Source: a virus | Strand: one strand, 5' to 3' | IMG/VR virus record: IMGVR_UViG_3300035670_000083 | Span: 1-64,000 of that record | DNA: 64,000 nt | Part shown: positions 1 through 64,000 of the stretch, piece after piece | Position numbering within the stretch: the first letter of the stretch is position 1 | How the letters are laid out: the number at the start of each line of letters is the position of its first letter | Notes under the pieces: model-generated | Database searches by the model: none | Told to the model about the DNA's origin: nothing | What the model saw: only the letters and a program-made list of their open reading frames with translations | Made by a program: the position numbers and the translations under genes

Positions 1-1
1 G

Positions 2-988
2 GATAAAAAAGTTGGTGATGAATGGCAACCAGTTGATGTATCTACTTCTGATTTTGCAGAAGTTAGAAATGATAAAGAGAATTATCGTTTAAGAAATAAT
101 AATCCAAGTGAATCTTTTTCTGAGTTCCGTGATGAGGGTCCAAGGGGTGGAGATGCTTTTCTTTTAGATACTAAAAAGGCATTATCACAAAATCAAATTG
201 GTCCTTCTTGGGATGCTTTTATTGAGTGTTTAAGAGAAGGTTCTTTATTTGCTATAATAACAGCAAGAGGACACGAACCCGAAACAATAAGAAAATCTGT
301 CGAGTATATAATAGATAATGTTTTATCTGAAGAAGATAGGTTTTTATTATACTCAAATTGTTTGAAACATGCTTATATTTTTGCACACGAAGAAGAATTT
401 GATAGAATACCTAAAGGAACTTTAACACAAACTCCACTTATTAAAACTTATTTGGATGAATGTTCTTATTATGGTGTTTCTTCAAATTCATTTGCAAGTG
501 AGTTTGGAGGTGGTAGTGCTTCTAATCCAGAGAAAGCAAAGGAATTGGCTCTTCAAAAATTTATAGACAAGTGTAATCAATTGGGTAAAAAAGTTGGTGC
601 TAAATCGGTTTCAATTGGTTTTTCTGATGATGATCCTAAGAATGTCGAGCATGTTAGAACATATTTCAAGGAAAGATCGGCTTTAGAAAATGAATTAATG
701 CCACATGATGTTAAGTTCAATTTATACAAAACCACGGATAGAAAATTAAAAGGTGGTGAAAGAACTAAATTTCATCCGGTAGAAGAAGCAGCAGATTCAT
801 CGATTGCTCCTGGAATGCAAACTTCAGTTATGGCATTTTCACAATTCAATAACATGAAAGATAGAATGTTTACTGATCCTAATGAGTATGATAAATCAAT
901 GGAATTAGGAACAAAACAATTGGCTAAGATGTCAAAGGAAAATACTAAATCTATTTCAAATAGAAGAAAAAAAAAGATTAAGAAATGA
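2..988 (+). CDS. HAD-like hydrolase-fold protein, 5'-truncated by the window edge
   Basis: Frame of ORF 362..988 is open back to position 2 (DKKVGDEWQPVDV...IITARGHEPE...FSDDD); TARG and DDD resemble HAD motifs II and IV. Confidence 0.5.
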   Translation, partial: DKKVGDEWQPVDVSTSDFAEVRNDKENYRLRNNNPSESFSEFRDEGPRGGDAFLLDTKKALSQNQIGPSWDAFIECLREGSLFAIITARGHEPETIRKSVEYIIDNVLSEEDRFLLYSNCLKHAYIFAHEEEFDRIPKGTLTQTPLIKTYLDECSYYGVSSNSFASEFGGGSASNPEKAKELALQKFIDKCNQLGKKVGAKSVSIGFSDDDPKNVEHVRTYFKERSALENELMPHDVKFNLYKTTDRKLKGGERTKFHPVEEAADSSIAPGMQTSVMAFSQFNNMKDRMFTDPNEYDKSMELGTKQLAKMSKENTKSISNRRKKKIKK

Positions 989-1641
989 AACACTTAAAAA
1001 GATTTGAAAATATGGAATCCAGAGATTCAATGTGTGATTATTTAAGCAAAAAATGTGGTTATGATATGACTGAATTAGAATCAATGTCAGACTCGGAATT
1101 GAAAGTTTGTTATGATAAAGAATGTGGAATGAATGAAAAAAAGAAAGAAAAATGGATTCAAGACGCAATAAAAAGTCCAGGTTCTTTAAGAAAGGAATTA
1201 AAGAAAAAAGAAGGTGAAAAAATCACTAAAGCTGAAATCAATCAAGAGTTGAATAAATTGAAAAAGAAAGACAAAGATCCAGATAAAAAAGGCGTTCAAG
1301 GTCTATCAAAGAGTGATTTAAAAAGATTCAAAAAATTAAATTTGGCTAAAACACTTAAAGGGATGAACGAAGGACATTCAGATACGAACAATTATATGTT
1401 CTTTGCAAATTTAGAGAATATTTGTAAAATGGCTCAAGAGATTTTAGAAATGGATAAAAGTAAAATTGACGAAATGTTAACACAAGGACACGATTGGGCG
1501 ACTGATCATATATCAGCTTCTAAAGAATCAATAGAACACGTTCACGATTGGTTAAATTCATCATCTGAAGATGTAGAATTTCACGAAGGTGATATAGAAA
1601 CAGAAAAAAATATAAAAGGATTCGATAATTTTGAAAATTAA
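985..1641 (+). CDS. Hypothetical protein with MKHLKRFE leader (probable virion protein)
   Basis: 218 aa ORF; N-terminal leader motif shared with many genes in the window. Confidence 0.6.
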   Translation: MKHLKRFENMESRDSMCDYLSKKCGYDMTELESMSDSELKVCYDKECGMNEKKKEKWIQDAIKSPGSLRKELKKKEGEKITKAEINQELNKLKKKDKDPDKKGVQGLSKSDLKRFKKLNLAKTLKGMNEGHSDTNNYMFFANLENICKMAQEILEMDKSKIDEMLTQGHDWATDHISASKESIEHVHDWLNSSSEDVEFHEGDIETEKNIKGFDNFEN

Positions 1642-1673
1642 AAAAAACCCACTCATTTGAGTGGGTTTTTTTT
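1640..1673. terminator. Bidirectional intrinsic terminator
   Basis: A-run-CCCACTCA-ttt-GAGTGGG-T-run between convergent genes. Confidence 0.85.
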
Positions 1674-2694
1674 ATGCAACTTCCATAACTTTTACAGACT
1701 CTACCGTATTAACTAATTTATTAACAATCTGATAAGGATCTGCATTTGAAGCAGGTCTTCTATCTTCTAAATATCCTTTCCAATTGTTTTGAGACATTGA
1801 AATTGGAATTCTGATTGAAGCTCCTCTGTCTGATACACCATATGAGAACATATCAATATGTTGCGTTTCGTGTAATCCAGTTAATCTTTGCTCGTTTGAT
1901 GATCCATATACTGCAATGTGATCCTTATGATTTTTTCTTAAAGTTTCACATATTTCATTGACATAATCTTCACCTCCTTCTTCTCTTAATCTTTTATTAG
2001 AAAAATTAACATGAAGTCCAGATCCATTCCAATCTCCTTTAACAGGCTTTGGATGAAATTCAACTTTGACACCATATTTTTCAGTTATTCTAAAAAGAAG
2101 GTAACGGCTTAACCAAAGATCATCTCCTGCTTGTTTTGTTCCCTTTCCTAAAATCTGATATTCCCATTGTCCTAACATAACTTCTGCATTAATTCCAGTA
2201 ATATTAAGTCCTGATTTTAAACAGATATTAAAATGTTCTTCAACAATATCTCTACCAGCAACATTATCGATTCCAACTGAACAATAATACATTCCTTGTG
2301 GACTTGGATATCCTCTTTCCGGGAATCCTAAAGGTCTTTCATTAAAAGTCAAAGTATATTCTTGTTCAAACCCAAACCAATAATCATCGTTATCTTTAAT
2401 TTGATTCCTTTTATTAGTTAGATGTGGTGTTCCGTCTGGATTTAATACCTCACACATAACTAAATAAGAAGGAATACCACCTTGATTTGTTCTCTCAATA
2501 TCCATAATAATTCTAACAGGATTTAAGATACAATCAGATGATTTTCCTTCTGCTTGTTTAGTTGAAGATCCGTCAAATGACCATTGTGGGCAATCTTCTA
2601 ATCCATTGAAATCATCTGTGATTACTTTTGTTTTGCTTCTTAGGTTAGCTTCTGGTTGGTATCCATCTAACCAAATATATTCGAGTTTTACCAT
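1672..2694 (-). CDS. glnII: Glutamine synthetase type II
   Basis: LEYIWLDG, WSFDGSST, FGFEQEY, NAEVMLGQWEYQ, HPKP..GDWNGSGLHVNFS, RLTGLHET, DRGASIRIP, YLEDRRPASNADPY; 340 aa fits GSII. Confidence 0.93.
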   Translation of the reverse strand: MVKLEYIWLDGYQPEANLRSKTKVITDDFNGLEDCPQWSFDGSSTKQAEGKSSDCILNPVRIIMDIERTNQGGIPSYLVMCEVLNPDGTPHLTNKRNQIKDNDDYWFGFEQEYTLTFNERPLGFPERGYPSPQGMYYCSVGIDNVAGRDIVEEHFNICLKSGLNITGINAEVMLGQWEYQILGKGTKQAGDDLWLSRYLLFRITEKYGVKVEFHPKPVKGDWNGSGLHVNFSNKRLREEGGEDYVNEICETLRKNHKDHIAVYGSSNEQRLTGLHETQHIDMFSYGVSDRGASIRIPISMSQNNWKGYLEDRRPASNADPYQIVNKLVNTVESVKVMEVA

Positions 2695-2737
2695 AAATTT
2701 TTGAGTTTTTTCTTTTTATTTGAAAAAAATCAAAAGT

Positions 2738-3481
2738 TTATATTTGTCTGAAAATATTTATTCCTAAAGCAACAAACTCACATCCTTCGTGATAAAAGTA
2801 ATGATCAGAGTGAAAGTGTCCATTATAAAATCCTTTTATATCATTCGACTTTTTTATCTCTGTATATAATTTAGTCATATTAGCTCTTTCTTCTCTAAGA
2901 TCTTGAAGTAAAGTAGGATCTCCTTGAGCATAAGAATAAACTAATCCATTAAATTTAATTGGTTGACAAAAATCTGGTGAAGTGTGACAAATTACTCTAT
3001 CAATTCCTCTGATATTTTTTGCGAACTCAAAATCAAAGTTTACTATTTCATCTTCCCAATAATATTTTGTAGAGTTTATAAGGTCTCTTTTTTTAGATTG
3101 TTCTCTATCAATAGATACTGCTCCTCCAATGAAAAGTATATTCTCACCATTTATATTTAAAACCGAATAATCTTCTACAAAAAGTATGTTTGTTAATTTA
3201 CTTTTAATTTCTTTGAAGTTCTCATTTTTAAACCAACTTGGATTATCGTGATTTCCTCTTATTACTAAAAGATGTGAATCAAATTCAACTAAACATTGAT
3301 TTAATATTAGTAAGTTCTTTTCATCAGTTTCTATAGAATCATATCCGATTCTAAAGTCTCCAACTTGAATATAACATATTTTATCCATTTGGATTTTAAG
3401 CAAGTGATTTACTATGACACGCCAAGCGCCATGTATATCACCCAAAAGGATTCTCATATTATATTCATTATAAAGTTTCAT
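2738..3481 (-). CDS. Calcineurin-like metallophosphoesterase
   Basis: GDIHG, VGDF, RGNHD, HTSP, GHFH motifs. Confidence 0.85.
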   Translation of the reverse strand: MKLYNEYNMRILLGDIHGAWRVIVNHLLKIQMDKICYIQVGDFRIGYDSIETDEKNLLILNQCLVEFDSHLLVIRGNHDNPSWFKNENFKEIKSKLTNILFVEDYSVLNINGENILFIGGAVSIDREQSKKRDLINSTKYYWEDEIVNFDFEFAKNIRGIDRVICHTSPDFCQPIKFNGLVYSYAQGDPTLLQDLREERANMTKLYTEIKKSNDIKGFYNGHFHSDHYFYHEGCEFVALGINIFRQI

Positions 3482-3486
3482 AACTA

Positions 3487-3494
3487 CAAATATA
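3487..3494 (-). promoter_or_regulatory. Bacteroidota-type -7 promoter element (TATATTTG)
   Basis: Matches TAnnTTTG immediately upstream of the phosphoesterase gene. Confidence 0.55.
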
Positions 3495-3533
3495 CAGAAA
3501 AGTTTGATAAGTTTAAAATTTTATATATAGATT

Positions 3534-5357
3534 ATGTTATCTTATTTAGAATTTTTAATAGAGAATAAATTAACTTTAAGTTTGTATTTTTCTACTGAAC
3601 TAAAGAAATTACTTAACAATATTAGTAAATCAAGTCAACCTGGTTATGAAATTGCTAAGTATCTTTTAAGTTGCCATAATCTTCCTAATAAGAGGTATGA
3701 AATGACATTTGTTGATATAACAGATAAAAATGATAAGATTAGTTTTTTACAGGTAAATAGAGCAAAAAGATTTTTTGATGAAAATGGTGATAAAAAGAAG
3801 ATTGATGATTGGGCTTTTGATCAATGGTATAATAAAACTTTAAATATGCCTGGTAAAGTTTGGAAAGAACAAAGATCTGAGATTGGAATAGGTAAATTCA
3901 CCAATAAGATATATCAGAATGATAAGAAGTCGATAACTTCAAAGGAATTAGAGAATTTTGTTAACCTTTATAAATCATTTTATGATTTGGAAAATAAATC
4001 TTTATCTAGATTTGAAGTTGTTTCAGGAGAAGATATAAAAAAATGGTATCTGAATGAGAATTACGCTGAACAAAAAGGTCAATTAGGTTCTTCTTGTATG
4101 AGACATAAATCATGTCAAAATTATTTTGGAATTTATACTCAGAATCCAGAAGTTGTTTCTTTAGTAATTCTTAAAAGTCCTGAAGATGATACTAAAATAG
4201 TTGGAAGAGCTTTACTTTGGAAAAGTGTTAAAGGAAATAAAATTATGGATAGAGTGTATTTCATAAATGACTCAGATAAAATACTTTTTGAAAAATTTGC
4301 TGAAAAAAATGGTTGGATATCAAAAGAAGATATGACTTGGGAAGAACTTGAAAAAAATCAAATACAATTGAAAAAATGGAAATTTGATTACTATCCTTAT
4401 TTAGATACATTTTGTTTTTTAAATAAAAGTACTGGTTTATTATCTACTGATGAAGACCTTTGGCCTGGGCAAGGATATATTAGACTACAATCTACTGGAG
4501 GTTATTTTGACGATGATGATGTGGTATGGGATGATTACAATGAGGAATATATTCCAAGAGAAGATGCTGCTTATTGTCAAAGAAGTGGTGAGTGGGTAAA
4601 CTCAGAGAATGCTATTTGGTTAGAGTATAGAGACGAATATGCTCACCCTGGTCGTGATGAAACTTGTTACTCTAAATATGACGACTCTAATTATTACCTT
4701 GATGATTGTATTTTTTCAGAAATTTTGAATGATTATTTTTTAAGTGACGATGTTATTGAGATAGTTATTGATAAGCATGCCTATAATGATTATGTTCATG
4801 TTGATTTAAAGAATTCTTTAGTAGATATAGAAATTGGTGGTACAACCTATAAAACTCTTGATTTATTAACTATGATAAACCCTATTACCGGAGTTAGAGG
4901 ATTCAAGGAAAATGTGATAAAAGAGATTAAGAATGATTATGAGATTGTAAGTGATGATGAATTGAATAATTACATAAGAAATTTAGATATTGATTTAAAT
5001 TTAAATGATTTGAATATTATATCTAATTATATTGATGATTACCATATAATAAATCAATTTAAATCAGATAAAAATGAATTTGTAAATATAATTAAACTTC
5101 TATTGATAACTTCACCAAAAAAGGGAGAGAGAAGTATGGATAATATTAATAGAAATGCACAAAAAGATGAAATATATTCCAAACTTAAAGAAGACACGAA
5201 AAGGAGAATTAAATCATATTTCTCGAGCTTTTCTTTGAACTATCTCAAATTGTCAGAATCACTTTTAATTAAGATTTTGAAAGATCCGCAGATGCTTGTG
5301 TCTTACATTACAAAAAAGAAATTGACATATTCTGATTTGAGAAAATTGGTTATTTAA
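3534..5357 (+). CDS. Conserved phage hypothetical protein with MLSYLEFLIE leader
   Basis: 607 aa; SSCMR, GRALLW, MDRVY, YPYLDT blocks; acidic aromatic C-terminal repeats. Confidence 0.6.
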   Translation: MLSYLEFLIENKLTLSLYFSTELKKLLNNISKSSQPGYEIAKYLLSCHNLPNKRYEMTFVDITDKNDKISFLQVNRAKRFFDENGDKKKIDDWAFDQWYNKTLNMPGKVWKEQRSEIGIGKFTNKIYQNDKKSITSKELENFVNLYKSFYDLENKSLSRFEVVSGEDIKKWYLNENYAEQKGQLGSSCMRHKSCQNYFGIYTQNPEVVSLVILKSPEDDTKIVGRALLWKSVKGNKIMDRVYFINDSDKILFEKFAEKNGWISKEDMTWEELEKNQIQLKKWKFDYYPYLDTFCFLNKSTGLLSTDEDLWPGQGYIRLQSTGGYFDDDDVVWDDYNEEYIPREDAAYCQRSGEWVNSENAIWLEYRDEYAHPGRDETCYSKYDDSNYYLDDCIFSEILNDYFLSDDVIEIVIDKHAYNDYVHVDLKNSLVDIEIGGTTYKTLDLLTMINPITGVRGFKENVIKEIKNDYEIVSDDELNNYIRNLDIDLNLNDLNIISNYIDDYHIINQFKSDKNEFVNIIKLLLITSPKKGERSMDNINRNAQKDEIYSKLKEDTKRRIKSYFSSFSLNYLKLSESLLIKILKDPQMLVSYITKKKLTYSDLRKLVI

Positions 5358-5386
5358 ACTTAGATAATTAATTATTATATCATGTT

Positions 5387-6574
5387 TTGATGGATATTAA
5401 TTATATAAAATCAGTTGTACAAAAAATTCTTAATAAAGAGTTTGCTAACTCCTATAAAAGACAGATTAAACCTTATGAGGATAGGATAAATTTCGCTTGT
5501 CCATATTGTGGAGATTCTCATAGTAATGTAAGATCCAAAAGAGGTAATATTTGGTTCAATAAATTGATTTATGTTTGTTTCAATTGTGATAAAAGAACTT
5601 CCTTTGATAGATTAGCAAAGGACTTTAATGAGATTTTAGATCCTGATAAAAAATTAGAAATAATCCATCATTTAGAATCTAATATAGATTATTCTGATTA
5701 TGAGAATGATTTTGTAGAAACTAGATTGGATGATTTGATAAGTTTGAAAGATCTTGAAGATGTTTTCAATGTTAAGAAATTGTCTCCAATATTTGATTTC
5801 AAACCTGTTCAATATAACAGCGGTATTTATAAATATCTAATAGGAAGAGGAATACCTCCTAATTTACATAAGGACATTTATCAGGCTAAATATTCTAAAG
5901 GTGATGAAGGATATGAACATATTATTGTTTTCTTAAATAGAAGAGAAGACAAAGTATTAGGTCTTCAGGTTAGAAATTTAAAAGGAGGAAAACGGAGATT
6001 TTTTGTTATTTATAACTGGGAGCATCTTTATCGATGGGTTAATGGAGAAGATGTTGAAATTGATTTAACAAAAAGTGTTATTTATAATAAATTGTCATAT
6101 TTTTTTAATATTCTTAATGTTAATTTTGAAAAAAAGATAACTCTATTTGAGGGATTCTTGGATTCTTTATTTTATCCTAATTCAATTGGTATGATTGGTG
6201 TTAATACTGATGATAGATTTTTAAGAAAAAATAATTTAGATTTACAATATTTCTATGATAATGATAGTACTGGTCATAAAAATTCTGCTTTTAAGATAAA
6301 GTCCGGTGATTCTGTTTTTCTCTGGAAAAAATTATTCAATGATATAGTTGAAAGAAAAAAGACTGATGATCCACATAAGTTACTTTATCGTATATCAAAA
6401 GTTAAAGACTTAAACAAATTGGCTGAGTTAATTCCCGATCCATATAAAAAGTTAAATCTCTCGAACTACTTTTCAGAAGATGAAACTGATATAAGATGGA
6501 TTCCAAAAATAGTTTGGGTTAAACGTGATGATGAGAAAGATTACAATAAGGAGTTTAAATTTAAAGATTGGTAA
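5387..6574 (+). CDS. DNA primase (T4 gp61-like)
   Basis: Zn ribbon CPYCGDS...CFNC; TOPRIM FEGFLDS and YFYDND. Confidence 0.88.
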   Translation: MMDINYIKSVVQKILNKEFANSYKRQIKPYEDRINFACPYCGDSHSNVRSKRGNIWFNKLIYVCFNCDKRTSFDRLAKDFNEILDPDKKLEIIHHLESNIDYSDYENDFVETRLDDLISLKDLEDVFNVKKLSPIFDFKPVQYNSGIYKYLIGRGIPPNLHKDIYQAKYSKGDEGYEHIIVFLNRREDKVLGLQVRNLKGGKRRFFVIYNWEHLYRWVNGEDVEIDLTKSVIYNKLSYFFNILNVNFEKKITLFEGFLDSLFYPNSIGMIGVNTDDRFLRKNNLDLQYFYDNDSTGHKNSAFKIKSGDSVFLWKKLFNDIVERKKTDDPHKLLYRISKVKDLNKLAELIPDPYKKLNLSNYFSEDETDIRWIPKIVWVKRDDEKDYNKEFKFKDW

Positions 6575-6578
6575 TAAG

Positions 6579-7052
6579 TTAAACAAAAGGTATTTTTTGA
6601 CTTTTATACTTTGGATTTTTCTGTTTTAAGTACTCAGTGAATTCTATATTTCCTCGTTCATTGTTACAATCAAAGCAACATACCATTAGATTAACTTGTG
6701 AATTATTTCCTCCTTCTGATATTGGTATGATATGATCAGTTGTAGCATTTTCTTCATTCAGTTCGCATTCACAATAGATACATTTAGCATTTCTATGTTT
6801 TTTAAGAAAATCTTTTGCGAATCCAGAGGTTCTTCTTTTAACATTTTTACCATTCCATTTTAATCCAATTACAATGAAATTTTTAAGATGTTTGTATTTT
6901 TTACGGTAAATTGTACAAGATCTATAATTTGGATTTCTCCAAATAAAAAATCTTAGAATCCATTTCCATTTTTTGAAATCATCTTCAGATACTGAAATAA
7001 AGTGCTGATGATTTGATTTATTTATAAGTTTTATTAACTTGACTATATTCAT
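6579..7052 (-). CDS. HNH endonuclease
   Basis: CIYC...TTDHIIPISEGG.N...NLMVCCFDCNNERG. Confidence 0.88.
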   Translation of the reverse strand: MNIVKLIKLINKSNHQHFISVSEDDFKKWKWILRFFIWRNPNYRSCTIYRKKYKHLKNFIVIGLKWNGKNVKRRTSGFAKDFLKKHRNAKCIYCECELNEENATTDHIIPISEGGNNSQVNLMVCCFDCNNERGNIEFTEYLKQKNPKYKSQKIPFV

Positions 7053-7111
7053 TTAATTGATAACATTTGTGTTATCTTCTTCTCTCTTTATATTAAACTA
7101 AATATTTAAGT

Positions 7112-7459
7112 TTATTTATTAGATTTTGTTAAAAAATCAATAACTTCGTCTATAGTCTTAAATTTCTTTTTATCAACATGGAACATTTCAGTTTCTGAAT
7201 AGAAATTGATTTTCTTACCATCATAATTAATTTGATTATTAACTACTTCGGTTCCTAATTTTTTTGCTAATTCATCAAGTAATTTATTTCCGATATATTC
7301 ATCTTCTTCCTCTAACATATCTGAGTCTTCTTCCATTTCTTGTAGCTCATCATATTTATCTGATGCTGCTTCTAAATCTTCTGTTGATATTTCATCTGCC
7401 TCTGGATTGATGTCCAGATCTTCTTTTATATAATTTTCAAACTTTTTTAAAATTTTCAT
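7112..7459 (-). CDS. Acidic hypothetical protein with MKILKKFE leader
   Basis: ORF preceded by TAATATATA motif; leader motif. Confidence 0.6.
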   Translation of the reverse strand: MKILKKFENYIKEDLDINPEADEISTEDLEAASDKYDELQEMEEDSDMLEEEDEYIGNKLLDELAKKLGTEVVNNQINYDGKKINFYSETEMFHVDKKKFKTIDEVIDFLTKSNK

Positions 7460-7491
7460 AATTGGTTAAATATTTTTTATTATATATTAAA

Positions 7492-7989
7492 TTATTTTTC
7501 TGTGTTTTTTATCTCATCAACTATATAATCTATAAATGAATCAAATTCATATTCTAATCCTTCTATAAAATCAAATATGTCATAAACTAATTCTCTATTT
7601 TTTTGTTTAATATTTTTATAGAATTCTACCGATATATTATTGTTTGAATAAACAATTATTTTACCCTGTAGTCTGCCTTCTATCTTGGATCCATTTTCAA
7701 AATTGATGTCTGGTGTATATAATATTCCTGAAATGTGAATTTCATCACCATAGTTTTTTATATCACTTAACTCAAATCTGAATCTATTGTAGTCGTCTTC
7801 AAAGATTATTTCACTTTCTCTGTATTTTAATTTCTTGTGTAACTCTTCTTGATTATTTTCTTTGTGAGAATCTAGAAAATCTTTTTCATCACTGGAGATT
7901 GAGTCTATACCATACTTAGATATTTTATCTAGTATTTCATCCAATCTCTCTTGTGATGAGAATCCTTCGTATCTCATTAGATGTTTCAT
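7492..7989 (-). CDS. Hypothetical protein with leader and LDEILDKISKYG..S...E..FL motif
   Basis: Motif repeated in 31376..31936 and 53812..54186. Confidence 0.6.
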   Translation of the reverse strand: MKHLMRYEGFSSQERLDEILDKISKYGIDSISSDEKDFLDSHKENNQEELHKKLKYRESEIIFEDDYNRFRFELSDIKNYGDEIHISGILYTPDINFENGSKIEGRLQGKIIVYSNNNISVEFYKNIKQKNRELVYDIFDFIEGLEYEFDSFIDYIVDEIKNTEK

Positions 7990-8007
7990 AATATCTATAT
8001 ATTTTAG

Positions 8008-8355
8008 TTATTTGTGTAGGAGATCAAAATAATTAATATCTTTTATGTTTTCTATTTTATTTTTTATTGATTTGAAAACAACATCTGTAAATCCGTGTGT
8101 TTGATAAAGCATAAGATAATTATTATTCAATTTATCAATAATATCTGAAAAATCTTTGATTTTTTTAGACTCTAATAAAGATTTGATTTTTTCATTTCTA
8201 TTGTGTTTTATTTCTTCCTCTTTCAATGAATCGAAGAAAACTACCATTATTCCATCTCTTCCATCATGTGGGTGATTCAAAATTCTTTTTAAATCAAATC
8301 CATCGTAATAATTTATTTTAAAATCTTTAATCTCAGAAGAAGTTATCAGTTTCAT
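8008..8355 (-). CDS. Hypothetical protein
   Basis: 115 aa ORF in a minus-strand run; RNEKI motif. Confidence 0.55.
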   Translation of the reverse strand: MKLITSSEIKDFKINYYDGFDLKRILNHPHDGRDGIMVVFFDSLKEEEIKHNRNEKIKSLLESKKIKDFSDIIDKLNNNYLMLYQTHGFTDVVFKSIKNKIENIKDINYFDLLHK

Positions 8356-8575
8356 CCAATATTTGATTTATTTTTTCATCTCTGAATTGACTTTTTATTA
8401 TTTTATCAATAAATGATTTGAATTCCTCCTTTTCTTCATATTTTGTTTTGAATTCGTTAAAGTAAGATTCAGATATTTTAAGTAGTTTTAATTCTCCTTC
8501 ACTCAAAGAGGATTTAAACTTTTTATATTCTAAGTATTTGGTGAAAATGTTATATAACCTATGATTTTTCATCAT
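8333..8575 (-). CDS. Hypothetical protein
   Basis: 80 aa ORF; C-terminal RDEKINQIL motif. Confidence 0.55.
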   Translation of the reverse strand: MMKNHRLYNIFTKYLEYKKFKSSLSEGELKLLKISESYFNEFKTKYEEKEEFKSFIDKIIKSQFRDEKINQILDETDNFF

Positions 8576-8592
8576 AGGTTATATATCATTCT

Positions 8593-10011
8593 TTAGAATC
8601 CCCCGAAAATATCAAGAACCACTGATAGTCTTTTAGTAATTTCTGGTAATCCCAATGGTTCTATAATAGAATTTATAGGTGAAAGAATTGATTTAGAAAA
8701 TTGTTCATCATAATCTATCTCAGGAGAAAATTCCATAGGATAAGATCCTCTTATGTAAGCAAAAGTGCTGTTAATTCTACTATTTTTAGTATAATAGTAT
8801 TTAATCTTTGTTCCTGATCTAATGAATTCATATTTTGCTTGTAATGATGGATTTTTTCTTAAAAGATAATTATGATAAGCTGATGCTTTTACCGCAAAAT
8901 GAGCACCACTTACAAAACTAAGTTTGTTTGTATCATCTAAAACCTTTGTTTCATAGTTTGATACAGATGATTGCATACTTATATCATCAATATCTGCTAG
9001 TTCAAATTCTTTTCTAAGGTCTTTAACTAACTTTAAGAGATCCTTTATGTTAAAAGTGTCTGGATGTGAGAAAAGATATTTTACAATGTGAACAATTTTT
9101 TCTCTTGCAAAAGCTGGTGTTGATGATCTTACAAGTTCTACTCCTTTAGGGAAAATATATGTTAATCTGTCAAATGGAATACCGTCTTCATAAACAATAT
9201 GTTGTATATACTTCTTCTTAGCTATATTGATTATAGATTCTGAGATTCTTTCGAGTTCGAAGTTTTCTCTGTTTTTAACTCCAAAACTTTCAGCATATTC
9301 TTCTAAACTTTTTCTAAAAAACTCTTCATATCTGAAGTAATCCATTCCTTGTATAAAGTCTAGTTCAGATGCCCAGTTCCAATCTACTCTGAAATTTGAA
9401 AGTATTTCCTTATTATCTTTCGAATTAAGTTCATAATCTTTAACAAAGAACCCATCAATTATAATTATTTCTGGTTTATTTTCTTTAAGAAATTCCATTA
9501 GATCTGAAACTTGTCTGAATTGTCCTAAACAATTTAAATTTGTTGTTCTAGTTTCCTGTCTTCTTTCTAAGATAACAAATGATTGATTTATCTCGTCAAC
9601 TTTTGATAAAGGAATGTTTCTCCATTCAGAATGTTGTATAGCAGGTTCAAAAGATACAAATAAAGAATCTGTATCAGCATAAATACTGACATTTTCATTT
9701 GTGGGAATCTCTGTTACGTTTTTTATTCCAAGTTTATTATGTAACTCAAAGTCTAAATGCCATTGGTTATGCCAATAGTCTTTATTTACTTTATCCATCT
9801 GTTTTGTTAAATCTCTTCCTTGTGCTGTGATGGTTCCAGCAACGTGTTCATTGAACAGGATGAAATATTGTGTGGCGAATGCGCCGTAACTTCCGTTCAG
9901 GATGAGTTTCAAAGCCAATTGAAGAGCGTTGTAATAATCCGCTTCTCTTTTTAGTTGTTCTGCTTTATTTCTAAGAAAGCTTAACTTATTTAATTTTTCT
10001 TCTTTAGTCAC
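8593..10011 (-). CDS. Family B DNA polymerase, C-terminal subunit (split polymerase)
   Basis: QLALKLILNGSYG (motif B), YADTDS (motif C), AKKKY, KGVELVRSSTP; no motif A or exonuclease domain; GTG start. Confidence 0.88.
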   Translation of the reverse strand: MTKEEKLNKLSFLRNKAEQLKREADYYNALQLALKLILNGSYGAFATQYFILFNEHVAGTITAQGRDLTKQMDKVNKDYWHNQWHLDFELHNKLGIKNVTEIPTNENVSIYADTDSLFVSFEPAIQHSEWRNIPLSKVDEINQSFVILERRQETRTTNLNCLGQFRQVSDLMEFLKENKPEIIIIDGFFVKDYELNSKDNKEILSNFRVDWNWASELDFIQGMDYFRYEEFFRKSLEEYAESFGVKNRENFELERISESIINIAKKKYIQHIVYEDGIPFDRLTYIFPKGVELVRSSTPAFAREKIVHIVKYLFSHPDTFNIKDLLKLVKDLRKEFELADIDDISMQSSVSNYETKVLDDTNKLSFVSGAHFAVKASAYHNYLLRKNPSLQAKYEFIRSGTKIKYYYTKNSRINSTFAYIRGSYPMEFSPEIDYDEQFSKSILSPINSIIEPLGLPEITKRLSVVLDIFGGF

Positions 10012-10067
10012 GTATTTAAACTATTTTTTCATTATATCATGATTTTTTTTATTTGTTCATGATTATA

Positions 10068-10862
10068 TTAGTTTAAAAGACTCCAATACTTATTAAATTT
10101 ATTCAACCTATCTTCGAGTCCGTGTGTTCCACCATTTACTCTTTTAGTTAATTTTGTTACTACATCTTCTGATGATCCCATATCACATATTTTCCATAGG
10201 TTATTTTTCTCAAAGAAAAAAGCTGCTGATGCAAGTGGATATTTATCACTTACAAGATCTGGATTTTCAACACAATCTTCTCCAATGAATTTTGAGAATT
10301 CTGAATAATTATCTTTACCTGTTAATTGTATATAACCTCTTCCTCTGAATTTCCATCCTTCTTTTGATTCTTCTGATCCATTTCCCATTCTGTTTGCGTA
10401 AACTCTTGATGCTATTTTTTCTGGATTTCTTGCATATTCAGAGGCTGGCGTATCTTTAAAATATTTACCAAAAATTGAAATTAGACCTGATTCAGAATAA
10501 TTAAGATTTTCTTTTATTAATTCAAAATTACCAGATTCGTGAGCACATTGTGATAAAAAATGAGCGAGTCTTAGCTTATTTGTTATAGAGAATTTTCCCA
10601 TAACTTCTGGTAGTTGTTTCAAAACTGATTCTTTGATTATTCCTTTCAAGGGGTTTAAATCTATATCTTGTTTTTTAATAGGAGGAAATAATTTATTCCA
10701 TGTTGAATCTCCTATGATACCATCTGGATTCAATCCATTTTCTATTTGCCATTTTTTAACTGATTTTTCGGTATTTGGTCCGAAATCACCATCAGCAGTT
10801 ATTCCTAATTTTTCTTGAATTAGTTTTACTTTTTCTCCTTTACTTCCTAATTTTATTACCAT
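10068..10862 (-). CDS. Endolysin: peptidoglycan-binding domain plus GH19-family glycosidase
   Basis: ADGDFGPNTE..VKKWQ..NGL.PDGIIG; AHFLSQCAHES, ENLNYS, FRGRGYIQLTGKDNY, VNGGTHGLEDR. Confidence 0.9.
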   Translation of the reverse strand: MVIKLGSKGEKVKLIQEKLGITADGDFGPNTEKSVKKWQIENGLNPDGIIGDSTWNKLFPPIKKQDIDLNPLKGIIKESVLKQLPEVMGKFSITNKLRLAHFLSQCAHESGNFELIKENLNYSESGLISIFGKYFKDTPASEYARNPEKIASRVYANRMGNGSEESKEGWKFRGRGYIQLTGKDNYSEFSKFIGEDCVENPDLVSDKYPLASAAFFFEKNNLWKICDMGSSEDVVTKLTKRVNGGTHGLEDRLNKFNKYWSLLN

Positions 10863-10894
10863 TTTCCATTATTATTTTTTTTTATATATAAAAA

Positions 10895-11326
10895 ATGAAA
10901 CACATTAAAATCTTCGAGTCAAAGACTTTAGTTGAGCAGAAAATGAATTTATTGGATAGTATTTTTTTAGAATTGTATGATGATGGTTTTGATTATAACA
11001 TCATAAAAGGAAGTAACAATTGGATGTCAATTCCAATTTTCAAAGATTCAAGTTTGGATAGAAATCTTTATCCATCATCTACCTCAGTAGGTGATGATCC
11101 AAAATATCGTAGGTATCATAATCTACCTTCTAAATTGATTTATGTAGTTGTGACTAAAGAAGTAAGAAGATTCTCTGATTCCGATGAAAAGAAATTAGAG
11201 GATTTTACTAAGTATTTAAGGCAAATGGGTATGCCTCCAAGAGGAGGAGTTGGAGGACACAATTTCAGAATATTTTATTTTGATAAGTGGGGAAAAATGA
11301 CGGATTCTAACCTTTTATCTCCTTGA
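10895..11326 (+). CDS. Hypothetical protein with MKHIKIFES leader
   Basis: ORF preceded by TTATATATA motif. Confidence 0.6.
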   Translation: MKHIKIFESKTLVEQKMNLLDSIFLELYDDGFDYNIIKGSNNWMSIPIFKDSSLDRNLYPSSTSVGDDPKYRRYHNLPSKLIYVVVTKEVRRFSDSDEKKLEDFTKYLRQMGMPPRGGVGGHNFRIFYFDKWGKMTDSNLLSP

Positions 11327-11501
11327 CTTTGTATTTCCATCCGGAGTCTGAATTTTTTTCGAAAGCAAGTGCAATTCTGTTTGCTTCTTCTTCATCCTGA
11401 AATTCCCAGACATCTTCAGCTCCATTTAGTAAAACAATTGATTGCTTTCTATTATTTGGTAGAATAATTTCTTTAATGATTATAAAGGTTGTTTTTTTCA
11501 T
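11307..11501 (-). CDS. Hypothetical protein
   Basis: 64 aa ORF following the clamp-like gene. Confidence 0.5.
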   Translation of the reverse strand: MKKTTFIIIKEIILPNNRKQSIVLLNGAEDVWEFQDEEEANRIALAFEKNSDSGWKYKVKEIKG

Positions 11502-11512
11502 TTATTTTAGAT

Positions 11513-12292
11513 TTAGTTATTAAAGTCTTGTTCAAATGATATCATAAGTTGACTTATATTATCTTTTAAAAGTATGAAAGTTTCAAAAACATGAAAATTA
11601 ATATCTCCTCCGTTATCATTAATTGATGATAAGAATTTTTTATTTATCATTAGGTGTTTATCATCTTCGGCTGTTTCATCAACTTCTAATTCCCATAGTT
11701 GTGATTCAGATATCATAACTTTAAAGTCTTCTACATTTATATGTAGTATTCTTCTTGTATCATCAGAATTTATTGAGGATAAGTTTTTTATATCAGAAAA
11801 GTCTGAATTTTTAACTCTGAAAGACCAATTTTTATTTTTTAAATTTAGTCTTTGTGCCAATTGTTCTTTTTCAATATTTCTTATTTCAGATGTTTCTCCT
11901 GTTTCTATTTGTAATTTCAATTTTCCATTATTTATTTTTACGTTTCTAGCTTCGGAATTTTGACTATCTTCTTCTTTATGTTGTATTAACATTTCTATCT
12001 TCTCATCTTTTTTAATGAATCCTAAATTCTTAACGAATTTTTTTGCATTTGTGATGATTATGTTTATACGATGTGTCAATTCTTGATTGATTATCATATA
12101 TTCTGAAGTATTTATCTCGTAGTTTTTAAAAGCTAATACCATAGTCTCACTTCCGAGCATTGAGTAAATAAAAATTGATTCATTGTCAATTTTCATTTTG
12201 ATAACATCTGAGATTTTAGTAAGATCTTTCAACTTTGATATAAAGTCATCAAATGTTGATTGGTTAAATTGAATTTTAAGCTTTTGGTTCAT
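11513..12292 (-). CDS. Possible sliding clamp (gp45/PCNA-like)
   Basis: 259 aa, two-fold alpha/beta pattern reminiscent of clamps, near polymerase and primase; no diagnostic motif. Confidence 0.35.
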   Translation of the reverse strand: MNQKLKIQFNQSTFDDFISKLKDLTKISDVIKMKIDNESIFIYSMLGSETMVLAFKNYEINTSEYMIINQELTHRINIIITNAKKFVKNLGFIKKDEKIEMLIQHKEEDSQNSEARNVKINNGKLKLQIETGETSEIRNIEKEQLAQRLNLKNKNWSFRVKNSDFSDIKNLSSINSDDTRRILHINVEDFKVMISESQLWELEVDETAEDDKHLMINKKFLSSINDNGGDINFHVFETFILLKDNISQLMISFEQDFNN

Positions 12293-12333
12293 TTTTAAGA
12301 ATTTATTAATTAATATATAACTTAAAATAGAAT

Positions 12334-13524
12334 TTGTTTTTTATGAAAGAACTTAAAGGAAAAAGAATAAGATTAGTAAGAATGGAAGATCCTTATACTA
12401 ATTTGAAAAAAGGTGATTTAGGAACTATAACTGGAATTGATGGTTTGAACCAAATATTAGTAAAATGGGATAATGGATCTACATTAAGCTTGATTCCAGA
12501 TGTTGATGAATATGAAATACTAGAAGTTGAAAGAAGAATTTATTCTTTCCAAAAGTTTTTAGAATTTGTTCAAGAAGAATCATATATTGATGCAAAATTA
12601 GAGGAATTGGAAGATCTTGTTTCTTCCTTCACCGAAGGAAAGGATTTGATGTATGAATGGGAAAATAAAAATGATCATCAAGTTATTATCACCTATCAAA
12701 TAAATGGAGATTCAACAAAATTTGAAATGGATTTAGATTCTAATTTAATAATCAAAACACACAATGATAAGATTGTTTTACAAGAGGAAATAGATTCTGT
12801 AGAATCTGGATTGGATATGATAGAAAAAGAAATACAATCTGATTTAGGAATATATGAAGGATATTCATCGCAATGGGATTCTTCAATAGAAGAAGATGAG
12901 GCTAATAGAATTGTTTATCAAATGAAAAAGTTTCAATCTAATTATAATCAAAGTGAAGAAATGGATGAGCAATTGGTTGAAGTTTTAAAAAGGAAACTTA
13001 AACATTATGATGAGATAAATATGGATTTTGTTATAGATGCTCTTTTATTTGATGATGCTTCAGATGAGACTGCTGAAAATATTATTAGAACTGGTGATAT
13101 CATAATGAATAAATTTGGAACAGAGCCTCAGATGGTTGTAAATGCTTTTGAAGATGCTTTCTCTGTTTTATCAAGTTATGTCAATATGTGGGATGATGAG
13201 AATGAAGATGATGAGGATGAAGATGATGAGGATGAAGTAGATAATAGGATAAGACATTCTGCATTTGAAAGAATCGAAGAAAAAAAGAAAGGAGGTCGTC
13301 CTAAGTCAGGAAGAACTGAAAGTGGTAGAAAGGTACCAGGTAAATACTTAACTAAAAATAGAAAAGCTATGAAAAAGGAAATAGAAAAGTATAGTGGTAC
13401 TGATACTTATAAGAAAGATTGGGATGCTGATTATAAGTCTGGAAAAGGTGGTGAAGGAAAAAGATATAAAACCAAAAAGTCGGCAGCTACGAAAGCTTAT
13501 CAAAAAAAATATGGAAAAAAATGA
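12334..13524 (+). CDS. DUF4314-like N-terminal domain protein with acidic and basic tails
   Basis: GKRIRLVRMEDPY...GTITGIDGLNQILVKWDNGSTLSLIP resembles DUF4314. Confidence 0.55.
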   Translation: MFFMKELKGKRIRLVRMEDPYTNLKKGDLGTITGIDGLNQILVKWDNGSTLSLIPDVDEYEILEVERRIYSFQKFLEFVQEESYIDAKLEELEDLVSSFTEGKDLMYEWENKNDHQVIITYQINGDSTKFEMDLDSNLIIKTHNDKIVLQEEIDSVESGLDMIEKEIQSDLGIYEGYSSQWDSSIEEDEANRIVYQMKKFQSNYNQSEEMDEQLVEVLKRKLKHYDEINMDFVIDALLFDDASDETAENIIRTGDIIMNKFGTEPQMVVNAFEDAFSVLSSYVNMWDDENEDDEDEDDEDEVDNRIRHSAFERIEEKKKGGRPKSGRTESGRKVPGKYLTKNRKAMKKEIEKYSGTDTYKKDWDADYKSGKGGEGKRYKTKKSAATKAYQKKYGKK

Positions 13525-13808
13525 AACACCTAAGAAAATTTAAATTATTTGAAGAATTTGATAAAGATGGATATGAATCACACTGGAAAAAATTTGTTGA
13601 TTGGTTAACCGGTGAAAAGGATTTTGATCTTTATGCAGGAGAAGAAGATTTAAAAAAGAACTTTTTAAAAATTGTAAATAATGATTCATATTCGGCTGAT
13701 GAAAAAGCTCAGAAGGTTGCAGCTTATTTAGATATGAAATGGGGTTTGCATGATGGATATTCAGAAGTGGTTGATTATTTGGAAAGTTTATTGATGGATG
13801 AGATTTAA
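13521..13808 (+). CDS. Hypothetical protein with MKHLRKFKLFEE leader
   Basis: ORF overlaps upstream stop (ATGA). Confidence 0.6.
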   Translation: MKHLRKFKLFEEFDKDGYESHWKKFVDWLTGEKDFDLYAGEEDLKKNFLKIVNNDSYSADEKAQKVAAYLDMKWGLHDGYSEVVDYLESLLMDEI

Positions 13809-13837
13809 ATCCTTATTTTTGTGAAAAATTAAAATAC

Positions 13838-14257
13838 ATGAATCTAAAAAGGTTAAAAATAAAAATTCTAAGATTTATAAAGTATTTAGATGCTAATAAT
13901 ATTAGATACAGACTTCCTAAAAATTTAAATCAGTCTCAAAAATTTTCAATTGGAATTTTTTTTAAAGTTCTTAAAAATCAAAGTACAGAACTTTATTATG
14001 ATCTTATTACCGGTGAATGTTATCTTTCAAATAATGAAATAAATGTTCATATTTTTATAGAAGATAACAATATAAAAGTTATAAATTCTATTTATAGTTA
14101 TGATATATCAATTGATCAACAAACAGAAAGATATCTAATTAGAAGATTTGAACTTGTGTTAAATAAAAGAAGAATAGATTTCAAAAATAGTATTATCTCA
14201 AAAACTGAACATCACTTACTACAAACGTATCAGAAAATATTGGATTATCGTCCTTGA
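13838..14257 (+). CDS. Hypothetical protein
   Basis: 139 aa ORF. Confidence 0.5.
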   Translation: MNLKRLKIKILRFIKYLDANNIRYRLPKNLNQSQKFSIGIFFKVLKNQSTELYYDLITGECYLSNNEINVHIFIEDNNIKVINSIYSYDISIDQQTERYLIRRFELVLNKRRIDFKNSIISKTEHHLLQTYQKILDYRP

Positions 14258-14385
14258 CCTTTATACTTTTTCTTGTAATTTTTGGATGATTTCAAACTTG
14301 AATGGTTCTTTTTTGAGTGAACTCCAGGTCTTTTAGTTTTGGTTTTATTAATTTTCCCGATAGAAGATTCTTTTTTACTTGCCAT
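14245..14385 (-). CDS. Small very basic protein (46 aa), absent from the ORF track
   Basis: MASKKESSIGKINKTKTKRPGVHSKKNHSSLKSSKNYKKKYKGQGR; TAATATATA just upstream on the minus strand. Confidence 0.7.
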   Translation of the reverse strand: MASKKESSIGKINKTKTKRPGVHSKKNHSSLKSSKNYKKKYKGQGR

Positions 14386-14460
14386 TTTTTCTTTTTATAT
14401 ATTAATCATAAAAATTGATTTTTTCAAATTAATATATACAATAAAGAAAAATAAATTAAT

Positions 14461-14838
14461 ATGGATAAATTAATGACTTTTGAATCCTTTTCAAATGAAT
14501 TGGATTATGAGAAATACTATCATTTAGTAGAAGATATAATTTTACTCGAAGAAGCAACTGCTGGATCGGTTGATAACCCTAATTCAAAGGCTGCGAAAAT
14601 GATCAAAAAGAAGTCTAAAGATAGTGGAATATCACAAGGTATTCTTAAACAGGTATATAAGCGTGGAAACGCGGCTTGGAATGCTGGACATCGCCCAGGA
14701 ACTCCACAAACAGCTTGGGCAACTGGTCGTGTAAATTCATTCATTACCGGTGCAGGAGGTGCAAGAAAAGCTGATGCGGATCTTTGGAAAAAAGCTAAAG
14801 AACAAAAAGCTAAAAAAAATAAGAAAAAGAAAAAATGA
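14461..14838 (+). CDS. Conserved viral protein (DUF5824-like) with leader
   Basis: LKQVYKRGNAAW..GHRPG.....WA.GRVNSF motif, recognised from large phage and giant virus proteins. Confidence 0.5.
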   Translation: MDKLMTFESFSNELDYEKYYHLVEDIILLEEATAGSVDNPNSKAAKMIKKKSKDSGISQGILKQVYKRGNAAWNAGHRPGTPQTAWATGRVNSFITGAGGARKADADLWKKAKEQKAKKNKKKKK

Positions 14839-15275
14839 AACATTTAAAAAGTTTTTTTGAAGCAGTAGAAGAAAAATTAGAAGAATCATCTTCAATTGAA
14901 GAGTGTATTGAAGCATGTAAAGAATGTATTGAAAAATGTGAAGAGTGTGCTGAATCCTGTGAAAAGGAAGGACATGATGAGTGTGCTAAGAGATGTAGAG
15001 AATGTGTAGAGGTTTGTAAACTATGTGTTTGGTCTATGGAAAATGATTCTCCTAATATGGATGAGATATGTGAGTTATGTGCAGAAGTTTGTGAATCTTG
15101 TGCTGATTGTTGTGAAGAAGATGGAATGGGTATTTGTGTTGAAGCTTGTAGAAAATGTTCTGAGCTTTGTCAGGAAGTTGAAGATTCTGTTGAAGAAATG
15201 GAAGATGAAATGGAGGATAGAGAGGAAGAGAGAGAAGATTTAGAAGAATCGGAAGATGAAGATTTAGAGGACTAA
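14835..15275 (+). CDS. Cys-rich four-helix bundle (Csp/DUF326 copper-binding-like) with MKHLKSFFE leader
   Basis: Repeated CxxxCxxC spacing (CIEACKECIEKCEECAESC...CAEVCESCADCC...CVEACRKCSELC). Confidence 0.7.
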   Translation: MKHLKSFFEAVEEKLEESSSIEECIEACKECIEKCEECAESCEKEGHDECAKRCRECVEVCKLCVWSMENDSPNMDEICELCAEVCESCADCCEEDGMGICVEACRKCSELCQEVEDSVEEMEDEMEDREEEREDLEESEDEDLED

Positions 15276-15988
15276 TCTAAAATTTGTCCTAATTTATAAT
15301 CTCTATTCTGAGTTATCAATGATTCGTTAAAGTATCCAACATTTTCTAAAATAAATACTTCTTTTGTTTCAGATGGAAATACGATCTTTGAAAGTTTGTA
15401 AGTTAGATTGATGAAATCAATTTTCTGAACGATAAAATCATTAGTTTCATCTCCTTTTATTGAAACTACTGTACCAACTGGAAATTTTATTTTTGATAAT
15501 TCATTATTTTCATCATCATATGAAAATAATTTAGAAATTATTTCTATTGTTTTTTCAATTAAAGAAACTATTAATATAATTTCTGTCAGTGTTTTATTTT
15601 TAAATACTAATTTTCGATTTATATAATCGGTTTTGTAGATTTTTAAATCACTTTCTTCAAAAATAGGCAAAGAAATATCTTCTTTTTTTAATTTATATCT
15701 AATGTCTTTACTATCAATTATAAAAAAATATTCATTTTCTAATAATTGTTCGCATATATTGTCAAATCTTTTGAGTGTTCTTTTAGCGACTGAATAAGTA
15801 AAAATAAAATCAATTCTTATATTACCAATTTTTTCAAAATTGGTAAATTGATTGAACTCAGTTTGTTTACGAAATATACTTAGTTTTATTCCATTACTTG
15901 TTGATAAAGGAATACTGGAAATTGACAGACCTGATTTATCAAGTCTGTCATTCCATTTTTCATTCCATTTTTCATTCACTTCAAACAT
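15272..15988 (-). CDS. Hypothetical protein
   Basis: 238 aa; C-terminal RDYKLGQIL motif. Confidence 0.55.
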   Translation of the reverse strand: MFEVNEKWNEKWNDRLDKSGLSISSIPLSTSNGIKLSIFRKQTEFNQFTNFEKIGNIRIDFIFTYSVAKRTLKRFDNICEQLLENEYFFIIDSKDIRYKLKKEDISLPIFEESDLKIYKTDYINRKLVFKNKTLTEIILIVSLIEKTIEIISKLFSYDDENNELSKIKFPVGTVVSIKGDETNDFIVQKIDFINLTYKLSKIVFPSETKEVFILENVGYFNESLITQNRDYKLGQILD

Positions 15989-17567
15989 AAAGCAATTCCT
16001 TTTTTTCTTTTGTTACTTTGGCTCTTTCTCTAATTTCCTCAAAAGTCCATTCTTTTGTGATAACACCATTGTTAAATACTTCAACCAATTCGTCTTGGTA
16101 TTTATCAAAATCTTCCTCAACTGATGTTACTGTTTTGTAACCACCTTCAGTTCTTACAAGTTTTGGAATTCCTCTTTTTGATTTTTTGAAGGATTTAACT
16201 TGGTTGAAGTTTTCATCAATCTCTGTTGGTGATTTAACAACATTTCTTTCCTCACCATCAATGATTGCATAACAAGCTTTGGTTGCAAAGTTCTGAGTAT
16301 CACGATCGATGTCAGCTTGAAGAAGTTTACCACCCATTCCAAAAACGATATTCTCTGCTGAAATTTTTTCTTTGATCAAAAAGTCATAGATTTCTTTGAT
16401 AGAGTTGATATTTACTCCATCGCCTTGGATAACTCTGATCTGTGGCGGTAGAACTTTGTATCCTTTTGAATTTGTTCTATATCCGAAGTTCTCAAAAAGT
16501 GAGTTAAATATCATTTTCAAAGTGTTAAGAACGTGTCCAGAGTCAGGTCTAATTACAAGTTGGTTTCCCGGTGTACCAGGTCTGCTAAGGATTTCAGCCT
16601 TTAGTTGTTTTCCCCAGTAGTTATTAACTGCGTTCATAATATCATAAGTATCAGAAACACATGCAACGATTCCATTTGGATACTTTTCCAAAACTCTTCT
16701 CATCATTTCTACTTCTCCTTCTACACCTTCTAAACACATGATAGAGTGTTCTGTTGCAGGAACGCTTTGTCCGAATACTTGAGTTGTATTGTAATTATCT
16801 CTGATGAGTTTGGATGCAGCTGTCGTATCAGATCCTCTGAAATTGACCAAGTGAGCAGATCCACCGATTTCTGCAGACTGAACAGAAGAAACTCCTCTGA
16901 AACCAAAGTCATTCAAAACATATTCCATAAGGAAATCTTTTGTTGCATCATCATAATCGGTAGTTGTATCAAATGCTGATTTTACCACCTTTTTAACTTC
17001 TCTTGATAGTGTAGCAACTGTGATTGGATACCAAATTTGAAGTATCAAAGTTTCAAGAAAGTTTGTAATCCAAGCACATTTTTCATCAGTATTCTCAATA
17101 TAAAGAAGTACATTCTTGGTACCTACCACTGTTCCTTCGGGAACTGCTTTGATTCTTACTGGAAGTCTTCCACCATGTTCTTCTACGATATAATCGAATT
17201 TAGTTCTATCGAACACATCTTCTCTTCCGAATACTCCGAATTTTGTTCCAAGGTATTCGTAGGCTTCGTCAACATCTTGTTTTGTAATGGCAACTCCTTT
17301 AAGGTATTTTTTCAGGAAAACTTGAAGTCCATAGAAAACGGTTTCTGAAAATCTTCCACCTCTTGATTCAAGGTAAGATCCCATCTTTGTCATTCCATCA
17401 AGATAGAATTTGTGGTGTGAATATTTATAAGCATCTCCGAGTAGAACCAGGTTGTTTGGTTTATCGAGTGCTTTTTCAATTAGTACTTCGATTTCTTTCA
17501 AAAGCGTGAAGTCTTGATTTTCAATTGCTTTTCTTAGTTGTCTTTTAATGTGTCTTTGTAAACTCAT
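15981..17567 (-). CDS. nadV: Nicotinamide phosphoribosyltransferase
   Basis: DAYKYSH, FYGLQ, AVPEGT, LETL, WYPITVATLS, DFGFRGVSS, PATEHS, VSDTYD, IRPDSG, IQGDGV, FGMGGKLLQ. Confidence 0.93.
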   Translation of the reverse strand: MSLQRHIKRQLRKAIENQDFTLLKEIEVLIEKALDKPNNLVLLGDAYKYSHHKFYLDGMTKMGSYLESRGGRFSETVFYGLQVFLKKYLKGVAITKQDVDEAYEYLGTKFGVFGREDVFDRTKFDYIVEEHGGRLPVRIKAVPEGTVVGTKNVLLYIENTDEKCAWITNFLETLILQIWYPITVATLSREVKKVVKSAFDTTTDYDDATKDFLMEYVLNDFGFRGVSSVQSAEIGGSAHLVNFRGSDTTAASKLIRDNYNTTQVFGQSVPATEHSIMCLEGVEGEVEMMRRVLEKYPNGIVACVSDTYDIMNAVNNYWGKQLKAEILSRPGTPGNQLVIRPDSGHVLNTLKMIFNSLFENFGYRTNSKGYKVLPPQIRVIQGDGVNINSIKEIYDFLIKEKISAENIVFGMGGKLLQADIDRDTQNFATKACYAIIDGEERNVVKSPTEIDENFNQVKSFKKSKRGIPKLVRTEGGYKTVTSVEEDFDKYQDELVEVFNNGVITKEWTFEEIRERAKVTKEKKELLYV

Positions 17568-17585
17568 GATTTCTGTTATTTATTG

Positions 17586-18509
17586 TTAATCACCAAAATT
17601 ATTATTCTTATCGTAAGATTTAAATTTGTTTAAAATGTCATGATGGTCGGGCATTATATCTGTTTCTTTGATTTTATCAATTTCAAACCACTTTAATTCC
17701 ATAATATCATCTGAGGCTTGTATTGCTCCCCATAGGTATTTAGAGGTAAAAAAGTTTGTCATTATTTTATCATTTTCTCCTCTGAATCTCCAATCATTTA
17801 CCTTAGTTGAAAATATCATTTTTATCTCACCACAGCTAATATTAATTCCTGCTTCTTTATGAATTACTCTTTTAACTGCAGATTCTAAGTTTTCATCTTC
17901 TACTTTCACAAATCCTCCGATGAATCTAAATTTTGATTCGTCATATTTTTTTGCTAATAGTACTTTATTATCATCAATTATTGCAACATCCACTGCTGGA
18001 ATAACTCTTGGATAAAGGTTGTAAGCATGGTATATGACACCACTTCTAAAATCCTGTGAATTTCTTACTTCTTCTGAAAGAATTTTTCTTACATCCGTTC
18101 CAGTAAACGTACCCAATGGTTTTAGTTCTTTAGTTTTAAATTTTCCTAAACCATCTATGTAATGTGGTATGAAAGAGTCTCGACTACCATACATAAGAAC
18201 TTCTCCATGTTGGTAAACTTCTCTGATTCTTCTATCTATCTCGTTTGCCCATCTGATATTATCAGATTGATCTGGGATTGCTAAAATAACTGTATTTGGA
18301 TAGTCACTTTGTATCATTCTTTTTCTTGTGTCAAAATCCAGTGGATTTCTTTTTGTTCCTACAAATTTAGGAACTCCCAAGAAAATAATTGTTTTTTTAT
18401 GTTTATCAGTTACTTGTTTGATAATGTGATGATGTCCTTCATGTAGTTCATGAACTTGGAATCTTGCTACAATTACACCGATTGAATACTCTTTTATTTT
18501 TTCGTCCAT
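17586..18509 (-). CDS. Bifunctional NMN adenylyltransferase / Nudix domain protein (NadM-Nudix, NatV-like)
   Basis: ARFQVHELHEGH (HxGH), NPLDF..R, GSRDSF; C-terminal Nudix-like GGFV...KRVIHKEAG, ASDD. Confidence 0.88.
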   Translation of the reverse strand: MDEKIKEYSIGVIVARFQVHELHEGHHHIIKQVTDKHKKTIIFLGVPKFVGTKRNPLDFDTRKRMIQSDYPNTVILAIPDQSDNIRWANEIDRRIREVYQHGEVLMYGSRDSFIPHYIDGLGKFKTKELKPLGTFTGTDVRKILSEEVRNSQDFRSGVIYHAYNLYPRVIPAVDVAIIDDNKVLLAKKYDESKFRFIGGFVKVEDENLESAVKRVIHKEAGINISCGEIKMIFSTKVNDWRFRGENDKIMTNFFTSKYLWGAIQASDDIMELKWFEIDKIKETDIMPDHHDILNKFKSYDKNNNFGD

Positions 18510-18532
18510 TTTGACGGAGTTTTAAGTTTATA

Positions 18533-18540
18533 CAAATATA
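18533..18540 (-). promoter_or_regulatory. Bacteroidota-type -7 promoter element for the NAD salvage operon
   Basis: TATATTTG about 24 nt upstream of the NMNAT start. Confidence 0.6.
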
Positions 18541-18544
18541 AAAA

Positions 18545-18850
18545 TTAAATATGGTTTACCAAAGTTTCTCTCAATAAATTTTCTATTATTTTAGCTTTCT
18601 TTCTTGTTGTCTTGACATCTATTTGTAGTCTCCACATTTTTTCTTCATCTTCGTCCTCATCTAAGGATTTTACTCTTATCTCAAATTTATCATCAATAGG
18701 TTCAATGAACTTCTCCAATAAAATGTGTGGAACTTTTATTTCCCCTGATTCTGTTTGTATATCGTATATTTCTTTCTGCTCGATTATACTTCCTTTTTTG
18801 AAAACTATTTGATTTAATATTTCAACATCTTTTATAATTTTATAAGTCAT
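18545..18850 (-). CDS. Hypothetical protein
   Basis: 101 aa ORF. Confidence 0.55.
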   Translation of the reverse strand: MTYKIIKDVEILNQIVFKKGSIIEQKEIYDIQTESGEIKVPHILLEKFIEPIDDKFEIRVKSLDEDEDEEKMWRLQIDVKTTRKKAKIIENLLRETLVNHI

Positions 18851-18925
18851 ACTAATAATATGACATTAATTATGAAAAGTTATGTTAATTTTTTAATATA
18901 TACTATTGAAAAAATAAATTAAATT

Positions 18926-19162
18926 ATGGTAAACATTAAAAAATTCAATGAGGAATGGCAAAGTAAAATTGATTCTTTGTTTCTTCAAGAAATTTCAGAT
19001 CGTTTGTATGGTCCAGATTCAGAATCTTACATAAAAGCAATAGAGGACTTGAACAAAACTCATAGAAAACGTGTTGGACGTGTTGGAAGTGAGTTCTATG
19101 ATGATTCTTTGGAACAGAAAAGAAAACAACGCGAGAGAGATATAATAAGTCAGTTTAAGTAA
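18926..19162 (+). CDS. Hypothetical protein with MVNIKKFNE leader
   Basis: TAATATATA upstream; leader motif. Confidence 0.6.
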   Translation: MVNIKKFNEEWQSKIDSLFLQEISDRLYGPDSESYIKAIEDLNKTHRKRVGRVGSEFYDDSLEQKRKQRERDIISQFK

Positions 19163-19170
19163 TTTTAAAA

Positions 19171-19434
19171 ATGATTGAATATTTAGCAATTTTTATTCTT
19201 CAGCTTTTCTTTAACATTTTAAAAGTTTATGAGATAAAGCACTCCTATGAGAAAAACACTTTACAATTGATAATAAACTCTATTTTAATGAATGGAATTG
19301 CTCTGATAAGCGTTTATTACTCACTTCAGATGATGTTTGATGGTGATTGGTTAGTTGTTGTAATATACATTATTGGAGCTGCGATTGGTAAATGGATAGC
19401 AACTACAAACTTTTTCAAAAAATCATCTTCCTAA
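19171..19434 (+). CDS. Small membrane protein
   Basis: Three hydrophobic segments in 87 aa. Confidence 0.55.
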   Translation: MIEYLAIFILQLFFNILKVYEIKHSYEKNTLQLIINSILMNGIALISVYYSLQMMFDGDWLVVVIYIIGAAIGKWIATTNFFKKSSS

Positions 19435-19914
19435 ATAGTTAAATAATTCAATTATGTGTTTAATCGTAAATTGAAGACTCTCTAAATTTTTAGAGGTTGA
19501 TCTCAAGAATTCAATATAATTATCAATTATTTCGATATTTCTACTTTCTTCTGCAATATGAGCTTCTACCATGATTCCTTTTTCGGTAGTATTCGTTTTA
19601 ACTCCGAAAGAAGTTGCATAATAAAGGAATTTATCTTGTCTTAATTTTTTTAATTTAACTTCTTGTTTACTTCTTTTATCCAAGAAAACTGATATCTCAT
19701 CACTTATTTTTTGTCTATATGTAAGTGCTAAAGATTGAGTTTGCATTATTTTTTTAGCAGACTCATTATTAAGATCTAATTTGAAAATTTCATTCAATGG
19801 TTCGATATTTGATCCCCATTCTTCTCTTCTACCTTTAAAAAATTCTTCTAATCTTTCATTGGTTTCCTTAACTTTATTAATTCTTTCGATTTCTTCTTTT
19901 GAATAGATTTGCAT
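19423..19914 (-). CDS. Possible UvsY-like recombination mediator
   Basis: Helical protein with K..YY and C-terminal YIEFL...LQFTIKHIIEL resembling T4 UvsY; uvsX present nearby. Confidence 0.45.
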   Translation of the reverse strand: MQIYSKEEIERINKVKETNERLEEFFKGRREEWGSNIEPLNEIFKLDLNNESAKKIMQTQSLALTYRQKISDEISVFLDKRSKQEVKLKKLRQDKFLYYATSFGVKTNTTEKGIMVEAHIAEESRNIEIIDNYIEFLRSTSKNLESLQFTIKHIIELFNYLGR

Positions 19915-19950
19915 ATAGTATCTATTAAAGAATACTTAGTTTGTTTAAGG

Positions 19951-20190
19951 TTATTTTATTGATTTTAAAAAATTTTGTATCTTTCTTAAATCTTCTAAGT
20001 CTAAATTGGATTCTGCTATTTCTAAACAGATTTCTTCTTTTAAATTGTTTATTCTACCTGTTATTTCTACAGGAGATGATGTTTGTTGAACATTCATATT
20101 TGTTCCTCCTTTGATTCCAGTGGAATTGAAGTTAGCTGAATCTGGACTTAATTCATTACCTGCAAAGAAATTTTCATACTTTTTTATCAT
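19951..20190 (-). CDS. Hypothetical protein with MIKKYENFF leader
   Basis: ATG at 20190 overlaps the PPK2 stop and gives the leader motif; preferred over 20220. Confidence 0.55.
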   Translation of the reverse strand: MIKKYENFFAGNELSPDSANFNSTGIKGGTNMNVQQTSSPVEITGRINNLKEEICLEIAESNLDLEDLRKIQNFLKSIK

Positions 20191-21752
20191 ACTAGAACAT
20201 TTATTACTTCTGGATACCAATTGGTTTGTGATTCATCTTTTCCTTCATAATCTACTTTATCAAGTACATATCTGATGGCATTCAATCTTCCTATCTTTTT
20301 ATCATTTGAGTTAACAATAACCCAAGGTGTCATTCGAGATGATGTTTTTTGAAACATCTCATTTTTGAAGTCCCCTATCATTTCAAATTTGTCTATTACT
20401 TTAGCATCATTTGGTGAGAATTTCCAATATTTAAGTGGGGATTCTTGTCTGATGTTAAACCTTTGTAATTGTTTTTCTTTTGTTATAGAAAACCAAAATT
20501 TTATAAGTATTGTTCCATTTCTGATAAGGTTTTGTTCCCAAGGAACTACTTTATTCATAAAGTCTTTATATTGTTCTTCAGTACAATAACCCATTGCTGG
20601 TTCAACTACTGCTCTATTATACCAACTTCTATCAAAGAAAACAATTTCACCTTCTTTAGGAAGTTCTTTTTCATATCTTTGAAACCAATTATTTTTCTCT
20701 TCTTCTGTTGGAATTCCCATTACAACAACTCTGAAATGTTTTGGATTCAAGTATTCAACAAATCTTTTAATTGTCGATCCTTTTCCTGCGGCATCTCTTC
20801 CTTCAAAAACTATAGCAACTTTCTTATTGTTTTTAACAACCCATTCTTGTAATTTTAATAGTTCAACCTGGAGGTTATATTTCTCTTTTTCGTATTTCTT
20901 CCTTGTGAGTAAAGAATATTCTTTATCGTATTCGTCAAAGTGATCATCATCACCGAATACTTCTTTTTGTTTTCTTATTCTTTTTTCTAAAGTATTGATA
21001 TAATTATCAATTTCTATTCTTATTGTTTTTCTAGCTGTTCTTTTTTTGAGAACTATTATTTGAAATATTTTTCTTAATAAAGCTTCAACATTCAATTCTC
21101 TGATAATATCTTCACCGAATTCTTCTTTTAAAAGATCCAATTCATCTTTTACATTGATATTTTCAAATCCTTCTTCAAATTCAAGTTTATTTGTTCTTAG
21201 ATTATATTTTATCAATTCCATTAACTTACTTTTAAATCTATTTAAATTCTCAACTATTTCTTCAACTACTTTATCTAGTTCATCGTCAGTTAATTTATTA
21301 AAATCATATGATTCGTTTCTTGAATCTGATGTGATAATTTGGAATTCTATTGACTTCGAATCAATAATTTTTTTATCAAGATATTTTATATCATTAATAC
21401 TTGTTTTATATAATTGTGTTCTATTCGGGAAAGTTCCCATCAGATTAAATTTGTACTGAAATCTCAGACCAATTGAATTTATATAATTCTCTAATTGTGT
21501 GAGTACTTCTATAAGTGCTTTTAATTTATCTTTATTAACTTCAATACCAACAGATAGAAAATCTGAATTTGTAAAACATTCTGTTGGTATATCTATATTA
21601 TAGTCTTTTTCATACTTTTTAAATTCGAAAGAAATTCCATAATCCGATATCTCATCGATTATTGATTCTATAATAGAAATATCATTATGATCAATATAAT
21701 TTTTTATAGATTCATTGGTTTTTAAAAAATTATTATAATATTTAATTCTCAT
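20187..21752 (-). CDS. ppk2: Polyphosphate kinase 2 with long N-terminal extension
   Basis: LQVELLKLQEW, FEGRDAAGKGSTIKR, FDRSWYNRAVVE, SPLKYWKFSPND, PWVIVNSNDKK. Confidence 0.92.
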   Translation of the reverse strand: MRIKYYNNFLKTNESIKNYIDHNDISIIESIIDEISDYGISFEFKKYEKDYNIDIPTECFTNSDFLSVGIEVNKDKLKALIEVLTQLENYINSIGLRFQYKFNLMGTFPNRTQLYKTSINDIKYLDKKIIDSKSIEFQIITSDSRNESYDFNKLTDDELDKVVEEIVENLNRFKSKLMELIKYNLRTNKLEFEEGFENINVKDELDLLKEEFGEDIIRELNVEALLRKIFQIIVLKKRTARKTIRIEIDNYINTLEKRIRKQKEVFGDDDHFDEYDKEYSLLTRKKYEKEKYNLQVELLKLQEWVVKNNKKVAIVFEGRDAAGKGSTIKRFVEYLNPKHFRVVVMGIPTEEEKNNWFQRYEKELPKEGEIVFFDRSWYNRAVVEPAMGYCTEEQYKDFMNKVVPWEQNLIRNGTILIKFWFSITKEKQLQRFNIRQESPLKYWKFSPNDAKVIDKFEMIGDFKNEMFQKTSSRMTPWVIVNSNDKKIGRLNAIRYVLDKVDYEGKDESQTNWYPEVINVLV

Positions 21753-21762
21753 ATTCTATATA

Positions 21763-22266
21763 TTATATTTTAAATGTAAAAGTAACTTCTTTACACCCAT
21801 TTAATCTTGAAAAATATCTGTCAAAAACTGTTTCATCAAATCCTGATGTACTTCCTTTATAGTATCCTGAAACATCTTCATAATCATATTGAAATTCAAT
21901 ATCAATTTGATTTGCATAATTTTCTAAATGTTTGAATACTTTTATTATAGTTTGCTTTTGTCTTTCATTCAATGTATTCATTTTATCATTTGGATTTGTT
22001 ATTAACATAACTCTTACGTATAGTTCAATGGGAATTCTTAATTTCCTTATTAATCTATGACCTAATAATTCAAGGTATGAAGAATCTCCCCAGTATTGAT
22101 CGCCACCAGGATTTGGATATATTTCAAATTCAATTCCATCATCTTTTAAATCCTCACATATAGACTCAATATCTCTTACAATTGATGATGCTTCATCATA
22201 TGCTTCCTGATCTTTTATTGATTCGTTAAATTGTTTATATTTTTTTATCAAATATGTAGAGATCAT
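21763..22266 (-). CDS. Hypothetical protein with IKKYKQFNES leader
   Basis: Leader motif near the start; true start probably the TTG just before it. Confidence 0.55.
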   Translation of the reverse strand: MISTYLIKKYKQFNESIKDQEAYDEASSIVRDIESICEDLKDDGIEFEIYPNPGGDQYWGDSSYLELLGHRLIRKLRIPIELYVRVMLITNPNDKMNTLNERQKQTIIKVFKHLENYANQIDIEFQYDYEDVSGYYKGSTSGFDETVFDRYFSRLNGCKEVTFTFKI

Positions 22267-23182
22267 AGATGTTATTGCCTTTAACTTTTTTTATGCTTTT
22301 TAAAACTTTACCAGTTGTAGAATCCAATACTTTAAAAACTCCTAAATTATTACCTTTTTCAGTTATCACCTTAACTGTATTACCAGGCTCTCCTAAAGCT
22401 CCTAAAATAGCTATGTATTGATTACCATAAATACTTTTCAAGAATGATATTCTAACATTTTCGGAGTCTTTTACATTATTTATATAAGCATTGTCTTTGA
22501 CATTAAGTAAATCTAATTTAGTATCAGTTGGTTTTACTCTAACGGTTGCAAATTTTCTTTCTTTAGTTCCTAAACTTATTTCTTCTCTGTTTTGTAGTAC
22601 ATTTTGTTGAACTAATTTTTGTTGATTTCTTCTGATTTGATTGAAATCCGCTCTCGCTATTATACCACCTCTCATACCTTTATCGTTCATATTATAACCC
22701 GCTGGTGGTAACCTATAAAATGATCCTGTAAATGTCATAGAAAGTATTCTATCTCCTCTGAAAAGTCTCCATATTTTATTAATATGTCTATTATTTGATA
22801 CTGACCATCCGTTTAAGTGCCAACCTCTTATTAATGTCTTGCCTTTAGAGGATCTACCAATTACCATAGGGTATATGACCCTTTCATGTCCGGCAAAGTT
22901 TTTATCTTTTTCTCCTTTATAATTGATAAGGAATATCAATCCATACTGAATAGCCATTATCATAATCTTTTCATCATATTTTATTGGCTCATTTACTGGA
23001 ATTTTTTCAAATCCTTTGAAGTTCTTTAAAGAAAATCTGGGAATGAATTCCTGATCTTCTTTCAAGTCGTTATATGATTCTCTTATAACATATTCTACGG
23101 GCTTATTATTGTAGTAAGATTTAGTTTGTGTGAAATTCATATTGTATATATAAAAAACAATTGTGCATAAAAAAACCTCCAT
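22235..23182 (-). CDS. WYL-like domain protein
   Basis: INYKG...ERVIYPMVIG.S..G..LIRGW...WRLFRGDRILS; likely start at MNFTQ. Confidence 0.5.
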   Translation of the reverse strand: MEVFLCTIVFYIYNMNFTQTKSYYNNKPVEYVIRESYNDLKEDQEFIPRFSLKNFKGFEKIPVNEPIKYDEKIMIMAIQYGLIFLINYKGEKDKNFAGHERVIYPMVIGRSSKGKTLIRGWHLNGWSVSNNRHINKIWRLFRGDRILSMTFTGSFYRLPPAGYNMNDKGMRGGIIARADFNQIRRNQQKLVQQNVLQNREEISLGTKERKFATVRVKPTDTKLDLLNVKDNAYINNVKDSENVRISFLKSIYGNQYIAILGALGEPGNTVKVITEKGNNLGVFKVLDSTTGKVLKSIKKVKGNNIYDLYIFDKKI

Positions 23183-23196
23183 AAAGGAGGTTTTTT
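23169..23196. terminator. Intrinsic terminator
   Basis: A-run-CCTCC-ataaa-GGAGG-T6. Confidence 0.75.
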
Positions 23197-23216
23197 AATT
23201 TCAATGTTTGCTAAAC

Positions 23217-23384
23217 TTATTCAGCTACAGTAGTATCAACTGCAGTTGTATCAACAACTTCAACTTCAACTTCAACTGGAAGCTCTACAGTTGTAGAATC
23301 GGTTTCTACTACGGCTTCTTCAGTTTGAGTTGTTCCACAAGAAGCTAAAAGTGTAACAAACAAGATTGTGAAAAGATTTTTCAT
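23217..23384 (-). CDS. Small lipoprotein (55 aa), absent from the ORF track
   Basis: MKNLFTILFVTLLASCGTTQTEEAVVETDSTTVELPVEVEVEVVDTTAVDTTVAE; lipobox LASC. Confidence 0.75.
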   Translation of the reverse strand: MKNLFTILFVTLLASCGTTQTEEAVVETDSTTVELPVEVEVEVVDTTAVDTTVAE

Positions 23385-23493
23385 AATTAAATTGTTTTAA
23401 AAGGTTTTATCGGAATATTCCGTATTACTATATATAATTAAATAATTACTTTGTTTTGATTTTTTTAAATATTTTAAAAATAATATATAGTAT

Positions 23494-24207
23494 ATGATTA
23501 AAAGTAGTGAAGATGCAAATAAGTATTATCAATTGGTAAACCAATTCATTGATGAATATGTTGAAAACCATAAAATACAACCTTCTAGATTAAGTAGGTA
23601 TCTTAAAAATAATGATAAACTTAAAAGATTTTTAGAAAGAAAGGGGTTGAATGACATTAAGAATATTAATAGAGTAATTGATGATGTGTTAGAGGATAGA
23701 GAAGGTATGGAAAAGGATGGGGTTATGACATTTGAGAATTTTCAAATTTTTGAATCTGATTTTTTTAAAATACTTAATATTAGAGAATGTTTATGGAAAG
23801 GAATAGAAAAGGCTAATATTCATCATGAAAAGATGTTAGCTAATCAATTTGGTGTTTCTTTAAGTAATATAAATGTAAGTAACTCTGATAAACACGAATT
23901 TGATGTTGATGATATCAATGATAAATTTGAATGTTTAGTATTTACTGAGTCAGAAGTAAGTATAATTACTGAAAATATAAAACAATATGCTTTTGATCAG
24001 GTTTTCAATAAGTCAATAAAATTAGAGGGTGTTGGAATCGGAATTGATGTCAATATTAAAGACTTTATAGATAAGGAAAAATTTGAAAAACATATTTCAG
24101 AAAAGATTGATGAAGAAAAAGTTAAACAAATAATTGGTTGGTTAACTAGTTGTGAGGAAATAATTACAAAAGAAGGATTCATAGGAATAAATCCTTCTAA
24201 TTCCTAG
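23494..24207 (+). CDS. Hypothetical protein
   Basis: 237 aa; TAATATATA upstream; internal VMTFENFQIFES leader-like motif. Confidence 0.6.
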   Translation: MIKSSEDANKYYQLVNQFIDEYVENHKIQPSRLSRYLKNNDKLKRFLERKGLNDIKNINRVIDDVLEDREGMEKDGVMTFENFQIFESDFFKILNIRECLWKGIEKANIHHEKMLANQFGVSLSNINVSNSDKHEFDVDDINDKFECLVFTESEVSIITENIKQYAFDQVFNKSIKLEGVGIGIDVNIKDFIDKEKFEKHISEKIDEEKVKQIIGWLTSCEEIITKEGFIGINPSNS

Positions 24208-24944
24208 ACTTTGGGAAAAAATTTAAATACCGATTCATAAATTTCATCTGGATGTTTTTGTATTTCGTTTTTGAAATCTATTGTTTCTTTACATTCTAAA
24301 AGATTGTTTATCTTTTCATCGCGTTCAATTTGTTTATTATTTTCTATTTCCTCCCATCCTCTATCCATTAATTTATATTTTCTGTGTAAAGCTCTTTTAT
24401 CTGAATACATTAAAGCTTTCATATTTGTTATGAAAACTTTATTTTGACAATGTAGGATAGAATTAGGAAAATTTTGATATAGGTATGTACCGTCATAAGA
24501 AACCGCGCAACAAGAATAATCTACATTTTGTATTAAATTAACAAAATTATTTTTATATTCTCTTTGTTTATCGAAAAAAGAACCTTTTTTATTAGTCAAA
24601 AGCCTAGGTCTTATTAGTTGAACCACTTTATCATTTTTAGTGAAAGTGTGTGGTTCACTTATTACTTTTAATTCTTCATATGCTACTTGAATATCTTTTC
24701 CTGATAATTTTTTTTGAAAAAAGTATCCATTTTCTTTTAGGACTTTTTTAGCCCAATGAAAGGTATCGCTACCAACCAATATATCTATATCATTTATTTT
24801 ATCGCCTGATATAATATCTCTAATAGCTCCACCAAAAACTCTAATTAATAAATTATTGGGAGTGTCATAAGAAGGTATAGGTGTGAGTAAAAGGCTCGAA
24901 TCGAATTCTAAATACTCATCTAGTTTGTTTTTGATTAATTCCAT
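24204..24944 (-). CDS. Nucleotidyltransferase (CCA/poly(A) polymerase head-domain-like)
   Basis: VFGGAIRD...DIDI motif; VDYSCC at the usual RDFT position. Confidence 0.65.
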   Translation of the reverse strand: MELIKNKLDEYLEFDSSLLLTPIPSYDTPNNLLIRVFGGAIRDIISGDKINDIDILVGSDTFHWAKKVLKENGYFFQKKLSGKDIQVAYEELKVISEPHTFTKNDKVVQLIRPRLLTNKKGSFFDKQREYKNNFVNLIQNVDYSCCAVSYDGTYLYQNFPNSILHCQNKVFITNMKALMYSDKRALHRKYKLMDRGWEEIENNKQIERDEKINNLLECKETIDFKNEIQKHPDEIYESVFKFFPKV

Positions 24945-25179
24945 TTAATTCTTGTTTATAAAAATCTTTAATATTCTTTCTACTAACATCAGGTGTTTTC
25001 TTTATCATTAGTTTTATGATTTCGTCCTCCGTGAGTGTTCGTGTATCAATAGTTGCATTACTTCTTTTGGATTTTTGTATGAATATTTTATTATCGTAAA
25101 TGTGATAATTTTTAAGTTCTTTGTTGAGAACTTTTTTGGTTAATATACTTTCTATTGTGGCTTTTGTGAATAAATTCAT
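24916..25179 (-). CDS. Hypothetical protein
   Basis: 87 aa ORF. Confidence 0.45.
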   Translation of the reverse strand: MNLFTKATIESILTKKVLNKELKNYHIYDNKIFIQKSKRSNATIDTRTLTEDEIIKLMIKKTPDVSRKNIKDFYKQELNGINQKQTR

Positions 25180-25209
25180 GTAACATCATGATATACTATT
25201 AATTAATTT

Positions 25210-25431
25210 CTAAATCCCTAAAGACTTTAATTTTTCATTTCTTTTCCATTGTAAATCCCTATCCAGTTGATTTACTGGTACGCTCATTGTCCTTCCTGTC
25301 AAAATGTCATTAACTCTTGTGTAATAATCATTTTCTAAGGTGTCATTTACTATTTCGCATTGTATATGTAGTCCGTCTCCTATACAATTAACGATTTCTC
25401 CTTTTTTGAATTTTATTTTTCCTAAGTTCAT
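25210..25431 (-). CDS. Hypothetical protein
   Basis: 73 aa; C-terminal RNEKLKSLGI motif. Confidence 0.55.
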   Translation of the reverse strand: MNLGKIKFKKGEIVNCIGDGLHIQCEIVNDTLENDYYTRVNDILTGRTMSVPVNQLDRDLQWKRNEKLKSLGI

Positions 25432-26042
25432 CCTTCGTGGTGATCTACGGGTTTAATAACTTTCTTGTTCATAATCTCTTTGATTGTTTGATAAGATACT
25501 GGTGTGTAATCCCAACCGTTACAACCCATGTCTAAGACTTTTCTCTCGTAAAACCAAGCCATTTCAGGGTTTTGTTTTAGTGATTGGTGAGAATGTCCGT
25601 GTAGATGCCAACTTCCGTAATGTCCTTTGTTCCAAGAAAGTATAGCATAGTGACAAAGGATTATATCTTGATAACCTCTGTTTGCGTCCTTGTCTTTGAT
25701 TTGGATTGTAGCACCTCCTAATGATGTTTCATTCCCGTGAATTTTTTCAAAACGATCAAGTTTTTTAATGTCTCGGTATCTATCGTGGTTTCCCATTATG
25801 AAGTGTATTTTACCATTGAGACTATCTACGAATTCTTTTGCCATTTCAAATGGACAGCGGTAGAATAAATCACCTAAGTAGAATACTGTATCATCATCAG
25901 AAACTACTGAGTTCCATCTTTTGATTAGTTCTTGATTCATTTCTTCAACTGAAGAAAAGGGTCTTTTATCAAATTTAATCACATTAGCGTGTCCAACGTG
26001 ATAATCTGATGTGAAGTGTATGTTTTGTGTTTCTATTTTCAT
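25428..26042 (-). CDS. Calcineurin-like phosphoesterase
   Basis: FTSDYHVGH, YLGD, GNHD, LCHYA, LHGHSH; TATCTTTG promoter element at 26047-26054. Confidence 0.88.
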   Translation of the reverse strand: MKIETQNIHFTSDYHVGHANVIKFDKRPFSSVEEMNQELIKRWNSVVSDDDTVFYLGDLFYRCPFEMAKEFVDSLNGKIHFIMGNHDRYRDIKKLDRFEKIHGNETSLGGATIQIKDKDANRGYQDIILCHYAILSWNKGHYGSWHLHGHSHQSLKQNPEMAWFYERKVLDMGCNGWDYTPVSYQTIKEIMNKKVIKPVDHHEG

Positions 26043-26093
26043 ATCACAAAGATAATATTATTTTCTTAAATAAAAAAATTAATATATAAATTC

Positions 26094-26363
26094 ATGGATA
26101 ATATACAAGGGTTTTCTGAATTCAACCCAAAATATAAATTAACAGCACAATCTTATGTGGAGAATAATATACGCCAATTGATACAACTTATGAATATTGA
26201 AGAAGATGAGTTTGAATCTTTAGATGAGGTAAAAGATGTTTTGATTACTTATTTCACAAAATACCCAGATCAGAAAACAAATTACCAATTAAAGACTACA
26301 GGTTATCCTAAACATATGAATTTATCTACAAATAATATAGGAGGTGTTATAAAATATAGGTAA
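26094..26363 (+). CDS. Hypothetical protein with MDNIQGFSEF leader
   Basis: TAATATATA upstream. Confidence 0.55.
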   Translation: MDNIQGFSEFNPKYKLTAQSYVENNIRQLIQLMNIEEDEFESLDEVKDVLITYFTKYPDQKTNYQLKTTGYPKHMNLSTNNIGGVIKYR

Positions 26364-26364
26364 T

Positions 26365-26396
26365 AAAAAAACCCAGTTAATTTCTCAACTGGGTTT
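26365..26396. terminator. Probable terminator hairpin
   Basis: AAACCCAGTT...AACTGGGTTT between convergent genes. Confidence 0.6.
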
Positions 26397-26586
26397 CTTT
26401 CATTTTTTTTATTACTCCTCTTTCAAATAATTCTTTTATTACAGATTGACAAGTATAGGGCTTATCATGATAATATTCAATGTTATCCATTATATTTTCC
26501 ATTCCTGCTTTATATAATAAATCGATATTATAATTTTTCTTTTCGAAATTATATTGATTTATTAGATTAAAAATTAGATGTTTCAT
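26377..26586 (-). CDS. Hypothetical protein
   Basis: 69 aa ORF. Confidence 0.45.
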   Translation of the reverse strand: MKHLIFNLINQYNFEKKNYNIDLLYKAGMENIMDNIEYYHDKPYTCQSVIKELFERGVIKKMKETQLRN

Positions 26587-26603
26587 AGTTTTTAATATAA
26601 TTT

Positions 26604-27821
26604 TTACTCAAAAAGATCACCTGCATCAAATTCTTCACTTTCTATTACGTCATCTTCATCAGATTCAGTCAATTCATTGAATTTTTTCTCAACTTCTTCA
26701 ACTTCATCTATTGATTTGAATCTAAAATAGTCATTTACTATCGGCTCCATTGATTTTAGAACATCTATGTTAAAAATCTCTTGAGTGAATAATTGTTTTG
26801 TTGTTACAGATTTATTCAAATGTCTTATATACCATCTATTTCCACCAGGTTTAAAGGTAATTTCACCTGTTTCTTTATCAACTTCTTCTTTTCCTTTGGC
26901 TATTCCTATCTGTTCAAAGAATTCTGGACGACAGAAAGCATCTAATCCAGTGAATGGATTCATACCATGAATGAATGAAATATCAAATCTTATTTTCTTT
27001 GGTTTAGCTAATCTATTTTTCATGGTTTTGAATAGTACAGTAATACCTGATTGTCCTAAGTCCATATCATCTTCTTCACCACTTTTCAATTTTGATTTTG
27101 ACATAAATCCAATTACTGAAGCTGAATAAAGAAGTGCGTTACCACCTTTTAGTTTTTCTTGAGAGAAAAGATCTAGTGTTTGGTATGTATGGTTACAAAC
27201 AATCATTGGTATCTCTAAATAACCTAAATCTGTATTAATTGATCTGAACATTGATCCTAAAGCTTTTGCTTTTGTCATATCTGTTTTGATATCACCTTTC
27301 AAAAGATCTGCTTTTTCTTTGTTAGATGCCATTTGTCCTAAAGAATCGAGTACTATCATTAATTTTGGTATTTCACCTCCATTCAGTTTTTCTTCTTTCA
27401 ATTCATCAATCAATTGTGTTAAAAGTATATTTACATCTTCTACTTTATTAGAAGATATTAATCTTAATTTATCTAATGAATTATCTACTCCAAATTTAGG
27501 GAAATCTTCTAAATCTATTGCTTCTTCTGTATCAATATAAATTATTGAGTATCCTTCTTTTTGAGCATTTCTTGCACAAGAGTAAGCTAAGAATGATTTA
27601 CCACTTCCAGATTCACCAGCGAATGCAGTTATTCTATTGTTAGCAACTCCTCCATTCAACAATTTCCCTGATAGTGCTGCATCTAATAGATAAACACCAG
27701 TTGAGATAAATACTTTTTCTTTAATTTCTTTTTTTATTTGAATTGGAACTGTTTTAGCTATATTATCTAAAATGGATCCTATTTTAGTGAATTCAAACTT
27801 TTTTTCTGTTTTCTTTGCCAT
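26604..27821 (-). CDS. uvsX: RecA-like recombinase (UvsX)
   Basis: ISTG, Walker A AGESGSGKS, YIDTE, VLDSLG, DMTKAK, CNHTY, GGNALLYSAS. Confidence 0.88.
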   Translation of the reverse strand: MAKKTEKKFEFTKIGSILDNIAKTVPIQIKKEIKEKVFISTGVYLLDAALSGKLLNGGVANNRITAFAGESGSGKSFLAYSCARNAQKEGYSIIYIDTEEAIDLEDFPKFGVDNSLDKLRLISSNKVEDVNILLTQLIDELKEEKLNGGEIPKLMIVLDSLGQMASNKEKADLLKGDIKTDMTKAKALGSMFRSINTDLGYLEIPMIVCNHTYQTLDLFSQEKLKGGNALLYSASVIGFMSKSKLKSGEEDDMDLGQSGITVLFKTMKNRLAKPKKIRFDISFIHGMNPFTGLDAFCRPEFFEQIGIAKGKEEVDKETGEITFKPGGNRWYIRHLNKSVTTKQLFTQEIFNIDVLKSMEPIVNDYFRFKSIDEVEEVEKKFNELTESDEDDVIESEEFDAGDLFE

Positions 27822-27855
27822 ATTTTAATTCTTTTTTTTATTATATATTAAAGTA

Positions 27856-27906
27856 TTTTCTCCCCCTTTCAATTTTATTTTAAATGATTTTGAAAGGGGG
27901 AGAAAA
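27856..27906. repeat. Inverted repeat in a divergent promoter region
   Basis: TTTTCTCCCCCTTTCAA ... TTGAAAGGGGGAGAAAA (17 bp arms). Confidence 0.8.
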
Positions 27907-27924
27907 TTAGTCTATATATAGACT

Positions 27925-28611
27925 ATGAAAAAGAAGGAATTTTTAGAAAAAAGTAGAAATATACATGGTTATAAATATGATTATCTTGATTTGAAAGATA
28001 ATTTCAGTGTAAAAGATAAAATTATAATTTTATTTGAGGGAGAAAAGTACTTACAAACAGTTGAAAAACATTTGATGGGTAGGTGTCCTGAGAAGAATTT
28101 TGACAAATTGACTACAAAAGATTTCATAGAAAGATCCAAAAAAATATTTGGAGATAAATATGATTATTCTGAGACTGAATATAAAGGATCTTTGAATGAA
28201 GTTAAAATTATTTTGGATGGGTTTGTTTATTATCAGAGAGCTCAATCACACTTAGAGGGAATTAGTCCAGAATATAACAAAAATGATTTAAGATCAAAAG
28301 TTAAGAAGGTTGAGTTTAATCCGAAAAAAGAAATAGAAGAATTTTTAGATGAGTATGAGTTTCTATATGAAAAAAATCAACGTATATCAGGATTTAACTT
28401 TTCTTTTTATTTATTGGATTTTAGATTGGTTATTGAATATTATTCAGAGCCTTATTTCAATGATTCTTATTTGATTAAGGAAAGAATAAACAAACGAGAT
28501 TATTGTGAGGATGATTTTATTGATTATATAGAATTCACTTATAAAGATAAGAATATTCTTTGGGAGTTACTTTTTCAAAATCTTATACATTTGTCTGATA
28601 ATAAGCGTTGA
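27925..28611 (+). CDS. Homing-endonuclease-like protein (DUF723-like repeats plus degenerate PD-(D/E)xK domain)
   Basis: Two F.E.S..I.G.KYDY repeats; C-terminal FSFYL.DF.LVIEY lacks the usual Asp and His. Confidence 0.55.
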   Translation: MKKKEFLEKSRNIHGYKYDYLDLKDNFSVKDKIIILFEGEKYLQTVEKHLMGRCPEKNFDKLTTKDFIERSKKIFGDKYDYSETEYKGSLNEVKIILDGFVYYQRAQSHLEGISPEYNKNDLRSKVKKVEFNPKKEIEEFLDEYEFLYEKNQRISGFNFSFYLLDFRLVIEYYSEPYFNDSYLIKERINKRDYCEDDFIDYIEFTYKDKNILWELLFQNLIHLSDNKR

Positions 28612-28648
28612 TATAATTTAATATATAAAACAAATTTTATTTTCCATA

Positions 28649-31120
28649 ATGTCAAAAAATAAAGGAACCTTAGTATCATCACCAATAAGACCACTCTCAA
28701 GTGGAATGCAAATACCTACAGCATTTTCAAATGAACTGTTAGGAGGATATCATACAGTTGTAGATATAACTGAAAGAAACAATATATCTTTAGAGAGAAG
28801 ACAATTCGGTATGCTAGTTTATGTGGTAAATGATAATGATTTTTATCAATTATTACAAGTTAGTAGTGTTAATTTATCAGATAATTCCAATTGGCAACAG
28901 ATAAACATTTCTGGTGTGCCTACAACTACAGAATGGTTAGATTCGGTAATTGCCCGTTCTACTACACCTCCTTTACTACCTTCGATTTCTGATAGGTATT
29001 TAGTTACAGTTGGTACAGGATCTTGGTCAGGTTTGGATGATTTGATTGTGGAATGGGATGGGTCAAATTGGAATCCAACTATACCGTCAGAAGGAACCAC
29101 TTTGAGGGTGGATAACGAAATTAAGGGTATTTACTCTTATTTAGATATAGGTACTATATCACCACAATGGATATTTCAGGAGTTTGTTTCCGATCCTTTT
29201 TTTGTTAAGCATAGTGTCACTGCTAGTGAAACTATAAATGTTGGTACTAATTCACATTATTTAGTATATGGTAATTTAAATGTAGATGGACAGATTAACA
29301 ATTGGGGTAAAGTAGTAGTTTTGAATGGTACTGTTAGTGGTACTGGAACTGTAAGTAATTTTGGAAGTGGAATTTTACAACAAGCTGAACTTTTAACTGA
29401 TGTTACTTCTGGTATAGGAATAACAATTTCTTCTCCAACTTTAGGAACAAGAGTAGTTTCGACTAATTTATCTGCTGGTAGTGGAATAACTTTTTCTACC
29501 GGAACTGGATCTGAATTGATAATTTCACAAATTCCTCCTACTTTTCCAGGTGGAAGACCTAAATACTTAATACAGGCGGGTGAGACTGTTTCTGTTCCAA
29601 ATTATGAAGAATATTATATTTATGGTGATTTAGAAGTACAAGGTGTTTTAGATATAGCAACATTTGGAAAAGTGGTTGTTACAAATGGTAATTTGATTTC
29701 AGCTTCTGGATCAATTATAAATAATATTGGCAATGTTGAGATTTATGATCTTTTGACAGTAGCTGATGATAATTTAAAGGTTGATATATCTGAAATAAAG
29801 TATGGTAAAGAGGGAAGAATTCTTTTTGAAAGCGAATTGAAATATATTCCGATCATTGGCACTTCAGCCAGAGTTGTAACTGAATCTGATGATTTAGTTT
29901 ATGCTACTTCATCGGCTTATACTACATCAACTACATCAACTACATTTGATAGATATTTAGGATTATCAACTGATGATCCACAAAAGAAATTACATATTGT
30001 GAATTCTGGTATCTTGATAGATGGTATTGAATCAGAGCAAGATGAGAGTTTAGGAGATTCTAATTGGGCGAGATTTGTTATTGATACATCTACTTCTAAT
30101 ACTAATACTTTAATGGATTTAAGAAATGATCAAGGAAGGGTACTTTATGTAGATGGTGATATTATTGGTGGATTAAGGCATCCATCAGTTTCAATTGGAA
30201 GAACTGCATCTGGTACAATATTTAATGTTTCTGATTATTATGGAAATGATTATTTCTCAATAGGAGCAACTGGCAGTTTAAGTATAGGTACTATATCAAA
30301 TGATAATACAGTTGATAAAATAATAGGTTGGGATTCATCTACATCAGAAGTGAAATATATTTCTGCTTCATTAGAAGATACTGGATGGGTTGATTTAGAA
30401 GGATTTGATTTCTATACAGGAACTGTAGCCAAGCCACAAGTAAGAAGAATAGGTAAAGTTTTACATTTTAGAGGAAAATTATATGTACCGATTGCTGATT
30501 CTGTAACTGGAGAGCCTATTAGCTTGGTCAATTCTAATTCCTATTTATCAGTAGCCAGTGCTACTCCTTCTCAAACGGGAACAGGTTCAGTGTCAGTAAA
30601 TAATTTTGGAAGCTTGACATTTAACCAAGGATCGTCAGTAATACCATCTTCTGTTTTTAGTGGTTCTTTAGATAATGATTATTTTATACAGAATATTGGA
30701 TTGAGACCTATTAATGTTTCTACAGGATCAACTTGTTTGTCAACTTTTGTTCGTATAATAATTTTGACAAATGGAAGGCTTCTTATACAAACTATTTTTG
30801 ATAGTGAGGATACTACTGGTACTCCTGCATTATATATCGGAAGTTCACATTTGAGGTTAATCATTTCTAGAGTTAGATCTGGTGAATATTTACCTGCTTA
30901 TGGTGGTACTCAACCTGGTTCTGGTCTTGCAAATAGAGGAGAGGGAGTAGGTGGATCTAATACTTCTTATATTCACAGTTTTACTCAATCAAATACTTTA
31001 ACAAATTTACAGGCTGATACTTGGAATGTTACCTATCCTTTTGACTGTGACGCTGGAGATCCTAATTTCTTAGGAGGTTTCTTGTTTGATTTGGACAGTT
31101 TAAAGGCATTTATTAATTAA
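28649..31120 (+). CDS. Virion structural protein (tail fibre/baseplate-like)
   Basis: 823 aa, G/S/T-rich beta-strand composition, DUF2793-like RYLV..GTGSWSG.D..IVEWDG segment, internal repeats. Confidence 0.6.
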   Translation: MSKNKGTLVSSPIRPLSSGMQIPTAFSNELLGGYHTVVDITERNNISLERRQFGMLVYVVNDNDFYQLLQVSSVNLSDNSNWQQINISGVPTTTEWLDSVIARSTTPPLLPSISDRYLVTVGTGSWSGLDDLIVEWDGSNWNPTIPSEGTTLRVDNEIKGIYSYLDIGTISPQWIFQEFVSDPFFVKHSVTASETINVGTNSHYLVYGNLNVDGQINNWGKVVVLNGTVSGTGTVSNFGSGILQQAELLTDVTSGIGITISSPTLGTRVVSTNLSAGSGITFSTGTGSELIISQIPPTFPGGRPKYLIQAGETVSVPNYEEYYIYGDLEVQGVLDIATFGKVVVTNGNLISASGSIINNIGNVEIYDLLTVADDNLKVDISEIKYGKEGRILFESELKYIPIIGTSARVVTESDDLVYATSSAYTTSTTSTTFDRYLGLSTDDPQKKLHIVNSGILIDGIESEQDESLGDSNWARFVIDTSTSNTNTLMDLRNDQGRVLYVDGDIIGGLRHPSVSIGRTASGTIFNVSDYYGNDYFSIGATGSLSIGTISNDNTVDKIIGWDSSTSEVKYISASLEDTGWVDLEGFDFYTGTVAKPQVRRIGKVLHFRGKLYVPIADSVTGEPISLVNSNSYLSVASATPSQTGTGSVSVNNFGSLTFNQGSSVIPSSVFSGSLDNDYFIQNIGLRPINVSTGSTCLSTFVRIIILTNGRLLIQTIFDSEDTTGTPALYIGSSHLRLIISRVRSGEYLPAYGGTQPGSGLANRGEGVGGSNTSYIHSFTQSNTLTNLQADTWNVTYPFDCDAGDPNFLGGFLFDLDSLKAFIN

Positions 31121-31379
31121 GTGAATTCAATAAATTTTCCAAGTTATCTTTATTGAATCCATGTAGTGGTTTTCCTCCTAGTTTAAGGTATTCTTGATAT
31201 AATTGGTTGTAATCATCCCAAGTATATAATTGTCCAGTTATTTCTGAATAAATAACTCCTGTATCATTTTGAGTTATGGTTTTATTTTGTAATTTAGTAT
31301 TACCATAATTTGGACCGACTTGTCCTATAAGTTCTGTACCAGATATTGATTCTTTGAATTGTTTGAAATTTTTAATCAT
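31113..31379 (-). CDS. Hypothetical protein with MIKNFKQFKES leader
   Basis: Leader motif. Confidence 0.6.
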   Translation of the reverse strand: MIKNFKQFKESISGTELIGQVGPNYGNTKLQNKTITQNDTGVIYSEITGQLYTWDDYNQLYQEYLKLGGKPLHGFNKDNLENLLNSLN

Positions 31380-31852
31380 TTTTCAACTGGTATTTTTTCA
31401 TAGAATTCATCTACTTCTTCTAATGAATAAAAATCTTTATCAAAGTTATAATTTAGTTCATAAAAGAAATTATCCTTTAGCTCTATTTCTTCTCCATTTG
31501 ATAGTTCAATAAAAGTTTTGTCCAATTCGTAATTATTGTAAATAGATTTAATAGGTAAACTAATTTTACCATTTCTATCTATCAGATTACAAATTATTTT
31601 AATATTAGATTCAATTAGTTCTAATATTTTAGTGAAGGTTGAATCTTTTGTCATCATTTTGTAATCTTTGAAATCTTCATCACTTGTTTTATCAAATTCA
31701 CTTAAAAAACTTTGTTCTCTTTTAGAGATTCTTAGTCCTTTGTTCATTTTATCCAATATTTGATTCAGTCTAGTTTCTTTGAAACTGGACTCATTTATGT
31801 TCAAATATTTTAGGAATTTCTTAAATGACATAATATTAGTTTTATTTTCCAT
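31376..31852 (-). CDS. Hypothetical protein with leader and LNQILDK motif
   Basis: Start at MENKTN follows TAATATATA; IMSFKKFLKYLNINE leader. Confidence 0.55.
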   Translation of the reverse strand: MENKTNIMSFKKFLKYLNINESSFKETRLNQILDKMNKGLRISKREQSFLSEFDKTSDEDFKDYKMMTKDSTFTKILELIESNIKIICNLIDRNGKISLPIKSIYNNYELDKTFIELSNGEEIELKDNFFYELNYNFDKDFYSLEEVDEFYEKIPVEK

Positions 31853-31911
31853 TAAGTATATATTAAGGATTGGATTTAAATTTATATATAGAATATAATT
31901 AAAAGTTAGAA

Positions 31912-34900
31912 ATGGATCAAAGACTCTTAGACGCACTTAATAATTTATCATTAGCCTTAGAGGAACTTAATGAATCACTCGATAAAACAAAATCAGGTGA
32001 GGCAAAAAGTGATGTGGGAACTACTTTACAATCTGGAGATTTTGGTAACACTTTGAAAGAAATAAGTGTTGGTATTAAATCTATCAAAGATGATACTAAA
32101 AAGATTTTAGATAATCAACAAACTTTGATTAAAATGCAAAAAGAACAATCATCTTCTGAAACAAAAGTATTTGAAGAATCAGGAGGTGGGAAAACCAAAC
32201 AAATGATTAAAGACGGAGTAGCAGTTATCGGTTTAATTGCTGGAGCTGTTCTTGCCATTGGGTTGGCTTTTAAAATAATAGGAAATGTTGATTTTGTTTC
32301 AGTTATCGCTTTATCCTTATCATTACCTCTCATAGCAAAGGCTTTTGCTATGGTTAGTGAGATAGAAAATTTAGATATTGGAACGATTGGTTTAGTTAGT
32401 TTTGCTTTGGTAACAATGTCTTTAGGATTGATGTTATCTTCTCATATTTTATCTGCTGTTGCTCCTGTTGGATTCTTACAATTGATTACTGTTATAGGTA
32501 TTTCAGCCGCATTTGGAGCAGCTTCTTTAGGTTTAGGTAAATTAATAAATTCTATCGGAAAAATGAATCCTGCTATGGCGATTGCTGCTTCTTTCTTGAT
32601 GCCGATAGTTTTAGTGGCTTTCAGTTATGCAGTAATGTTATCATCTAATATATTGAATCAAGTTCAGCCTATTGGATTAGCACAGGCTTTCACTACTATA
32701 CTTATTTCGGTTGCTTTTGGAGCGGCGGCTTTTGGGCTTGGAAAATTAGTAGAGGGTCTTGGTAAGTTGAACCCTGCTATGGCGATAAATGCTGCTTTGA
32801 TAATGCCAATTGTTTTGGTGGCTTTAAGTGCTGCTATAGTAGCTTCTTCTTATTTATTAAGTGCTGTTCAACCAATTGGGTTTACACAGGCTTTAACAGC
32901 AATATTCATTTCAGCTATGTTTGTTGTTTTATCTTATTCTGTTAAGCCTCTTTTAGAGGGAGTTAATGGTGTAAATTATGTAGATATAGAGAAGGGTGTT
33001 TTAGTTATTTTGGCATTAGTTACTGCTGTTTCTTTAGCATCTGGAATAATAAATAGTTTATATTCACCAGTTTCTATTGGAACTACTTTTAATATGGCTA
33101 TATTTTCAATCGGTGTTATGATAAGTACATTGACTTTAGGTTTGGCCGTAAAAGGACTTACTATGTTAGGGATTACTAATCCTGCTACTTTACTCAAAGG
33201 TGCTTTTGCGATAGTTGTTTTAGCTGGAGTTATTGCATTGAGCTCTCATGTATTGGGAATGGGTAGTTATGGAAATTATCCCAGTTTAGATTGGGCATTG
33301 GGTGTTTCTTTGAGTTTACTTTCATTTGGTATTGGAGTTGCGGCTTTGGGGTTGATTGTAATGTCGGGTATTGGTGCAGTTGCTTTAGTTGCTGGTGCGG
33401 CAGCAATAGTTGGCGTTGCTGGAACTATTGTTTTAGTTTCGGGAATATTATCTAAAGGAGTTTATGAAAATTTTCCAAGTTTAGAATGGGCTAAAGGAGT
33501 TGGGACTTCCTTACTTATGTTTGCTTCTGCTATAGTAGTTTTGGGTGTTATAAATAGTGTTGGTGGTATTGCTGAAACATTGACTTTTGGAGTAGTAGAT
33601 AATCCAATCGAATCAGGAATATCGGCTATATTAATGATTGCATCATCTATGGTTTTGGTTGCTAATATATTATCCTCAGGTGATTATTCTAATTATCCAG
33701 ATTTGTCTTGGTCTTTAGGAGTCGGAACTTCATTGATGGTATTTGCTTCTCAAATGATGTTATTTTCTATGATATCACCTTTTGTTGTACCAGGAATTTT
33801 TGTTGTAAATATGTTAGTATCTACAATTTCTCATATTGACAATATTTTTTCAACTGGTGATTTTAATACTTATCCTGGTGAAGATTGGATAGATTCTTCT
33901 GTATCGATTTTGGGTAAATTTGCAAATTTATCATATAGATTGAGTGATATGTTACTTCCAATAATACTTGGTAATATTGTATTATTAGACATATCTAGAT
34001 TAGTTTCTAATGTAGATATATTATTTTCTAAAGGAAACTGGGAAATATTCCCTAAAGATGAATGGACTGAATCTACAATACTTTTATTTGGTGAATATGC
34101 TAAACTATCTGTTATGTTAGGAATATTTGCTATTCCTATAAGTATTGGTAATATTATTACCTTGGGTATGGCATCTATGATATCAATTATTGATTTTATT
34201 TTCAGTAAAGGAAACTGGGAAACTTATCCAAATAACGAGTGGGTAGATTCTACAATATTTGGTTTAGTCAGTTATGCTAAACTTTCTACTTTTTTAACTA
34301 TGTCAGCTGGATCAATTATATTCGGTTCATTTATTGGAAATTTATTAGCCTATTCTATATTGAATATAGATAAGATATTTTCACAAGGAAATTGGGATTC
34401 TTTACCTGAAAGAAAATGGATAGAAGATTTGGAATATGTTTTTGTTCGTTTTTCTAATTTGATGAATACAGATTTTGATTTAGGATTTTTAGGTTTTGGA
34501 TTATTCACAGGTACTTATAAATTAGAAAAAATGGCTAATACTATATTAGATATCGATAAGATATTTTCACAAGGTAATTTCAATAATTTCCCTACTAAGA
34601 ATTGGATCGATGGTATATTCGAATCATTGTTAAGTTTAAATAAATGGTTATCTAAGATGTCAGATGATGATTTAGATATGAAATCTGGTATTCTTGATAA
34701 AAGTTCGGTTAGTTTGATGGTTGGTAATATAACTAGTTTGGCTATGGGTTTTGATATGTTATCTAATTCAATATCCAAGTTCTCTCAGTCAGTTAATGGT
34801 ATAAACTTAGAAAATATTGAAGCTATTAAGTCTATGACATCAAATGTTATTCTACTTTCTTTGATGGATCCTGATATGTTTGAAGAAGTCATGGAAAAAT

Positions 34901-35397
34901 TAGAAGAAAAGGGTGGAGTTTTTCGTGACCTGGTAAATAATTTTGAAGAACAGAAAAAAGGAGGAGGAATCAGTATAGGTTCTGCTGTTTCTGGTGGTTC
35001 ACCGAAAGCTGATCCAAATTTAACTCAATTACAAGAAATGAACAAAAAATTAGACACAATGACTGCTGTTCTTTCTAATATATCAAATGTTGTTTCTGGT
35101 GATTTAAGAACTTATCTTTTGGAAAATCAAAATAACTCACAGAATATACAAACAACCTCAAGGTCTGATAAAAGATTAAAGAATATAATCAGAAAAGTAG
35201 GTGTATCAGAATTAGGAATTAATATTTATGAGTTCACATATAAGTTCAATAGTCATCAAATTTATCAAGGTGTAATAGCTCAAGAGTTGATAGGAACTGA
35301 ATTTGAATCAGCTCTTGTTACAGATAAGAATGGTTACTATTCTGTTGATTACACTAAATTAGATGTTGACTTTAAAAAATTAAACAAACTTAAATAA
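31912..35397 (+). CDS. Tape-measure-like protein with C-terminal intramolecular chaperone (peptidase S74) domain
   Basis: 1161 aa; long Ala/Gly/Leu hydrophobic repeats; C-terminal RSDKRLKNII...YQGVIAQE...YSVDY. Confidence 0.6.
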   Translation: MDQRLLDALNNLSLALEELNESLDKTKSGEAKSDVGTTLQSGDFGNTLKEISVGIKSIKDDTKKILDNQQTLIKMQKEQSSSETKVFEESGGGKTKQMIKDGVAVIGLIAGAVLAIGLAFKIIGNVDFVSVIALSLSLPLIAKAFAMVSEIENLDIGTIGLVSFALVTMSLGLMLSSHILSAVAPVGFLQLITVIGISAAFGAASLGLGKLINSIGKMNPAMAIAASFLMPIVLVAFSYAVMLSSNILNQVQPIGLAQAFTTILISVAFGAAAFGLGKLVEGLGKLNPAMAINAALIMPIVLVALSAAIVASSYLLSAVQPIGFTQALTAIFISAMFVVLSYSVKPLLEGVNGVNYVDIEKGVLVILALVTAVSLASGIINSLYSPVSIGTTFNMAIFSIGVMISTLTLGLAVKGLTMLGITNPATLLKGAFAIVVLAGVIALSSHVLGMGSYGNYPSLDWALGVSLSLLSFGIGVAALGLIVMSGIGAVALVAGAAAIVGVAGTIVLVSGILSKGVYENFPSLEWAKGVGTSLLMFASAIVVLGVINSVGGIAETLTFGVVDNPIESGISAILMIASSMVLVANILSSGDYSNYPDLSWSLGVGTSLMVFASQMMLFSMISPFVVPGIFVVNMLVSTISHIDNIFSTGDFNTYPGEDWIDSSVSILGKFANLSYRLSDMLLPIILGNIVLLDISRLVSNVDILFSKGNWEIFPKDEWTESTILLFGEYAKLSVMLGIFAIPISIGNIITLGMASMISIIDFIFSKGNWETYPNNEWVDSTIFGLVSYAKLSTFLTMSAGSIIFGSFIGNLLAYSILNIDKIFSQGNWDSLPERKWIEDLEYVFVRFSNLMNTDFDLGFLGFGLFTGTYKLEKMANTILDIDKIFSQGNFNNFPTKNWIDGIFESLLSLNKWLSKMSDDDLDMKSGILDKSSVSLMVGNITSLAMGFDMLSNSISKFSQSVNGINLENIEAIKSMTSNVILLSLMDPDMFEEVMEKLEEKGGVFRDLVNNFEEQKKGGGISIGSAVSGGSPKADPNLTQLQEMNKKLDTMTAVLSNISNVVSGDLRTYLLENQNNSQNIQTTSRSDKRLKNIIRKVGVSELGINIYEFTYKFNSHQIYQGVIAQELIGTEFESALVTDKNGYYSVDYTKLDVDFKKLNKLK

Positions 35398-35412
35398 TTT
35401 CATATATATTTT

Positions 35413-35835
35413 ATGAGCATAGTTAAAGATTTGCGATTATATTTTTCGTATAAAAGTATCATAAAGAAAAATCGAGTTAGGTTAGAATCCGATTTCAATA
35501 TAAGGATTGATGGTGCTGATAGATTATATACGGTTATTAATGTTCCACCTGATTTAATTGGTGAAGCTTATGATTTGAAAAAATCAGATATTGATCGAAT
35601 ATCTGAATCGTATATAAAGGATTATCTTTCTAAAATTGGAAGATATCTGAATAGTATTGGTTTGGCTGAATTATATGATTTTTATGAGCCTATAAAAAAA
35701 GTCGATAAATTATCTTATCTTATTGTTTTAGGATTTAAACCATTGAATTCTGTTGAGATAAATACGATTATTTATAGAATATTATTACCAATAATTGGAA
35801 TTTCTATTATAATAGGATTATTTGTATTTCTGTAA
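35413..35835 (+). CDS. Hypothetical protein with C-terminal transmembrane helix
   Basis: ILLPIIGISIIIGLFVFL at the C-terminus. Confidence 0.55.
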   Translation: MSIVKDLRLYFSYKSIIKKNRVRLESDFNIRIDGADRLYTVINVPPDLIGEAYDLKKSDIDRISESYIKDYLSKIGRYLNSIGLAELYDFYEPIKKVDKLSYLIVLGFKPLNSVEINTIIYRILLPIIGISIIIGLFVFL

Positions 35836-35882
35836 TAAACAAATATACATTTTTATTTTATAATAAAAAAATAATTTTAATT

Positions 35883-36308
35883 ATGAGTAAATTTTATGAA
35901 ATTTCCGAGGATACCATTGAGACGTTCAATGAAGTATTTCTAACAAAATCATTTCCTATTAAAGTAGATTTTCAATTTATAGGAGCCGAAAAACAAAAAC
36001 AATTAATCAAGATTGCGAAGTTACCAGATCAGTATTCTTTTCTTTTGAATAAGGAACTTTTAGTAACTATTAATGAAGATTTATTGAATGTTTTTGATGA
36101 AGAGTCTATCAAGATATTGATAGAACAAGAATTAGATAAGGTTTCTATTGATATAGATAGTGGTAAAATTAAAATGATAAGACCAGATTTAACAACTTTT
36201 GCTTCTATCATAAACAAATATGGAATTGAAAAAGTGAGTAGAGCTAATCAAGTTGAAGAATTGTATCATCAGCAGAAATCTGACGGAGCTGAAGAATTAA
36301 TTTTCTAA
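35883..36308 (+). CDS. Hypothetical protein
   Basis: 141 aa ORF. Confidence 0.55.
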   Translation: MSKFYEISEDTIETFNEVFLTKSFPIKVDFQFIGAEKQKQLIKIAKLPDQYSFLLNKELLVTINEDLLNVFDEESIKILIEQELDKVSIDIDSGKIKMIRPDLTTFASIINKYGIEKVSRANQVEELYHQQKSDGAEELIF

Positions 36309-36330
36309 AATAAAAAATAAAAAAAAAGAT

Positions 36331-36543
36331 ATGAATCAAAAATACTATGAAGCTTTGAAATTAAGATTTGAAGCTAAAATGAAAGAAGCCGAGGCTAATC
36401 TAAGCATTTATCTATCTACCGATAATTTGGCTGCTATCGGAGAACATTCAGATTTAATGGAAGAACAAGAGAAATGGATTGAAGTTTGGGTAGATTCCAA
36501 AGATAAACTCGAATCTTTAAAAGAGTTAAAAAAAATAATATAA
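36331..36543 (+). CDS. Hypothetical protein
   Basis: 70 aa; AAIGEHSDL motif. Confidence 0.55.
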   Translation: MNQKYYEALKLRFEAKMKEAEANLSIYLSTDNLAAIGEHSDLMEEQEKWIEVWVDSKDKLESLKELKKII

Positions 36544-36547
36544 TAAT

Positions 36548-37210
36548 ATGAGTAATGATAAAAAATTCGAAAGTTTAACTGTAAAACCAGATGTAAATTT
36601 CTTTGAAAATGAAGAAATGTTTAGAGTCTTAGACTTTGATGTTGAAGCTAACTTGGATTCTAAGGTAGAATCTGTTGAAAATTACATGATGGAAAATACA
36701 GGTGAAGGAAAAACTGAGCAAGAGAAAGATTCTCTTTATGCAAATGCTCAACAACTATATCTTGAATATAAAAATGAATTAAGAGAAGCTAAATTCAATT
36801 TTTTCTTTAATCGACCACAATATAACTTATTGACTGATTTACTATTGAAAAAATTGGAGTATGATGTTAATACCTTATTCATAGCTTTGGAACTTAATGA
36901 AATGTTAAATTCAATTCATGGAACTAAATTTAAAAATGATAACGATTTAGCTGAAATTAAACTAACAGCAACTGAATTAACTTATGTTTATCATTTGATA
37001 CAAACACATAAAGTTAAAGGTTTGACTCAACAAGCTTTTACTTTCGCTTCTCTTTTGACTAGAATTGGAGACGCATCAAAAATCATAAACTATTATGATG
37101 CGAAGGCAAAAACTTTAGTTGAAGAGATTCAAAAATGGGCTTTGTCATTAGATGGTGGTCAACTATTGATGTCAGAAGTTTTACCAAGTCAAGAAACCAA
37201 TGAAGGATAA
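36548..37210 (+). CDS. Hypothetical protein
   Basis: 220 aa ORF. Confidence 0.55.
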   Translation: MSNDKKFESLTVKPDVNFFENEEMFRVLDFDVEANLDSKVESVENYMMENTGEGKTEQEKDSLYANAQQLYLEYKNELREAKFNFFFNRPQYNLLTDLLLKKLEYDVNTLFIALELNEMLNSIHGTKFKNDNDLAEIKLTATELTYVYHLIQTHKVKGLTQQAFTFASLLTRIGDASKIINYYDAKAKTLVEEIQKWALSLDGGQLLMSEVLPSQETNEG

Positions 37211-37412
37211 CATAAAAGACTTAGTTAGTAGAATTAAAGGATTGAGGCGATTGAGAAATGCCTCAATCCGATATTCTGAATATATTTCGGGATCCTTGGA
37301 TAAAAGCATTTCTTACTCTGATTATTTATCAGATTTGAGTGATTCTTATGGTCCTGATGCAATATCCTATTCAAGTTATTTATCAGAAAATGTTGAAAAA
37401 TCAACTAAGTGA
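37200..37412 (+). CDS. Hypothetical protein with YS(E/D/S)YLS repeats
   Basis: Three copies of I.YS.Y(I/L)S in 70 aa. Confidence 0.4.
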   Translation: MKDNIKDLVSRIKGLRRLRNASIRYSEYISGSLDKSISYSDYLSDLSDSYGPDAISYSSYLSENVEKSTK

Positions 37413-37618
37413 TTAAAATTTTCTTTTATTTTCTGAGGTAGGTTTTTGTGTTTTGTTTTTGCAAAATCTCTTAAAGCTTTTTTACCTTTCTTTTTTCCTT
37501 TTTTCATAAAGGATTTAGCTACTTTTTTTATTTCTTCTGGAACATCTTTAGTTTGTCCTGTTGCGTAAGCATAGGCTGCTCCCATAAGTCTTTGTTGTGA
37601 TTTAGATTTAGAAGGCAT
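37376..37618 (-). CDS. DUF3008-like small basic protein
   Basis: MPSKSKSQQRLMGAA...LRDFAKTKHKNLP. Confidence 0.6.
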   Translation of the reverse strand: MPSKSKSQQRLMGAAYAYATGQTKDVPEEIKKVAKSFMKKGKKKGKKALRDFAKTKHKNLPQKIKENFNHLVDFSTFSDK

Positions 37619-37645
37619 ATAATTTGAGATATTTTTTATTATATA

Positions 37646-38260
37646 TTAAATTGGACAATGTGATGCGGAGTAAATGAATTTCCAATTTCTTTTAATATTC
37701 AATCCTAATGATTCTGCTGTTGTTATAATATCCTCTAAACACTCAGAATCTGATCCTCCAACGATTTCAATATTTTCACCTTTTAATTTTTGAAAAATTT
37801 CATAAAGTTTTTTTGGTAAATGGAACCATTTATGATTATTGCCAATATAAACTATTATAGTTCCTTCTTTTGTTGGAAAGAATTCACCTTTTTTCAATAA
37901 ATTTTTATTTTCTTTTTCTTTTATGTTGTTATAAACTTTTTTATCCAGTATTTTTTTATAGAAATCGGCATTAACATCATAATTGTATCTTTTTTCAATT
38001 AGTTCTTTTTGATTTGTAAAGTGATATAGATCATCATGGATAGGTATTTCGGGTTCTTCGTGATAAAGGTAATCTTTATCTACATTCTTACCTTCTACGT
38101 GGTTGTCCCAAATTTGATAAACATTTTCAAAGTTATTACAATGCTTCTTTAATTCGTTTAAATAAAGTTCTGTAAAGAATTTAGAGAATGACTTTTGTAC
38201 ATCAACAATTATAAGTGAAGTTTTAATATTGTGACTTTCAAATGTTTTAAGATATTTCAT
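37646..38260 (-). CDS. Isochorismatase/cysteine-hydrolase-like protein with MKYLKTFES leader
   Basis: LIIVDVQKSF, IEKRY, VGGSDSECL (Asp-Lys-Cys triad pattern). Confidence 0.6.
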   Translation of the reverse strand: MKYLKTFESHNIKTSLIIVDVQKSFSKFFTELYLNELKKHCNNFENVYQIWDNHVEGKNVDKDYLYHEEPEIPIHDDLYHFTNQKELIEKRYNYDVNADFYKKILDKKVYNNIKEKENKNLLKKGEFFPTKEGTIIVYIGNNHKWFHLPKKLYEIFQKLKGENIEIVGGSDSECLEDIITTAESLGLNIKRNWKFIYSASHCPI

Positions 38261-38274
38261 ACTATTATATATTT

Positions 38275-38303
38275 AAAAACCCACTAAAAATTAGTGGGTT
38301 TTT
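38275..38303. terminator. Intrinsic terminator
   Basis: AAAAACCCACTAA-aaa-TTAGTGGGTTTTT. Confidence 0.8.
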
Positions 38304-38327
38304 AAATAATTTAAAATTTTGTTTTGA

Positions 38328-38975
38328 TTAAAGTGGAAGTTCTTCTTCTCCTTCTTCACCTTCTGTTTCTTCTCCTTCTATTTCCTCGAATTCTCCTTGT
38401 CCCTGAGCTTGTCCTTGCATCTGAGTTTGTCCCTGAGCTTGTCCTTGCATCTGAGCTTGTCCCTGAGCTTGTCCTTGCATCTGAGCTTGTCCCTGAGCTT
38501 GTCCTTGTCCTTGAGCTTGTCCTTGCATCTGAGATTGTCCTTGCATCTGAGTTTGTCCTTGAGATTGTCCTTGCATTTGAGGTTCTTCTTGCATCTGTCC
38601 CTGTCCTTGCATTTGACCTTGTGGTTGTGCTTCCACTTGAATCTGTGCTTGTTGACCTTGAGGTTGAGTCTGTACTTCTCCTTGTCCTTGTGCATCACCA
38701 GTTAAAGCTCCTGCTGGAATTTGATCAACATTTAAGAAGTTCTGTGTTATATATTTTACAACTTCTTCAGCTATATCAACATCACCAAAGAATTGTCTTA
38801 GGTTTTTACCAGTGTTGTCTTTCACTTTCTTAACATAAGCGTTAATCATTGATTGTGGTATGTCAATCATTGTTCTCACCTTATAGATGTCGTTAACTTG
38901 TAGAACAGATTCTTTAATGATCTCTTCTTTTCTTTTTTTGGTTTGATAGTTTCCAAATTTTCTAATATGTTTCAT
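38328..38975 (-). CDS. Protein with MKHIRKF leader and Gln/Gly-rich repeat tail
   Basis: QGQAQMQGQAQ repeats; acidic end. Confidence 0.7.
   Translation of the reverse strand: MKHIRKFGNYQTKKRKEEIIKESVLQVNDIYKVRTMIDIPQSMINAYVKKVKDNTGKNLRQFFGDVDIAEEVVKYITQNFLNVDQIPAGALTGDAQGQGEVQTQPQGQQAQIQVEAQPQGQMQGQGQMQEEPQMQGQSQGQTQMQGQSQMQGQAQGQGQAQGQAQMQGQAQGQAQMQGQAQGQTQMQGQAQGQGEFEEIEGEETEGEEGEEELPL
38395..38580. repeat. Coding tandem repeat (QGQAQMQGQA, about 30 bp unit)
   Basis: CCCTGAGCTTGTCCTTGCATCTGAGCTTGT and variants in tandem. Confidence 0.85.
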
Positions 38976-39026
38976 ATTAATAGATAATTTTTTATATACT
39001 ATATATTAGTTAAAAAAACTCACTTT

Positions 39027-39584
39027 TTACCGAGTTCCGAAGAATATTCCAAGAACAATTGCTGCTGCTGTGGCAACTCCTGTTGTTGTCCATCCTATTA
39101 TTTTTTGGGTATTTGATTTATTGAGATCTTTTTTTAATCCTTCGATAATCTCATCTTTATTTTCTATTTGTTGATTTGTTAAATCTAATTCTAAAATCTT
39201 TGAGGCAACTTGTTGTTTAAGATTGTTTATCTGTGACTTTTGATTATTTAGTTGTTGATTCAAATTTTCAATTTTTACTTCCTGTATATGTATTTTTCTA
39301 TCTTGTTCATCAATAACAGCGACAAAATATGAATCTAAAGAATCACATTTCATGCCTTTTTTCTCAAAAAGTTCTAATAGATCAGTGTTGTTATCTAATA
39401 TTTGAAGTTGTTTTACTGTTATTATTACTCCTATTGTATCACCATTTTGTACAAAGTATTCTGGTAAATTTTCTTTATTGAAAACAACTGATTCTGTATT
39501 TGTTTCAGTAGATATTGTATCTATTTCTTGTGAGAAAACATTTATTGTGATAAAGAGTGATAAGATTAAAAAAATTGTTCTCAT
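39027..39584 (-). CDS. Secreted/membrane coiled-coil protein (possible spanin component)
   Basis: N-terminal signal peptide, coiled coil, C-terminal hydrophobic segment. Confidence 0.4.
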   Translation of the reverse strand: MRTIFLILSLFITINVFSQEIDTISTETNTESVVFNKENLPEYFVQNGDTIGVIITVKQLQILDNNTDLLELFEKKGMKCDSLDSYFVAVIDEQDRKIHIQEVKIENLNQQLNNQKSQINNLKQQVASKILELDLTNQQIENKDEIIEGLKKDLNKSNTQKIIGWTTTGVATAAAIVLGIFFGTR

Positions 39585-39588
39585 TTTG

Positions 39589-40038
39589 TTATTTTGTTTT
39601 TTCTTTGATTGAATCTAATAAAGATTTTCCAGTTCTATTTGGTGGATTTTTTTTAAATTCTTCAATATCTTTATTTAATTTTTCTTTTTCTGATAAGGCA
39701 TCTTTCAATTCTTTGTTTTTTCTCATCAGGTTTTTATCAACTTGTATCAATCTAAGGTTCAATTCTTCGTATTCTGATTCAAGTTTTACTAGTTTGATAG
39801 AATCTTTTTCAAATTTCATAAGAAGTGTTTCATATTCTTTTCTTATCTTGTTTTTCTCTTTTTCAATTAATCTATTTTCTTTTTCAAGTTCTTTTCTTTG
39901 TTCTTTGTGAGTATTTCCATCTAACATTGCTTTTGTATAGAAAACTCCACATACTATAAATAGTATAATAATAATAACTGATTTTAGATCTAATCTAGCG
40001 ACGAATGTTGTTCCGAACTCTTTTAGGTTTTCTTTCAT
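39589..40038 (-). CDS. Membrane-anchored coiled-coil protein (possible i-spanin)
   Basis: N-terminal TM (VIIIILFIVCGVFY) followed by a long coiled coil. Confidence 0.4.
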   Translation of the reverse strand: MKENLKEFGTTFVARLDLKSVIIIILFIVCGVFYTKAMLDGNTHKEQRKELEKENRLIEKEKNKIRKEYETLLMKFEKDSIKLVKLESEYEELNLRLIQVDKNLMRKNKELKDALSEKEKLNKDIEEFKKNPPNRTGKSLLDSIKEKTK

Positions 40039-40116
40039 GATTTTTAATAATTTTTTGATTTAGTATTCAAAAAAATAACTATATTTGTAAATATATATCA
40101 AAAATAAAACTCCCTA

Positions 40117-40644
40117 ATGATTAAAAGAATTGTATCATATGACTTTGATGGAACTTTATGTTTCACACCTGAACCTATTGAAGGTGAAAAAGTTTGGAAA
40201 AAAGAAACTGGAACCGATTGGCCTTATACTGGTTGGTGGTCAAAAAAAGAAACATTGGATTTGAATATTTTTGATATTCCTGTTAATCAATTTGTTTATA
40301 GGAAATATCTTGATGATATGGCTCGTAAAGAGGAAAAGAATGATACTTTTGTATTGTTGGCAACTGGTAGACTTGAAAGATTAAGAAAAGAAGTTGAAAA
40401 AGTTCTGAATCATCATAACTTATCATTTGATAAGGTTTCTCTTAATACAGGTGGAGATACTTATACATTCAAGAAAAGACTTTTTGAGGATTTGATTAAA
40501 GAATATAATCCTGAGGTTTTTGTTATGTATGATGATAGGCATGAGCATTTGGTAAAATTTGAAGAATGGGCGAAAACACAACCTTGTCGTGTAGAAATCA
40601 TAGATGTTACTAAGAGTAATAAAACACCAAAAATTATAAATTAA
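40117..40644 (+). CDS. HAD-superfamily phosphatase
   Basis: YDFDGTL, ATGR, K, YDDR; TATATTTG at 40080-40087 upstream. Confidence 0.8.
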   Translation: MIKRIVSYDFDGTLCFTPEPIEGEKVWKKETGTDWPYTGWWSKKETLDLNIFDIPVNQFVYRKYLDDMARKEEKNDTFVLLATGRLERLRKEVEKVLNHHNLSFDKVSLNTGGDTYTFKKRLFEDLIKEYNPEVFVMYDDRHEHLVKFEEWAKTQPCRVEIIDVTKSNKTPKIIN

Positions 40645-40648
40645 AAAT

Positions 40649-40930
40649 ATGAGTACAATAACAGAAAAAAAATCAAAATCAAAAGTAGATGAAATACTTT
40701 CAAAGCCATTTAAGTTGATTCTTCACAACGATGATTATAATTCCTTCGAATGGGTAATAACTTGTTTGATTAAAGTTTGTGGACATGATCATCAACAAGC
40801 TGAGCAGTGTGCTCATATAGTTCATTTTAACGGTGAATGTGATGTTAAAAGAGGTGATTATGAGAAACTATCTGTGATGAAGGAGAAATTACAGAATGCT
40901 GGTTTGTCAGTTACTATAGAATCAAATTAG
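40649..40930 (+). CDS. clpS: ATP-dependent Clp protease adaptor ClpS
   Basis: LILHNDDYNSFEWVITCL..VCGH...QAEQCAHIVHFNG...VK.G. Confidence 0.9.
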   Translation: MSTITEKKSKSKVDEILSKPFKLILHNDDYNSFEWVITCLIKVCGHDHQQAEQCAHIVHFNGECDVKRGDYEKLSVMKEKLQNAGLSVTIESN

Positions 40931-40951
40931 TAAAGTATATCAAGAAATAGA

Positions 40952-40982
40952 CTGAACCTCACATTACATATACATCTTGTTA
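40952..40982. repeat. Site S0: truncated attC-like site (right arm only)
   Basis: CTGAACCTCACATTACATATACATCTTGTTA is nearly identical to the right arm of S4 (43349-43379). Confidence 0.7.
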
Positions 40983-41117
40983 TATTCAGTAATTTTTAAA
41001 TTATTTTCAAAAAATCGTTTTTTTTTTTTATTAATATATAGAATATAAATATTATCAGAAGAAATGAAAAATGTAAAACTATATAAAGTGGATACGTATT
41101 AATTTTTTTATTACACA

Positions 41118-41160
41118 TAACGTTCCGATTATTTGCGTTCGGTGGGGCGTTACACCACCA
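41118..41160. repeat. Site S1: degenerate attC-like site (left core only)
   Basis: TTATTACACATAACG is identical to the approach to S9; no matching right arm. Confidence 0.55.
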
Positions 41161-41171
41161 ATGATTATTAT

Positions 41172-42004
41172 ATGAGTAAAGAAATGAGAAGGTTAATAGT
41201 TACTTTTAATAAGTTTGTTATTAAAGAAAAGTCTAATAATATTAAAAAATAGTTTCAAAATATGATGCTCCGTATGGAATTATTTTTGATGGGGAAAACA
41301 AAATATTAGTTGGTGATATGCACCAAACACCAGTTGAATTATCTAAAAAACTTGAAAATAAAGTAGTTAATGTTGCAAACAAATATGGTTATTATGGTGA
41401 AGGTATTGGTTTGGAACATAACGAAGCAATCACCAAATCATCTTTTTATGAAAGATTAGACCCCAAAAAACATTATGGTTCTTGGGATAGAAAATTAATT
41501 GAAAGTGGTGAAGTACCTGAAGATAAAAAATATTTTTTTTTGTATGCTTTGTTTTCAAATCCAAAAGAAAATCATAGATTAGAAAAATTATTGGAAAATA
41601 CGGAAGAAGAAGATACAATTTTTTATGTCTTACTAAAAACTATACCCGATTGGTCAGCAGATATGGGTAAATTTAGTTTAGGACAAAAAGAACTAAATAA
41701 ATTTCTTAAAGAAATAAGTGAAAATGGAATTGATTTTATTCAAATGTCACAACAAAAAGCAGATGAAAAATCATTATCAGAATTTTTAGATTTAGGAGAA
41801 AAATTACAATGGCCTGAAAAAAATTGGCAAGATTATCCAAATATGGCAGGTAAATTTGCAAGAGTGGCGACAACCATTAGAGACCAATTTTTAATTAATG
41901 CTGGACCTGGGGTTTATTTTGTCGGTGCGGGACATCTTAAAGATATTGTAAAAATGGGCAAAGAAAAAAAATTATCTTTAATAGGGGGCGAAAAAATCAT
42001 GTAA
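41172..42004 (+). pseudogene. Frameshifted cassette gene (leader MSKEMRRLIVTFNKFVIKE)
   Basis: ATG at 41172 stops at TAG 41250; adding one A to the run at 41244-41249 joins it in frame to ORF 41318..42004. Confidence 0.65.
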
Positions 42005-42017
42005 AAAATATTGTGTA

Positions 42018-42065
42018 TAACGTCCGATGATAAACAATCGCTTTAATGTTGTTTATCATTTGTTA
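42018..42065. repeat. Site S2: attC-like hairpin
   Basis: TAAC-GTCCG-ATGATAAACAA-loop-TTGTTTATCAT-TT-GTTA; perfect 11 bp stem. Confidence 0.9.
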
Positions 42066-42143
42066 TATTCAGTTAAATTTTTTCAATTATTTCAAAAAAC
42101 CGTTTTCTTTATTAATATATAAAAGAAAAATAATATTAAAACT

Positions 42144-42818
42144 ATGAAACATATAAAAAAATATGAAACTTTTCTAGAAAAAAAATGGATACTAGGAATA
42201 AATGAAAACATTTTTGATAAAATTGAATCACTAGTTAAGGGAAAATCAGACTCTGGTAAAATTATATCCGAATTCTTAACTAAGAACGGAATTAAAGAAA
42301 CTGGGACTGCATATTCAATTCTCTATTTGGGCGGTGCTAATCCAGGCAAATCCGAATTAAGTCACCCATTTGATTATTTACATTATACACCAGGTATCGC
42401 TAAGATTACAGAAGATGGTGTTTTAGTATTAAATGATGAAAAATCTAAATCATTAAAAACACCAGATACATTATCATTTCTAGCAATTATTGAAAAAGAT
42501 GATATTGTTAAAAATTGGACATTTGGATTAAAACAAGGGTGTAGTGTAAATAAAAATGATTATACTTTTGATTTAACAAAGGATATTTCAACTCTAACTT
42601 TTAAAAAATCTATGTGGTCAATGTTGAAACAAACTTGGATTAAAGGAGAAGATGAAGTTGTAGAACTTGATAATGATATTACTGAACTTAAAGAGGAAGA
42701 TACTATATCCTTCAAAACCCCTATGAATATGATAACTCTACAACAATGGGTTGATAAGTTGAATGAGACAGGATGGGTTAAAGAAAATAGTAAATATTTT
42801 AAAGAATATATAAAGTAG
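42144..42818 (+). CDS. Cassette gene, hypothetical, MKHIKKYETFLE leader
   Basis: Single ORF between S2 and S3 with own TAATATATA (42113-42121). Confidence 0.75.
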   Translation: MKHIKKYETFLEKKWILGINENIFDKIESLVKGKSDSGKIISEFLTKNGIKETGTAYSILYLGGANPGKSELSHPFDYLHYTPGIAKITEDGVLVLNDEKSKSLKTPDTLSFLAIIEKDDIVKNWTFGLKQGCSVNKNDYTFDLTKDISTLTFKKSMWSMLKQTWIKGEDEVVELDNDITELKEEDTISFKTPMNMITLQQWVDKLNETGWVKENSKYFKEYIK

Positions 42819-42901
42819 GCAATAATCCACAAATAAAAAACACCAATTCGTTAAGTGAAATTGATTATTTTATATCCACAATTGGAAAACGAAACAGAAC
42901 T

Positions 42902-42949
42902 TAACGGTTGAGAATATGTGTTCGTTTTAATGACACATATTCTTTGTTA
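42902..42949. repeat. Site S3: attC-like hairpin
   Basis: TAAC-GGTTG-AGAATATGTGT-loop-ACACATATTCT-TT-GTTA; same geometry and nearly the same loop as S2, different stem sequence. Confidence 0.9.
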
Positions 42950-42975
42950 TATTTAGTATCAAAAATTTTATACAA

Positions 42976-43218
42976 ATGAAAAAATGTAAATGTATTAAAG
43001 AATCTTCTTGGTTTTTAATTGATGATTCCTTCGATAAGAATTCTAAATTAAATGGTGGTGGATTTTCTTTTCAAGTAGGTAGTGAATATGATTATTTTGA
43101 AGAAGATACACCATTTGGAAATGGTATGTCGGTTATCCATCCTAAACATGGGAAAGAAAATCCTACTGGTTTTGATGAAAGAAGATTCTACGAACACTTT
43201 GAAATAATAAACTCATAA
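42976..43218 (+). CDS. Cassette gene, hypothetical 80 aa
   Basis: Single ORF between S3 and S4. Confidence 0.7.
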   Translation: MKKCKCIKESSWFLIDDSFDKNSKLNGGGFSFQVGSEYDYFEEDTPFGNGMSVIHPKHGKENPTGFDERRFYEHFEIINS

Positions 43219-43236
43219 AATTTTTGATATTGAACC

Positions 43237-43379
43237 TAACGATACTCAGATATATTTAGGTTTTCTTTTTAATGTAGTGTGAGATTTGAAACACTACCTG
43301 TCAATATACCAACAAACTCTATTAGAAGCACTTACCTTCAATTAACCACCGAATCTCACATTACATATACACCTTGTTA
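43237..43379. repeat. Site S4: chimeric attC-like site
   Basis: Left 37 nt identical to S6 left arm; remainder is a different hairpin (GTAGTGTGAGATT...AATCTCACATTAC) ending ACATATACACCTTGTTA like S8. Confidence 0.8.
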
Positions 43380-43488
43380 TGTGTAGGTGTGATTATTTAC
43401 CACCAAACTCTATTCGGAGAACTGAAAGAAAATTTTAGAAAAAAGAAGGGAGGGAAATTTAATTCAGAATATTTTATATATATCATCT

Positions 43489-44304
43489 ATGATACTCAAA
43501 TTTAATCAGTTTATAACTGAAAGACTTTCCTATTCTGAAGATGTTGAGATGATCTCAAAGATTATAATTGAATACTTATATGGTAAAGAAAACTGGGAAT
43601 CAGAAGAAGTGATAAAAATAGATAATTCGGTTATAAATGAAGTAAGAATACAATTCATAGATAATTTAAGTAAGTTAGGAAAAAAATCATCATTTAATCC
43701 AAATAAATCAGATTATAATAATCGTATGATATTTTTAGAATTTGATCCAGATGAAATCACCGAAGGATTGTTAAATCATGAAGTATTTCATGGGTGGGAA
43801 TGGATTCGAAATGAAGGAAAACATTTAACTAATTCTTTTCAATTCGCAATTATTCAATTAAATAATTACTTTGAAGAAGATGAAAACATATCTGAAATTA
43901 TTCAACTATTTTATTTAATGTCAGATGCTGAAATTAGATCTCATTTAAATAGTGATATATTTGAATTTAAAAGATGGAAAGAGGATAAAAATACCACTTC
44001 GATGGAAGAAATAGATTTATTAATAGAGGAAACAGATACATTTCAAAATTATCAATTTGTGAAAAAATTTAATCTAAACGAATATTTAAATAAATTGAGT
44101 ACTGAGAAATTAGATGAATTTATATCAGCAGTTGAACAAATGAAGTATATGAAAGATGGTGAAGAGTCTGAAATTATGGTGAAGAGATTTTCTGATTTAG
44201 AGAGAAGTAAATTTATACAAAAGTTAAATATTATACACAAACAACAAAGTGAAAAAATTACTAAATATTTAGGAAAATTAATATTATATTTCAGAAACTC
44301 TTAA
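43489..44304 (+). CDS. Cassette gene, putative zinc metallopeptidase with MILKFNQFITE leader
   Basis: LNHEVFHG (HExxH) plus downstream DAEIRSH glutamate. Confidence 0.6.
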   Translation: MILKFNQFITERLSYSEDVEMISKIIIEYLYGKENWESEEVIKIDNSVINEVRIQFIDNLSKLGKKSSFNPNKSDYNNRMIFLEFDPDEITEGLLNHEVFHGWEWIRNEGKHLTNSFQFAIIQLNNYFEEDENISEIIQLFYLMSDAEIRSHLNSDIFEFKRWKEDKNTTSMEEIDLLIEETDTFQNYQFVKKFNLNEYLNKLSTEKLDEFISAVEQMKYMKDGEESEIMVKRFSDLERSKFIQKLNIIHKQQSEKITKYLGKLILYFRNS

Positions 44305-44345
44305 ATTTTTTTTAGAAAAAATTTATTTGATACATTTTTAATTAC

Positions 44346-44353
44346 TATATTTG
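44346..44353 (+). promoter_or_regulatory. Bacteroidota-type -7 promoter element
   Basis: TATATTTG 20 nt upstream of ATG 44373; TTTG at 44326-44329. Confidence 0.6.
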
Positions 44354-44372
44354 CGTATATAATAAAAATAAA

Positions 44373-44626
44373 ATGGAAAATCTCAAACAAGAAAATAACT
44401 ACGAAAAATTTGTTATCAGACAGAAGGTGGTTGGGTATTAAAAGAAGGCGTGGCTAAAAAGGAAGAGATAAGTTTTTTTGTTGTTAGTCCTGATGGTAAA
44501 GAACTTACTTGTTTAGATGGTTCAAATATATTCTCTTCTGTTGATAAATCTGATTTGTTAGAATCGTTTAATATGAGGTTTAAAACAAACTGTGTTAGTG
44601 TAGAAAGACCAAATGTTTTTGAATAA
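44373..44626 (+). pseudogene. Frameshifted cassette gene (about 84 aa if repaired)
   Basis: MENLKQENNYEKFVI then one base missing near 44418, then TEGGWVLKEGVAKKEEISFFVVSPDG...RPNVFE*. Confidence 0.6.
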
Positions 44627-44652
44627 GAAAATAATTGAAAAATAATTCAATA

Positions 44653-44732
44653 TAACGGTTGCAAATATGAGAAGTAAATTTTTTCCATAAAAAAATAGAA
44701 AAATCAAAATTTATTTCTTATATTTGTTGTTA
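44653..44732. repeat. Site S5: attC-like hairpin
   Basis: TAAC-GGTTG-21 bp stem with two G:T pairs-TT-GTTA. Confidence 0.88.
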
Positions 44733-44758
44733 TATTTAGTAAAAATTAATTTATACAT

Positions 44759-44938
44759 ATGAAATACGAAGCACTTAAAAAAGAATATTATGCAGTTTAT
44801 GAAAAAGAACCAAGACACCAGAATGAAAAGAATGGTGTGATACTTGCACCATATAACACGAAAGAAGAAGCTGAACAAGCGAGAATTAAATATGGTTATA
44901 GTGATGATAACTACTATGTTGATAAACTCATAAATTAA
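44759..44938 (+). CDS. Cassette gene, hypothetical 59 aa, absent from the ORF track
   Basis: MKYEALKKEYYAVYEKEPRHQNEKNGVILAPYNTKEEAEQARIKYGYSDDNYYVDKLIN fills the S5-S6 interval. Confidence 0.7.
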   Translation: MKYEALKKEYYAVYEKEPRHQNEKNGVILAPYNTKEEAEQARIKYGYSDDNYYVDKLIN

Positions 44939-44951
44939 TTTTTATTGAATA

Positions 44952-45073
44952 TAACGATACTCAGATATATTTAGGTTTTCTTTTTAATATATACTAAAAA
45001 CAATTTATGAAAGATAATAAACACATAAAAAGTTTCAACGATCATCAAGAAAACTTGAATATATCTGATGTTA
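44952..45073. repeat. Site S6: attC-like hairpin with promoter and gene start in the loop
   Basis: TAAC-GATAC-TCAGATATATTTAGGTTTTCTT...AAGAAAACTTGAATATATCTGA-T-GTTA; 22 bp stem, two G:T; TAATATATA at 44985-44993, ATG at 45007. Confidence 0.9.
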
Positions 45074-45288
45074 GTGGTAGTGAAATATTAAAATATCTTG
45101 ATGATAAATATCATGTAAAAGATAATCTAATGATTGTTGGTAGATTTGATAAGAACAAAAAATATAATTATATTCAATTGTCTAATGAAATATCAAAGGT
45201 ATTTGGTTTGTCAACACAACAATCATTAGATTTAGTAGAAAAGTGGAAAGATATTAGATTTGAGAAAATTATGAAAAATAGATTTTAA
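45007..45288 (+). CDS. Cassette gene beginning inside site S6
   Basis: MKDNKHIKSFNDHQENLNISDV-SGS...; the Val codon is the GTT core. Confidence 0.75.
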   Translation: MKDNKHIKSFNDHQENLNISDVSGSEILKYLDDKYHVKDNLMIVGRFDKNKKYNYIQLSNEISKVFGLSTQQSLDLVEKWKDIRFEKIMKNRF

Positions 45289-45302
45289 TATTTAATTATC
45301 AC

Positions 45303-45350
45303 TAACGTCCGATGATAAACAATCGTTTTAATGTTGTTTATCATTTGTTA
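45303..45350. repeat. Site S7: attC-like hairpin
   Basis: Identical to S2 except one loop base. Confidence 0.9.
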
Positions 45351-45461
45351 TGTGTAGGTGTGGATTATTTACTACTAAACTTCAATCGGAGAACTGAACA
45401 AAAATTTTAAAACAAAAAGAAGGGTGGGTTTTTTAATCTTACTATTTATATATAAAAGAAA

Positions 45462-45890
45462 ATGATGAAAGATTTGAGACAGTTTATTAAAACAACCATA
45501 CGTGAGTTTTTGAATGAAGCATACATTGATGAGGATGGTAATTTAAAAGACTTTAATGATAAAATATTCTATGATTTTGATAAAATTAAAAAGTTTGTAG
45601 ATTGGTTTCAAAGTGAATATAGTGATTATACTCATAAACAGGGTTGGTCTATATTCGATTCTGATACAGAAGCACCTAATGAAAAATATCATAGTGAAAG
45701 AACTTTTAATGGTAAAAAATTGAATGGATATTATTGGCAAGTTCAAAGATTAGATTCACCAAGTGATGACGAAGCATTATTTGGGAAATTACCAAATGAT
45801 TATAAGGCTGATGATTTAGCAAGAAAGTTAGGTTTAATGGTTGATGAATACGGTGTGGTTTATGGTTGGGATGGACAATCTTTTTTATAG
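45462..45890 (+). CDS. Cassette gene, hypothetical, MKDLRQFIKTTIREFLNE leader
   Basis: Single ORF between S7 and S8 with TTATATATA upstream. Confidence 0.75.
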   Translation: MMKDLRQFIKTTIREFLNEAYIDEDGNLKDFNDKIFYDFDKIKKFVDWFQSEYSDYTHKQGWSIFDSDTEAPNEKYHSERTFNGKKLNGYYWQVQRLDSPSDDEALFGKLPNDYKADDLARKLGLMVDEYGVVYGWDGQSFL

Positions 45891-45960
45891 TGTGTGGGAT
45901 TTTTCTTTTAAAATTTTCAACCGAAATATTGATTAGAACGATGAATGGAACACTTACACA

Positions 45961-46050
45961 TAACGGATGGGTGTATATGTAGGTTTTTTAACTTTAAAAT
46001 TTAATATATACTTATGAACTGAATAAAAAACTTACATATACACCTTGTTA
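45961..46050. repeat. Site S8: attC-like hairpin with TAATATATA in the loop
   Basis: TAAC-GGATG-GGTGTATATGTAGGTTTTTTA...TAAAAAACTTACATATACACC-TT-GTTA; 21 bp stem, one G:T. Confidence 0.9.
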
Positions 46051-46081
46051 TGTGTTAGTAAAAAATAAAAGGAAAAAGAAT

Positions 46082-46387
46082 ATGAAAAGATTAAAATACA
46101 TTAAAAGATTCAATGAATCAAATGAAATGGATATTGAAATTGAATTAATTGGTCCTGATATAGATGATATTTTAGATGCAATTAACTTCATAAACAATAA
46201 CTATGATGTGAGTGTAAATCCAACAGATTTTCAAGAAGGTTCTGATATGCCTTATGCTCATAAAAGAAATCAAAATTATTCAATTTTTGTTAAGTTAAAT
46301 CCTAGTGGTGATGAAAAAAGTCATATCAGATTTATTAATGATTTGTTGGATGAAAACGGATTCTCTTGTAGGTTGTATATGATTTAA
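46082..46387 (+). CDS. Cassette gene, hypothetical, MKRLKYIKRFNES leader
   Basis: ATG at 46082 preferred over the GTG at 46052. Confidence 0.75.
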   Translation: MKRLKYIKRFNESNEMDIEIELIGPDIDDILDAINFINNNYDVSVNPTDFQEGSDMPYAHKRNQNYSIFVKLNPSGDEKSHIRFINDLLDENGFSCRLYMI

Positions 46388-46414
46388 TGATATTATTTAT
46401 TTTCTTATTACACA

Positions 46415-46544
46415 TAACGATACTCAGATATATTTAGGTTTTCATTTTTAATATATAAACAAAAATAATTTAACAACATGAAAAGTTCAAATAATGTAAA
46501 AAGTTTCAAAGAGTTCAATGAAAACTTGAATATATCTGATGTTA
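46415..46544. repeat. Site S9: attC-like hairpin with promoter and gene start in the loop
   Basis: Same family as S6 with compensatory change (TTTTCATT/AATGAAAA versus TTTTCTT/AAGAAAA); TAATATATA at 46449-46457, ATG at 46478. Confidence 0.9.
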
Positions 46545-46708
46545 GTGATAGTTTTTTGTCACCCGAAGAATTTTTAATTGATTGGGAAGGTAAAGATGAT
46601 TCAACACACCCCAATCAAGATATTAGAGACGAATGGACTAAAAGAATTAATCAATTAAAAATTTATTCAAAAATGGTTCTTGATAACACTTTAAAAAATT
46701 ATCACTAA
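46478..46708 (+). CDS. Integrase-proximal cassette gene beginning inside site S9
   Basis: MKSSNNVKSFKEFNENLNISDV-SDS...; its stop TAA is part of the terminal TAAC core. Confidence 0.75.
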   Translation: MKSSNNVKSFKEFNENLNISDVSDSFLSPEEFLIDWEGKDDSTHPNQDIRDEWTKRINQLKIYSKMVLDNTLKNYH

Positions 46709-46745
46709 CTATATTATATATGTAATGACCTATAAATAATTGATT
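46706..46745. other. Site S10: candidate attI-like primary integration site
   Basis: Last TAAC core, followed by T rather than G and by no hairpin; 36 nt before the integrase ATG. Confidence 0.6.
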
Positions 46746-47549
46746 ATGAATGAAAAGGGTAAGTCAACTTTAAAGATTTGTGAACAAAAACTTAATTATC
46801 TAAATTATTCTAAAAGAACGATTGATAATTATTTATCACATATTAATAGATTTTTAAAATCACAAAATAAATCATGTTTGCATTTATCATCTAATGATTT
46901 TCAGTCATATTTAGATAATTACAAATTTACTTCTATATCGCAACAAAACCAAGTTATTAATTCTATTCGATTTCTTTATAAAGAAGTTCTCGGTAAAAAG
47001 TATGATAAAGTCTCTTTCAAAAGACCTAAATCTGAAAAGAAACTTCCACAGGTTATAGATGGTGATTATATAAAATCACAATTATCTAAAATTGATAATC
47101 TTAAACATAAGGCAATCCTCACACTAACATACTCGGTTGGATTAAGGGTTTCTGAAATAACCAATCTTAAAATTGAAGACATTGATTCAAAAAGAATGAT
47201 CATTCATATAAAAAATGCAAAAGGAAAGAAAGATAGGATTGTTCCACTTTCTGAAAATGTTTTAAATTTGCTTAGATATTATTGGAAACAATATAAACCA
47301 AAAGAATACCTTTTCAATGGATTATCCGGTAGATATTCAATTCAATCCTGTCAGAAAATATACAAAAAATATATTGATGAAAAATCATCATTTCATACAT
47401 TAAGACATTCTTCATTTACTAATTTACTTGAGTCAGGAACAGATTTGCGGATAATACAGAAAATAGCAGGTCATTCAAGCTCAAAAACAACCGAAATATA
47501 TACTCACGTTTCAAATCAAATTTTAAGGAAAGTTAAATTACCCATCTAA
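46746..47549 (+). CDS. Tyrosine recombinase, integron-integrase-like but without the IntI insertion
   Basis: SAM-like N-domain (YSKRTIDNY, SISQQNQVINSIRFLYKEVL), KKLPQVI, catalytic GLRVSE, AKGKKDR, HTLRHS, AGHSS, TEIYTH all intact. Confidence 0.92.
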   Translation: MNEKGKSTLKICEQKLNYLNYSKRTIDNYLSHINRFLKSQNKSCLHLSSNDFQSYLDNYKFTSISQQNQVINSIRFLYKEVLGKKYDKVSFKRPKSEKKLPQVIDGDYIKSQLSKIDNLKHKAILTLTYSVGLRVSEITNLKIEDIDSKRMIIHIKNAKGKKDRIVPLSENVLNLLRYYWKQYKPKEYLFNGLSGRYSIQSCQKIYKKYIDEKSSFHTLRHSSFTNLLESGTDLRIIQKIAGHSSSKTTEIYTHVSNQILRKVKLPI

Positions 47550-49748
47550 TCCCCAAGATTTTCTAGCTTCTACCATCCTTCTATTATAAGAGATTTTATT
47601 TCTTCTTATATCCAGTAATTGTTTATAATCAACTCCTTCTTCATATGATATTTTATTTAAAATATCATCAACTTTATTTCTTATCTGTATATCTTCTAAA
47701 TTATCAAAATAATCATCTACCATCCCTCTGAAATCATTCTTACCAAAAATAGATGTTAGGTTAACCAAAGTCATAACCGTATCATCATTTTTATTACCAT
47801 CAGCTTTATAAGTAATATTTCCAGTTCTTGTTGTATGTTTTATAAATGTTGTCATTTCATCTATATTTTCGTTATTATAAATAATAATTGATCTATCTTG
47901 CATTTTTTCTTGGTAATCTTTCACCATTAGGTTTTTATTCTCACCAACTTTTAATCCTATTTTTTCATCTAACGCATCTACTCTGTGTTTAAATCTAAAG
48001 AATATAGATGATCCATAGTTGTTATTTCCTTCAAATACATTCGGTAAGTGAGCAAGTAACTCATATCCGTATGTATTGACTTCTAATACAGCTTTTAAAT
48101 TATCTGTATCAAAATGATCAAAAGCTAAAACATAAAGTAATTCTGATAATTCATTGACGGATATAAGATTGCTTCTATACATTCCTATTTGTTCAAGTTG
48201 AATAAAGTCAAGTATGTTTCTATAATTCTTATTTTGTCTTTCTATTAGATCTATCGGCTTTGATTTTAATTTGAAAATATTTATCACCGTATAGTCCTGT
48301 CCTAATCCTTCAGATACATCTATACTTAATAGTATCCGATAATTTTTTCTTATTTGTGGATTATAAATTTCTTTATTCGGATGCCATTTTAGATCTTTGT
48401 AAGAGAATTTAAGTTTTTCTTCTATTTCAGGAATTTCCTGCCATTCAAATAATGTTTTTCTATCAGTTAATTCTTTTATTAATCCATCATCTAATAATGA
48501 TCTAGATGAGTTAATAAACTTCAAGTCAAATTCTTGGTTAAAAGCTTCTTCACCACCAATATCTTTGATTGTTTGTTTTTTCCAAGTTGTTATTTCAGCA
48601 ATTTCTGGTAATTTAATATCATTTATTGTTTCTTTAATGATATCTTCTTCCTGACAATCATCAGAATTAAAAACATGAACAACCCACTTATTTAACTCGT
48701 CATCAAATCTCAGCTCTGATTTATTTTTTGGAAAAGATTCTTTAATCCTACTTAAAACATCTTCTGGTTTGACATTGTAGTGATCTAATTTCTTTTGATT
48801 CAATCTTATGTATGTCACGAATCTTTTCGGAACTTGCCACCAATAAACTCTTTTTGCCACATAAGATGATTTTTCGCCTTCAGGCTTTTCAGCTTCTATT
48901 AAAAGTTTGTGAAATAAATTAAATCCGTTTGGAGTAGAGGTTATTATAATTTTAGAATTATCGATGTTGGCAATAGTAGGAAACACCGATTTGTAGAATT
49001 TATCTGCAATATTATCTGGTAGATAAGCAAACTCATCTAAATATAAAAAGTCAGCAGATTGACCGATAGAAGCGGTTTTTGTTGTTGCAAATCCTTTTAT
49101 ACGACTTTTATTTTCAAATGACATGAATTTCTCATTCCACTTTTTAATACCTTGTTGTAAGAAAAATGGAAGTCTTTGGTATATTTCTTTCATTTTATCA
49201 AGGATCTCAGTTGCTGTATCCAACTTATTTGCTGTTACAAGAACGTTTTTGTTATTATTAAAAAGAACAAAATGTAATATGGTTATTGCTGATGTGATAG
49301 TATTATGTGATAAAATACCATTTGTATAATATCTATGATTTGGATGATCAATAGATAAATCAAACATAGATAGTTTATGATTTGTTTTTTCTATCATTTT
49401 AACTTTTGATATTCCTTGATCAGTTTGTATGTAATCGCCTATTTTTAAATCTTTTATGTATATTTGATTAAAGTCCACATCAAATAAAATGTGATTATCA
49501 GCACCGTTAAGAAATAGTCCATTTTCTAGTTTTAAATTATATTCACTATAAGGTTGTGTTATATGTATTTGCGGAGCTATTTCATAACCAGTGTCTGTTT
49601 TCACTGATAAGTTGCAACTTATTGTATTCAATATCTTTTTGGATATATCATGTTCATTCAAATCTAAATTTCTGTATTCGAAAACTTCTATATACTCAAT
49701 TAATTTTTTTATTAAATATATTATGATAAGAGTAAAAAATCTAAACAT
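47538..49748 (-). CDS. terL: Terminase large subunit, C-terminal part preceded by C-intein
   Basis: Intein blocks then SHN|TITSA; LYLDEFA (Walker B), IITSTPNG, SIDVSEGLGQDY, NDDTVM. Confidence 0.9.
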   Translation of the reverse strand: MFRFFTLIIIYLIKKLIEYIEVFEYRNLDLNEHDISKKILNTISCNLSVKTDTGYEIAPQIHITQPYSEYNLKLENGLFLNGADNHILFDVDFNQIYIKDLKIGDYIQTDQGISKVKMIEKTNHKLSMFDLSIDHPNHRYYTNGILSHNTITSAITILHFVLFNNNKNVLVTANKLDTATEILDKMKEIYQRLPFFLQQGIKKWNEKFMSFENKSRIKGFATTKTASIGQSADFLYLDEFAYLPDNIADKFYKSVFPTIANIDNSKIIITSTPNGFNLFHKLLIEAEKPEGEKSSYVAKRVYWWQVPKRFVTYIRLNQKKLDHYNVKPEDVLSRIKESFPKNKSELRFDDELNKWVVHVFNSDDCQEEDIIKETINDIKLPEIAEITTWKKQTIKDIGGEEAFNQEFDLKFINSSRSLLDDGLIKELTDRKTLFEWQEIPEIEEKLKFSYKDLKWHPNKEIYNPQIRKNYRILLSIDVSEGLGQDYTVINIFKLKSKPIDLIERQNKNYRNILDFIQLEQIGMYRSNLISVNELSELLYVLAFDHFDTDNLKAVLEVNTYGYELLAHLPNVFEGNNNYGSSIFFRFKHRVDALDEKIGLKVGENKNLMVKDYQEKMQDRSIIIYNNENIDEMTTFIKHTTRTGNITYKADGNKNDDTVMTLVNLTSIFGKNDFRGMVDDYFDNLEDIQIRNKVDDILNKISYEEGVDYKQLLDIRRNKISYNRRMVEARKSWGLDG
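49302..49748 (-). mobile_element. Split intein, C-terminal fragment
   Basis: Block B-like ADNH, IKDLKIGD, block F MFDLSI...YYTNGI, block G SHN followed by Thr. Confidence 0.88.
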
Positions 49749-50677
49749 TTTTGTATTGTTTCTTTTTTATTCTTACGATATTCAGAATCCCATATTACTA
49801 GAACTTCAAATCCGTGAGATTTTGCTACATCTAACTTTATTTTATCTTTTTCCCAAATTTCTTCCGATTTTCTTCCCTTTCTGAAAGGATGTGGATAATC
49901 ATCACTTTTAAAAATATTTGGATTGGCATGATACTGATCACCATTATATTCAATTATCTTTTTATTTTTAAGATAAACAAAATCATACATCCAGATACCA
50001 CCACCATTCTTAGGTAGTCTAAATTCACCACCATTTGTAGCATATAGAGAATCTTTTTTGTTTATACTAATGGAATCAAATAGTTGCTGGCTACTTTTTG
50101 AGTATCCTTGTTTAAGATTTCCATTTTTAAGTAAAGAATTTTGCCATTTAATCTGCCTTTCTGTAAAAATTCTTTCACCATCCTCAGTTCCATATTTTTC
50201 TATACACTTATCTAAGTTAAATGTAGTTTGTCTTTCTCTTCTTTTTTCAATTGATTCATCTTCTGTAAATCCTTTATCTATCCAATATTCTAATTTTGTA
50301 GGATTTGGTTTTTCTTCGTTAACTGATTTTATAAAATTTAATCTTTCTTCATCAGATTCATAATTTTTGAATTCTTTTGAAAACGGACTTCTACTTTTTC
50401 TTTCTTCAGATGTAGTATTTGACTTGTGATTAGGATTTTTTTCACCAGAGAACATATCAGAGAACATCTTTTTATATTTTTCTTCTTTCATGTGTTTTCC
50501 GGAGTTTTTAGTAGTTTGTTTTAAATCTGATTTACACATTAATGGTGATCCCGGAAAAAGTTTTTTATATTCTTTTGATGACATTCCATTGTGCTTATGT
50601 TTTAAGTGTTTACCATATATCCTTTTGCATTTTTCACCACAAATTCTACAAGTTATTAAGTTATCTATTTCTTCCAT
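49721..50677 (-). CDS. Free-standing homing endonuclease (Vsr/DUF559-like C-terminal domain)
   Basis: CRIC...HLKHKH zinc finger; YDF....KIIEYNGDQYHANP...KDKIK...GFEVLVIWDSEY; sits between the terL halves. Confidence 0.8.
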   Translation of the reverse strand: MEEIDNLITCRICGEKCKRIYGKHLKHKHNGMSSKEYKKLFPGSPLMCKSDLKQTTKNSGKHMKEEKYKKMFSDMFSGEKNPNHKSNTTSEERKSRSPFSKEFKNYESDEERLNFIKSVNEEKPNPTKLEYWIDKGFTEDESIEKRRERQTTFNLDKCIEKYGTEDGERIFTERQIKWQNSLLKNGNLKQGYSKSSQQLFDSISINKKDSLYATNGGEFRLPKNGGGIWMYDFVYLKNKKIIEYNGDQYHANPNIFKSDDYPHPFRKGRKSEEIWEKDKIKLDVAKSHGFEVLVIWDSEYRKNKKETIQKCLDFLLLS

Positions 50678-50691
50678 ATTTTATATATTAT

Positions 50692-51198
50692 TTATGGCTT
50701 CTCACCAATTAGGTAAAGTATATCATATAGTTTTATTTTTATTCTTTCTAATAAAGTTAGATCTCTTTCCAATGATGTTAGAAAATAGTATAATCTACCA
50801 ATACGAGTGTGTATTTCTATATCATTATCCTTCAGAATAATTTCCGTATTAAATGATATACATTTTCCGGTCTGACGGCTGGCCATTAGTATATTGAATC
50901 TGTTGTTAAAAAAATTATCTAAAATTTCTTCTTGATAATCTCTTAATTTAATTTTTACTGGAGATCCTTTTTCTCCCTTTACCCAACAATAATTCTCAGC
51001 GAAATAATGAATATCCATTTTACATTTAATGTATTCATCGATTTCATGTGGAGTCATTTTAAATGAAAGTCCAGATTTTCTCAATCCTATTACCTTTTCA
51101 TGAAAGGGATTTTCGACATTTTTCAATATCTCACCCATGTTCAACATTTCTATCTTTTCATTTACTAATTTAGTTGTCCATATTATTTGTTTCGACAT
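50692..51198 (-). CDS. terL: Terminase large subunit, N-terminal part followed by N-intein
   Basis: EYIKC..DIHYFAENY, LRDYQ (adenine-binding motif), ASRQTGK Walker A. Confidence 0.9.
   Translation of the reverse strand: MSKQIIWTTKLVNEKIEMLNMGEILKNVENPFHEKVIGLRKSGLSFKMTPHEIDEYIKCKMDIHYFAENYCWVKGEKGSPVKIKLRDYQEEILDNFFNNRFNILMASRQTGKCISFNTEIILKDNDIEIHTRIGRLYYFLTSLERDLTLLERIKIKLYDILYLIGEKP
50695..50862 (-). mobile_element. Split intein, N-terminal fragment (56 aa)
   Basis: RQTGK|CISFNTEIIL: block A cysteine immediately after the Walker A lysine. Confidence 0.85.
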
Positions 51199-51355
51199 AA
51201 ACTTTGATTATTTTTCTTGATTCTTTCAAGTGTTTCTTTATTAACTTGTTGACCAAGTGAGATCTATTGATAGAATTTTCTTCACAGAACTTTTTCAAAT
51301 CATTTGAAACTTCTTTATCCAGCGAGAATCCTATATTTTCTTTGTTTAATCCCAT
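51170..51355 (-). CDS. Ribbon-helix-helix DNA-binding protein
   Basis: IGFSLDKEV...LKKFCEENSINRSHLVNKLI pattern. Confidence 0.6.
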   Translation of the reverse strand: MGLNKENIGFSLDKEVSNDLKKFCEENSINRSHLVNKLIKKHLKESRKIIKVYVETNNMDN

Positions 51356-51424
51356 AATGTATATATAATTAAGTAAAAATGGTATTTTTCAGTTTAATAT
51401 ATATAAGTAAATAAATTTAATCTT

Positions 51425-52024
51425 ATGACTAAAAAAGAAAAAGAAATGAATAGATTGACAGATGAGTTTGATCTTATACAAGAAGACACCTCTGATTTTG
51501 ATATAAGCCAGCACTTAGCAACAATGGATGATCTTCCCGACTTAGGACAGATAGAGTTATATGATTATGATGCGGATATTAAAACAGCTTCTAAAAAAGG
51601 TAATGAGGTATTAGAATCATTAGTTGATCTTTACTTGGGAGAGTTTCCGGAGTTGAAAAATAATCAATATATTAGAAATAAGATGAAGGAAGATGCTTTG
51701 GTTTATGCTGAAACACTTTTCTTACAGAAAATGACAAGAAAAAACTTTTTATCACAATTAAGACAAGTTGATAATGGTGATAATTCAGCAAGAATGCACG
51801 AAGTTATAAATCAAACTATTAAGGAAGTAAGAGAAAACTCTAAATTTGCTTCAACAATGAGAAGTGATCTTGAGAAATTCTATAAAGAGTTGAGAACAGA
51901 TATAACTGAAGGAATTGTTTCAAAAGGAGATAAAACAAAAGAAGATGATTTTGATGGTGAGATAGTAAATACTTCTCAATTGAATGATCTTATTAATGAA
52001 GCAATAATGAAGAAAAGGGATTAA
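51425..52024 (+). CDS. Hypothetical helical protein divergent from terL
   Basis: 199 aa; TAATATATA upstream. Confidence 0.55.
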   Translation: MTKKEKEMNRLTDEFDLIQEDTSDFDISQHLATMDDLPDLGQIELYDYDADIKTASKKGNEVLESLVDLYLGEFPELKNNQYIRNKMKEDALVYAETLFLQKMTRKNFLSQLRQVDNGDNSARMHEVINQTIKEVRENSKFASTMRSDLEKFYKELRTDITEGIVSKGDKTKEDDFDGEIVNTSQLNDLINEAIMKKRD

Positions 52025-52872
52025 TCTAAAAATTTGAAATTTTCAAAAGTTTTTATAACATTTGAAAACTCTAAAGGAATCAAAGTTTCTTCAAATTTAT
52101 TTGACTTATTGTGTGTGTAAAATTTACATACAACTAAATTTTCTGCATTTCTTATTTTATCTTTAACGATCATTTTAACCTCTTTTTCACTTTTTAAAAG
52201 TAAGTTTTCCAATAATGTGTTTATGTTCTTAGTTAATTCTATTGATTTCTTATCATCGTCATAAAAATAAACCTTTTCATAATCAGTTATTTCCTCTGAT
52301 GTTATTTTATCATTTTGGGTTTTAAGTCCTATTAGGTGTTGTAATAGTAATTTAACTTTCTTGTAAGCAATATCATCTTTATCCTTATTATAAAATGTTT
52401 CAGATAGAAAATAATAATCTTTAACTTTTAATCCTATTGATATAAGTTCCTCTTCAATTTTATCTAAGTGTTTTTGATAGTATTTCTTTTTATTCTTACC
52501 GCATATTATGTAAATATCATCATCGGTATTTATTATGTTATTAAACACTTCCATATCAATCTCAGAATCAATCTTTTCAATTATTGATGGATTCAAATAT
52601 TCTTGCATTGAAATAGCAAGATTTGATATGTCTTGTTTATATTTTTTTGATTTTATTTTTAGTTTATTCATAAAATCATTTGGTAGCCAAAAATTTTCAC
52701 CATTAAATGATATTTTATTATTATGGCTTCTGAATATTCCTGACTTGAATGATTTAAATTGATATGGTTCAATTTTCATTATAGGAATGTTTGGATTATC
52801 TTTTGATACAATCCAAGGTTTAGTTTTCATATCCAATATTATATCTAAATCTATAAAATGTGCAGATCTCAT
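52021..52872 (-). CDS. Hypothetical protein, possibly HAD-fold derived
   Basis: Likely start MRSAHFIDLD; YFYDDD; C-terminal VIKTFENF leader-like motif. Confidence 0.45.
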   Translation of the reverse strand: MRSAHFIDLDIILDMKTKPWIVSKDNPNIPIMKIEPYQFKSFKSGIFRSHNNKISFNGENFWLPNDFMNKLKIKSKKYKQDISNLAISMQEYLNPSIIEKIDSEIDMEVFNNIINTDDDIYIICGKNKKKYYQKHLDKIEEELISIGLKVKDYYFLSETFYNKDKDDIAYKKVKLLLQHLIGLKTQNDKITSEEITDYEKVYFYDDDKKSIELTKNINTLLENLLLKSEKEVKMIVKDKIRNAENLVVCKFYTHNKSNKFEETLIPLEFSNVIKTFENFKFLD

Positions 52873-52884
52873 ACTACTATATAT

Positions 52885-52914
52885 AAAAAAACCCACTTAA
52901 TTAAGTGGGTTTTT
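52885..52914. terminator. Intrinsic terminator
   Basis: AAAAACCCACTTAATTAAGTGGGTTTTT. Confidence 0.8.
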
Positions 52915-52919
52915 AGTTT

Positions 52920-53366
52920 TTAAGCTATTTCTTTTTCTAAGGCAAAATTATAAAGTGTTGCCAAGTTAAGATATTTGATAAATCCTTCTCTTATGTCTTT
53001 GAATGTTTTTGATTTTTTTATAATAGAATAAACTAATATTCCAAATTCTTCTTGGAATTTCAAATAACATTCTCCCCAGTTACATTTATATTCCTCACCA
53101 AATCTCCATTCTTTATCACCACCAGAAAGCCAGTATAACGATTTTGAGGGTTCTATATCATAATAATTTATTTCATCGATTTTAATGTTCCATACTGGAT
53201 CGTTCCAATTTTTCATTTGTAACATTATAGCTATTGCCTCGCCAATATCAGATGTCATTTCATTGCCAATTTCAAAATGATAACTATTATATTCTTTACT
53301 TATCTTAATCAATTCTGAGTTCCAAACGTTGTTGGGTCTCATCACAGTCACTTTTTTTCTTCTCAT
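52920..53366 (-). CDS. Hypothetical protein
   Basis: 148 aa ORF. Confidence 0.55.
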   Translation of the reverse strand: MRRKKVTVMRPNNVWNSELIKISKEYNSYHFEIGNEMTSDIGEAIAIMLQMKNWNDPVWNIKIDEINYYDIEPSKSLYWLSGGDKEWRFGEEYKCNWGECYLKFQEEFGILVYSIIKKSKTFKDIREGFIKYLNLATLYNFALEKEIA

Positions 53367-53377
53367 TTTTGTTTTGA

Positions 53378-53683
53378 TTAATTTTTATATCCTTCAGATT
53401 GTAGATTTATACCGGAGTACCATTTACCCTTGAAAACTCCGTTTTCAAATATTCCATTTATAAAATTTCCGTAAAATGATCCACCTTTAAATATTCCATA
53501 GTGCCAGTCTCCGGTGAAATAATTACCAGAGTGCCAAATTAAAGTATTATTCTTAATCTCGATATTGGCTTCTTCAAATTCTGAATCTATAAGCCAGTAG
53601 AGCTTAAACTCTTTTAAAATAGAGTTTATTTGTTTTTCCGATTTGATTGATTTATTATCAATTATTAGTTGAGTGAATCTCAT
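53378..53683 (-). CDS. Hypothetical protein with G-x-(W/F)-x-x repeats
   Basis: GNYFTGDWHYGIFKGGSFYGNFINGIFENGVFKGKW. Confidence 0.55.
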   Translation of the reverse strand: MRFTQLIIDNKSIKSEKQINSILKEFKLYWLIDSEFEEANIEIKNNTLIWHSGNYFTGDWHYGIFKGGSFYGNFINGIFENGVFKGKWYSGINLQSEGYKN

Positions 53684-53762
53684 AGTTAGAACATAAATTC
53701 TTGTTTTTATATATTAAAACATGATTTTCAGAATACTTCTGATATGGATTTTTTAGGAAAAT

Positions 53763-53792
53763 AAAAAAACCCGACTAAATTTAGTCGGGTTT
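53763..53792. terminator. Intrinsic terminator
   Basis: A-run-CCCGACTAAATTTAGTCGGGTTT, downstream of a minus-strand gene. Confidence 0.75.
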
Positions 53793-53811
53793 GTATTTAC
53801 TTTAATCTACA

Positions 53812-54186
53812 TTAGAATTTGTGAAGGTATTCAAACTCTTCCATGGTAAGTGAGTTTCTACCGTATTTTGAAACTTTTTCTAAGATTGAATCAAGTTCTA
53901 AAACAACTGGAAGTTCCAATTCTTCCATACCTTCTATCATCTCAAAGAAACTTGGATCATCGCCAATTCTGAATTCGCCTTCAATCTCAATATCATCAAT
54001 AAATACTTTATCATTTTTATTGATTCTCAAAAACTCAATAAGATTTTTATCATCACCTTCGGCAAAAACTACAACTTTATCTCCATTCATTTTACAATCA
54101 TTTAAGAGACTTAGTGGTATTTTATATTCAGAGAAAATAAATTCAAGTTGAATGAGTGGTTTAGTCAAGTCTATTTTGAATCGCAT
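53812..54186 (-). CDS. Hypothetical protein with C-terminal LDSILEKVSKYG..SL..EE..YL motif
   Basis: TATATTTG promoter element at 54208-54215. Confidence 0.6.
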   Translation of the reverse strand: MRFKIDLTKPLIQLEFIFSEYKIPLSLLNDCKMNGDKVVVFAEGDDKNLIEFLRINKNDKVFIDDIEIEGEFRIGDDPSFFEMIEGMEELELPVVLELDSILEKVSKYGRNSLTMEEFEYLHKF

Positions 54187-54278
54187 TGTCTTAGTTTGTT
54201 TGTTTTACAAATATAATAATTTTTTATCAAAAAAAGAAATTTAATTTTAATATATAAAAAAAATTAAATTGTTTCCTA

Positions 54279-56741
54279 ATGCGAAAAATACTAACAAGAA
54301 ATCAGTTTTTAGATACTGTAAGAACGCAATCATATACAAAATATACTGGAATTGGTAAAACAAATGAAGCTTTTGCTAATGATGTGAATTGGGGAGATTC
54401 TTGGGTTGGTATATTAATCAGTTCTTTGAATAGAAAAGTTAAAACCAAAAGAAATCTTAAAAAGATGGATGGTGTTATAAAATTGATAAAAGAGAAATTT
54501 GATGAATTGGTAGATTTGTGTAAGATAGAAGTTGACGAGATTACTGAAGCAGTTACAATAACAGCATATTATCTAGATGAACTTGAAAGATCTATCATTA
54601 ATAAGATGGAGGTTTCTGAGATTATTATAATTTGTAATCGTCTTATCACATTTATTAATGATTCTGATATTTTTACTGATAAGGATTATCTTTTGAAGCC
54701 AATAAATAATTTCCTTAATTTTTTGAAGACTATCAAAGTTTCTGACTCTGATGACTCTAATGATGACTCTGATGTTGCTTCTGATGATGACTCAGAAAAA
54801 TCTACAGTCAACCCAGAAGATGATAAATTGATCAATGAGATACTTGCTCTTGATGTTGCTAAGAAAAATCCTTTACAATTAAAGCCTTATGTTGAAAAGG
54901 TAAAAAACTCGATTCAGATAGTTGAAGATCGATTAAAATCACCATCAAAGGTTAAAAGTGGTGTCGATGAAAAAGAGATATCAAAGATTTTTAATGAGAT
55001 TATTAAATTAGTTCATCCAGATACTAAACATCCTTTATTTCCAGAAGAAAAATCAACAGATTTTAAAGTAAAGGCTGATGAATTTAAGAAAAAATATGAC
55101 TTAGAAAACTTGAAAAATCTTCTTATACAAGTTAAATTGATAATCAAACAAATTGAGATTTATAATAAATTAAAAGAAGGTGATAAAAAAGCAATCCAAA
55201 GTGAGTTTGATAAAAAAGTTGAATCTATTTACCAAGAATTAGTTAAAAAAGAGAAAGAAAAACAAAAAAAGGCAGGTAAAAATACCAATCTAGGTGAGGG
55301 AACAAGAAAAAGATTACGTAGAGATGCTGAAGAAATGGCTAGAAAGAAAGAATTAGTTAGCTCTAATGAATCTAAAATATCAAATTACTTAGATTTTATT
55401 ATTGAAAAAGACTTGGTTCCTTATAAGAAGTCAGAAATTGTTAAATCCGAAGGATCTGATAAATCAGACGATTCAAGTGATAAATCAGGAAAAGCAGAAA
55501 AGAATAAAACCGAAAAAACAGATATTTATGTAGAAATTGATGCTAAATTTAATGAATTTTTCACAGATGAAATAAGATCCAAATTTGAAGTTGACGAGGA
55601 AACTGGCGAATATATTAAGAAGCAAGGTAAAGTAACTGAAAGTTTCACACTTACTAATGAGAATCAGATAATTGAATTGGTGAGGTTATTTATGAGAGCT
55701 TGGAGAATTCATACACCAGGTAGAATACCATCGGGTAGAACAGGTGGTAAGGTTGCTGGAAGAGTTTTCGACCAATATGAGTATGTGGGTAAAGGTAATG
55801 AGGGTACTCCAGATGCTCCAGGTCCGGGACCATATAGGAATATTGAAATATATCAAAAATTTGAAACAGCTATGTTTGATATAATGGCTGATACAAAATA
55901 TACATCAACAATTTTTAGTGATGATGCTAAGTTTTATTTCAGTGAAGACAAAAAATCTCCAATAAAATTGTCAGAAGTTACTGTTGAGAAATTAGGAAGT
56001 CGTGGATATAATTCAGAGGATTATATGAAGGCGGCTAAACCTCTAGGTAAGATATTATTAAGGTTTATTAGAAATATGATTGACAATCCACAAATGTATA
56101 GGGAAGGTTCCATTGGTAAGTTTTTGAATGAGTATTTTGGCATTGGTGGTGATATGAAGGAATCTGAATTACAATTTAAAGGATTTGATGATGTTGATAA
56201 AAATGCTGAAACAACTGGAAATCAGAGAGATAAGATGAGAGCAAAGTTTGTCAAAATTAATGATCAAGAAGAATATAAATCAATAGAAGAAAAAGTCAGA
56301 AACGAAAAGGATAAGAATTTTTTATTGAAATTAAAATTCAAAGGAGAGAAAAAAAATACTTACTTGCTTTATTTAGGTTTTTTTAATAAGAACTATTACT
56401 TCTTTAAGACACAAAGTAACGAGATACTTGATAAAAATGGAAGTAGTATTGATATTGAAAAACTACCTTTTGAAAAATTAAATACTATTTATATTATCGA
56501 AACTGAAGATATTAAAGAATTGAAGAGTCGGGGTAATTTTAAATTTAAACAATCTGGTAATCTTAAAGATAAAGATTCTCTTGACAATTTCAAATTTGAA
56601 GATTATCAAATAGAAGGTAATAAACCATTCATAGAACAGGATATAGAGATATTAGTGGGATTTAAAGATGAAGAGCCGCTTAATGATATAAGTTTTGGTA
56701 AACAATACAATTCTATTTTTGAAAAAAAGGTTAAAAAATAA
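54279..56741 (+). CDS. Large putative virion protein containing an HPD motif
   Basis: 820 aa; TAATATATA upstream; IFNEIIKLVHPDT; internal ISNYLDFIIE leader-like motif. Confidence 0.55.
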   Translation: MRKILTRNQFLDTVRTQSYTKYTGIGKTNEAFANDVNWGDSWVGILISSLNRKVKTKRNLKKMDGVIKLIKEKFDELVDLCKIEVDEITEAVTITAYYLDELERSIINKMEVSEIIIICNRLITFINDSDIFTDKDYLLKPINNFLNFLKTIKVSDSDDSNDDSDVASDDDSEKSTVNPEDDKLINEILALDVAKKNPLQLKPYVEKVKNSIQIVEDRLKSPSKVKSGVDEKEISKIFNEIIKLVHPDTKHPLFPEEKSTDFKVKADEFKKKYDLENLKNLLIQVKLIIKQIEIYNKLKEGDKKAIQSEFDKKVESIYQELVKKEKEKQKKAGKNTNLGEGTRKRLRRDAEEMARKKELVSSNESKISNYLDFIIEKDLVPYKKSEIVKSEGSDKSDDSSDKSGKAEKNKTEKTDIYVEIDAKFNEFFTDEIRSKFEVDEETGEYIKKQGKVTESFTLTNENQIIELVRLFMRAWRIHTPGRIPSGRTGGKVAGRVFDQYEYVGKGNEGTPDAPGPGPYRNIEIYQKFETAMFDIMADTKYTSTIFSDDAKFYFSEDKKSPIKLSEVTVEKLGSRGYNSEDYMKAAKPLGKILLRFIRNMIDNPQMYREGSIGKFLNEYFGIGGDMKESELQFKGFDDVDKNAETTGNQRDKMRAKFVKINDQEEYKSIEEKVRNEKDKNFLLKLKFKGEKKNTYLLYLGFFNKNYYFFKTQSNEILDKNGSSIDIEKLPFEKLNTIYIIETEDIKELKSRGNFKFKQSGNLKDKDSLDNFKFEDYQIEGNKPFIEQDIEILVGFKDEEPLNDISFGKQYNSIFEKKVKK

Positions 56742-56752
56742 TAATATATTAA

Positions 56753-58150
56753 ATGTCTGATATTAAAAAAATAAATGAATTTTTCAGCAAAAACTACGAA
56801 TTTGATAAGAGAGCTAAAGAAGTTTTTCAGAAATTGATAAAATCTATAGATTCTTTAGATGTTATTAAATATGGTGATCATAAAAGAGAAGTTTCTGTGA
56901 ATGGTTCTAATCCTAAATCAAAATCTGATCCAACTCCTAAGCCAAATCCTGATCCCGAACCAAATCCATTACCTGTATCTCCAAAGCCATTGCCACCTGG
57001 ACCTGTGACTCCAAAGCCATTGCCACCTGGACCTGTACCTCCAAAGCCATTGCCACCTGGACCTGTACCTCCAAAGCCATTGCCACCTGGACCTGTACCT
57101 CCAAAGCCATTGCCACCTGGACCTGTGCCTCCAAAGCCTTCACCATTTGAAGAGATAAAGAATTTCAATAGAAATGGGCAAATAGCTTATGTTCTATCAA
57201 AATTTGGTGATGATTGGGATATAACTAAATATACAAAAAAGAAAATTCCACCTCGTGGTAAGTTCAGTGATAATTATATTAAGAAAATAATTTCTGATAA
57301 AGAAACTAGTAAAGATTTAAGAGATTTATTGAAAATCATTTTATATTTTAGAAAAAGTGATTCTAAACAAGATAGATTTTTGAGATTCATTGAAAGTCAA
57401 TTTGAAGGAATCGAATTCGGAAAAAGAGTTAAGGCAATATCAACAAGACCTGCAGTTGATACTGCAGCACCTATAGGTGATAGTTTTAAATATAATGAAT
57501 ATGAACTTTTAAATGAAAATAATAAAGAGACGTTTAATAAATTTTTAGAAAATCATCCAATAAGTGAAAAGATTTTAAATAAAAACAAAATCTTAATTTT
57601 AGGACTTATTTCATCTATGTATAGATCAAAGAAAAATCCTAACTATTCTATAGAAATAAAAGGTTTGGATAAAGAAAGTCTTGATAAGGTTGAGCGTTTT
57701 GCTTTTTCTGATTTAAGTCGTAAAAATTATATCTTTCTTGATGAATCTAAAGTATTCAAATTCTCACAATTTAACGAAAAAATAGATAGTAAATTTAGAG
57801 ATAGGGTAGGGACTAAAAAAACAAAAATAGTAAATACCACAAAAAAGGTAATAGATAGCACTATTAAAGATAATGAAACTCAAGTAGTTGTTCATAAAAA
57901 CAAAGGTGGTGGAAGAGATTGGAGATTATTCAATGGATCAAGTGATAATTATGTTCTGGTAATAAATGGTGAGCACATGATTGACGGTGAAGGTAATCCG
58001 AAAGTAAATCCTAAAATAACTAAGGTTTTCTGGGAATTTTTAGATTCTTTAAAAGATATTCAATACTCTTATAAAAAGAAAAACTTGAGTGATAAAGAGT
58101 ATAAGGATAAACTAAATCAATTGAAAACCTCATTCCAGAACAAAATTTAG
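56753..58150 (+). CDS. Putative virion protein with proline-rich tandem repeat
   Basis: PKPLPPGPVP x5; MSDIKKINEF leader. Confidence 0.6.
   Translation: MSDIKKINEFFSKNYEFDKRAKEVFQKLIKSIDSLDVIKYGDHKREVSVNGSNPKSKSDPTPKPNPDPEPNPLPVSPKPLPPGPVTPKPLPPGPVPPKPLPPGPVPPKPLPPGPVPPKPLPPGPVPPKPSPFEEIKNFNRNGQIAYVLSKFGDDWDITKYTKKKIPPRGKFSDNYIKKIISDKETSKDLRDLLKIILYFRKSDSKQDRFLRFIESQFEGIEFGKRVKAISTRPAVDTAAPIGDSFKYNEYELLNENNKETFNKFLENHPISEKILNKNKILILGLISSMYRSKKNPNYSIEIKGLDKESLDKVERFAFSDLSRKNYIFLDESKVFKFSQFNEKIDSKFRDRVGTKKTKIVNTTKKVIDSTIKDNETQVVVHKNKGGGRDWRLFNGSSDNYVLVINGEHMIDGEGNPKVNPKITKVFWEFLDSLKDIQYSYKKKNLSDKEYKDKLNQLKTSFQNKI
56981..57138. repeat. 30 bp coding tandem repeat, five full copies plus a partial
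   Basis: CCAAAGCCATTGCCACCTGGACCTGTACCT. Confidence 0.95.
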
Positions 58151-58174
58151 GATGTAAAATTTTATATATAGAGT

Positions 58175-58780
58175 ATGAAATGGTTAAAGAAATACTCTAT
58201 TTTCTTAGAACAAGATGAAACTTCTGATGATATCAATTCAACAGAAGAAACTTCTTTGATAGATGATAATGACAAAACAAATCAAGAATCGTTAGATCTC
58301 ATTCAAAAAGATTTATCAGAATTTGGATCAAAAAAAGGAGTTGTTGAGGATATTTTATCTGATATGGAGAAGAATGATTCTCAAATTGATTCTGAATTAC
58401 AACAAAAGGTTTTTAACAATCAAAGAGAAGATTCTAAAAGAAATAAGTATCTAAGAATGTTAGTATCTCTTCATAAATTAAAAAGAAGAACAGATAAACT
58501 TGCTTTAGCTATTGAAACTGATGTAGAAAAAAAGTCAGAAGTTCAAAAGCAAATCTCAGATCTTATAGAAAGATTCAATCAATTAGAAAATCCATCTCAG
58601 AAAGTCAAAGTTGATTCACAGAGAAAGAAATCAGAAGAATATCTGAAGGAATTGAATCTGAAAATCAATGATAATAAAAAGGAATTGGCTTTATCAGAAA
58701 AGAACTATGATAAGAAAAAAGAAGATTTTGAGAAACAAATGAAAATAGAAGAGGAAAAGATAAAATCATTACAAAAATAG
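58175..58780 (+). CDS. Coiled-coil protein with MKWLKKYSIFLE leader
   Basis: TTATATATA upstream; heptad pattern. Confidence 0.6.
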   Translation: MKWLKKYSIFLEQDETSDDINSTEETSLIDDNDKTNQESLDLIQKDLSEFGSKKGVVEDILSDMEKNDSQIDSELQQKVFNNQREDSKRNKYLRMLVSLHKLKRRTDKLALAIETDVEKKSEVQKQISDLIERFNQLENPSQKVKVDSQRKKSEEYLKELNLKINDNKKELALSEKNYDKKKEDFEKQMKIEEEKIKSLQK

Positions 58781-58838
58781 AAAAATATGGTTTTTTTCTT
58801 TTTATATATACCAATAAATAAAAAATAATTATAAGAAT

Positions 58839-61800
58839 ATGGCAATTCAAATCGGTAAATACAAAAGACCAGGCATCTTTATTGAAGAGTTTGATCAATC
58901 AGTGATTTCAAGCCCTACAGTTGAAGGAATAACAAATACTGTAATTGGTGTTTCGAGAAAAGGACCAGTTAATACTCCAATTCGTTTAACTAATGTTGCG
59001 GATTTAGAAAGAGTATTTGGACAACTTGATAGACAATTGGAAAGAAAGGGTTCTTTCTTCCATAGAACAATATCTAAAATGTTGGAAGCATCTCCAGTTT
59101 TCGCAATCAATTTACTTCTAACTGATGATACTTTGGATACTATTGAGTATCAATCATTATCTTGTGCTACTACAGAACAAAACGATATTGAAAGAGAAGG
59201 ACCTTATAGAAGATTTTTCGATACTACAGGTTTCTGGAGAAGAGATACTGAATCTTTTATAAATCTAACAAAAAATAACGTTGGTTATGAAAATAGACTA
59301 TTGAATTTTACAAACTTATCTGATAAGTATGTTACTATTTTTGTTTTCAAATCTGAAAGAACTGGATTCGATATCTCTTTATTGGATTGGTATGGTGCTC
59401 AAGAAAAAGTACCTCCATATGTAAATCCAAAGGATTTAGCATCTGATTATTTAGTTGATGTTGTTGTTATTGCCGGTGATTATTCTGATTATAGAAATCT
59501 TTCTGTAGATCCAAGATTTTCACAATATTTCTCACCAAGTGGTCTTAGAAAAGATCAAGTTAGAAATTTCTCTAATGATAGAAATGTTACAACATTGGCT
59601 TACGCTGAAGGACTCTCATTGATTCCTTATTTCAGAGATTTGAATGGTAATAATATTTTTATTGAAACTGTTATTAATAGAGGAACTGATCAACACGGTG
59701 TATTCTGTGCTTTCAACGTTGATTTATTTGAGACTGATTATCCAAATGGATTAGTTGATTTAATTGGTAATAACTTTGTTGGAGATGATTTGACAGCAAA
59801 TCCACCAACATCAGGATTTACTAACTACGGAGAACTTGATTCAAATGATGGTACTTCAGATGGTGAGGTTAAAATCAACTTCCTTTCTTATAATGAGACT
59901 ATTACTGAAAGTAATCCTTTCCAAACAACAGTATTGGATAGACCAGGTAATGTTATGGCTTTGTTTAGTGGTACTTCATCAAATCCAAGTTCTATAAGTA
60001 CACATACATTGAATCCAAACAGTGGTTCATTAGGTGGATATTTACAAGGTTATCCAAAAGATGTTGCTGGTAAATATGAAAGAACTTATTGGTTTAATGA
60101 AGATTATGTTAATGATGTTTATGTTTCTTCTACGGCATCTACTGGACAAACTATATCAGTAACTTATGATGTTGCTACTGATAATGGATACGTTGTTATA
60201 GGTGGTGAATATGTTTCTATAACTGACACATCTTCACAAGGAGGTTTGAATGGTCAGATTGATTTAGTTTCAACTTACTATTCATCTTCATTGACAGTTA
60301 CTCAATCTTATGTAGCTGCTTTTGTTGTTGATTCTAATGGACAGATTAAGTCTGTTCAGACAACTACACCAGGTGTAAATCCACTTGTAAACGCTACTGA
60401 TGTTGTTTTAGGATATGCTACATTCAGTTGTTTTGCTGGAACTTTCTCTGGTGTTAACTTCGTTCCAGTTTCTATTGATTTTGATACAACTTTGAGTAGT
60501 GGTGGTGATTCTGCTTATTTACCTTTGGTATATGGAGTAGGTGGTGACTACTATTACACTGTTAATGGTTCACAATCATTGACTGTAACCTTTGATGATA
60601 CAAATCAATCAATATCACCAAGAGATTATGAAAGATATAGAAGGTTAAAGACATTCAATCATATGGTAGATTATTTATCTTCTGATACAGGAGTTTTACT
60701 TTTAGATCCAAATGGTTTATTGGGAGGTGAACAAGAAAAATTAGATTTATCTTTTGTTGAGATAGATAACATAATTAATACTAATACACAAAATAGATCA
60801 TTTGATTTATTGGTTGATGTTCCAGTGACAAATCCATCTACAAATACAGTTGTTGAGGATAATTACGTTGATAATTATTTTGCAACAAACTCTGATGTAA
60901 TCACATTAGCGACTGCTTCTATACCACTTGTTATATATAAGGTAGATGATGAATTCATTCTTGGTAAAGAAAGTGCTATCACTAAATCTACTCCTGCTGG
61001 ATTAACTCAAGGAGTAGTTGCAAGGTACTCTACAATGTACCAAAGATACGAACAAGGTTTAATAAACAGCACTGATGTTATTTATCAAAAGGTTAATTAC
61101 TCACCAGTTCAAGTACAATTCATTGCTGGTGAATCTGTAACTGCTTCTCTATCAGGATATGATTATATCGTATTCGGTGTAAATCAAAACGAAGAAGATT
61201 ACTTAGGAAATCCTAGAACTGATATAATAAATCAGAATGATGCTTTCTTTACTGATGTAAATGATTTGTCTGGATATAAATTCTTATTATCAACTCCTGA
61301 TAATAGTGGTGTATTCACTTACAAATCAGATGAAGGTTTAAATACAACAATTAATACACTGTTGACTTTACCAGCACCATACAACGGATTTGGAAATAAC
61401 TATACATCAGAACAAAGAGCGGATTTATTAGACACTTTATCTGGACAAGCTTTTGGATTCAGTGCTTCAGCTACTTACTCTTATTACGCCTTTGAGGTGA
61501 ATGAGAATATCACAGAAGAATTTGTAAATGCTGTTAATAACATATTCTCTTATAATTCAAACTTAGCCGATGCTCCAATTTACTTGGATATGCACTTAGA
61601 TAATGAATTAAATATGGTTGTTACTTTTGAAGATAATCTTTTACAATCTTCAGTGCCATTTGATAGTGTAGTGACATCTACTACTCCAGAACCACTATGG
61701 GCAAACTCAACAATAGTAGTTAAATCTTTGGATTCTAATTACAGACAATCTGTTGAAGTTGAATACCCTGCAAACTGGACTCCAGAGCCTAATAAGATTC

Positions 61801-63092
61801 TTGTAAGAGCTAGTAGATATACAGAATTGAGTGTAGGTGATTATTTAGAAGCATTCTATGATGAGTCATCACTTCAACCAAATGAAATGCCAAGAAAGCT
61901 TACAAGAGTTCTTAGAAAAAGACTTTGGAGTGGAGATTCTACTCTAGCTGAAATAACTTGTGATGCAGAAATCAAAATATCTGACTTCGGATCAGGTGAT
62001 AAGCAAACATTTATGTACACTCAACTTGATGACTATGTTTCTACTTATAAAGCTATTAGTTTGAAAGGATTTAGAATAAGACAAGATTCTTTACCAGATG
62101 GTACAGAAACTAAACAATCACAGATTCTTGATTTAGTTGCTAAGGGAACTCCACTTTTCAAAGCAGCTACAAACAAAGAAGCTTTTGATTTCAGATACTT
62201 GATAGATTCATTCGGATTAGGATTGACTGAAAGAAGTAAGCAACAATTAGTTGATATTTGTGGAGAAAGATTGGATTGTTTCGGTATATTGAATATGCCA
62301 TCAATGAGATCATTCAAGAATTCTTCATCTCCATCATTTGTTAATAATGAAGGAGTTCTACAAACATCATTTATAGCATCAGGTGGTGATCCTAATTCAT
62401 CTCCAGCTTTCCTTTACTCTTTAGGTGATGGAAGAGGTGTTTCCTCAGTTGGTTATTTCACACCATACTTGACTGTAAATGACAATGGAAGACCTATTGA
62501 TGTTCCACCATCAGCTTATGTTGGATTGACTTATATGAGAAAACATAACTCAACAGTTACTAATATTGTTCCTTGGACAATTGCGGCTGGTGTTACAAAT
62601 GGTAGAATTACTAATATCGCAGGACTTGAACAGGATTTCAATCCTGAAGATATTGAGAACTTTAATCAGGCTCAAATGAATCCAATTGTATTCAAGAGAA
62701 ATAGAGGATTCACAATTGAAACTGAGAATACAGCTCAAACTCTATATTCATCAGCACTTTCTTTCATTCACGTTAGAGAAGTTCTTATTGAACTTGAAAG
62801 AGAGTTGTCTAGAATGTTACTTGATTTCCAATGGAGATTCAATACTCCTGAGGTTAGAGCAGAAATTAAGTTGAGAGCTGATGTTATCTGTGAGAGATAT
62901 GTATCAAGAAATGGACTTTATAACTACTTTAACAAGTGTGATGAAGAAAATAACACTAACGAGATAATAGATAATCAAATAGGTGTACTTGATACTTATG
63001 TGGAGCCAATAAAGGGTATGGGTATTATAGTTAACAATATCACTATTCTTAGAACTGGAGCTATTCAAGCAGGTGGATTTATCCAACAGTAA
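58839..63092 (+). CDS. Contractile tail sheath protein
   Basis: N-terminal RPGIFIEEFDQS...G.SRKGPVN.P; C-terminal VPPSAYV, PW..AAG...G, IHVREVL, FNT, CDEENNT.EIID, VEPIKG. Confidence 0.9.
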   Translation: MAIQIGKYKRPGIFIEEFDQSVISSPTVEGITNTVIGVSRKGPVNTPIRLTNVADLERVFGQLDRQLERKGSFFHRTISKMLEASPVFAINLLLTDDTLDTIEYQSLSCATTEQNDIEREGPYRRFFDTTGFWRRDTESFINLTKNNVGYENRLLNFTNLSDKYVTIFVFKSERTGFDISLLDWYGAQEKVPPYVNPKDLASDYLVDVVVIAGDYSDYRNLSVDPRFSQYFSPSGLRKDQVRNFSNDRNVTTLAYAEGLSLIPYFRDLNGNNIFIETVINRGTDQHGVFCAFNVDLFETDYPNGLVDLIGNNFVGDDLTANPPTSGFTNYGELDSNDGTSDGEVKINFLSYNETITESNPFQTTVLDRPGNVMALFSGTSSNPSSISTHTLNPNSGSLGGYLQGYPKDVAGKYERTYWFNEDYVNDVYVSSTASTGQTISVTYDVATDNGYVVIGGEYVSITDTSSQGGLNGQIDLVSTYYSSSLTVTQSYVAAFVVDSNGQIKSVQTTTPGVNPLVNATDVVLGYATFSCFAGTFSGVNFVPVSIDFDTTLSSGGDSAYLPLVYGVGGDYYYTVNGSQSLTVTFDDTNQSISPRDYERYRRLKTFNHMVDYLSSDTGVLLLDPNGLLGGEQEKLDLSFVEIDNIINTNTQNRSFDLLVDVPVTNPSTNTVVEDNYVDNYFATNSDVITLATASIPLVIYKVDDEFILGKESAITKSTPAGLTQGVVARYSTMYQRYEQGLINSTDVIYQKVNYSPVQVQFIAGESVTASLSGYDYIVFGVNQNEEDYLGNPRTDIINQNDAFFTDVNDLSGYKFLLSTPDNSGVFTYKSDEGLNTTINTLLTLPAPYNGFGNNYTSEQRADLLDTLSGQAFGFSASATYSYYAFEVNENITEEFVNAVNNIFSYNSNLADAPIYLDMHLDNELNMVVTFEDNLLQSSVPFDSVVTSTTPEPLWANSTIVVKSLDSNYRQSVEVEYPANWTPEPNKILVRASRYTELSVGDYLEAFYDESSLQPNEMPRKLTRVLRKRLWSGDSTLAEITCDAEIKISDFGSGDKQTFMYTQLDDYVSTYKAISLKGFRIRQDSLPDGTETKQSQILDLVAKGTPLFKAATNKEAFDFRYLIDSFGLGLTERSKQQLVDICGERLDCFGILNMPSMRSFKNSSSPSFVNNEGVLQTSFIASGGDPNSSPAFLYSLGDGRGVSSVGYFTPYLTVNDNGRPIDVPPSAYVGLTYMRKHNSTVTNIVPWTIAAGVTNGRITNIAGLEQDFNPEDIENFNQAQMNPIVFKRNRGFTIETENTAQTLYSSALSFIHVREVLIELERELSRMLLDFQWRFNTPEVRAEIKLRADVICERYVSRNGLYNYFNKCDEENNTNEIIDNQIGVLDTYVEPIKGMGIIVNNITILRTGAIQAGGFIQQ

Positions 63093-63111
63093 TAAGTTAT
63101 TGAAATAAATT

Positions 63112-63148
63112 AAATCCCTTCAAATTTGATTTGAAGGGATTTTTTTTT
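63112..63148 (+). terminator. Intrinsic terminator after the sheath gene
   Basis: AAATCCCTTCAAAT-ttg-ATTTGAAGGGATTT followed by a T-run. Confidence 0.85.
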
Positions 63149-63237
63149 CAAACATATATCGGTATATTTAATATAGGGATCTGGTAATAAAAAAATGGTT
63201 TTTTTTTTAATATATAACAAAAAGATAATTTAAAATT

Positions 63238-63618
63238 ATGAAACATTTAAGAAAATTCAATGAAGGTTTTATGGACATCTTTAAGAAAAAGAAAAAAGAA
63301 GAAGATCCTAAAGAAAATTTGGAAAAAATAAGAGTTACTGATTGTGATTTTTGGGCAGAAAAAGGTCGATCCGAAGATACCTACTATATCTATCATGGTT
63401 GGGGATTTGGTGCTAAGCCAATGGGATATGTTAAAGAAATTGATGGAAACTTAATTCTTAATATGAGAGATTATTTTGGAAATGGTATAAATAAAGTAAA
63501 AGTTAAAAGTGTGGAGCAAGCTCTTAAATACTTGGATAAATTAAACAAAGAGAAGAAACAAAAATATAGAGAGGAAGAAAAAAGATTTGATAAGGATATA
63601 TCAGATGAAGAACTTTAG
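63238..63618 (+). CDS. Hypothetical protein with MKHLRKFNE leader
   Basis: TAATATATA upstream. Confidence 0.65.
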   Translation: MKHLRKFNEGFMDIFKKKKKEEDPKENLEKIRVTDCDFWAEKGRSEDTYYIYHGWGFGAKPMGYVKEIDGNLILNMRDYFGNGINKVKVKSVEQALKYLDKLNKEKKQKYREEEKRFDKDISDEEL

Positions 63619-63646
63619 AAAAAACCTCCCTTTAAGGGAGGTTTTT
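63619..63646. terminator. Bidirectional intrinsic terminator
   Basis: A6-CCTCCCTT-t-AAGGGAGG-T6 between convergent genes. Confidence 0.85.
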
Positions 63647-63650
63647 TATT

Positions 63651-63998
63651 TTAAAAACTTTCCATAAACACTGAATCAAACTTTTTAAATTCATAATGTT
63701 GATAAGCATCTTCCGCTAAGAATGGTGTCATTGGTGCTAATACTTTCATCATTTTTTCTGCACAATCTTTTAAAACATATTGACAATCCATTCTTTCATT
63801 TGAATCAAGTTCATATTCATAAAGGAATGATTTCGTAACATCATCTAAGTAAAAAGATGATACTTCTGATACCCATTTCATAACTTCTCTAAGAACAAAT
63901 TTGAAATCATAATCATCATAATATTTCATACAATTTTCATACATTTCTTGATTCATATCTAAACACTTTCTATCCCTCTCAGATAGTCTAGGTTCATA
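63651..63998 (-). CDS. Class Ia aminoacyl-tRNA synthetase anticodon-binding domain (IleRS-like), truncated by the window edge
   Basis: Frame open to the edge (YEPRLSERDRKCLDM...); SSFYLD, R..CQYVL, LAPMTPFLAEDAYQ, DSVF. Confidence 0.7.
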   Translation of the reverse strand, partial: YEPRLSERDRKCLDMNQEMYENCMKYYDDYDFKFVLREVMKWVSEVSSFYLDDVTKSFLYEYELDSNERMDCQYVLKDCAEKMMKVLAPMTPFLAEDAYQHYEFKKFDSVFMESF

Positions 63999-64000
63999 TC

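Follow-up and report, generated by a model that had tools for sequence, protein, structure and literature searches.

In an array of phage gene cassettes, the two ends of a cassette are complementary to each other, and this end-to-end complementarity is real and family-wide. From sequence comparison and modelled folding, we put at about 0.7 the probability that the two cassette-specific ends are the two strands of an outer (R-type) arm in the recombination site of that cassette. The phage's own recombinase would then probably dock on the long hairpin completed in the excised circle.

Pairing and design of the cassette ends

The window, meaning the whole 64,000-nucleotide stretch of viral DNA that was analysed, comes from a large sea-water phage with small, mobile cassettes; every feature given below lies on its + strand. 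The sequence-only reading of this DNA had quoted five pairs of complementary ends, counted inward from GTTA on the left and TAAC on the right, and all five (42946, 44729, 45070, 45347 and 46541) were found where it placed them. In cassette 42946-43240, the left outer arm (42946-42970) pairs over 25-26 nt with the right outer arm (43216-43240), which begins at the stop codon of the ORF at 42976-43218. The arms of cassette 44729-44955 (44729-44754 and 44930-44955) are 26 nt long and score 20, and those of cassette 45070-45306 (45070-45094 and 45282-45306) are 25 nt long and score 16.5, the left one lying within an ORF at 45007-45288 whose start falls in the hairpin loop. Cassette 45347-45964 has 15-nt arms (45347-45361 and 45950-45964; score 10), and the last cassette, 46541-46709, which is closest to the recombinase gene, has 17-nt arms (46541-46557 and 46693-46709; score 12), the right one ending in TAAC with no hairpin downstream. 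Irregularities in these five pairs are confined to positions 9 (T:G) and 11 (G:T), read on the + strand.

The remaining three units match less well or not at all. Cassette 46047-46418 has weakly matching ends (score 5; 9 nt without gaps, longer with one indel). The ends of cassette 42062-42905 do not match (cognate score 1.5); the right ends at 44955 and 44656 are both better partners for its left end than its own right end is, and the cassette is probably chimeric or decayed. The two-ORF unit at 43376-44656 also has non-matching ends (cognate score 2), and its left end is of the arm type of 45347, scoring 10 against the right end at 45964. When the eight left ends were scored against the eight right ends, all against all, five cognate scores were thus 10-20, one was weak and two were non-matching, and their sum was equalled or beaten in 10 of 40,320 reassignments of ends. 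Outside the array, none of 1,428 GTTA...TAAC pairs lying 100-1500 nt apart in the AT-rich window reached a score of 10 (maximum 8).

The same specificity was seen in the family set of 263 non-identical cassettes from 50 sources (related phage records). Cognate arms had a median length of 15 nt, against a median pairing of 5 nt between ends of different cassettes at the same locus (1,966 non-cognate pairs) and 5 nt between the flanks across one hairpin (206 pairs), so the ends pair mutually and not across the adjacent hairpin, as had been proposed. Equal complementarity between cassettes or in AT-rich controls, which that reading had named as evidence against itself, was absent, because non-cognate and background pairs score far lower.

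The ends have a fixed design, GTTA-N4-YAGT on the left and ATTR-N4-TAAC on the right. Across the 263 cassettes, Watson-Crick pairing was 68-84% at positions 5-10 and 12-15 versus 28-60% with shuffled partners, and beyond position 15 the per-position profile fell to near background, with individual cognate pairings reaching up to 26-28 nt. Position 11 is a conserved G:T, with G on the left in 200/263 and T on the right in 259/263, and the swapped arrangement is essentially absent. Bulges are similarly one-sided (51 cases in the left arm, 4 in the right). Inverted repeats of 15-26 bp around single genes beside a tyrosine recombinase, together with weak matches of that recombinase to tyrosine-type invertase families (E about 1e-8), could suggest that the enzyme flips each gene between its own repeats, as in invertons and shufflons. 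The strictly polar ends argue against such inversion sites, as do the ORFs, 259 of 263 of which share a single orientation, toward the recombinase gene and on the folding strand. Between relatives, units vary in presence, absence and order, inversion is not among the variations seen, and no cassette was seen in both orientations among the related phages. We rejected this candidate as very improbable.

Arm length tracked composition across the family (Spearman rho -0.48, P = 3e-14), with a median arm of 22.5 nt at arm GC below 20% versus 15 nt at 35% or above; the 25-26 nt arms in the window are long because AT-rich arms run longer. Such compensation would be expected if a folded stem had to reach a threshold of stability. 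In approximately 16% of the family, and in two of the eight window cassettes, matching arms were short or missing, so long arms are dispensable for persistence in the array. Of the 187 cassettes in which a + strand ORF is clear, 37% have a left arm made of coding sequence, and pairing persists even where such sequence overlaps both arms. Matched arms are also kept where there is little or nothing to encode: an ORF-less cassette of 62 nt in Freya_10 (L083:3733-3794) retains 17-nt arms, and cassettes of 108-118 nt in metagenomic loci retain theirs.

Gain, loss and inheritance of cassettes

That these units move independently, as the sequence-only reading held, was supported by comparisons between loci. 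The unit at L001:6613-6927 is identical to L074:2131-2445, with flanking DNA that differs on both sides and boundaries in TAAC. Freya_10 carries a 307-nt hairpin-plus-cassette unit, ending in AAC and adjoining the recombinase gene, that is absent from Freya_9, and in Danklef shared cassettes are arranged in a different order. These alignments indicate gain and loss at the YAAC core, cultured Polaribacter phages included. Short units with terminal inverted repeats might also be taken for insertion-sequence or MITE-like elements moved by a transposase. We rejected these small transposons too, as highly unlikely: the units are bounded within the YAAC core that they share, beside a tyrosine recombinase gene and with no target-site duplication, they abut hairpins of a few conserved classes, and apart from a short motif the repeats are cassette-specific, with 197 distinct arm 11-mers among the 263 cassettes.

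Arms and hairpin recur around different genes. The hairpin, the two arms, the start codon and the final codons are shared between the window segment 42902-43240 and locus L011, and the ORF bodies they enclose are unrelated. In L037 and L033, the arms and 48-nt hairpin of cassette 45347-45964 surround cargo unrelated to that in the window. Of 28 cross-locus pairs that share arms and carry unrelated cargo, 11 had upstream hairpins of at least 90% identity, and none had downstream hairpins that similar. These comparisons point to the hairpin upstream of the ORF as the one belonging to the cassette, so that the array resembles an integron read from the bottom strand. They also indicate that arms and hairpin are one module, inherited together, and the complementarity is therefore partly shared ancestry, not independent covariation. 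Some cross-locus pairs have equal arms and differing upstream hairpins, which a single crossover point at TAA/C does not explain.

A module of arm, hairpin and arm around unrelated cargo, like the persistence of mismatched-end cassettes in arrays, would suit an account in which the matching ends are a by-product. A once-contiguous palindrome would have been split by integration, or repair of the folded circle would homogenise the arms, and the inner hairpin and 4-nt core alone would matter for the reaction. We think this unlikely. Pairing is preserved across the 197 arm 11-mers and is kept where coding sequence overlaps both arms, its profile stops sharply at position 15, and arms lengthen as their GC drops, which an unselected remnant would not do.

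Folding of the circular junction

The inner hairpins, running from TAAC to GTTA, fall into lengths of 48, approximately 80-90 and approximately 115-130 nt. Those of 48 nt in the window lie at 42018-42065, at 42902-42949 (cassette 42946-43240; an identical copy is present in L011) and at 45303-45350 (cassette 45347-45964). Longer ones lie at 44653-44732 (80 nt; cassette 44729-44955), 44952-45073 (122 nt; cassette 45070-45306, with the start codon 45007 in the loop), 45961-46050 (90 nt) and 46415-46544 (130 nt; last cassette, with the start codon 46478 in the loop), and 43237-43379 is a composite junction that joins the left half of one hairpin type to the right half of another. Our main scan demanded TAAC/GTTA, and the invariance of the core in that set is a product of the search design; the cores in Freya and P12002L are CAAC/GTTG or TAAC/GTTA. 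The inner stem mirrors the outer arm, with ATT...TATA at a constant distance from GTTA, and, of 229 distinct hairpins, 189 have T6 of this stem in a T:G wobble, so that conserved G:T wobbles occur in both inner and outer arms. A one-sided bulge of 3-4 nt follows TAACG, and nothing recognisable in these hairpins corresponded to the extrahelical G and T of classical sites.

On this architecture, a cassette unit would read C - inner hairpin - GTTA - left arm - ORF - right arm - TAA, with crossover within the YAA/C core, the slash marking the putative cleavage position. Excision as a circle would join the right arm to the cassette's own hairpin. The + strand of the circle would then fold continuously through an outer stem of 15 bp or longer, the TAACG/TGTTA core, the one-sided 3-4 nt bulge and the inner stem. 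Its 3' side would read ATTnnnTATAn - nnnnTG - TTAnnnnYAGT, approximately 11-6-11 and dif/Xer-like, a reading that hinges on where we place the end of the second (inner) arm. AGT/ATT would close both arms, each with its conserved G:T wobble. Because the folded site has this form, the outer stem would give the adjacent recombinase a full-length duplex binding arm, and because the array splits the outer arm between a cassette's two ends, the complete local site would exist only in the circle.

Circularising the cassettes in silico and folding the junctions, as had been suggested, gave differences (circular minus integrated) of -9.4 to -12.1 kcal/mol for the five well-matched window cassettes, the circle being the more stable by 10.0 kcal/mol for 42946, 12.1 for 45070 and 9.4 for 46541; for cassette 46047-46418, the gain was just -2.6 kcal/mol. 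Across the family, 229 of 263 cassettes had the more stable junction in the circle, with a mean difference of -6.9 kcal/mol. The long stem had been described as unique to the circle. This holds in that the circularised junction alone gives a continuous stem, but the integrated single strand still pairs its arms with the gene looped out, and those of cassette 44729-44955 form a 27-bp helix even there. In long single-stranded DNA, the ends may therefore still meet across the gene. A circle-only stem could plausibly bias the reaction toward integration, as the sequence-only reading proposed.

The better-folding strand of the circularised sites was the + strand in 256 of 263. Since 259 of 263 ORFs lie on that strand, the same pairing, with G:U wobbles, would form in the mRNA, and strand cannot separate a DNA role from an RNA role. 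The ends of each cistron might thus pair in the transcript, with hairpins folding between cistrons, in the processing, stability or regulation of phage transcripts, the overlap with the recombination core being secondary. The location of arms in or beside untranslated ends, the better folding of the coding strand and the conversion of G:T to G:U in those 256 sites are compatible with such a role. Against it, the arms begin exactly at the crossover core, in fixed register and with their motif mirrored in the inner stem, whereas their distances to start and stop codons vary widely. Ribosomes would open the pairing in the cassettes with a coding left arm, matched arms are retained in the 62-nt ORF-less cassette and the 108-118-nt cassettes, and a search here for Rfam families and terminator-like sites found none. 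An RNA role is accordingly doubtful.

The recombinase and comparison with known systems

The array ends at a gene for an IntI/Xer-like tyrosine recombinase of 269 aa (46740-47549; PF00589 and PF13495), immediately upstream of which lies an attI-like site (46706-46739), TAAC followed by TATATTATATAT. Of the 27 related loci printed, most have TAAC-TATWATATATA in front of this gene. The enzyme is missing the insertion specific to IntI, its TIGR02249 match falling in two pieces with profile positions 181-253 skipped (160 bits against a cut-off of 265). Its top NCBIfam match was the XerA-type NF040815 (175.8 bits, below the cut-off of 220), and the XerC and XerD profiles gave approximately 140 bits, far under their cut-offs. 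Without the extra domain of integron integrases, the enzyme probably requires ordinary duplex arms.

In integrons, attC lies 3' of the ORF, and a common promoter drives the ORFs in the direction leading away from intI/attI. attC is an imperfect inverted repeat between an inverse core (RYYYAAC) and a core (GTTRRRY), with R''/R' boxes, L boxes and a central spacer that stays unpaired; the strand is selected by extrahelical bases of the L box. Such sites recombine as folded single strands, through one strand exchange that replication then resolves, and the better folding of the phage + strand in 256 of 263 sites would lend indirect support to similar chemistry here. Like integrons, the phage array adjoins a tyrosine recombinase gene and an attI-like site, and imperfect hairpins delimit its cassettes, with YAAC/GTTR cores at which crossover would occur. 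The cassettes are likewise gained, lost and reordered singly at the core, the Freya_10 gain lying beside the recombinase gene. As with the integron R box, the cassette start is complementary to the cassette's own far-end inverse core, and the full site would form in the circle only. Unlike in integrons, the phage hairpin travels 5' of an ORF that reads toward the recombinase gene, the one-sided 3-4 nt bulge may take the place of the classical extrahelical bases, and the recombinase differs from IntI in its missing insertion. Family-wide, phage ends pair over 15 nt, reaching as much as 26-28 nt, and carry the fixed G:T at position 11 and the YAGT/ATTR motif; circularisation yields 2-3 times as much energy (-6.9 to -12 versus -3.6 kcal/mol in a classical control).

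The integron R box is 7 bp, and pairing of its 4 variable bp is not required in the array (PMC5371416); R boxes are also described as heptanucleotides, with cleavage in the bottom-strand R' (PMC2727003). The sequence-only reading had likewise taken an R box of approximately 7 bp as its baseline. End complementarity does exist in classical cassettes, but that figure understates it, as a Vibrio array scored identically gave cognate pairing of 8-14 nt (median 10). The long phage ends thus differ by degree and are a longer version of a known integron property.

The Xer/dif core site has two inverted arms of approximately 11 bp around a centre of 6-8 bp. Val et al. reportedly described, in 2005, the folded single-stranded attP that CTX phage presents to XerCD. 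The phage may resemble the Xer/CTX system in having a Xer-like enzyme without the IntI insertion and a hairpin that would mimic a duplex core site, with two arms of approximately 11 bp and a partly unpaired centre of 6-7 nt. Unlike the attP of the cholera phage CTX, which is used by XerCD in folded, single-stranded form (PMC3442271), the sites here lie on small cassettes stacked in an array, one arm is cassette-specific, and the recombinase is phage-encoded and scores below the XerA, XerC and XerD cut-offs.

attC-like sites (CALINs) have been described in phage genomes, Polaribacter phage P12002L included (Qi et al. 2023; PMC9892861). That study gave P12002L two sites, described no recombinase associated with them and noted no pairing between cassette ends outside the R box. 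Its clone of P12002L attC1 carried 7-nt flanks copied from the integrated junction, and this was the only site left unrecombined by IntI1. As listed in the study's primer table, P12002L_attC1 belongs to the window's 48-nt hairpin class, with the loop TCGTTTTAATG. Our scan of P12002L found at least eight such sites, some of which bound methyltransferase genes with matching ends.

Pairing between the ends of a cassette

Each cassette had been proposed, from the sequence alone, to carry its own terminal inverted repeat of 15–26 bp. All five of the quoted end pairs were found in the window, the left outer arm (after GTTA) pairing with the right outer arm (before TAAC) over 25–26, 26, 25, 15 and 17 nt counted from the G of GTTA, and the only irregular positions on the + strand were 9 (T:G) and 11 (G:T). 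When every left end was scored against every right end among the window's eight cassettes, cognate ends (both from one cassette) scored 10–20 in these five (42946–43240, 44729–44955, 45070–45306, 45347–45964 and 46541–46709), scored weakly in one (46047/46418) and were mismatched in two (42062–42905 and 43376–44656). The cassette at 43376–44656 looks like a fusion, as it contains two ORFs and has a left end of the same arm type as cassette 45347. Just 10 of 40,320 reassignments of right ends reached the cognate sum, and none of 1,428 GTTA...TAAC pairs spaced 100–1500 nt elsewhere in the AT-rich window scored 10. Thus, the ends are cassette-specific, as had been claimed, cognate pairing exceeding both that with other cassettes' ends and the AT-rich background. 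The window's two cassettes with similar ends encode unrelated proteins.

Relatives of the window's recombinase (58–81% identity) were present on 80 viral contigs, many of them 100–360 kb, and the same kind of array lay upstream of the recombinase gene in most. Our family set comprised 263 non-identical cassettes from 50 sources (median cassette length 320 nt). Median pairing of cognate ends was 15 nt, compared with 5 nt both for ends drawn from different cassettes of one locus (1,966 pairs) and for the sequences on either side of a single hairpin (206 pairs), which confirms that the ends pair with each other and not across the adjacent hairpin. Watson-Crick pairs at positions 5–10 and 12–15 occurred in 68–84% of cassettes, against 28–60% with shuffled partners; the excess beyond position 15 was small and had gone by about position 22. 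Position 11 was a conserved G:T (left G in 200/263, right T in 259/263), and the end consensus was GTTA-N4-YAGT on the left and ATTR-N4-TAAC on the right. There were 197 distinct arm 11-mers among the 263 cassettes; single-linkage clustering of arms gave 37 clusters, which is too coarse, and cognate ends could still be told apart from shuffled partners. As few cassette pairs were alignable (5–7 along their length), covariation across cassettes replaced the classic analysis of compensatory substitutions.

With one bulge allowed, arms were at least 15 nt in 69% of cassettes, at least 20 nt in 29% and under 10 nt in 16%, with 51 bulges in left arms and 4 in right arms. Arm length fell with arm G+C (Spearman −0.48, P = 3 × 10−14), from a median of 22.5 nt below 20% GC to 15 nt at 35% or above, a trend into which the 25–26 nt arms of the window's very AT-rich phage fit. 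This is expected if the folded stem must attain a certain stability, and because length compensates for composition in this way, the complementarity is unlikely to be a purely historical remnant.

Anatomy and energetics of the folded site

An almost invariant G after TAAC is paired with the T preceding GTTA, and is followed, on the 5′ side only, by a 3–4 nt bulge, after which the inner stem begins. The 3′ arm of the inner stem reads ATT, three free bases, then TATA, with six bases from there to GTTA, and 189 of 229 distinct hairpins have T6 of the inner stem opposite a G, as a T:G wobble. By this ATT...TATA pattern and its wobble, the inner and outer arms mirror each other: both have an AGT/ATT end paired through a wobble about 11 bp off centre, and the 3′ side of the folded site runs ATTnnnTATAn-nnnnTG-TTAnnnnYAGT. 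We read the folded site as a mimic of an 11-6-11 core site, with exact arm borders that we infer.

Folding energies were computed with DNA parameters. Joined to its own hairpin and left arm, the right arm gave a single continuous stem, and the circularised junctions of the five window cassettes were 9.4–12.1 kcal/mol more stable than the integrated ones. Across the family the mean gain on circularisation was 6.9 kcal/mol, the circle being the more stable form in 229/263. The sequence-only reading had confined the long stem to the circle; this stands for the stem continuous with the hairpin, but the arms themselves also pair in the integrated single strand. As single-stranded DNA, 44640–45085 folded into three adjacent helices, namely a hairpin, a 27-bp stem of cassette ends and another hairpin, at −48.8 kcal/mol (z = −5.3), compared with −42.4 for the other strand. 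The reading of the ends as an arm of the folded site is supported, and a bias toward integration is plausible.

The + strand folded better than the − strand in 209/229 hairpins and 256/263 circularised sites, and also carried the ORFs of 259/263 cassettes, so that each hairpin stands 5′ of its gene. The + strand is thus laid out like a classical integron's bottom strand, with cassettes, attI and integrase gene following one another in one reading direction, and crossover would fall 5′ of each hairpin, at YAA|C. Since the folding strand is the coding strand, the pairing could conceivably act at the RNA level, and the two clear cassettes with a reversed ORF are too few to separate DNA from RNA function. 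We nevertheless regard an RNA role as improbable, as it would leave unexplained the fixed register of the arms with the crossover core, the mirrored motif of the inner stem, the position of arms within coding sequence and their retention in cassettes lacking an ORF. An Rfam search and a terminator scan gave nothing relevant. Inversion sites were ruled out by the strict polarity of ends and ORFs, and transposon repeats by the cassette-specific sequences and the boundaries in the core.

The mobile unit and its occurrence in cultured phages

Two related viral loci, L001 (6613–6927) and L074 (2131–2445), contain an identical 315-nt block, in the order TAAC, 124-nt hairpin, GTTA, ORF, next TAAC, within flanking DNA that differs on both sides. 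Further informative comparisons between related cassettes likewise showed the upstream hairpin to be the shared one. This block, together with a one-unit difference between the Polaribacter phages Freya_10 and Freya_9, substantiates the earlier suggestion that cassettes move independently. Window cassette 42902–43240 and a cassette of the related locus L011 (7293–7655) are alike in the 48-nt hairpin and in both arms, and their ORFs open with the same start and first codons and close with the same five codons and stop, whereas the ORF bodies in between could not be aligned; the comparison suggests a conserved cassette frame that may receive different coding sequence. Among 28 cross-locus pairs with near-identical arms and unrelated cargo, a hairpin at least 90% identical lay upstream in 11/28 and downstream in 0/28. 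Judged from such comparisons, arms and hairpin form one module, and the conserved piece would be contiguous across the circle junction only. Outer arms of the GTTATGTGTAGGTGTG type were found with upstream hairpins of 48, 89 and 123 nt (for example at 2999 in related locus L018 and at 45347 in the window), so arms and hairpins at times change partners, an outcome that one crossover point at TAA|C fails to account for.

Against cultured phages, blastn of the array returned one 97-nt match only, and a strict TAAC/GTTA scan of Freya_10 and Ingeline_1 found nothing convincing. With a looser YAAC/GTTR core, the system was recovered in the Polaribacter phages Freya, Danklef and P12002L, whose cassettes have the same design as the window's. 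In Freya_10 (positions in our locus L083), arms of 28 nt pair 119–146 with 875–902 and arms of about 19 nt pair 1021 with 2629, and an ORF-less 62-nt cassette (3733–3794) has 17-nt arms with G:T at position 11 and a 28-nt loop. The unit absent from Freya_9 is a 307-nt hairpin plus cassette directly upstream of the recombinase gene, with its ends in a shared AAC.

Danklef_1 has some of the Freya cassettes in changed order. Its annotated integrase (5849–5980 of locus L086) is just 132 nt, and similarity to Freya_10 starts at 4497 of L083, within the Freya_10 integrase gene (4147–4962), so the array seems to have been kept beside a truncated recombinase gene. P12002L has at least 8 such hairpin sites on the − strand among early genes (about 31100–40950 of locus L087), and we found no recombinase gene in this phage. 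Sites with matching ends flank its DNA methyltransferase gene (38118–38816).

The recombinase and the relation to classical integrons

The source viral record is ~100 kb with about 27% G+C. Small + strand ORFs with TAAC...GTTA hairpins between them run from ~40950 to 46709, and a tyrosine recombinase gene (46740–47549, +, 269 aa; PF00589 and PF13495) starts 30 nt downstream of the array end. Its product aligned to TIGR02249, the integron-integrase model, as two segments that leave out profile positions 181–253, at 160 bits (cut-off 265); its best NCBIfam match was a XerA-type family, under that family's cut-off. The usual set of catalytic motifs (GLRVSE, HTLRH and EIYTH) was present. The stretch that separates the last cassette from the recombinase start codon (46706–46739, +) contains a conserved TAAC-TATWATATATA motif, which recurs 5′ of the gene in most of 27 related loci inspected (from L001–L079); by its sequence and place it looks like the cassette insertion site, a candidate attI.

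As a classical control we used the part of a Vibrio chromosomal integron contained in Vibrio phage Va_90-11-286_p16 (PMC9892861). Scored identically, its 14 cassettes paired over 8–14 nt (median 10) between cognate and 4 nt between non-cognate ends, and gained 3.6 kcal/mol on circularisation. Classical R boxes are described as heptanucleotides (PMC2727003), of 7 bp with 4 variable bp that need no pairing in the array (PMC5371416), in line with the roughly 7 bp previously quoted for them, although the Vibrio array exceeds that length under our scoring. This classical array therefore shows the same, shorter, end pairing, and the phage arms carry a known property further, with greater strength and a different pattern. 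Unlike classical arrays, the phage arrays have ORFs on the folding strand and the hairpin before the gene. The phage design is a new form of the integron attC site. Among the attC sites that Qi et al. 2023 predicted in phages (PMC9892861), attC1 of P12002L belongs to the window's 48-nt hairpin class; cloned with 7-nt flanks, it was the sole site not recombined by IntI1 (PMC9892861). The paper isolating Freya, Danklef and Ingeline took the integrases as signs of a temperate lifestyle and mentions neither cassettes nor hairpins (PMC8776804), and our literature search found no description of extended cognate arms.

Taken jointly, these observations may mean that the long outer stem lets an ordinary Xer-like recombinase, devoid of the integron-specific domain, run an integron, a reading to which we give roughly a one in three chance. 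Through its outer stem and inner hairpin, a cassette folded as a circle would completely imitate a duplex 11-6-11 core site, G:T wobble pairs at the distal end of each arm would mark the reactive strand in place of extrahelical bases, and the split arm would make excision dependent on long single-stranded DNA, whereas the circle would suffice for integration. The extra domain of IntI is held to be the innovation that enabled recombination of folded single strands (PMC4792948, PMC7790495); if the joint reading is true, the phage arrays represent an extant intermediate that links Xer recombination to integrons. These arrays of Bacteroidota phages make up a large natural family (50 records plus the cultured Polaribacter phages) served by an enzyme without that domain, and the extended, cassette-specific outer arm offers a concrete and testable explanation for the way in which this enzyme could recognise sites whose sequence is almost unconstrained, namely by their shape, by a duplex arm of constant length and by a pair of wobbles. 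End-to-end complementarity, minor in classical integrons, can dominate the site. The rule GTTA-N4-YAGT...ATTR-N4-TAAC, with matching N's, flags intact cassettes and reveals chimeric ones; it could improve cassette detection in viral metagenomes and guide the design of structure-specific recombination sites.

Several minor features of the window were also recorded. The array's distal end (40951–40983) consists of GTTA and the 3′ half of a hairpin only, directly after a ClpS-like gene (40649–40930) and a HAD_SAK_1 gene (40117–40644). A composite junction at 43237–43379 does not fold into one hairpin: its left half matches the 122–130-nt hairpin class (as at 44952 and 46415) and its right half matches both the hairpin end at 46032–46050 and the distal array end. 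Upstream of the array, 12/18-nt periodic repeats (38331–38690) lie within overlapping ORFs of both strands and represent a low-complexity repeat protein. The large terminase (gene at 47538–49748, − strand; 736 aa) weakly resembles an intein splicing domain over residues 113–149 (E = 0.0015, below the cut-off). ORFs 45007–45288 and 46478–46708 begin in the loop of a long hairpin and extend across the hairpin's 3′ arm, then GTTA and the left outer arm, and so have an N-terminal stretch in common; family-wide, of 187 cassettes in which a + strand ORF is clear, 37% have their ATG upstream of GTTA.

Follow-up and report, generated by a model that had tools for sequence, protein, structure and literature searches.

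Genes that start inside attC-like cassette hairpins in a giant phage and its relatives

Small genes were found to start inside the folded DNA hairpins that bound swappable gene cassettes, both in a giant phage and in related phage contigs, of which there were well over a hundred. The analysis started from a window of 64,000 nucleotides, covering positions 1 to 64,000 of the IMG/VR virus record IMGVR_UViG_3300035670_000083. Two sites of the window, S6 and S9, are probably (with a probability of roughly 0.7) attC-like folded sites of an integron-like cassette system, which at the same time serve as built-in expression adaptors for ORFs that have no start of their own. The phages carrying the S6/S9-type system are giant phages, which probably infect Bacteroidota.

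Sites and fused genes in the window

S6 and S9 are two copies of one imperfect hairpin extending from TAAC to GTTA. Both encode the first 22 codons of an ORF (here called the head), and the reading frame continues through the core GTT into the rest of the protein (the cargo). The positions of the features in the window are as follows.

43237–43260, + strand: third 5' arm of the S6/S9 type, with a degenerate box, in a chimeric site
44952–45073, + strand: S6, attC-like hairpin from TAAC to GTTA, folding as single-stranded DNA
44961–44982, + strand: 5' arm of S6, non-coding, 22 nt, 91% complementary to 45047–45068
44985–44993, + strand: promoter-like box TAATATATA in the loop of S6, 13 nt upstream of the ATG
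45007–45072, + strand: head of S6, 22 codons, with the ATG in the loop and the GTT at 45070–45072 as Val22
45007–45288, + strand: ORF 45007, 93 aa, head and cargo; homologues of the cargo occur behind other heads
45047–45068, + strand: 3' arm of S6, read as (Q)ENLNISD, codons 15–21 of the head
45074–45083, + strand: outer stem, first cargo codons S-G-S-E, 7/10 complementary to 45293–45302 just before the next TAAC
45961–46050, + strand: S8, hairpin related to S6 and S9, with a box at 46002–46010 and a loop ORF of two codons
46415–46544, + strand: S9, second copy of the S6 family, with its TAAC at 46415
46424–46446 and 46517–46539, + strand: arms of S9, 23 nt, 91% complementary
46449–46457, + strand: box TAATATATA in the loop of S9, 20 nt upstream of the ATG
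46478–46543, + strand: head of S9, 22 codons, from the ATG at 46478 to the GTT at 46541–46543 (Val22)
46478–46708, + strand: ORF 46478, 76 aa, head and cargo; the terminal TAAC provides the stop codon TAA
46696–46709, + strand: 3' end of the last cassette, outer stem and TAAC, 9/10 complementary to 46545–46554
46746–47549, + strand: tyrosine recombinase of 267 aa adjoining the array (Pfam Phage_integrase, 6e-34)

The box, the ATG and the leader peptide that the earlier note had placed in the loops of S6 and S9 were all present, and in both sites the right arm is read as ENLNISD and the core GTT as the Val codon. About 14 codons of loop sequence separate the ATG from the 3' arm. Also S8 had been described correctly as holding the box without giving a fusion: the frame opened by the ATG at 46025 in its loop closes after two codons, and no fusion arises from this site. 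The gene downstream has its own ATG at 46082. In the chimeric site, the 5' arm is joined to S8-like inner and 3' parts with the core GTT at 43376.

BLASTP aligned the two fused ORFs over residues 1–25 only (15/25 identical), and the remainders gave no mutual alignment at E ≤ 100, in agreement with the claim of a common head on unrelated proteins. The S-x-S after the Val, which the note had counted as part of the shared sequence, is present in both, but it lies outside the hairpin and represents the conserved outer stem of the cassette. The consensus of this stem, A-G-T at +9 to +11 after the G, occurs also in untranslated hairpins, and at residue +3 there is either Ser or Arg, with AG in common.

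It is very improbable that the two ORFs are full-length paralogues, or that the true start is downstream of the core and the head remains untranslated. Nothing beyond the 25 residues in common can be counted in favor of this explanation, and the cargoes do not align, each of them has homologues of its own behind other heads, and the first internal Met is late (residue 42 of 93 in ORF 45007 and residue 65 of 76 in ORF 46478). The comparison for paralogy proposed in the note thus left its claim standing.

The cargo of ORF 45007 occurs with three heads in all, with approximately 70% identity behind the two others (P0002–P0004), and the cargo of ORF 46478 with at least eight different heads (83–98% cargo identity, one pair at 98%). 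For each of six further cargo families two heads were found, and the S6 head type was found on ten or more unrelated proteins. The search of viral contigs with the cargo of ORF 46478 gave no match, and that of metagenome contigs one locus (L098), in which the 5' arm and the loop are deleted. The cassette closes with the same TAAC in L098, and there another hairpin comes next. In the AlphaFold model of ORF 45007 (mean pLDDT 66.6) the head is coil and the helices begin from residue 24. The sole RNA contig matching the region, from one RNA run, covers positions 46220–46405, and contigs cannot show the starts of transcripts.

The box TAATATATA is present in the window in 23 copies compared with 4.3 expected, a number reached in none of 100 shuffles, and 21 of the 23 copies have an ORF of at least 40 codons starting within 60 nt downstream, compared with 20% of random positions. 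The box would be a promoter, and translation would begin at the loop ATG. Late transcription, which had been claimed for the box, was not supported, because TAATATATA also precedes a UvsX-like recombinase gene at a distance of 20 nt; the ten annotated genes preceded by the box included no recognised structural gene. In other families of leader-type sites, that is, sites with a frame open from the loop through the core into the cargo, the box was present in 2 of 51 sites, which makes the promoter part specific to the family or to the lineage. Another sequence, ACTTAAAT, recurs in the loops of other leader families and is not enriched in the window (7 copies compared with 11.5 expected).

Frequency of leader-type sites and conservation of the head

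The window and 148 loci included 570 TAAC...GTTA hairpins, compared with 32 in the reversed-sequence control. In the full locus set, 169 of the 501 distinct hairpins were of the leader type. A loop ATG with a frame open through the core and at least 25 codons beyond it was found in frame 0 in 100 of 311 hairpins, and in 29 and 9 of them in frames 1 and 2, respectively. At least 80 IMG/VR contigs contained the 19-nt arm of S6 and S9. Of the 74 distinct copies of this arm, 72 had an in-frame loop ATG, situated 18–123 nt upstream of the arm copy (most at 42–69 nt). About a dozen of 70 heads have no 5' arm at all, showing that a head can persist as an ordinary gene start. Exact matches to the 19-mer in genome contigs included about eight chance matches within ordinary genes. 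The remaining matches were in MAGs labelled as unrelated taxa, including archaea, and these are most simply read as mis-binned phage contigs, which provide no evidence of the host.

Leader-type cargo does not have a start codon of its own. An in-frame Met within 20 codons from the core was present in 39 of 92 leader-type cargoes, with approximately 37% expected by chance, and in 20 of 25 sites without a leader. As early Met codons are not enriched in leader-type cargo, also this result argues against a translation start downstream of the core.

The LNISDV part of the head is conserved as nucleotides. Third codon positions of the 3' arm are 98, 70, and 98% conserved and one second position varies freely, and the arm consensus recurs in untranslated sites. 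The inner stems co-vary (GGTTTTC/GAAAAC vs. GTTCTGA/TCAGAA). In the loop codons pN/pS was 0.66, indicating at most weak selection on the peptide. The loop-encoded motif I-x-x-F-x-E shows mild conservation at the amino-acid level: F10 (TTT 13, TTC 15) and E12 (GAA 16, GAG 15) are retained through synonymous change, which again speaks against an untranslated head.

The head had been proposed to be a capsid-targeting leader, in which case it would act as a packaging signal like the CTS of T4 internal proteins and any cassette joined to it would become a virion protein. The logic would be alike, as the diverse internal proteins of T4 have only the CTS in common (PMC3012670), and the I-K-x-F-N-E of the loop, conserved as amino acids, is found also at the N-termini of genes outside hairpins (18926, 46082, 63238, and also P0053). 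However, such a function is unlikely, and the rest of the data did not support it: the constant ENLNISDV is constrained as DNA and present also in untranslated sites, other leader-type sites have unrelated heads with 40 or more different arm peptides, and the head families show no relation to one another. The cargo includes DNA methyltransferases, the relatives of which work without any head, and the sites using a second reading phase (phase-1 sites) have lipoprotein-signal-like heads, which would mean a different destination. The T4 CTS is also without sequence similarity to the head. The prohead protease family PF03420 had no match in the 100-kb record (about 18% of the genome), but it had none in the control genomes either, so that this result is uninformative. 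We regard the head peptide mostly as a by-product of the site. Of the wider proposal that the site doubles as an expression and tagging module, the promoter-like box, the start and the in-frame head leading into unrelated cargo are supported, and the late transcription and capsid targeting are not.

Break points, recombinase and proposed mechanism

In near-identical blocks common to different contigs, 53 break points fell on the TAAC edge of the hairpin and 10 on its GTT edge. A clean indel of exactly one unit separates loci L021 and L078, with TAAC at both edges and 100% identical flanks. As the edges are mostly at TAAC, the hairpin and the head normally move with the downstream gene. The statement of the earlier note that DNA joined at the core gains the expression signals and the head was correct in that breaks at GTT do occur, but TAAC breaks are more common and the head is usually already traveling with its cargo.

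Over all loci, the 10 nt following GTTA are complementary to the 10 nt preceding the next TAAC at a mean of 7.1 of 10 positions, compared with 3.6 in random pairs. This pairing of the unit ends was considered as proof of crossover at GTT and rejected, because crossover at TAAC fits it equally well. The array ends at 46696–46709, where no hairpin follows and the recombinase gene adjoins.

Between sites with unlike arms, identity was found to start exactly at the GTT, both when L033 and L117 were compared with L056 (9/18 arm differences) and between paralogues in L054 (13/18 arm differences), only TGTTA being common to the arms. Also cargo-only blocks, extending from GTT to TAAC and having a different hairpin on either side, were detected. 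The data support heads and cargo as separable natural modules and GTT as a real break point.

With a ratio of 53 to 10, however, the GTT junctions may come from homologous exchange through the arm and not from the recombinase. The hairpin and the gene would then form a single cassette with TAAC as its only recombinase edge, and the heads would be swapped by homologous recombination or gene conversion through an arm of 19–35 nt. The clean TAAC/TAAC indel would fit this explanation, most head swaps are between arm-sharing sites, the loop sequence of L040 is mosaic between conserved arms in comparison to the window, and there is a precedent in the PeSL shuffling of T4-type phages (PMC2839356, PMC4122927). 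It is less easily reconciled with the exact GTT junctions between arms of such different sequence, or with the cargo-only blocks, and we regard it as a possible but not a favored explanation.

The tyrosine recombinase next to the array had its best NCBIfam match to an XerA-like family (176 bits, cut-off 220). The match to the integron integrase model TIGR02249 was in two stretches (160 bits, cut-off 265) and the match to PRK15417 reached 99 bits (cut-off 435); the 267 aa of the protein compare with 315–337 positions in the IntI models. Homologues of the recombinase adjoin such arrays in L013, L032, L034, L046, and L059. Relatives with 37–40% identity are present in the cultured phages Freya_1–10 of Polaribacter and Ingeline of Cellulophaga; by the strict hairpin criterion, Freya_10 had one site and Ingeline had none.

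As single-stranded DNA, the + strand of the sites folded better (z = -3.2 for S6 and -3.5 for S9) than the - strand (z = -2.4 and -2.0, respectively). Together with the coding-strand G:T mismatches, which would be G:U in mRNA, this could also be expected if the hairpin were chiefly an RNA element in read-through transcripts (terminator, processing, or translation control), its position at the cassette edges being secondary. Such a role is quite unlikely as the main one, since transcripts from the loop box would not include the 5' arm, the break points of cassette indels and replacements are at the hairpin edges, the units bear terminal inverted repeats, and the arrays are accompanied by a recombinase gene.

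In about a third of the sites the downstream gene begins inside the site, with the box and the ATG in the unpaired loop. The 3–4 codons after the Val constitute the outer stem, which in each cassette pairs with the 3' end of the same cassette. If S6 and S9 are folded recombination sites that also act as expression adaptors, the site would supply expression to ORFs lacking both a promoter and a start codon. The fixed reading phase, with GTT as a codon, makes heads and cargo interchangeable. The neighboring recombinase would act on the folded + strand and cut mainly between TAA and C, by which the hairpin and the downstream gene would become the usual mobile unit, and joining at GTT would be a second, rarer exchange or the event in which a cassette was first made. 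On this model, every new cassette of the S6/S9 family must have arisen by an in-frame joining at the core, which bears on the question of how cassettes are made.

A more far-reaching version, which we find rather doubtful, is that the recombinase fuses start-less cassettes, always in one reading phase, to N-terminal modules encoded by the sites, with hydrophilic heads in phase 0 and lipoprotein-signal heads in phase 1, as a site-specific prokaryotic counterpart of exon shuffling. One recombination would then switch a captured ORF on and also set its destination (virion, cytoplasm, or envelope). As a search rule, an N-terminal L-x-I-x-x-V followed by S/R/I/M-x-S/R could reveal hundreds of unannotated accessory genes of giant phages. 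With its short hairpins and small recombinase, and with related recombinases present in cultured Polaribacter and Cellulophaga phages, the system should be accessible to experiments.

Comparison with known systems

An integron cassette is generally assumed to be a promoterless ORF followed by a non-coding site. In the phage, by contrast, the site belongs to the gene, and the recombination site doubles as a protein-coding module. The phage sites resemble integron attC sites in being imperfect hairpins with AAC...GTT cores and in having the unpaired bases on one arm (4–5 on the 5' arm vs. 1–2 on the 3' arm). Further similarities are the single-ORF units arranged in a row beside a tyrosine recombinase, the unit ends that pair across the core (R''/R'), and the one site family common to many unrelated ORFs, as with the VCRs of Vibrio. 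The main differences are the short, Xer-like recombinase scoring below the integron-integrase cut-offs, the position of the phage gene 3' of its site with the start inside the site, and the natural break points at both hairpin edges. Because of the promoter-like box in S6, S8, and S9, these cassettes are not promoterless, unlike those of the integron, which are expressed from Pc at the platform. In the classical integron layout there is one crossover point, at G|TT of R', and the ORF carries attC at its 3' end. When read from the - strand, the phage layout matches the classical one, with the ORFs inverted.

Qi et al. (2023, PMC9892861) have reported integrons and CALINs from genomes of phages. 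Gene starts inside attC are not mentioned in that paper, in which the term "start codon" is absent, and we found no paper describing genes that start inside recombination hairpins.

The closest likeness within integrons concerns ORF-11 and ORF-18 in the attI1 of class 1 integrons (reviewed in PMC8876359), each a short site ORF that has its own initiation region, overlaps the crossover and aids cassettes without initiation signals. However, ORF-11 works by translational coupling, its stop being supplied by the cassette core, and it is situated in attI and not in attC. The phage site is read in frame into the cargo to give a single protein, as is regularly the case in a third of all sites.

As with the CTS of T4 (PMC3012670), many unrelated small proteins of a hypervariable phage locus have nothing in common except a short N-terminal leader. 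The CTS acts as a peptide signal and is removed through cleavage by the prohead protease, whereas the constant part of the phage head is conserved as DNA and located in a hairpin. The PeSLs (PMC2839356, PMC4122927) are similar in combining a promoter and a stem-loop between small variable ORFs, with modular shuffling and mini-circles. They consist, however, of a promoter and a terminator outside the coding sequence, and their shuffling is driven by homology without a dedicated recombinase. In the phage sites the box is placed within the loop and the 3' arm forms part of the coding sequence; the array is linked to a recombinase gene, and GTT junctions are found between unlike arms.

Hairpins and gene starts in the array

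The source record is a 100-kb IMG/VR virus of which the window covers the first 64 kb, and because CheckV places it at 18% completeness, its source is a giant phage. Small ORFs of the + strand lie in a row between a ClpS-like gene and a tyrosine recombinase gene, the latter followed by the large terminase gene, and they are set apart by imperfect hairpins with TAAC at the start and GTTA at the end. Integrons and attC clusters lacking an integrase were reported for phage genomes, including that of a Polaribacter phage (PMC9892861).

Limits of the ORF row and arms of the two hairpin sites S6 and S9
40649-40930, ClpS-like gene, upstream limit
46746-47549, tyrosine recombinase gene, downstream limit
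44961-44982 and 45047-45068, arms of S6
46424-46446 and 46517-46539, arms of S9

The loops of S6 and S9 (64-70 nt) each hold the box TAATATATA and an ATG; the 3' arm translates as ENLNISD and the GTT core as Val22. As the earlier note had proposed, these two hairpins encode the starts of the downstream genes, ORF 45007 (93 aa) and ORF 46478 (76 aa), loop ATG, 3' arm and GTT lying in one frame that leads from this head of about 22 codons into the rest of the ORF, the cargo. It was also right that a third site, S8, gives no fusion: the box is in place, but the loop ORF is two codons long. Folded as single-stranded DNA, the + strand reached z = -3.2 in S6 and -3.5 in S9, and the - strand folded worse. 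A third copy of the S6/S9-type 5' arm (43237-43260) is joined to a different hairpin. This chimera (43237-43385) combines the arm with a degenerate box (TAATGTA) and an S8-like inner 5' arm and 3' arm, and its outer stems no longer pair.

The box was found 23 times in the window against 4.3 expected, and 21 of these copies have an ORF of at least 40 codons starting within 60 nt downstream (20% at random positions), mostly at a spacing of 20-24 nt or 4-5 nt. By its placement it behaves like a phage promoter. The transcription suggested earlier to be late finds no such indication, the box also preceding a UvsX-like recombinase gene. The box is nearly limited to the hairpin family of S6 and S9, marked by the peptide LNISDV, and occurs in two of 51 leader-type sites (hairpins with a head) of other families. 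In many loci, leader-type loops without TAATATATA often carry (A)ACTTAAAT 8-25 nt before the ATG, which could represent a different class of promoter used by other phage lineages; in the window it showed no enrichment.

Some further features of the window were observed. The large terminase (47538-49748, - strand, 736 aa) has a T4-type N-terminal domain beginning only at residue 150; the first ca. 150 residues, without a Pfam match, end in H-N followed by T, reminiscent of an intein C-terminus. Tandem repeats with 12/18-nt and 30-nt units occupy 38331-38690 in ORF 38328-38975 (-) and 56941-57175 in ORF 56753-58150 (+), the products being low-complexity Gly/Gln-rich and Gly/Pro-rich proteins. 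In lake-water run X4, summed contig depth over 43200-47600 was 10 to 400 times higher at hairpins than over ORF bodies (for example 59,678 versus 0-140), and 257 contigs had two possible placements. In that community the hairpin families are present in many repeats.

Exchange of heads and cargo

The proteins of ORFs 45007 and 46478 align over residues 1-25 only, with no alignment for the remainder. The cargo of ORF 45007 occurs behind two other heads at about 70% identity (database proteins P0002-P0004), and its head on at least 10 unrelated proteins. The ORF 46478 cargo follows at least eight heads at 83-98% identity, among them one whose arm has decayed (P0053) and another that is an unrelated N-terminus of 46 residues (P0062), and six further cargo families have two heads each. 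Window ORF 46082 has a start of its own, and its homologue in locus L064 is cargo behind an LNISDV head. Where the arms are unlike, DNA identity starts precisely at GTT: arms differ at 9 of 18 positions between L033/L117 and L056, and at 13 of 18 between two methyltransferase genes of L054. A Met within the first 20 codons of the cargo was present in 39 of 92 leader-type sites, no excess over the ca. 37% expected; where the hairpin carries no leader, 20 of 25 genes start at an ATG of their own within this distance. Since heads and cargo pair up independently, as separate modules, and early Met codons are not enriched in the cargo, neither full-length paralogy nor a translation start downstream of the core explains the shared N-terminus.

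Three single cases were also recorded. The L054 genes (1026 and 2158) encode paralogous DNA methyltransferases of ca. 245 aa, 46% identical; the hairpins before them are both of the leader type but differ from each other. In Polaribacter phage P12002L, too, the CALIN has been reported with two methyltransferases (PMC9892861). In L082 (-, core 5225), an LNISDV head and 56 unrelated residues stand in place of the N-terminal SAM-like domain of the window's recombinase; the segment joined to them shares 85% identity with that enzyme's catalytic domain (C-terminal 163 residues). The ORF 46478 cassette also recurs in L098 (150-200), where TAACGG is joined directly to the end of the head, 5' arm, box and ATG being deleted, and the stop codon of the upstream ORF is in frame; this copy is probably dead.

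In leader-type sites of other families, the third positions of the three codons before GTT are the best conserved (98%, 70% and 98%) while one second position varies freely, and untranslated sites have the identical consensus. The arms encode more than 40 different hexapeptides, every arm pairs with its own 5' arm, and inner stems co-vary. The S-x-S after the Val results from a conserved A-G-T at +9 to +11, likewise present in untranslated sites and part of the outer stem that opens every unit. Judged by these patterns, the LNISDV arm is conserved as DNA. Signs of peptide-level selection appear confined to the loop-encoded part, where F10 and E12 are retained through synonymous change (overall pN/pS 0.66); a few genes that lie outside hairpins have a similar N-terminus, I-K-x-F-N-E. 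AlphaFold modelled the head of ORF 45007 as coil, with helices from residue 24, at low confidence.

The suggested capsid-targeting role of the head is left without support, because head families are unrelated, the constraint on the constant part acts at the DNA level, and the L054 methyltransferases have relatives in L084 and L040 that start at their own ATG and lack a head. Other leader-type hairpins form a second class with reading phase 1, in which the TTA after the G is a codon.

Phase-1 sites (0-based core positions on the named strand)
L017 (-), 423
L048 (+), 1245
L050 (-), 7001
L015 (-), 11700

Here the arm is translated as the hydrophobic stretch of a signal peptide resembling those of lipoproteins; in the cargo there follow a lipobox-like motif with a final Cys and then acidic residues. 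The products look like phage lipoproteins with a partly site-encoded signal peptide.

Cassette edges

When blocks shared by contigs at 93% identity or more were compared, the TAAC edge accounted for 53 distinct break points and the GTT edge for 10. A single unit (hairpin and downstream body) with TAAC/TAAC edges distinguishes L021 from L078, the flanks being 100% identical, the array itself ends in TAAC (46709) adjoining the recombinase gene, and the last cassette's copy in L098 stops at the same TAAC. As a rule, then, hairpin and downstream gene travel together. L037/L038 (99.4% identity), L108/L114 and L106/L066 share blocks of cargo alone, which run from GTT to TAAC and have different hairpins on either side. 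From these alignments it is concluded that TAAC is the main cassette edge and GTT a second, rarer one, its junctions made perhaps by the recombinase, perhaps by homology through the shared arm. The 10 nt after GTTA and the 10 nt before the next TAAC pair at a mean of 7.1 of 10 positions (3.6 at random), compatible with crossover at either hairpin edge.

The cultured Polaribacter phages Freya_1 to Freya_10 (MT732463-MT732472) are ten phages much alike apart from genome length, which lies between 43,978 and 48,920 bp. The position at which the tblastn match to a related integrase begins ranges in them from 83 to 4180, a shift that looks like a gain of small genes upstream of it.

Occurrence of site-encoded starts and nearest precedents

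The 19-nt arm was present in at least 80 IMG/VR contigs. An in-frame ATG lies 18-123 nt (mostly 42-69) upstream of 72 of its 74 distinct copies, and the ORFs through these continue into sequence unlike from copy to copy. With a criterion of TAAC, GTTA and 13 or more of 14 stem positions paired, the window and 148 loci contained 570 hairpin sites, against 32 in the reversed-sequence control. In 169 of 501 distinct sites the frame of a loop ATG crosses the core without a stop, reading GTT as a codon, and extends at least 25 codons further; in a first set of 311 sites the open-through counts by frame were 100, 29 and 9. Also the gene callers of public databases place the start of these ORFs at the loop ATG. 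LNISDV had no match in a full-text literature search, and in the phage-integron paper (PMC9892861) there is no mention of gene starts within attC.

Besides ORF-11 and ORF-18 in attI1, the nearest precedents are the T4 capsid targeting sequence (PMC3012670) for the shared head, and T4-type PeSLs (PMC2839356) for sites combining box and hairpin. The two attI1 ORFs act by translational coupling and form no fusions (PMC8876359), whereas the leader-type sites form in-frame fusions.

Follow-up and report, generated by a model that had tools for sequence, protein, structure and literature searches.

An insertion-less relative of the integron integrases adjoins an array of hairpin gene cassettes in phage DNA

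Introduction

The tyrosine recombinase gene at positions 46746..47549 on the + strand of a 64,000-nucleotide stretch of viral DNA, referred to here as the window, raises the question of what is done by an enzyme that resembles the integron integrase IntI but lacks the segment specific to IntI. The window comprises positions 1 to 64,000 of a 100,284-bp IMG/VR virus contig (IMGVR_UViG_3300035670_000083), which CheckV rates as 18% complete and which has a GC content of ~27%; the query gene is the only tyrosine recombinase match in that record. Gain of the I2 helix is held to have turned an Xer-like enzyme into a recombinase of folded single strands, and no intermediates are known (PMC7790495, PMC4792948). 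Escudero et al. treat the acquisition of I2 as the step from double- to single-strand recombination, with the use of XerCD by CTXphi as the only similar reaction, and a viral origin of integrons has been speculated upon (PMC4792948). Smyshlyaev et al. described the insertion as "not fully conserved" in an integron-like subgroup and made no link between such proteins and arrays, while a preprint on Myxobacteria viruses mentions classical integrons only. No description of a phage system that combines an insertion-less integrase with a cassette array was found in the literature searched, in which subscription journals were thinly covered. A preliminary description, made from the sequence alone, had proposed that the protein belongs to a sister family of IntI, that this family may process hairpin sites differently, and that its arrays would be missed by tools requiring the IntI signature.

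Domain composition and fold of the recombinase

Translation from the ATG yields a protein of 267 amino acids, which is also the public gene call (P0001), and an in-frame TTG at 46740 would extend it to 269. Residue numbers used here (R136, Y254, etc.) follow the 269-residue form and are obtained by adding 2 to P0001 numbers. The open reading frame is intact in the window, and its translation contains TSISQQNQVINSIRFLYKEVL, RPKSEKKLPQV, and DRIVPL...YWKQYKPKEYLF. In an alignment with family members, IntI1, and XerD, residues R136, K161, H219, R222, H245, and Y254 all occupy invariant columns, and the catalytic residues are unchanged throughout thousands of homologues. Pfam recognizes a Phage_integrase catalytic domain (PF00589, 6e-34) and a Phage_int_SAM_4 N-terminal domain (4.6e-13). 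An AlphaFold model built from 23 family sequences (pLDDT 88.8) has a confident, intact fold; together with the Pfam matches and the alignment, it identifies a tyrosine-recombinase fold with the R-K-H-R-H-Y residues in place. Between the helices at 170-183 and 199-209 (P0001 numbering), the model contains two short strands only and no additional helix.

Comparison with solved structures placed VchIntIA (2a3v) first in Foldseek (E 1e-15, TM 0.68-0.70). In VIA-align, VchIntIA gave the best identity (32% over 257 aligned residues of its 317-residue chain, rmsd 4.3) and XerA the highest Z (22.0). Since XerA, XerH, and VchIntIA fall within ~2 Z units of one another, kinship is undecided by the fold alone. 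The best full-length sequence match among solved structures was XerA (4a8e), at 117 bits in a single unbroken alignment.

Absence of the I2 insertion

The integron integrase profile TIGR02249 (315 positions) matches the recombinase in two pieces, at positions 3-180 and 254-312, and the match is interrupted exactly where the insertion would be; the unmatched positions, 181-253, served as a stand-in for the intI_Cterm profile of IntegronFinder. Alignment with VchIntIA (PDB 2a3v, 109 bits) equates recombinase residues 21-175 with 16-174 and residues 212-260 with 260-308, so that 36 residues lie between the aligned blocks in the phage protein vs 85 in VchIntIA. The same interval is ~49 residues longer in IntI1. 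The preliminary description had portrayed a protein of about 267 amino acids with IntI-like N-terminal motifs and a full R-K-HxxR-H-Y set, which runs directly from DRIVPL to EYLF without the extra segment of IntI. The first statement held in the translation, the alignment, and the N-terminal profile score (below), and the second in the profile gap, the VchIntIA and IntI1 alignments, and the model.

The background given for the expected role of the segment, that the I2 helix of IntI helps to recognize extrahelical bases, agrees with the eight VchIntIA residues known to hold two such bases: Q145, W157, K209, Y210, W219, P232, H240, and H241 (Larouche and Roy, PMC3053210). Q145 corresponds to E146 and W157 to K158 in the phage recombinase, and the other six fall in the missing stretch. 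A search for histidine in recombinase residues 176-211 found none.

The NCBIfam integron integrase models scored 160.3 bits (TIGR02249, cut-off 265) and 98.8 bits (NF011946, cut-off 435), while IntI1 reached 507 and 798, respectively, in the same run. The XerA profile NF040815 gave 175.8 bits, under its cut-off of 220, and the XerC and XerD profiles TIGR02224 and TIGR02225 gave ~140 bits vs cut-offs of 335 and 330. Residues 1-110 alone scored 51 bits with TIGR02249, 34 with XerA, and ~20 with XerC and XerD; the catalytic half alone scored 136 with XerA, 121 with XerD, and 102 with IntI, the last in two pieces. The protein is composed of an IntI-like N-terminal domain and a short, Xer-like catalytic domain without the I2/β-4,5 insertion. 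The strong IntI match that would have signified an ordinary integron was not found, TIGR02249 and NF011946 both being below cut-off and intI_Cterm having been assessed by proxy only. The features of IntI that are lacking are the I2/β-4,5 insertion, scores above the curated cut-offs, the residues for extrahelical bases, and placement in the IntI clade. The recombinase is not an ordinary IntI, as it falls below each curated cut-off tested and outside the IntI clade.

Relationship to IntI and Xer recombinases

A tree of 78 sequences was built with IQ-TREE (LG+C20 PMSF), using XerC/D-type proteins of the same genomes as the outgroup. A search for IntI in 301 small genomes of the GTDB class of G001, a MAG labeled Gammaproteobacteria, found none, and the IntI references were therefore confined to plasmid IntI1 and proteins from Nitrospirota, a narrow sample. 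The 12 IntI rows are monophyletic (100/100) on a long stem, and the insertion-less clade, which includes the query, comprises 47 rows (97/88). IntI and the insertion-less rows group together with 100/100 support, separately from XerC/D and archaeal XerA; the node uniting IntI with the insertion-less clade has 80/59 support, and the XerC/D-type outgroup splits off at 100/93. Nine of the ten archaeal XerA rows constitute a separate first-branching clade, and the tenth (L207) lies at the base of the clade containing IntI and the insertion-less proteins. The proposed status as a sister family of IntI is thus supported by the tree, with the reservations that IntI sampling is narrow and that the joining node stands at 80/59. 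Because the outgroups are without the insertion, the simplest reading is that it was gained once on the IntI stem. The recombinase fails every tested IntI-specific criterion and yet is the nearest kin of IntI; it probably does an IntI-type job in a different way, its activity being inferred.

The phage family (19 rows, 100/98) is nested among Bacteroidota lineages of the insertion-less clade. In the clade adjoining it, arrays of hairpin sites were detected in 7 of 10 members, these calls being dependent on an author-defined TAAC/GTTA motif. Homologues are very numerous: the best 120 protein clusters are 77-100% identical and 266-288 amino acids long, and 207 stretches of IMG/VR encode relatives, the 80 best loci, on contigs of up to 362 kb, showing 58-81% identity.

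Several individual relatives merit mention. In five of them (P0134, P0136, P0137, P0140, and P0189; 530-650 amino acids) the recombinase is the C-terminal half of a longer protein. One Nitrospirota MAG (G005) encodes a canonical IntI (412 bits, TIGR02249) as well as two insertion-less relatives (L168, L173), and the two kinds of enzyme therefore coexist in one genome. A 79% identical copy (L088; DATGMV010000210.1, 2144 bp) was binned in a Fermentimonas (Bacteroidales) MAG; this copy probably represents phage DNA within the bin and offers a weak hint of the host group.

The hairpin array upstream of the recombinase gene

The strong hairpin sites of the 100-kb record are found only at 42018-46544, directly upstream of the recombinase gene. 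They belong to an array (40952..46709, + strand) of about ten small + strand ORFs without Pfam matches, which is situated between clpS and the integrase gene. The distal end is bordered by the ClpS adaptor homologue (40649-40930; Pfam 4.7e-18), itself preceded by a polynucleotide-kinase-like gene (40117-40644). The proximal end is a candidate attI-like junction (46706..46722, + strand) in which TAAC (46706-46709) is followed by TATATTATATATG, 36 nt before the ATG. Other neighbors are phage genes, with an opposite-strand terminase large subunit gene downstream and virion proteins farther upstream.

The integrase-proximal cassette carries a hairpin site of 130 nt with a 23-bp stem (46415..46544), whose right flank, GTGATAGT, pairs at 8/8 positions with the ATTATCAC that precedes the junction TAAC. 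Farther from the integrase, and also on the + strand, are sites at 45961..46050 (90 nt, 22-bp stem), 45303..45350 (48 nt, 13-bp stem), 44952..45073 (122 nt, its loop containing a promoter-like motif as well as the beginning of the following ORF), 44653..44732 (80 nt, 22-bp stem), 42902..42949 (48 nt), and 42018..42065 (48 nt); the last is 98% identical to the site at 45303. A chimeric or decayed + strand site at 43237..43379 has a left arm of the 44952 type and a right arm of the 45961 type.

All ORFs of the array face the integrase, and promoter-like TAATATATA motifs stand ahead of individual ORFs, promoter activity being inferred from the motif. On this inference, the array does not conform to the arrangement of promoterless cassettes read from a common Pc promoter away from attI. 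Two otherwise unrelated cassette ORFs (at 45007-45081 and 46478-46552) share their first ~25 codons with 77% DNA identity. This common start is encoded by the loop and right arm of sites 44952 and 46415, and these sites therefore supply a putative promoter, a start codon, and an N-terminal peptide. The TAA stop of the last cassette ORF (46478-46708) forms part of the junction core TAAC (46706-46709).

Arrays in related viral loci

The association of arrays with the recombinase was examined with a site finder that requires TAAC and GTTA 28-170 nt apart and an ungapped stem starting at most 7 nt from both cores; the need for exact TAAC and GTTA biases its counts to that motif. Across 80 homologue loci, it found 356 sites in 478 kb upstream vs 23 in 678 kb downstream, i.e., 0.74 vs 0.034 per kb, a 22-fold upstream excess. 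At least two upstream sites were present in 47 of the 49 viral loci with 58-81% identity and at least 3 kb of upstream DNA, and in these 47 the sites adjoin the integrase and lie on its strand. The finding that would have refuted the family's link with hairpin arrays, namely homologues never flanked by them, was thus not obtained. Arrays are not universal in the wider clade. No site was found in the full upstream flank of L052, a scan of viral DNA with P0128, a representative at 45-50% identity, recovered four loci of which one has an array and three have none, and arrays were sought without being detected at the integrase locus of Cellulophaga phage Ingeline and at L222, L224, and L225, all of the wider phage clade. 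The family therefore includes plain integrases as well, and the query enzyme could have a second role.

The 278 distinct sites contain many unrelated stem sequences in one architecture: TAAC, ~5 unpaired nucleotides starting with G, an uninterrupted stem of 11-23 bp, a loop, the returning arm, 1-2 nt, and GTTA. Site lengths cluster near 48, 85, and 125 nt, and the internal loop beside the core, 5 nt vs 1-2 nt, is constant throughout. Their stems contain 4397 Watson-Crick pairs, and G:T pairs number 402 if the + strand folds vs 27 if the - strand folds, as counted from a stem detector that is blind to wobble pairs. Only the fold of the + strand is conserved, and structure rather than sequence has been kept.

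The sequences flanking the sites define the repeating unit. The 8 nt after the GTTA of one site pair with the 8 nt before the TAAC of the next (mean 6.57/8, at least 7 in 59%), and the proximal cassettes of the window pair at 8/8. Within one site, pairing between the two flanks is at the random level (4.26 vs 4.30). It follows that the unit consists of a site and the gene after it, with flanks that meet around TAAC/GTTA only when the unit is circularized; the resulting 12-bp arm is inferred to form in the circularized unit only.

Differences between closely related contigs show a unit at differing positions, bounded by TAAC. Contigs L006 and L024 are 97-100% identical and have in common a 960-bp unit (99.9% identical) with TAAC at both ends, which adjoins the integrase in L006 and is distal in L024. 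In at least three groups of loci (L030/L031, L046/L047, and L041/L042/L044), the members agree completely to the right of TAAC, while their sequences to the left are unrelated. Almost every related locus has TAAC followed by TAT(T/A/C)ATATA ~35-75 nt ahead of the integrase start. The A/T-rich part of this junction may be the integrase promoter; as it resembles the promoter motif before other genes of the phage, its conservation need not reflect binding by the recombinase.

Neither terL nor clpS was found within 10 kb of any related locus, and genes downstream of the integrase are mostly unshared, so conservation is much stronger in the module of integrase and array than around it. The idea that the module occupies a fixed hotspot within a conserved backbone was rejected for want of terL/clpS synteny. 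As a system, the locus has the makeup of an integron, with a recombinase gene beside an array of one-gene units, folding sites of the AAC...GTT type, and a fixed proximal insertion point. On one related phage contig of 123 kb, seven further sites make up a second array (L004:18274-20606) ~7.5 kb downstream of the integrase, with no second integrase in view near it.

Relatives in cellular genomes

Relatives recovered in a scan of species-representative genomes are 40-55% identical and come mostly from MAGs and isolates of Bacteroidota; several of them are followed by arrays of the same site type. In Flavobacterium terrisoli PT-3 (L109:9800-18100) and Desulfitobacterium sp. Sab5 (L110:9731-20729), the latter with a complete chromosome, a recombinase of 347-368 amino acids (40-50% identical, with an N-terminal extension and no insertion) is followed by at least 8 genes. 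Each gene is followed by a site of the form ATAACGTnCC-stem...stem-T-GTTAT on the opposite strand, and the same flank rule applies. The polarity of the sites relative to the integrase is as in the phage, and the better-folding strand is antisense to the genes; over 14 cellular loci, the wobble count is 32 vs 10. That the favored strand is antisense to cellular genes argues for a role at the level of DNA rather than RNA.

Proteins of Bacteroidota, Bacillota, and Nitrospirota chromosomes that NCBI names "site-specific tyrosine recombinase/integron integrase" (NF040815) belong, like the phage enzyme, to the insertion-less clade, at 40-50% identity. Unlike it, they carry an N-terminal extension of 70-200 amino acids and point towards the array. 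The cassette genes of the cellular arrays, like those of classical integrons, run antisense to the strand that folds, whereas those of the phage are sense. A limited literature search found no publication describing the cellular arrays. Surveys with IntegronFinder 2.0 report integrons as very rare or nearly absent in Bacteroidetes and Firmicutes (PMC9024848).

Proposed mechanism

The anatomy and kinship of the protein, its association with arrays, the conservation of a one-strand fold, the TAAC unit boundaries, and the presence of a unit at differing positions are shown by the comparisons above. The likely explanation is that the enzyme is the site-specific recombinase of a platform for gene cassettes, integron-like but working without I2, on a very large phage that probably infects Bacteroidota; catalysis is inferred. 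The mobile unit would combine one gene with one hairpin site, made up of TAAC, a 5-nt loop with G as its first nucleotide, a stem of 11-23 bp with a variable loop, 1-2 nt, and GTTA, and would be excised as a circle. Circularization would bring the 8-nt end flanks of the unit together around TAAC/GTTA, and the + strand, when single-stranded, would form a 12-bp arm beside the long stem. Two recombinase monomers would bind both arms as they would a normal core site, one strand would be cut at the boundary of TAAC and the loop, and the partner in the exchange would be the TAAC junction that lies, in double-stranded form, ahead of the integrase gene, the product being resolved by replication in the manner of integrons. 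In this model, the marking of the strand and the silencing of the second monomer would depend on the lopsided DNA loop of 5 vs 1-2 nt and not on a protein segment that recognizes flipped-out bases.

The catalysis of these moves by the enzyme, a single-stranded substrate, circular intermediates, and avoidance of a second strand exchange are all inferred. Evidence for single-strand recombination is indirect only, consisting of the wobble bias of 402 vs 27. In the phage, this + strand bias may fit an RNA hairpin equally well, because the + strand is also the sense strand. The earlier suggestion that the family processes hairpin sites differently fits the anatomy of the sites, i.e., the 5 vs 1-2-nt loop, the unbroken stems, and the absence of single extrahelical bases, the biochemistry again being inferred. 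The suggestion that tools requiring the IntI signature would miss such arrays is a plausible inference.

A bolder reading is that hairpin cassette capture does not need I2 and predates it, that the insertion-less clade retains the ancestral integron machine with its asymmetry in the DNA loop, and that classical IntI is a later specialization. Taken as a whole, we lean slightly against this reading. Were it true, integron-like platforms would be common across phyla and viruses from which integrons are said to be almost missing, and large phages would stock accessory genes with their own promoters through such platforms.

Alternative explanations

An ordinary phage integrase for lysogeny, or an Xer-like dimer resolvase, might lie beside hairpins that are regulatory and shuffled by homologous recombination; the hairpins would then be terminators, RNA stability elements, or promoter-stem-loop cassettes of an accessory-gene region. 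In favor of this view, the closest relatives from isolated phages (Ingeline at 40%, Freya, and Leef) are annotated Bacteroidota phage integrases without an array, the folding strand of the phage sites is the sense strand, some loops hold promoter-like motifs and start codons, and exchange could use the repeated hairpins. Homologous exchange leaves unexplained, however, the breakpoints exactly at a 4-nt core with one side unrelated, the complementary flanks specific to each unit, and the fixed position and polarity of the array by the recombinase in 47/49 loci whose other neighbors are unconserved. A role in RNA is opposed by the cellular relatives, in which the favored strand is antisense to the genes. 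We consider this explanation unlikely.

It is likewise unlikely that the enzyme moves cassettes by classical double-stranded recombination, with two exchanges at short TAAC cores and hairpins that are either accessory (termination, replication pausing) or idle. The Xer-like catalytic domain, in which all IntI adaptations for single strands are missing, speaks for this possibility, as does the double-strand activity that IntI itself retains (PMC4792948, PMC7790495). In duplex DNA, however, 48-166 bp separate the conserved TAAC and GTTA cores, and each unit has flanking arms of its own, which would leave a sequence-reading dimer without a conserved second arm. Moreover, the 15:1 wobble bias and the covarying flanks show selection for pairing within a strand.

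Very unlikely is a relic, i.e., a former IntI that has lost insertion and activity beside arrays that are frozen or kept by a host IntI: integron pieces of host origin and attC clusters without an integrase do occur in phages (Qi et al. 2023, PMC9892861), but the whole insertion-less clade is monophyletic and outside IntI, which fits poorly with a recent deletion, the catalytic residues are invariant over thousands of homologues in a gene far better conserved than its neighbors, arrays differ between near-identical contigs, and integrons are very rare in Bacteroidetes by IntegronFinder surveys (PMC9024848).

Comparison with known systems

The preferred reading, an integron-like platform working without I2, invites comparison with the classical integron (IntI1; Vibrio cholerae VchIntIA/IntI4, PDB 2a3v). 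The two have in common an IntI-type N-terminal domain and sister lineages in the tree, an integrase gene at one end of the array and transcribed away from it, and sites with AAC...GTT cores that are defined by how they fold and not by their sequence, folding being favored on one strand. In both, new units enter beside the integrase at the proximal junction, the site lies at the distal end of its unit, and crossover is at the integrase-distal core. The phage system differs in an enzyme without the I2 helix/β-4,5 region, in sites whose stems are unbroken and whose internal loop next to the core is 5/1-2 nt, and in genes that are sense to the folding strand, face the integrase, and apparently have their own promoters (inferred from motifs), all carried by a phage.

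The reaction of XerC/XerD on the folded single-stranded attP of CTXphi, an IMEX, is similar in that it requires no I2 and joins a hairpin to a double-stranded site by a single exchange that replication resolves (PMC4792948). CTXphi, however, borrows host enzymes to insert its whole genome into dif and has no cassette array, whereas the phage recombinase described here is self-encoded and lies outside the XerC/D clade. Archaeal XerA (PDB 4a8e, 5hxy) resembles the phage enzyme in its short catalytic domain; it differs in resolving chromosome dimers at dif and in not being associated with arrays, and the phage enzyme is under the NF040815 cut-off. CALINs and integron fragments in phages likewise place hairpin sites and cassettes in phage genomes, including those of phages with Bacteroidota hosts (Qi et al. 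2023, PMC9892861). Those cases differ in that they rest on the classical attC model and IntI1 tests, and their phage integrases are canonical, host-derived IntI; neither a phage-encoded insertion-less recombinase nor a fixed junction beside one is described there.

The insertion-less proteins constitute a large, well-conserved natural clade, the closest to IntI, that has no I2 and is linked with hairpin-cassette arrays in phages and bacteria alike. Such a clade makes it possible to test whether single-strand recombination needs I2, what the DNA loop does in its stead, and which came first. Platforms of this kind would be under-counted by tools that depend on the IntI signature, and this may explain why Bacteroidetes and Firmicutes seem almost devoid of integrons (PMC9024848). 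A wealth of unknown phage accessory genes may reside in the arrays, and a minimal 267-residue recombinase acting on short structured sites could serve as a tool.

Additional features of the window

Just downstream of the recombinase gene, the terminase large subunit ORF (47538-50677, - strand, 736 amino acids) has PHROG matches from about residue 114 onward only, and its start is a Hint/intein-like stretch. A 318-residue ORF of unknown function (phrog_22677) overlaps the terL start; terL is possibly split or intein-bearing. On the other side of the array, a long imperfect tandem array with a 12/18-nt period (TTGTCC TTGCAT CTGAGC type) occupies 38331-38690, within a 215-residue minus-strand ORF (38328-38975) that encodes a repetitive low-complexity protein.
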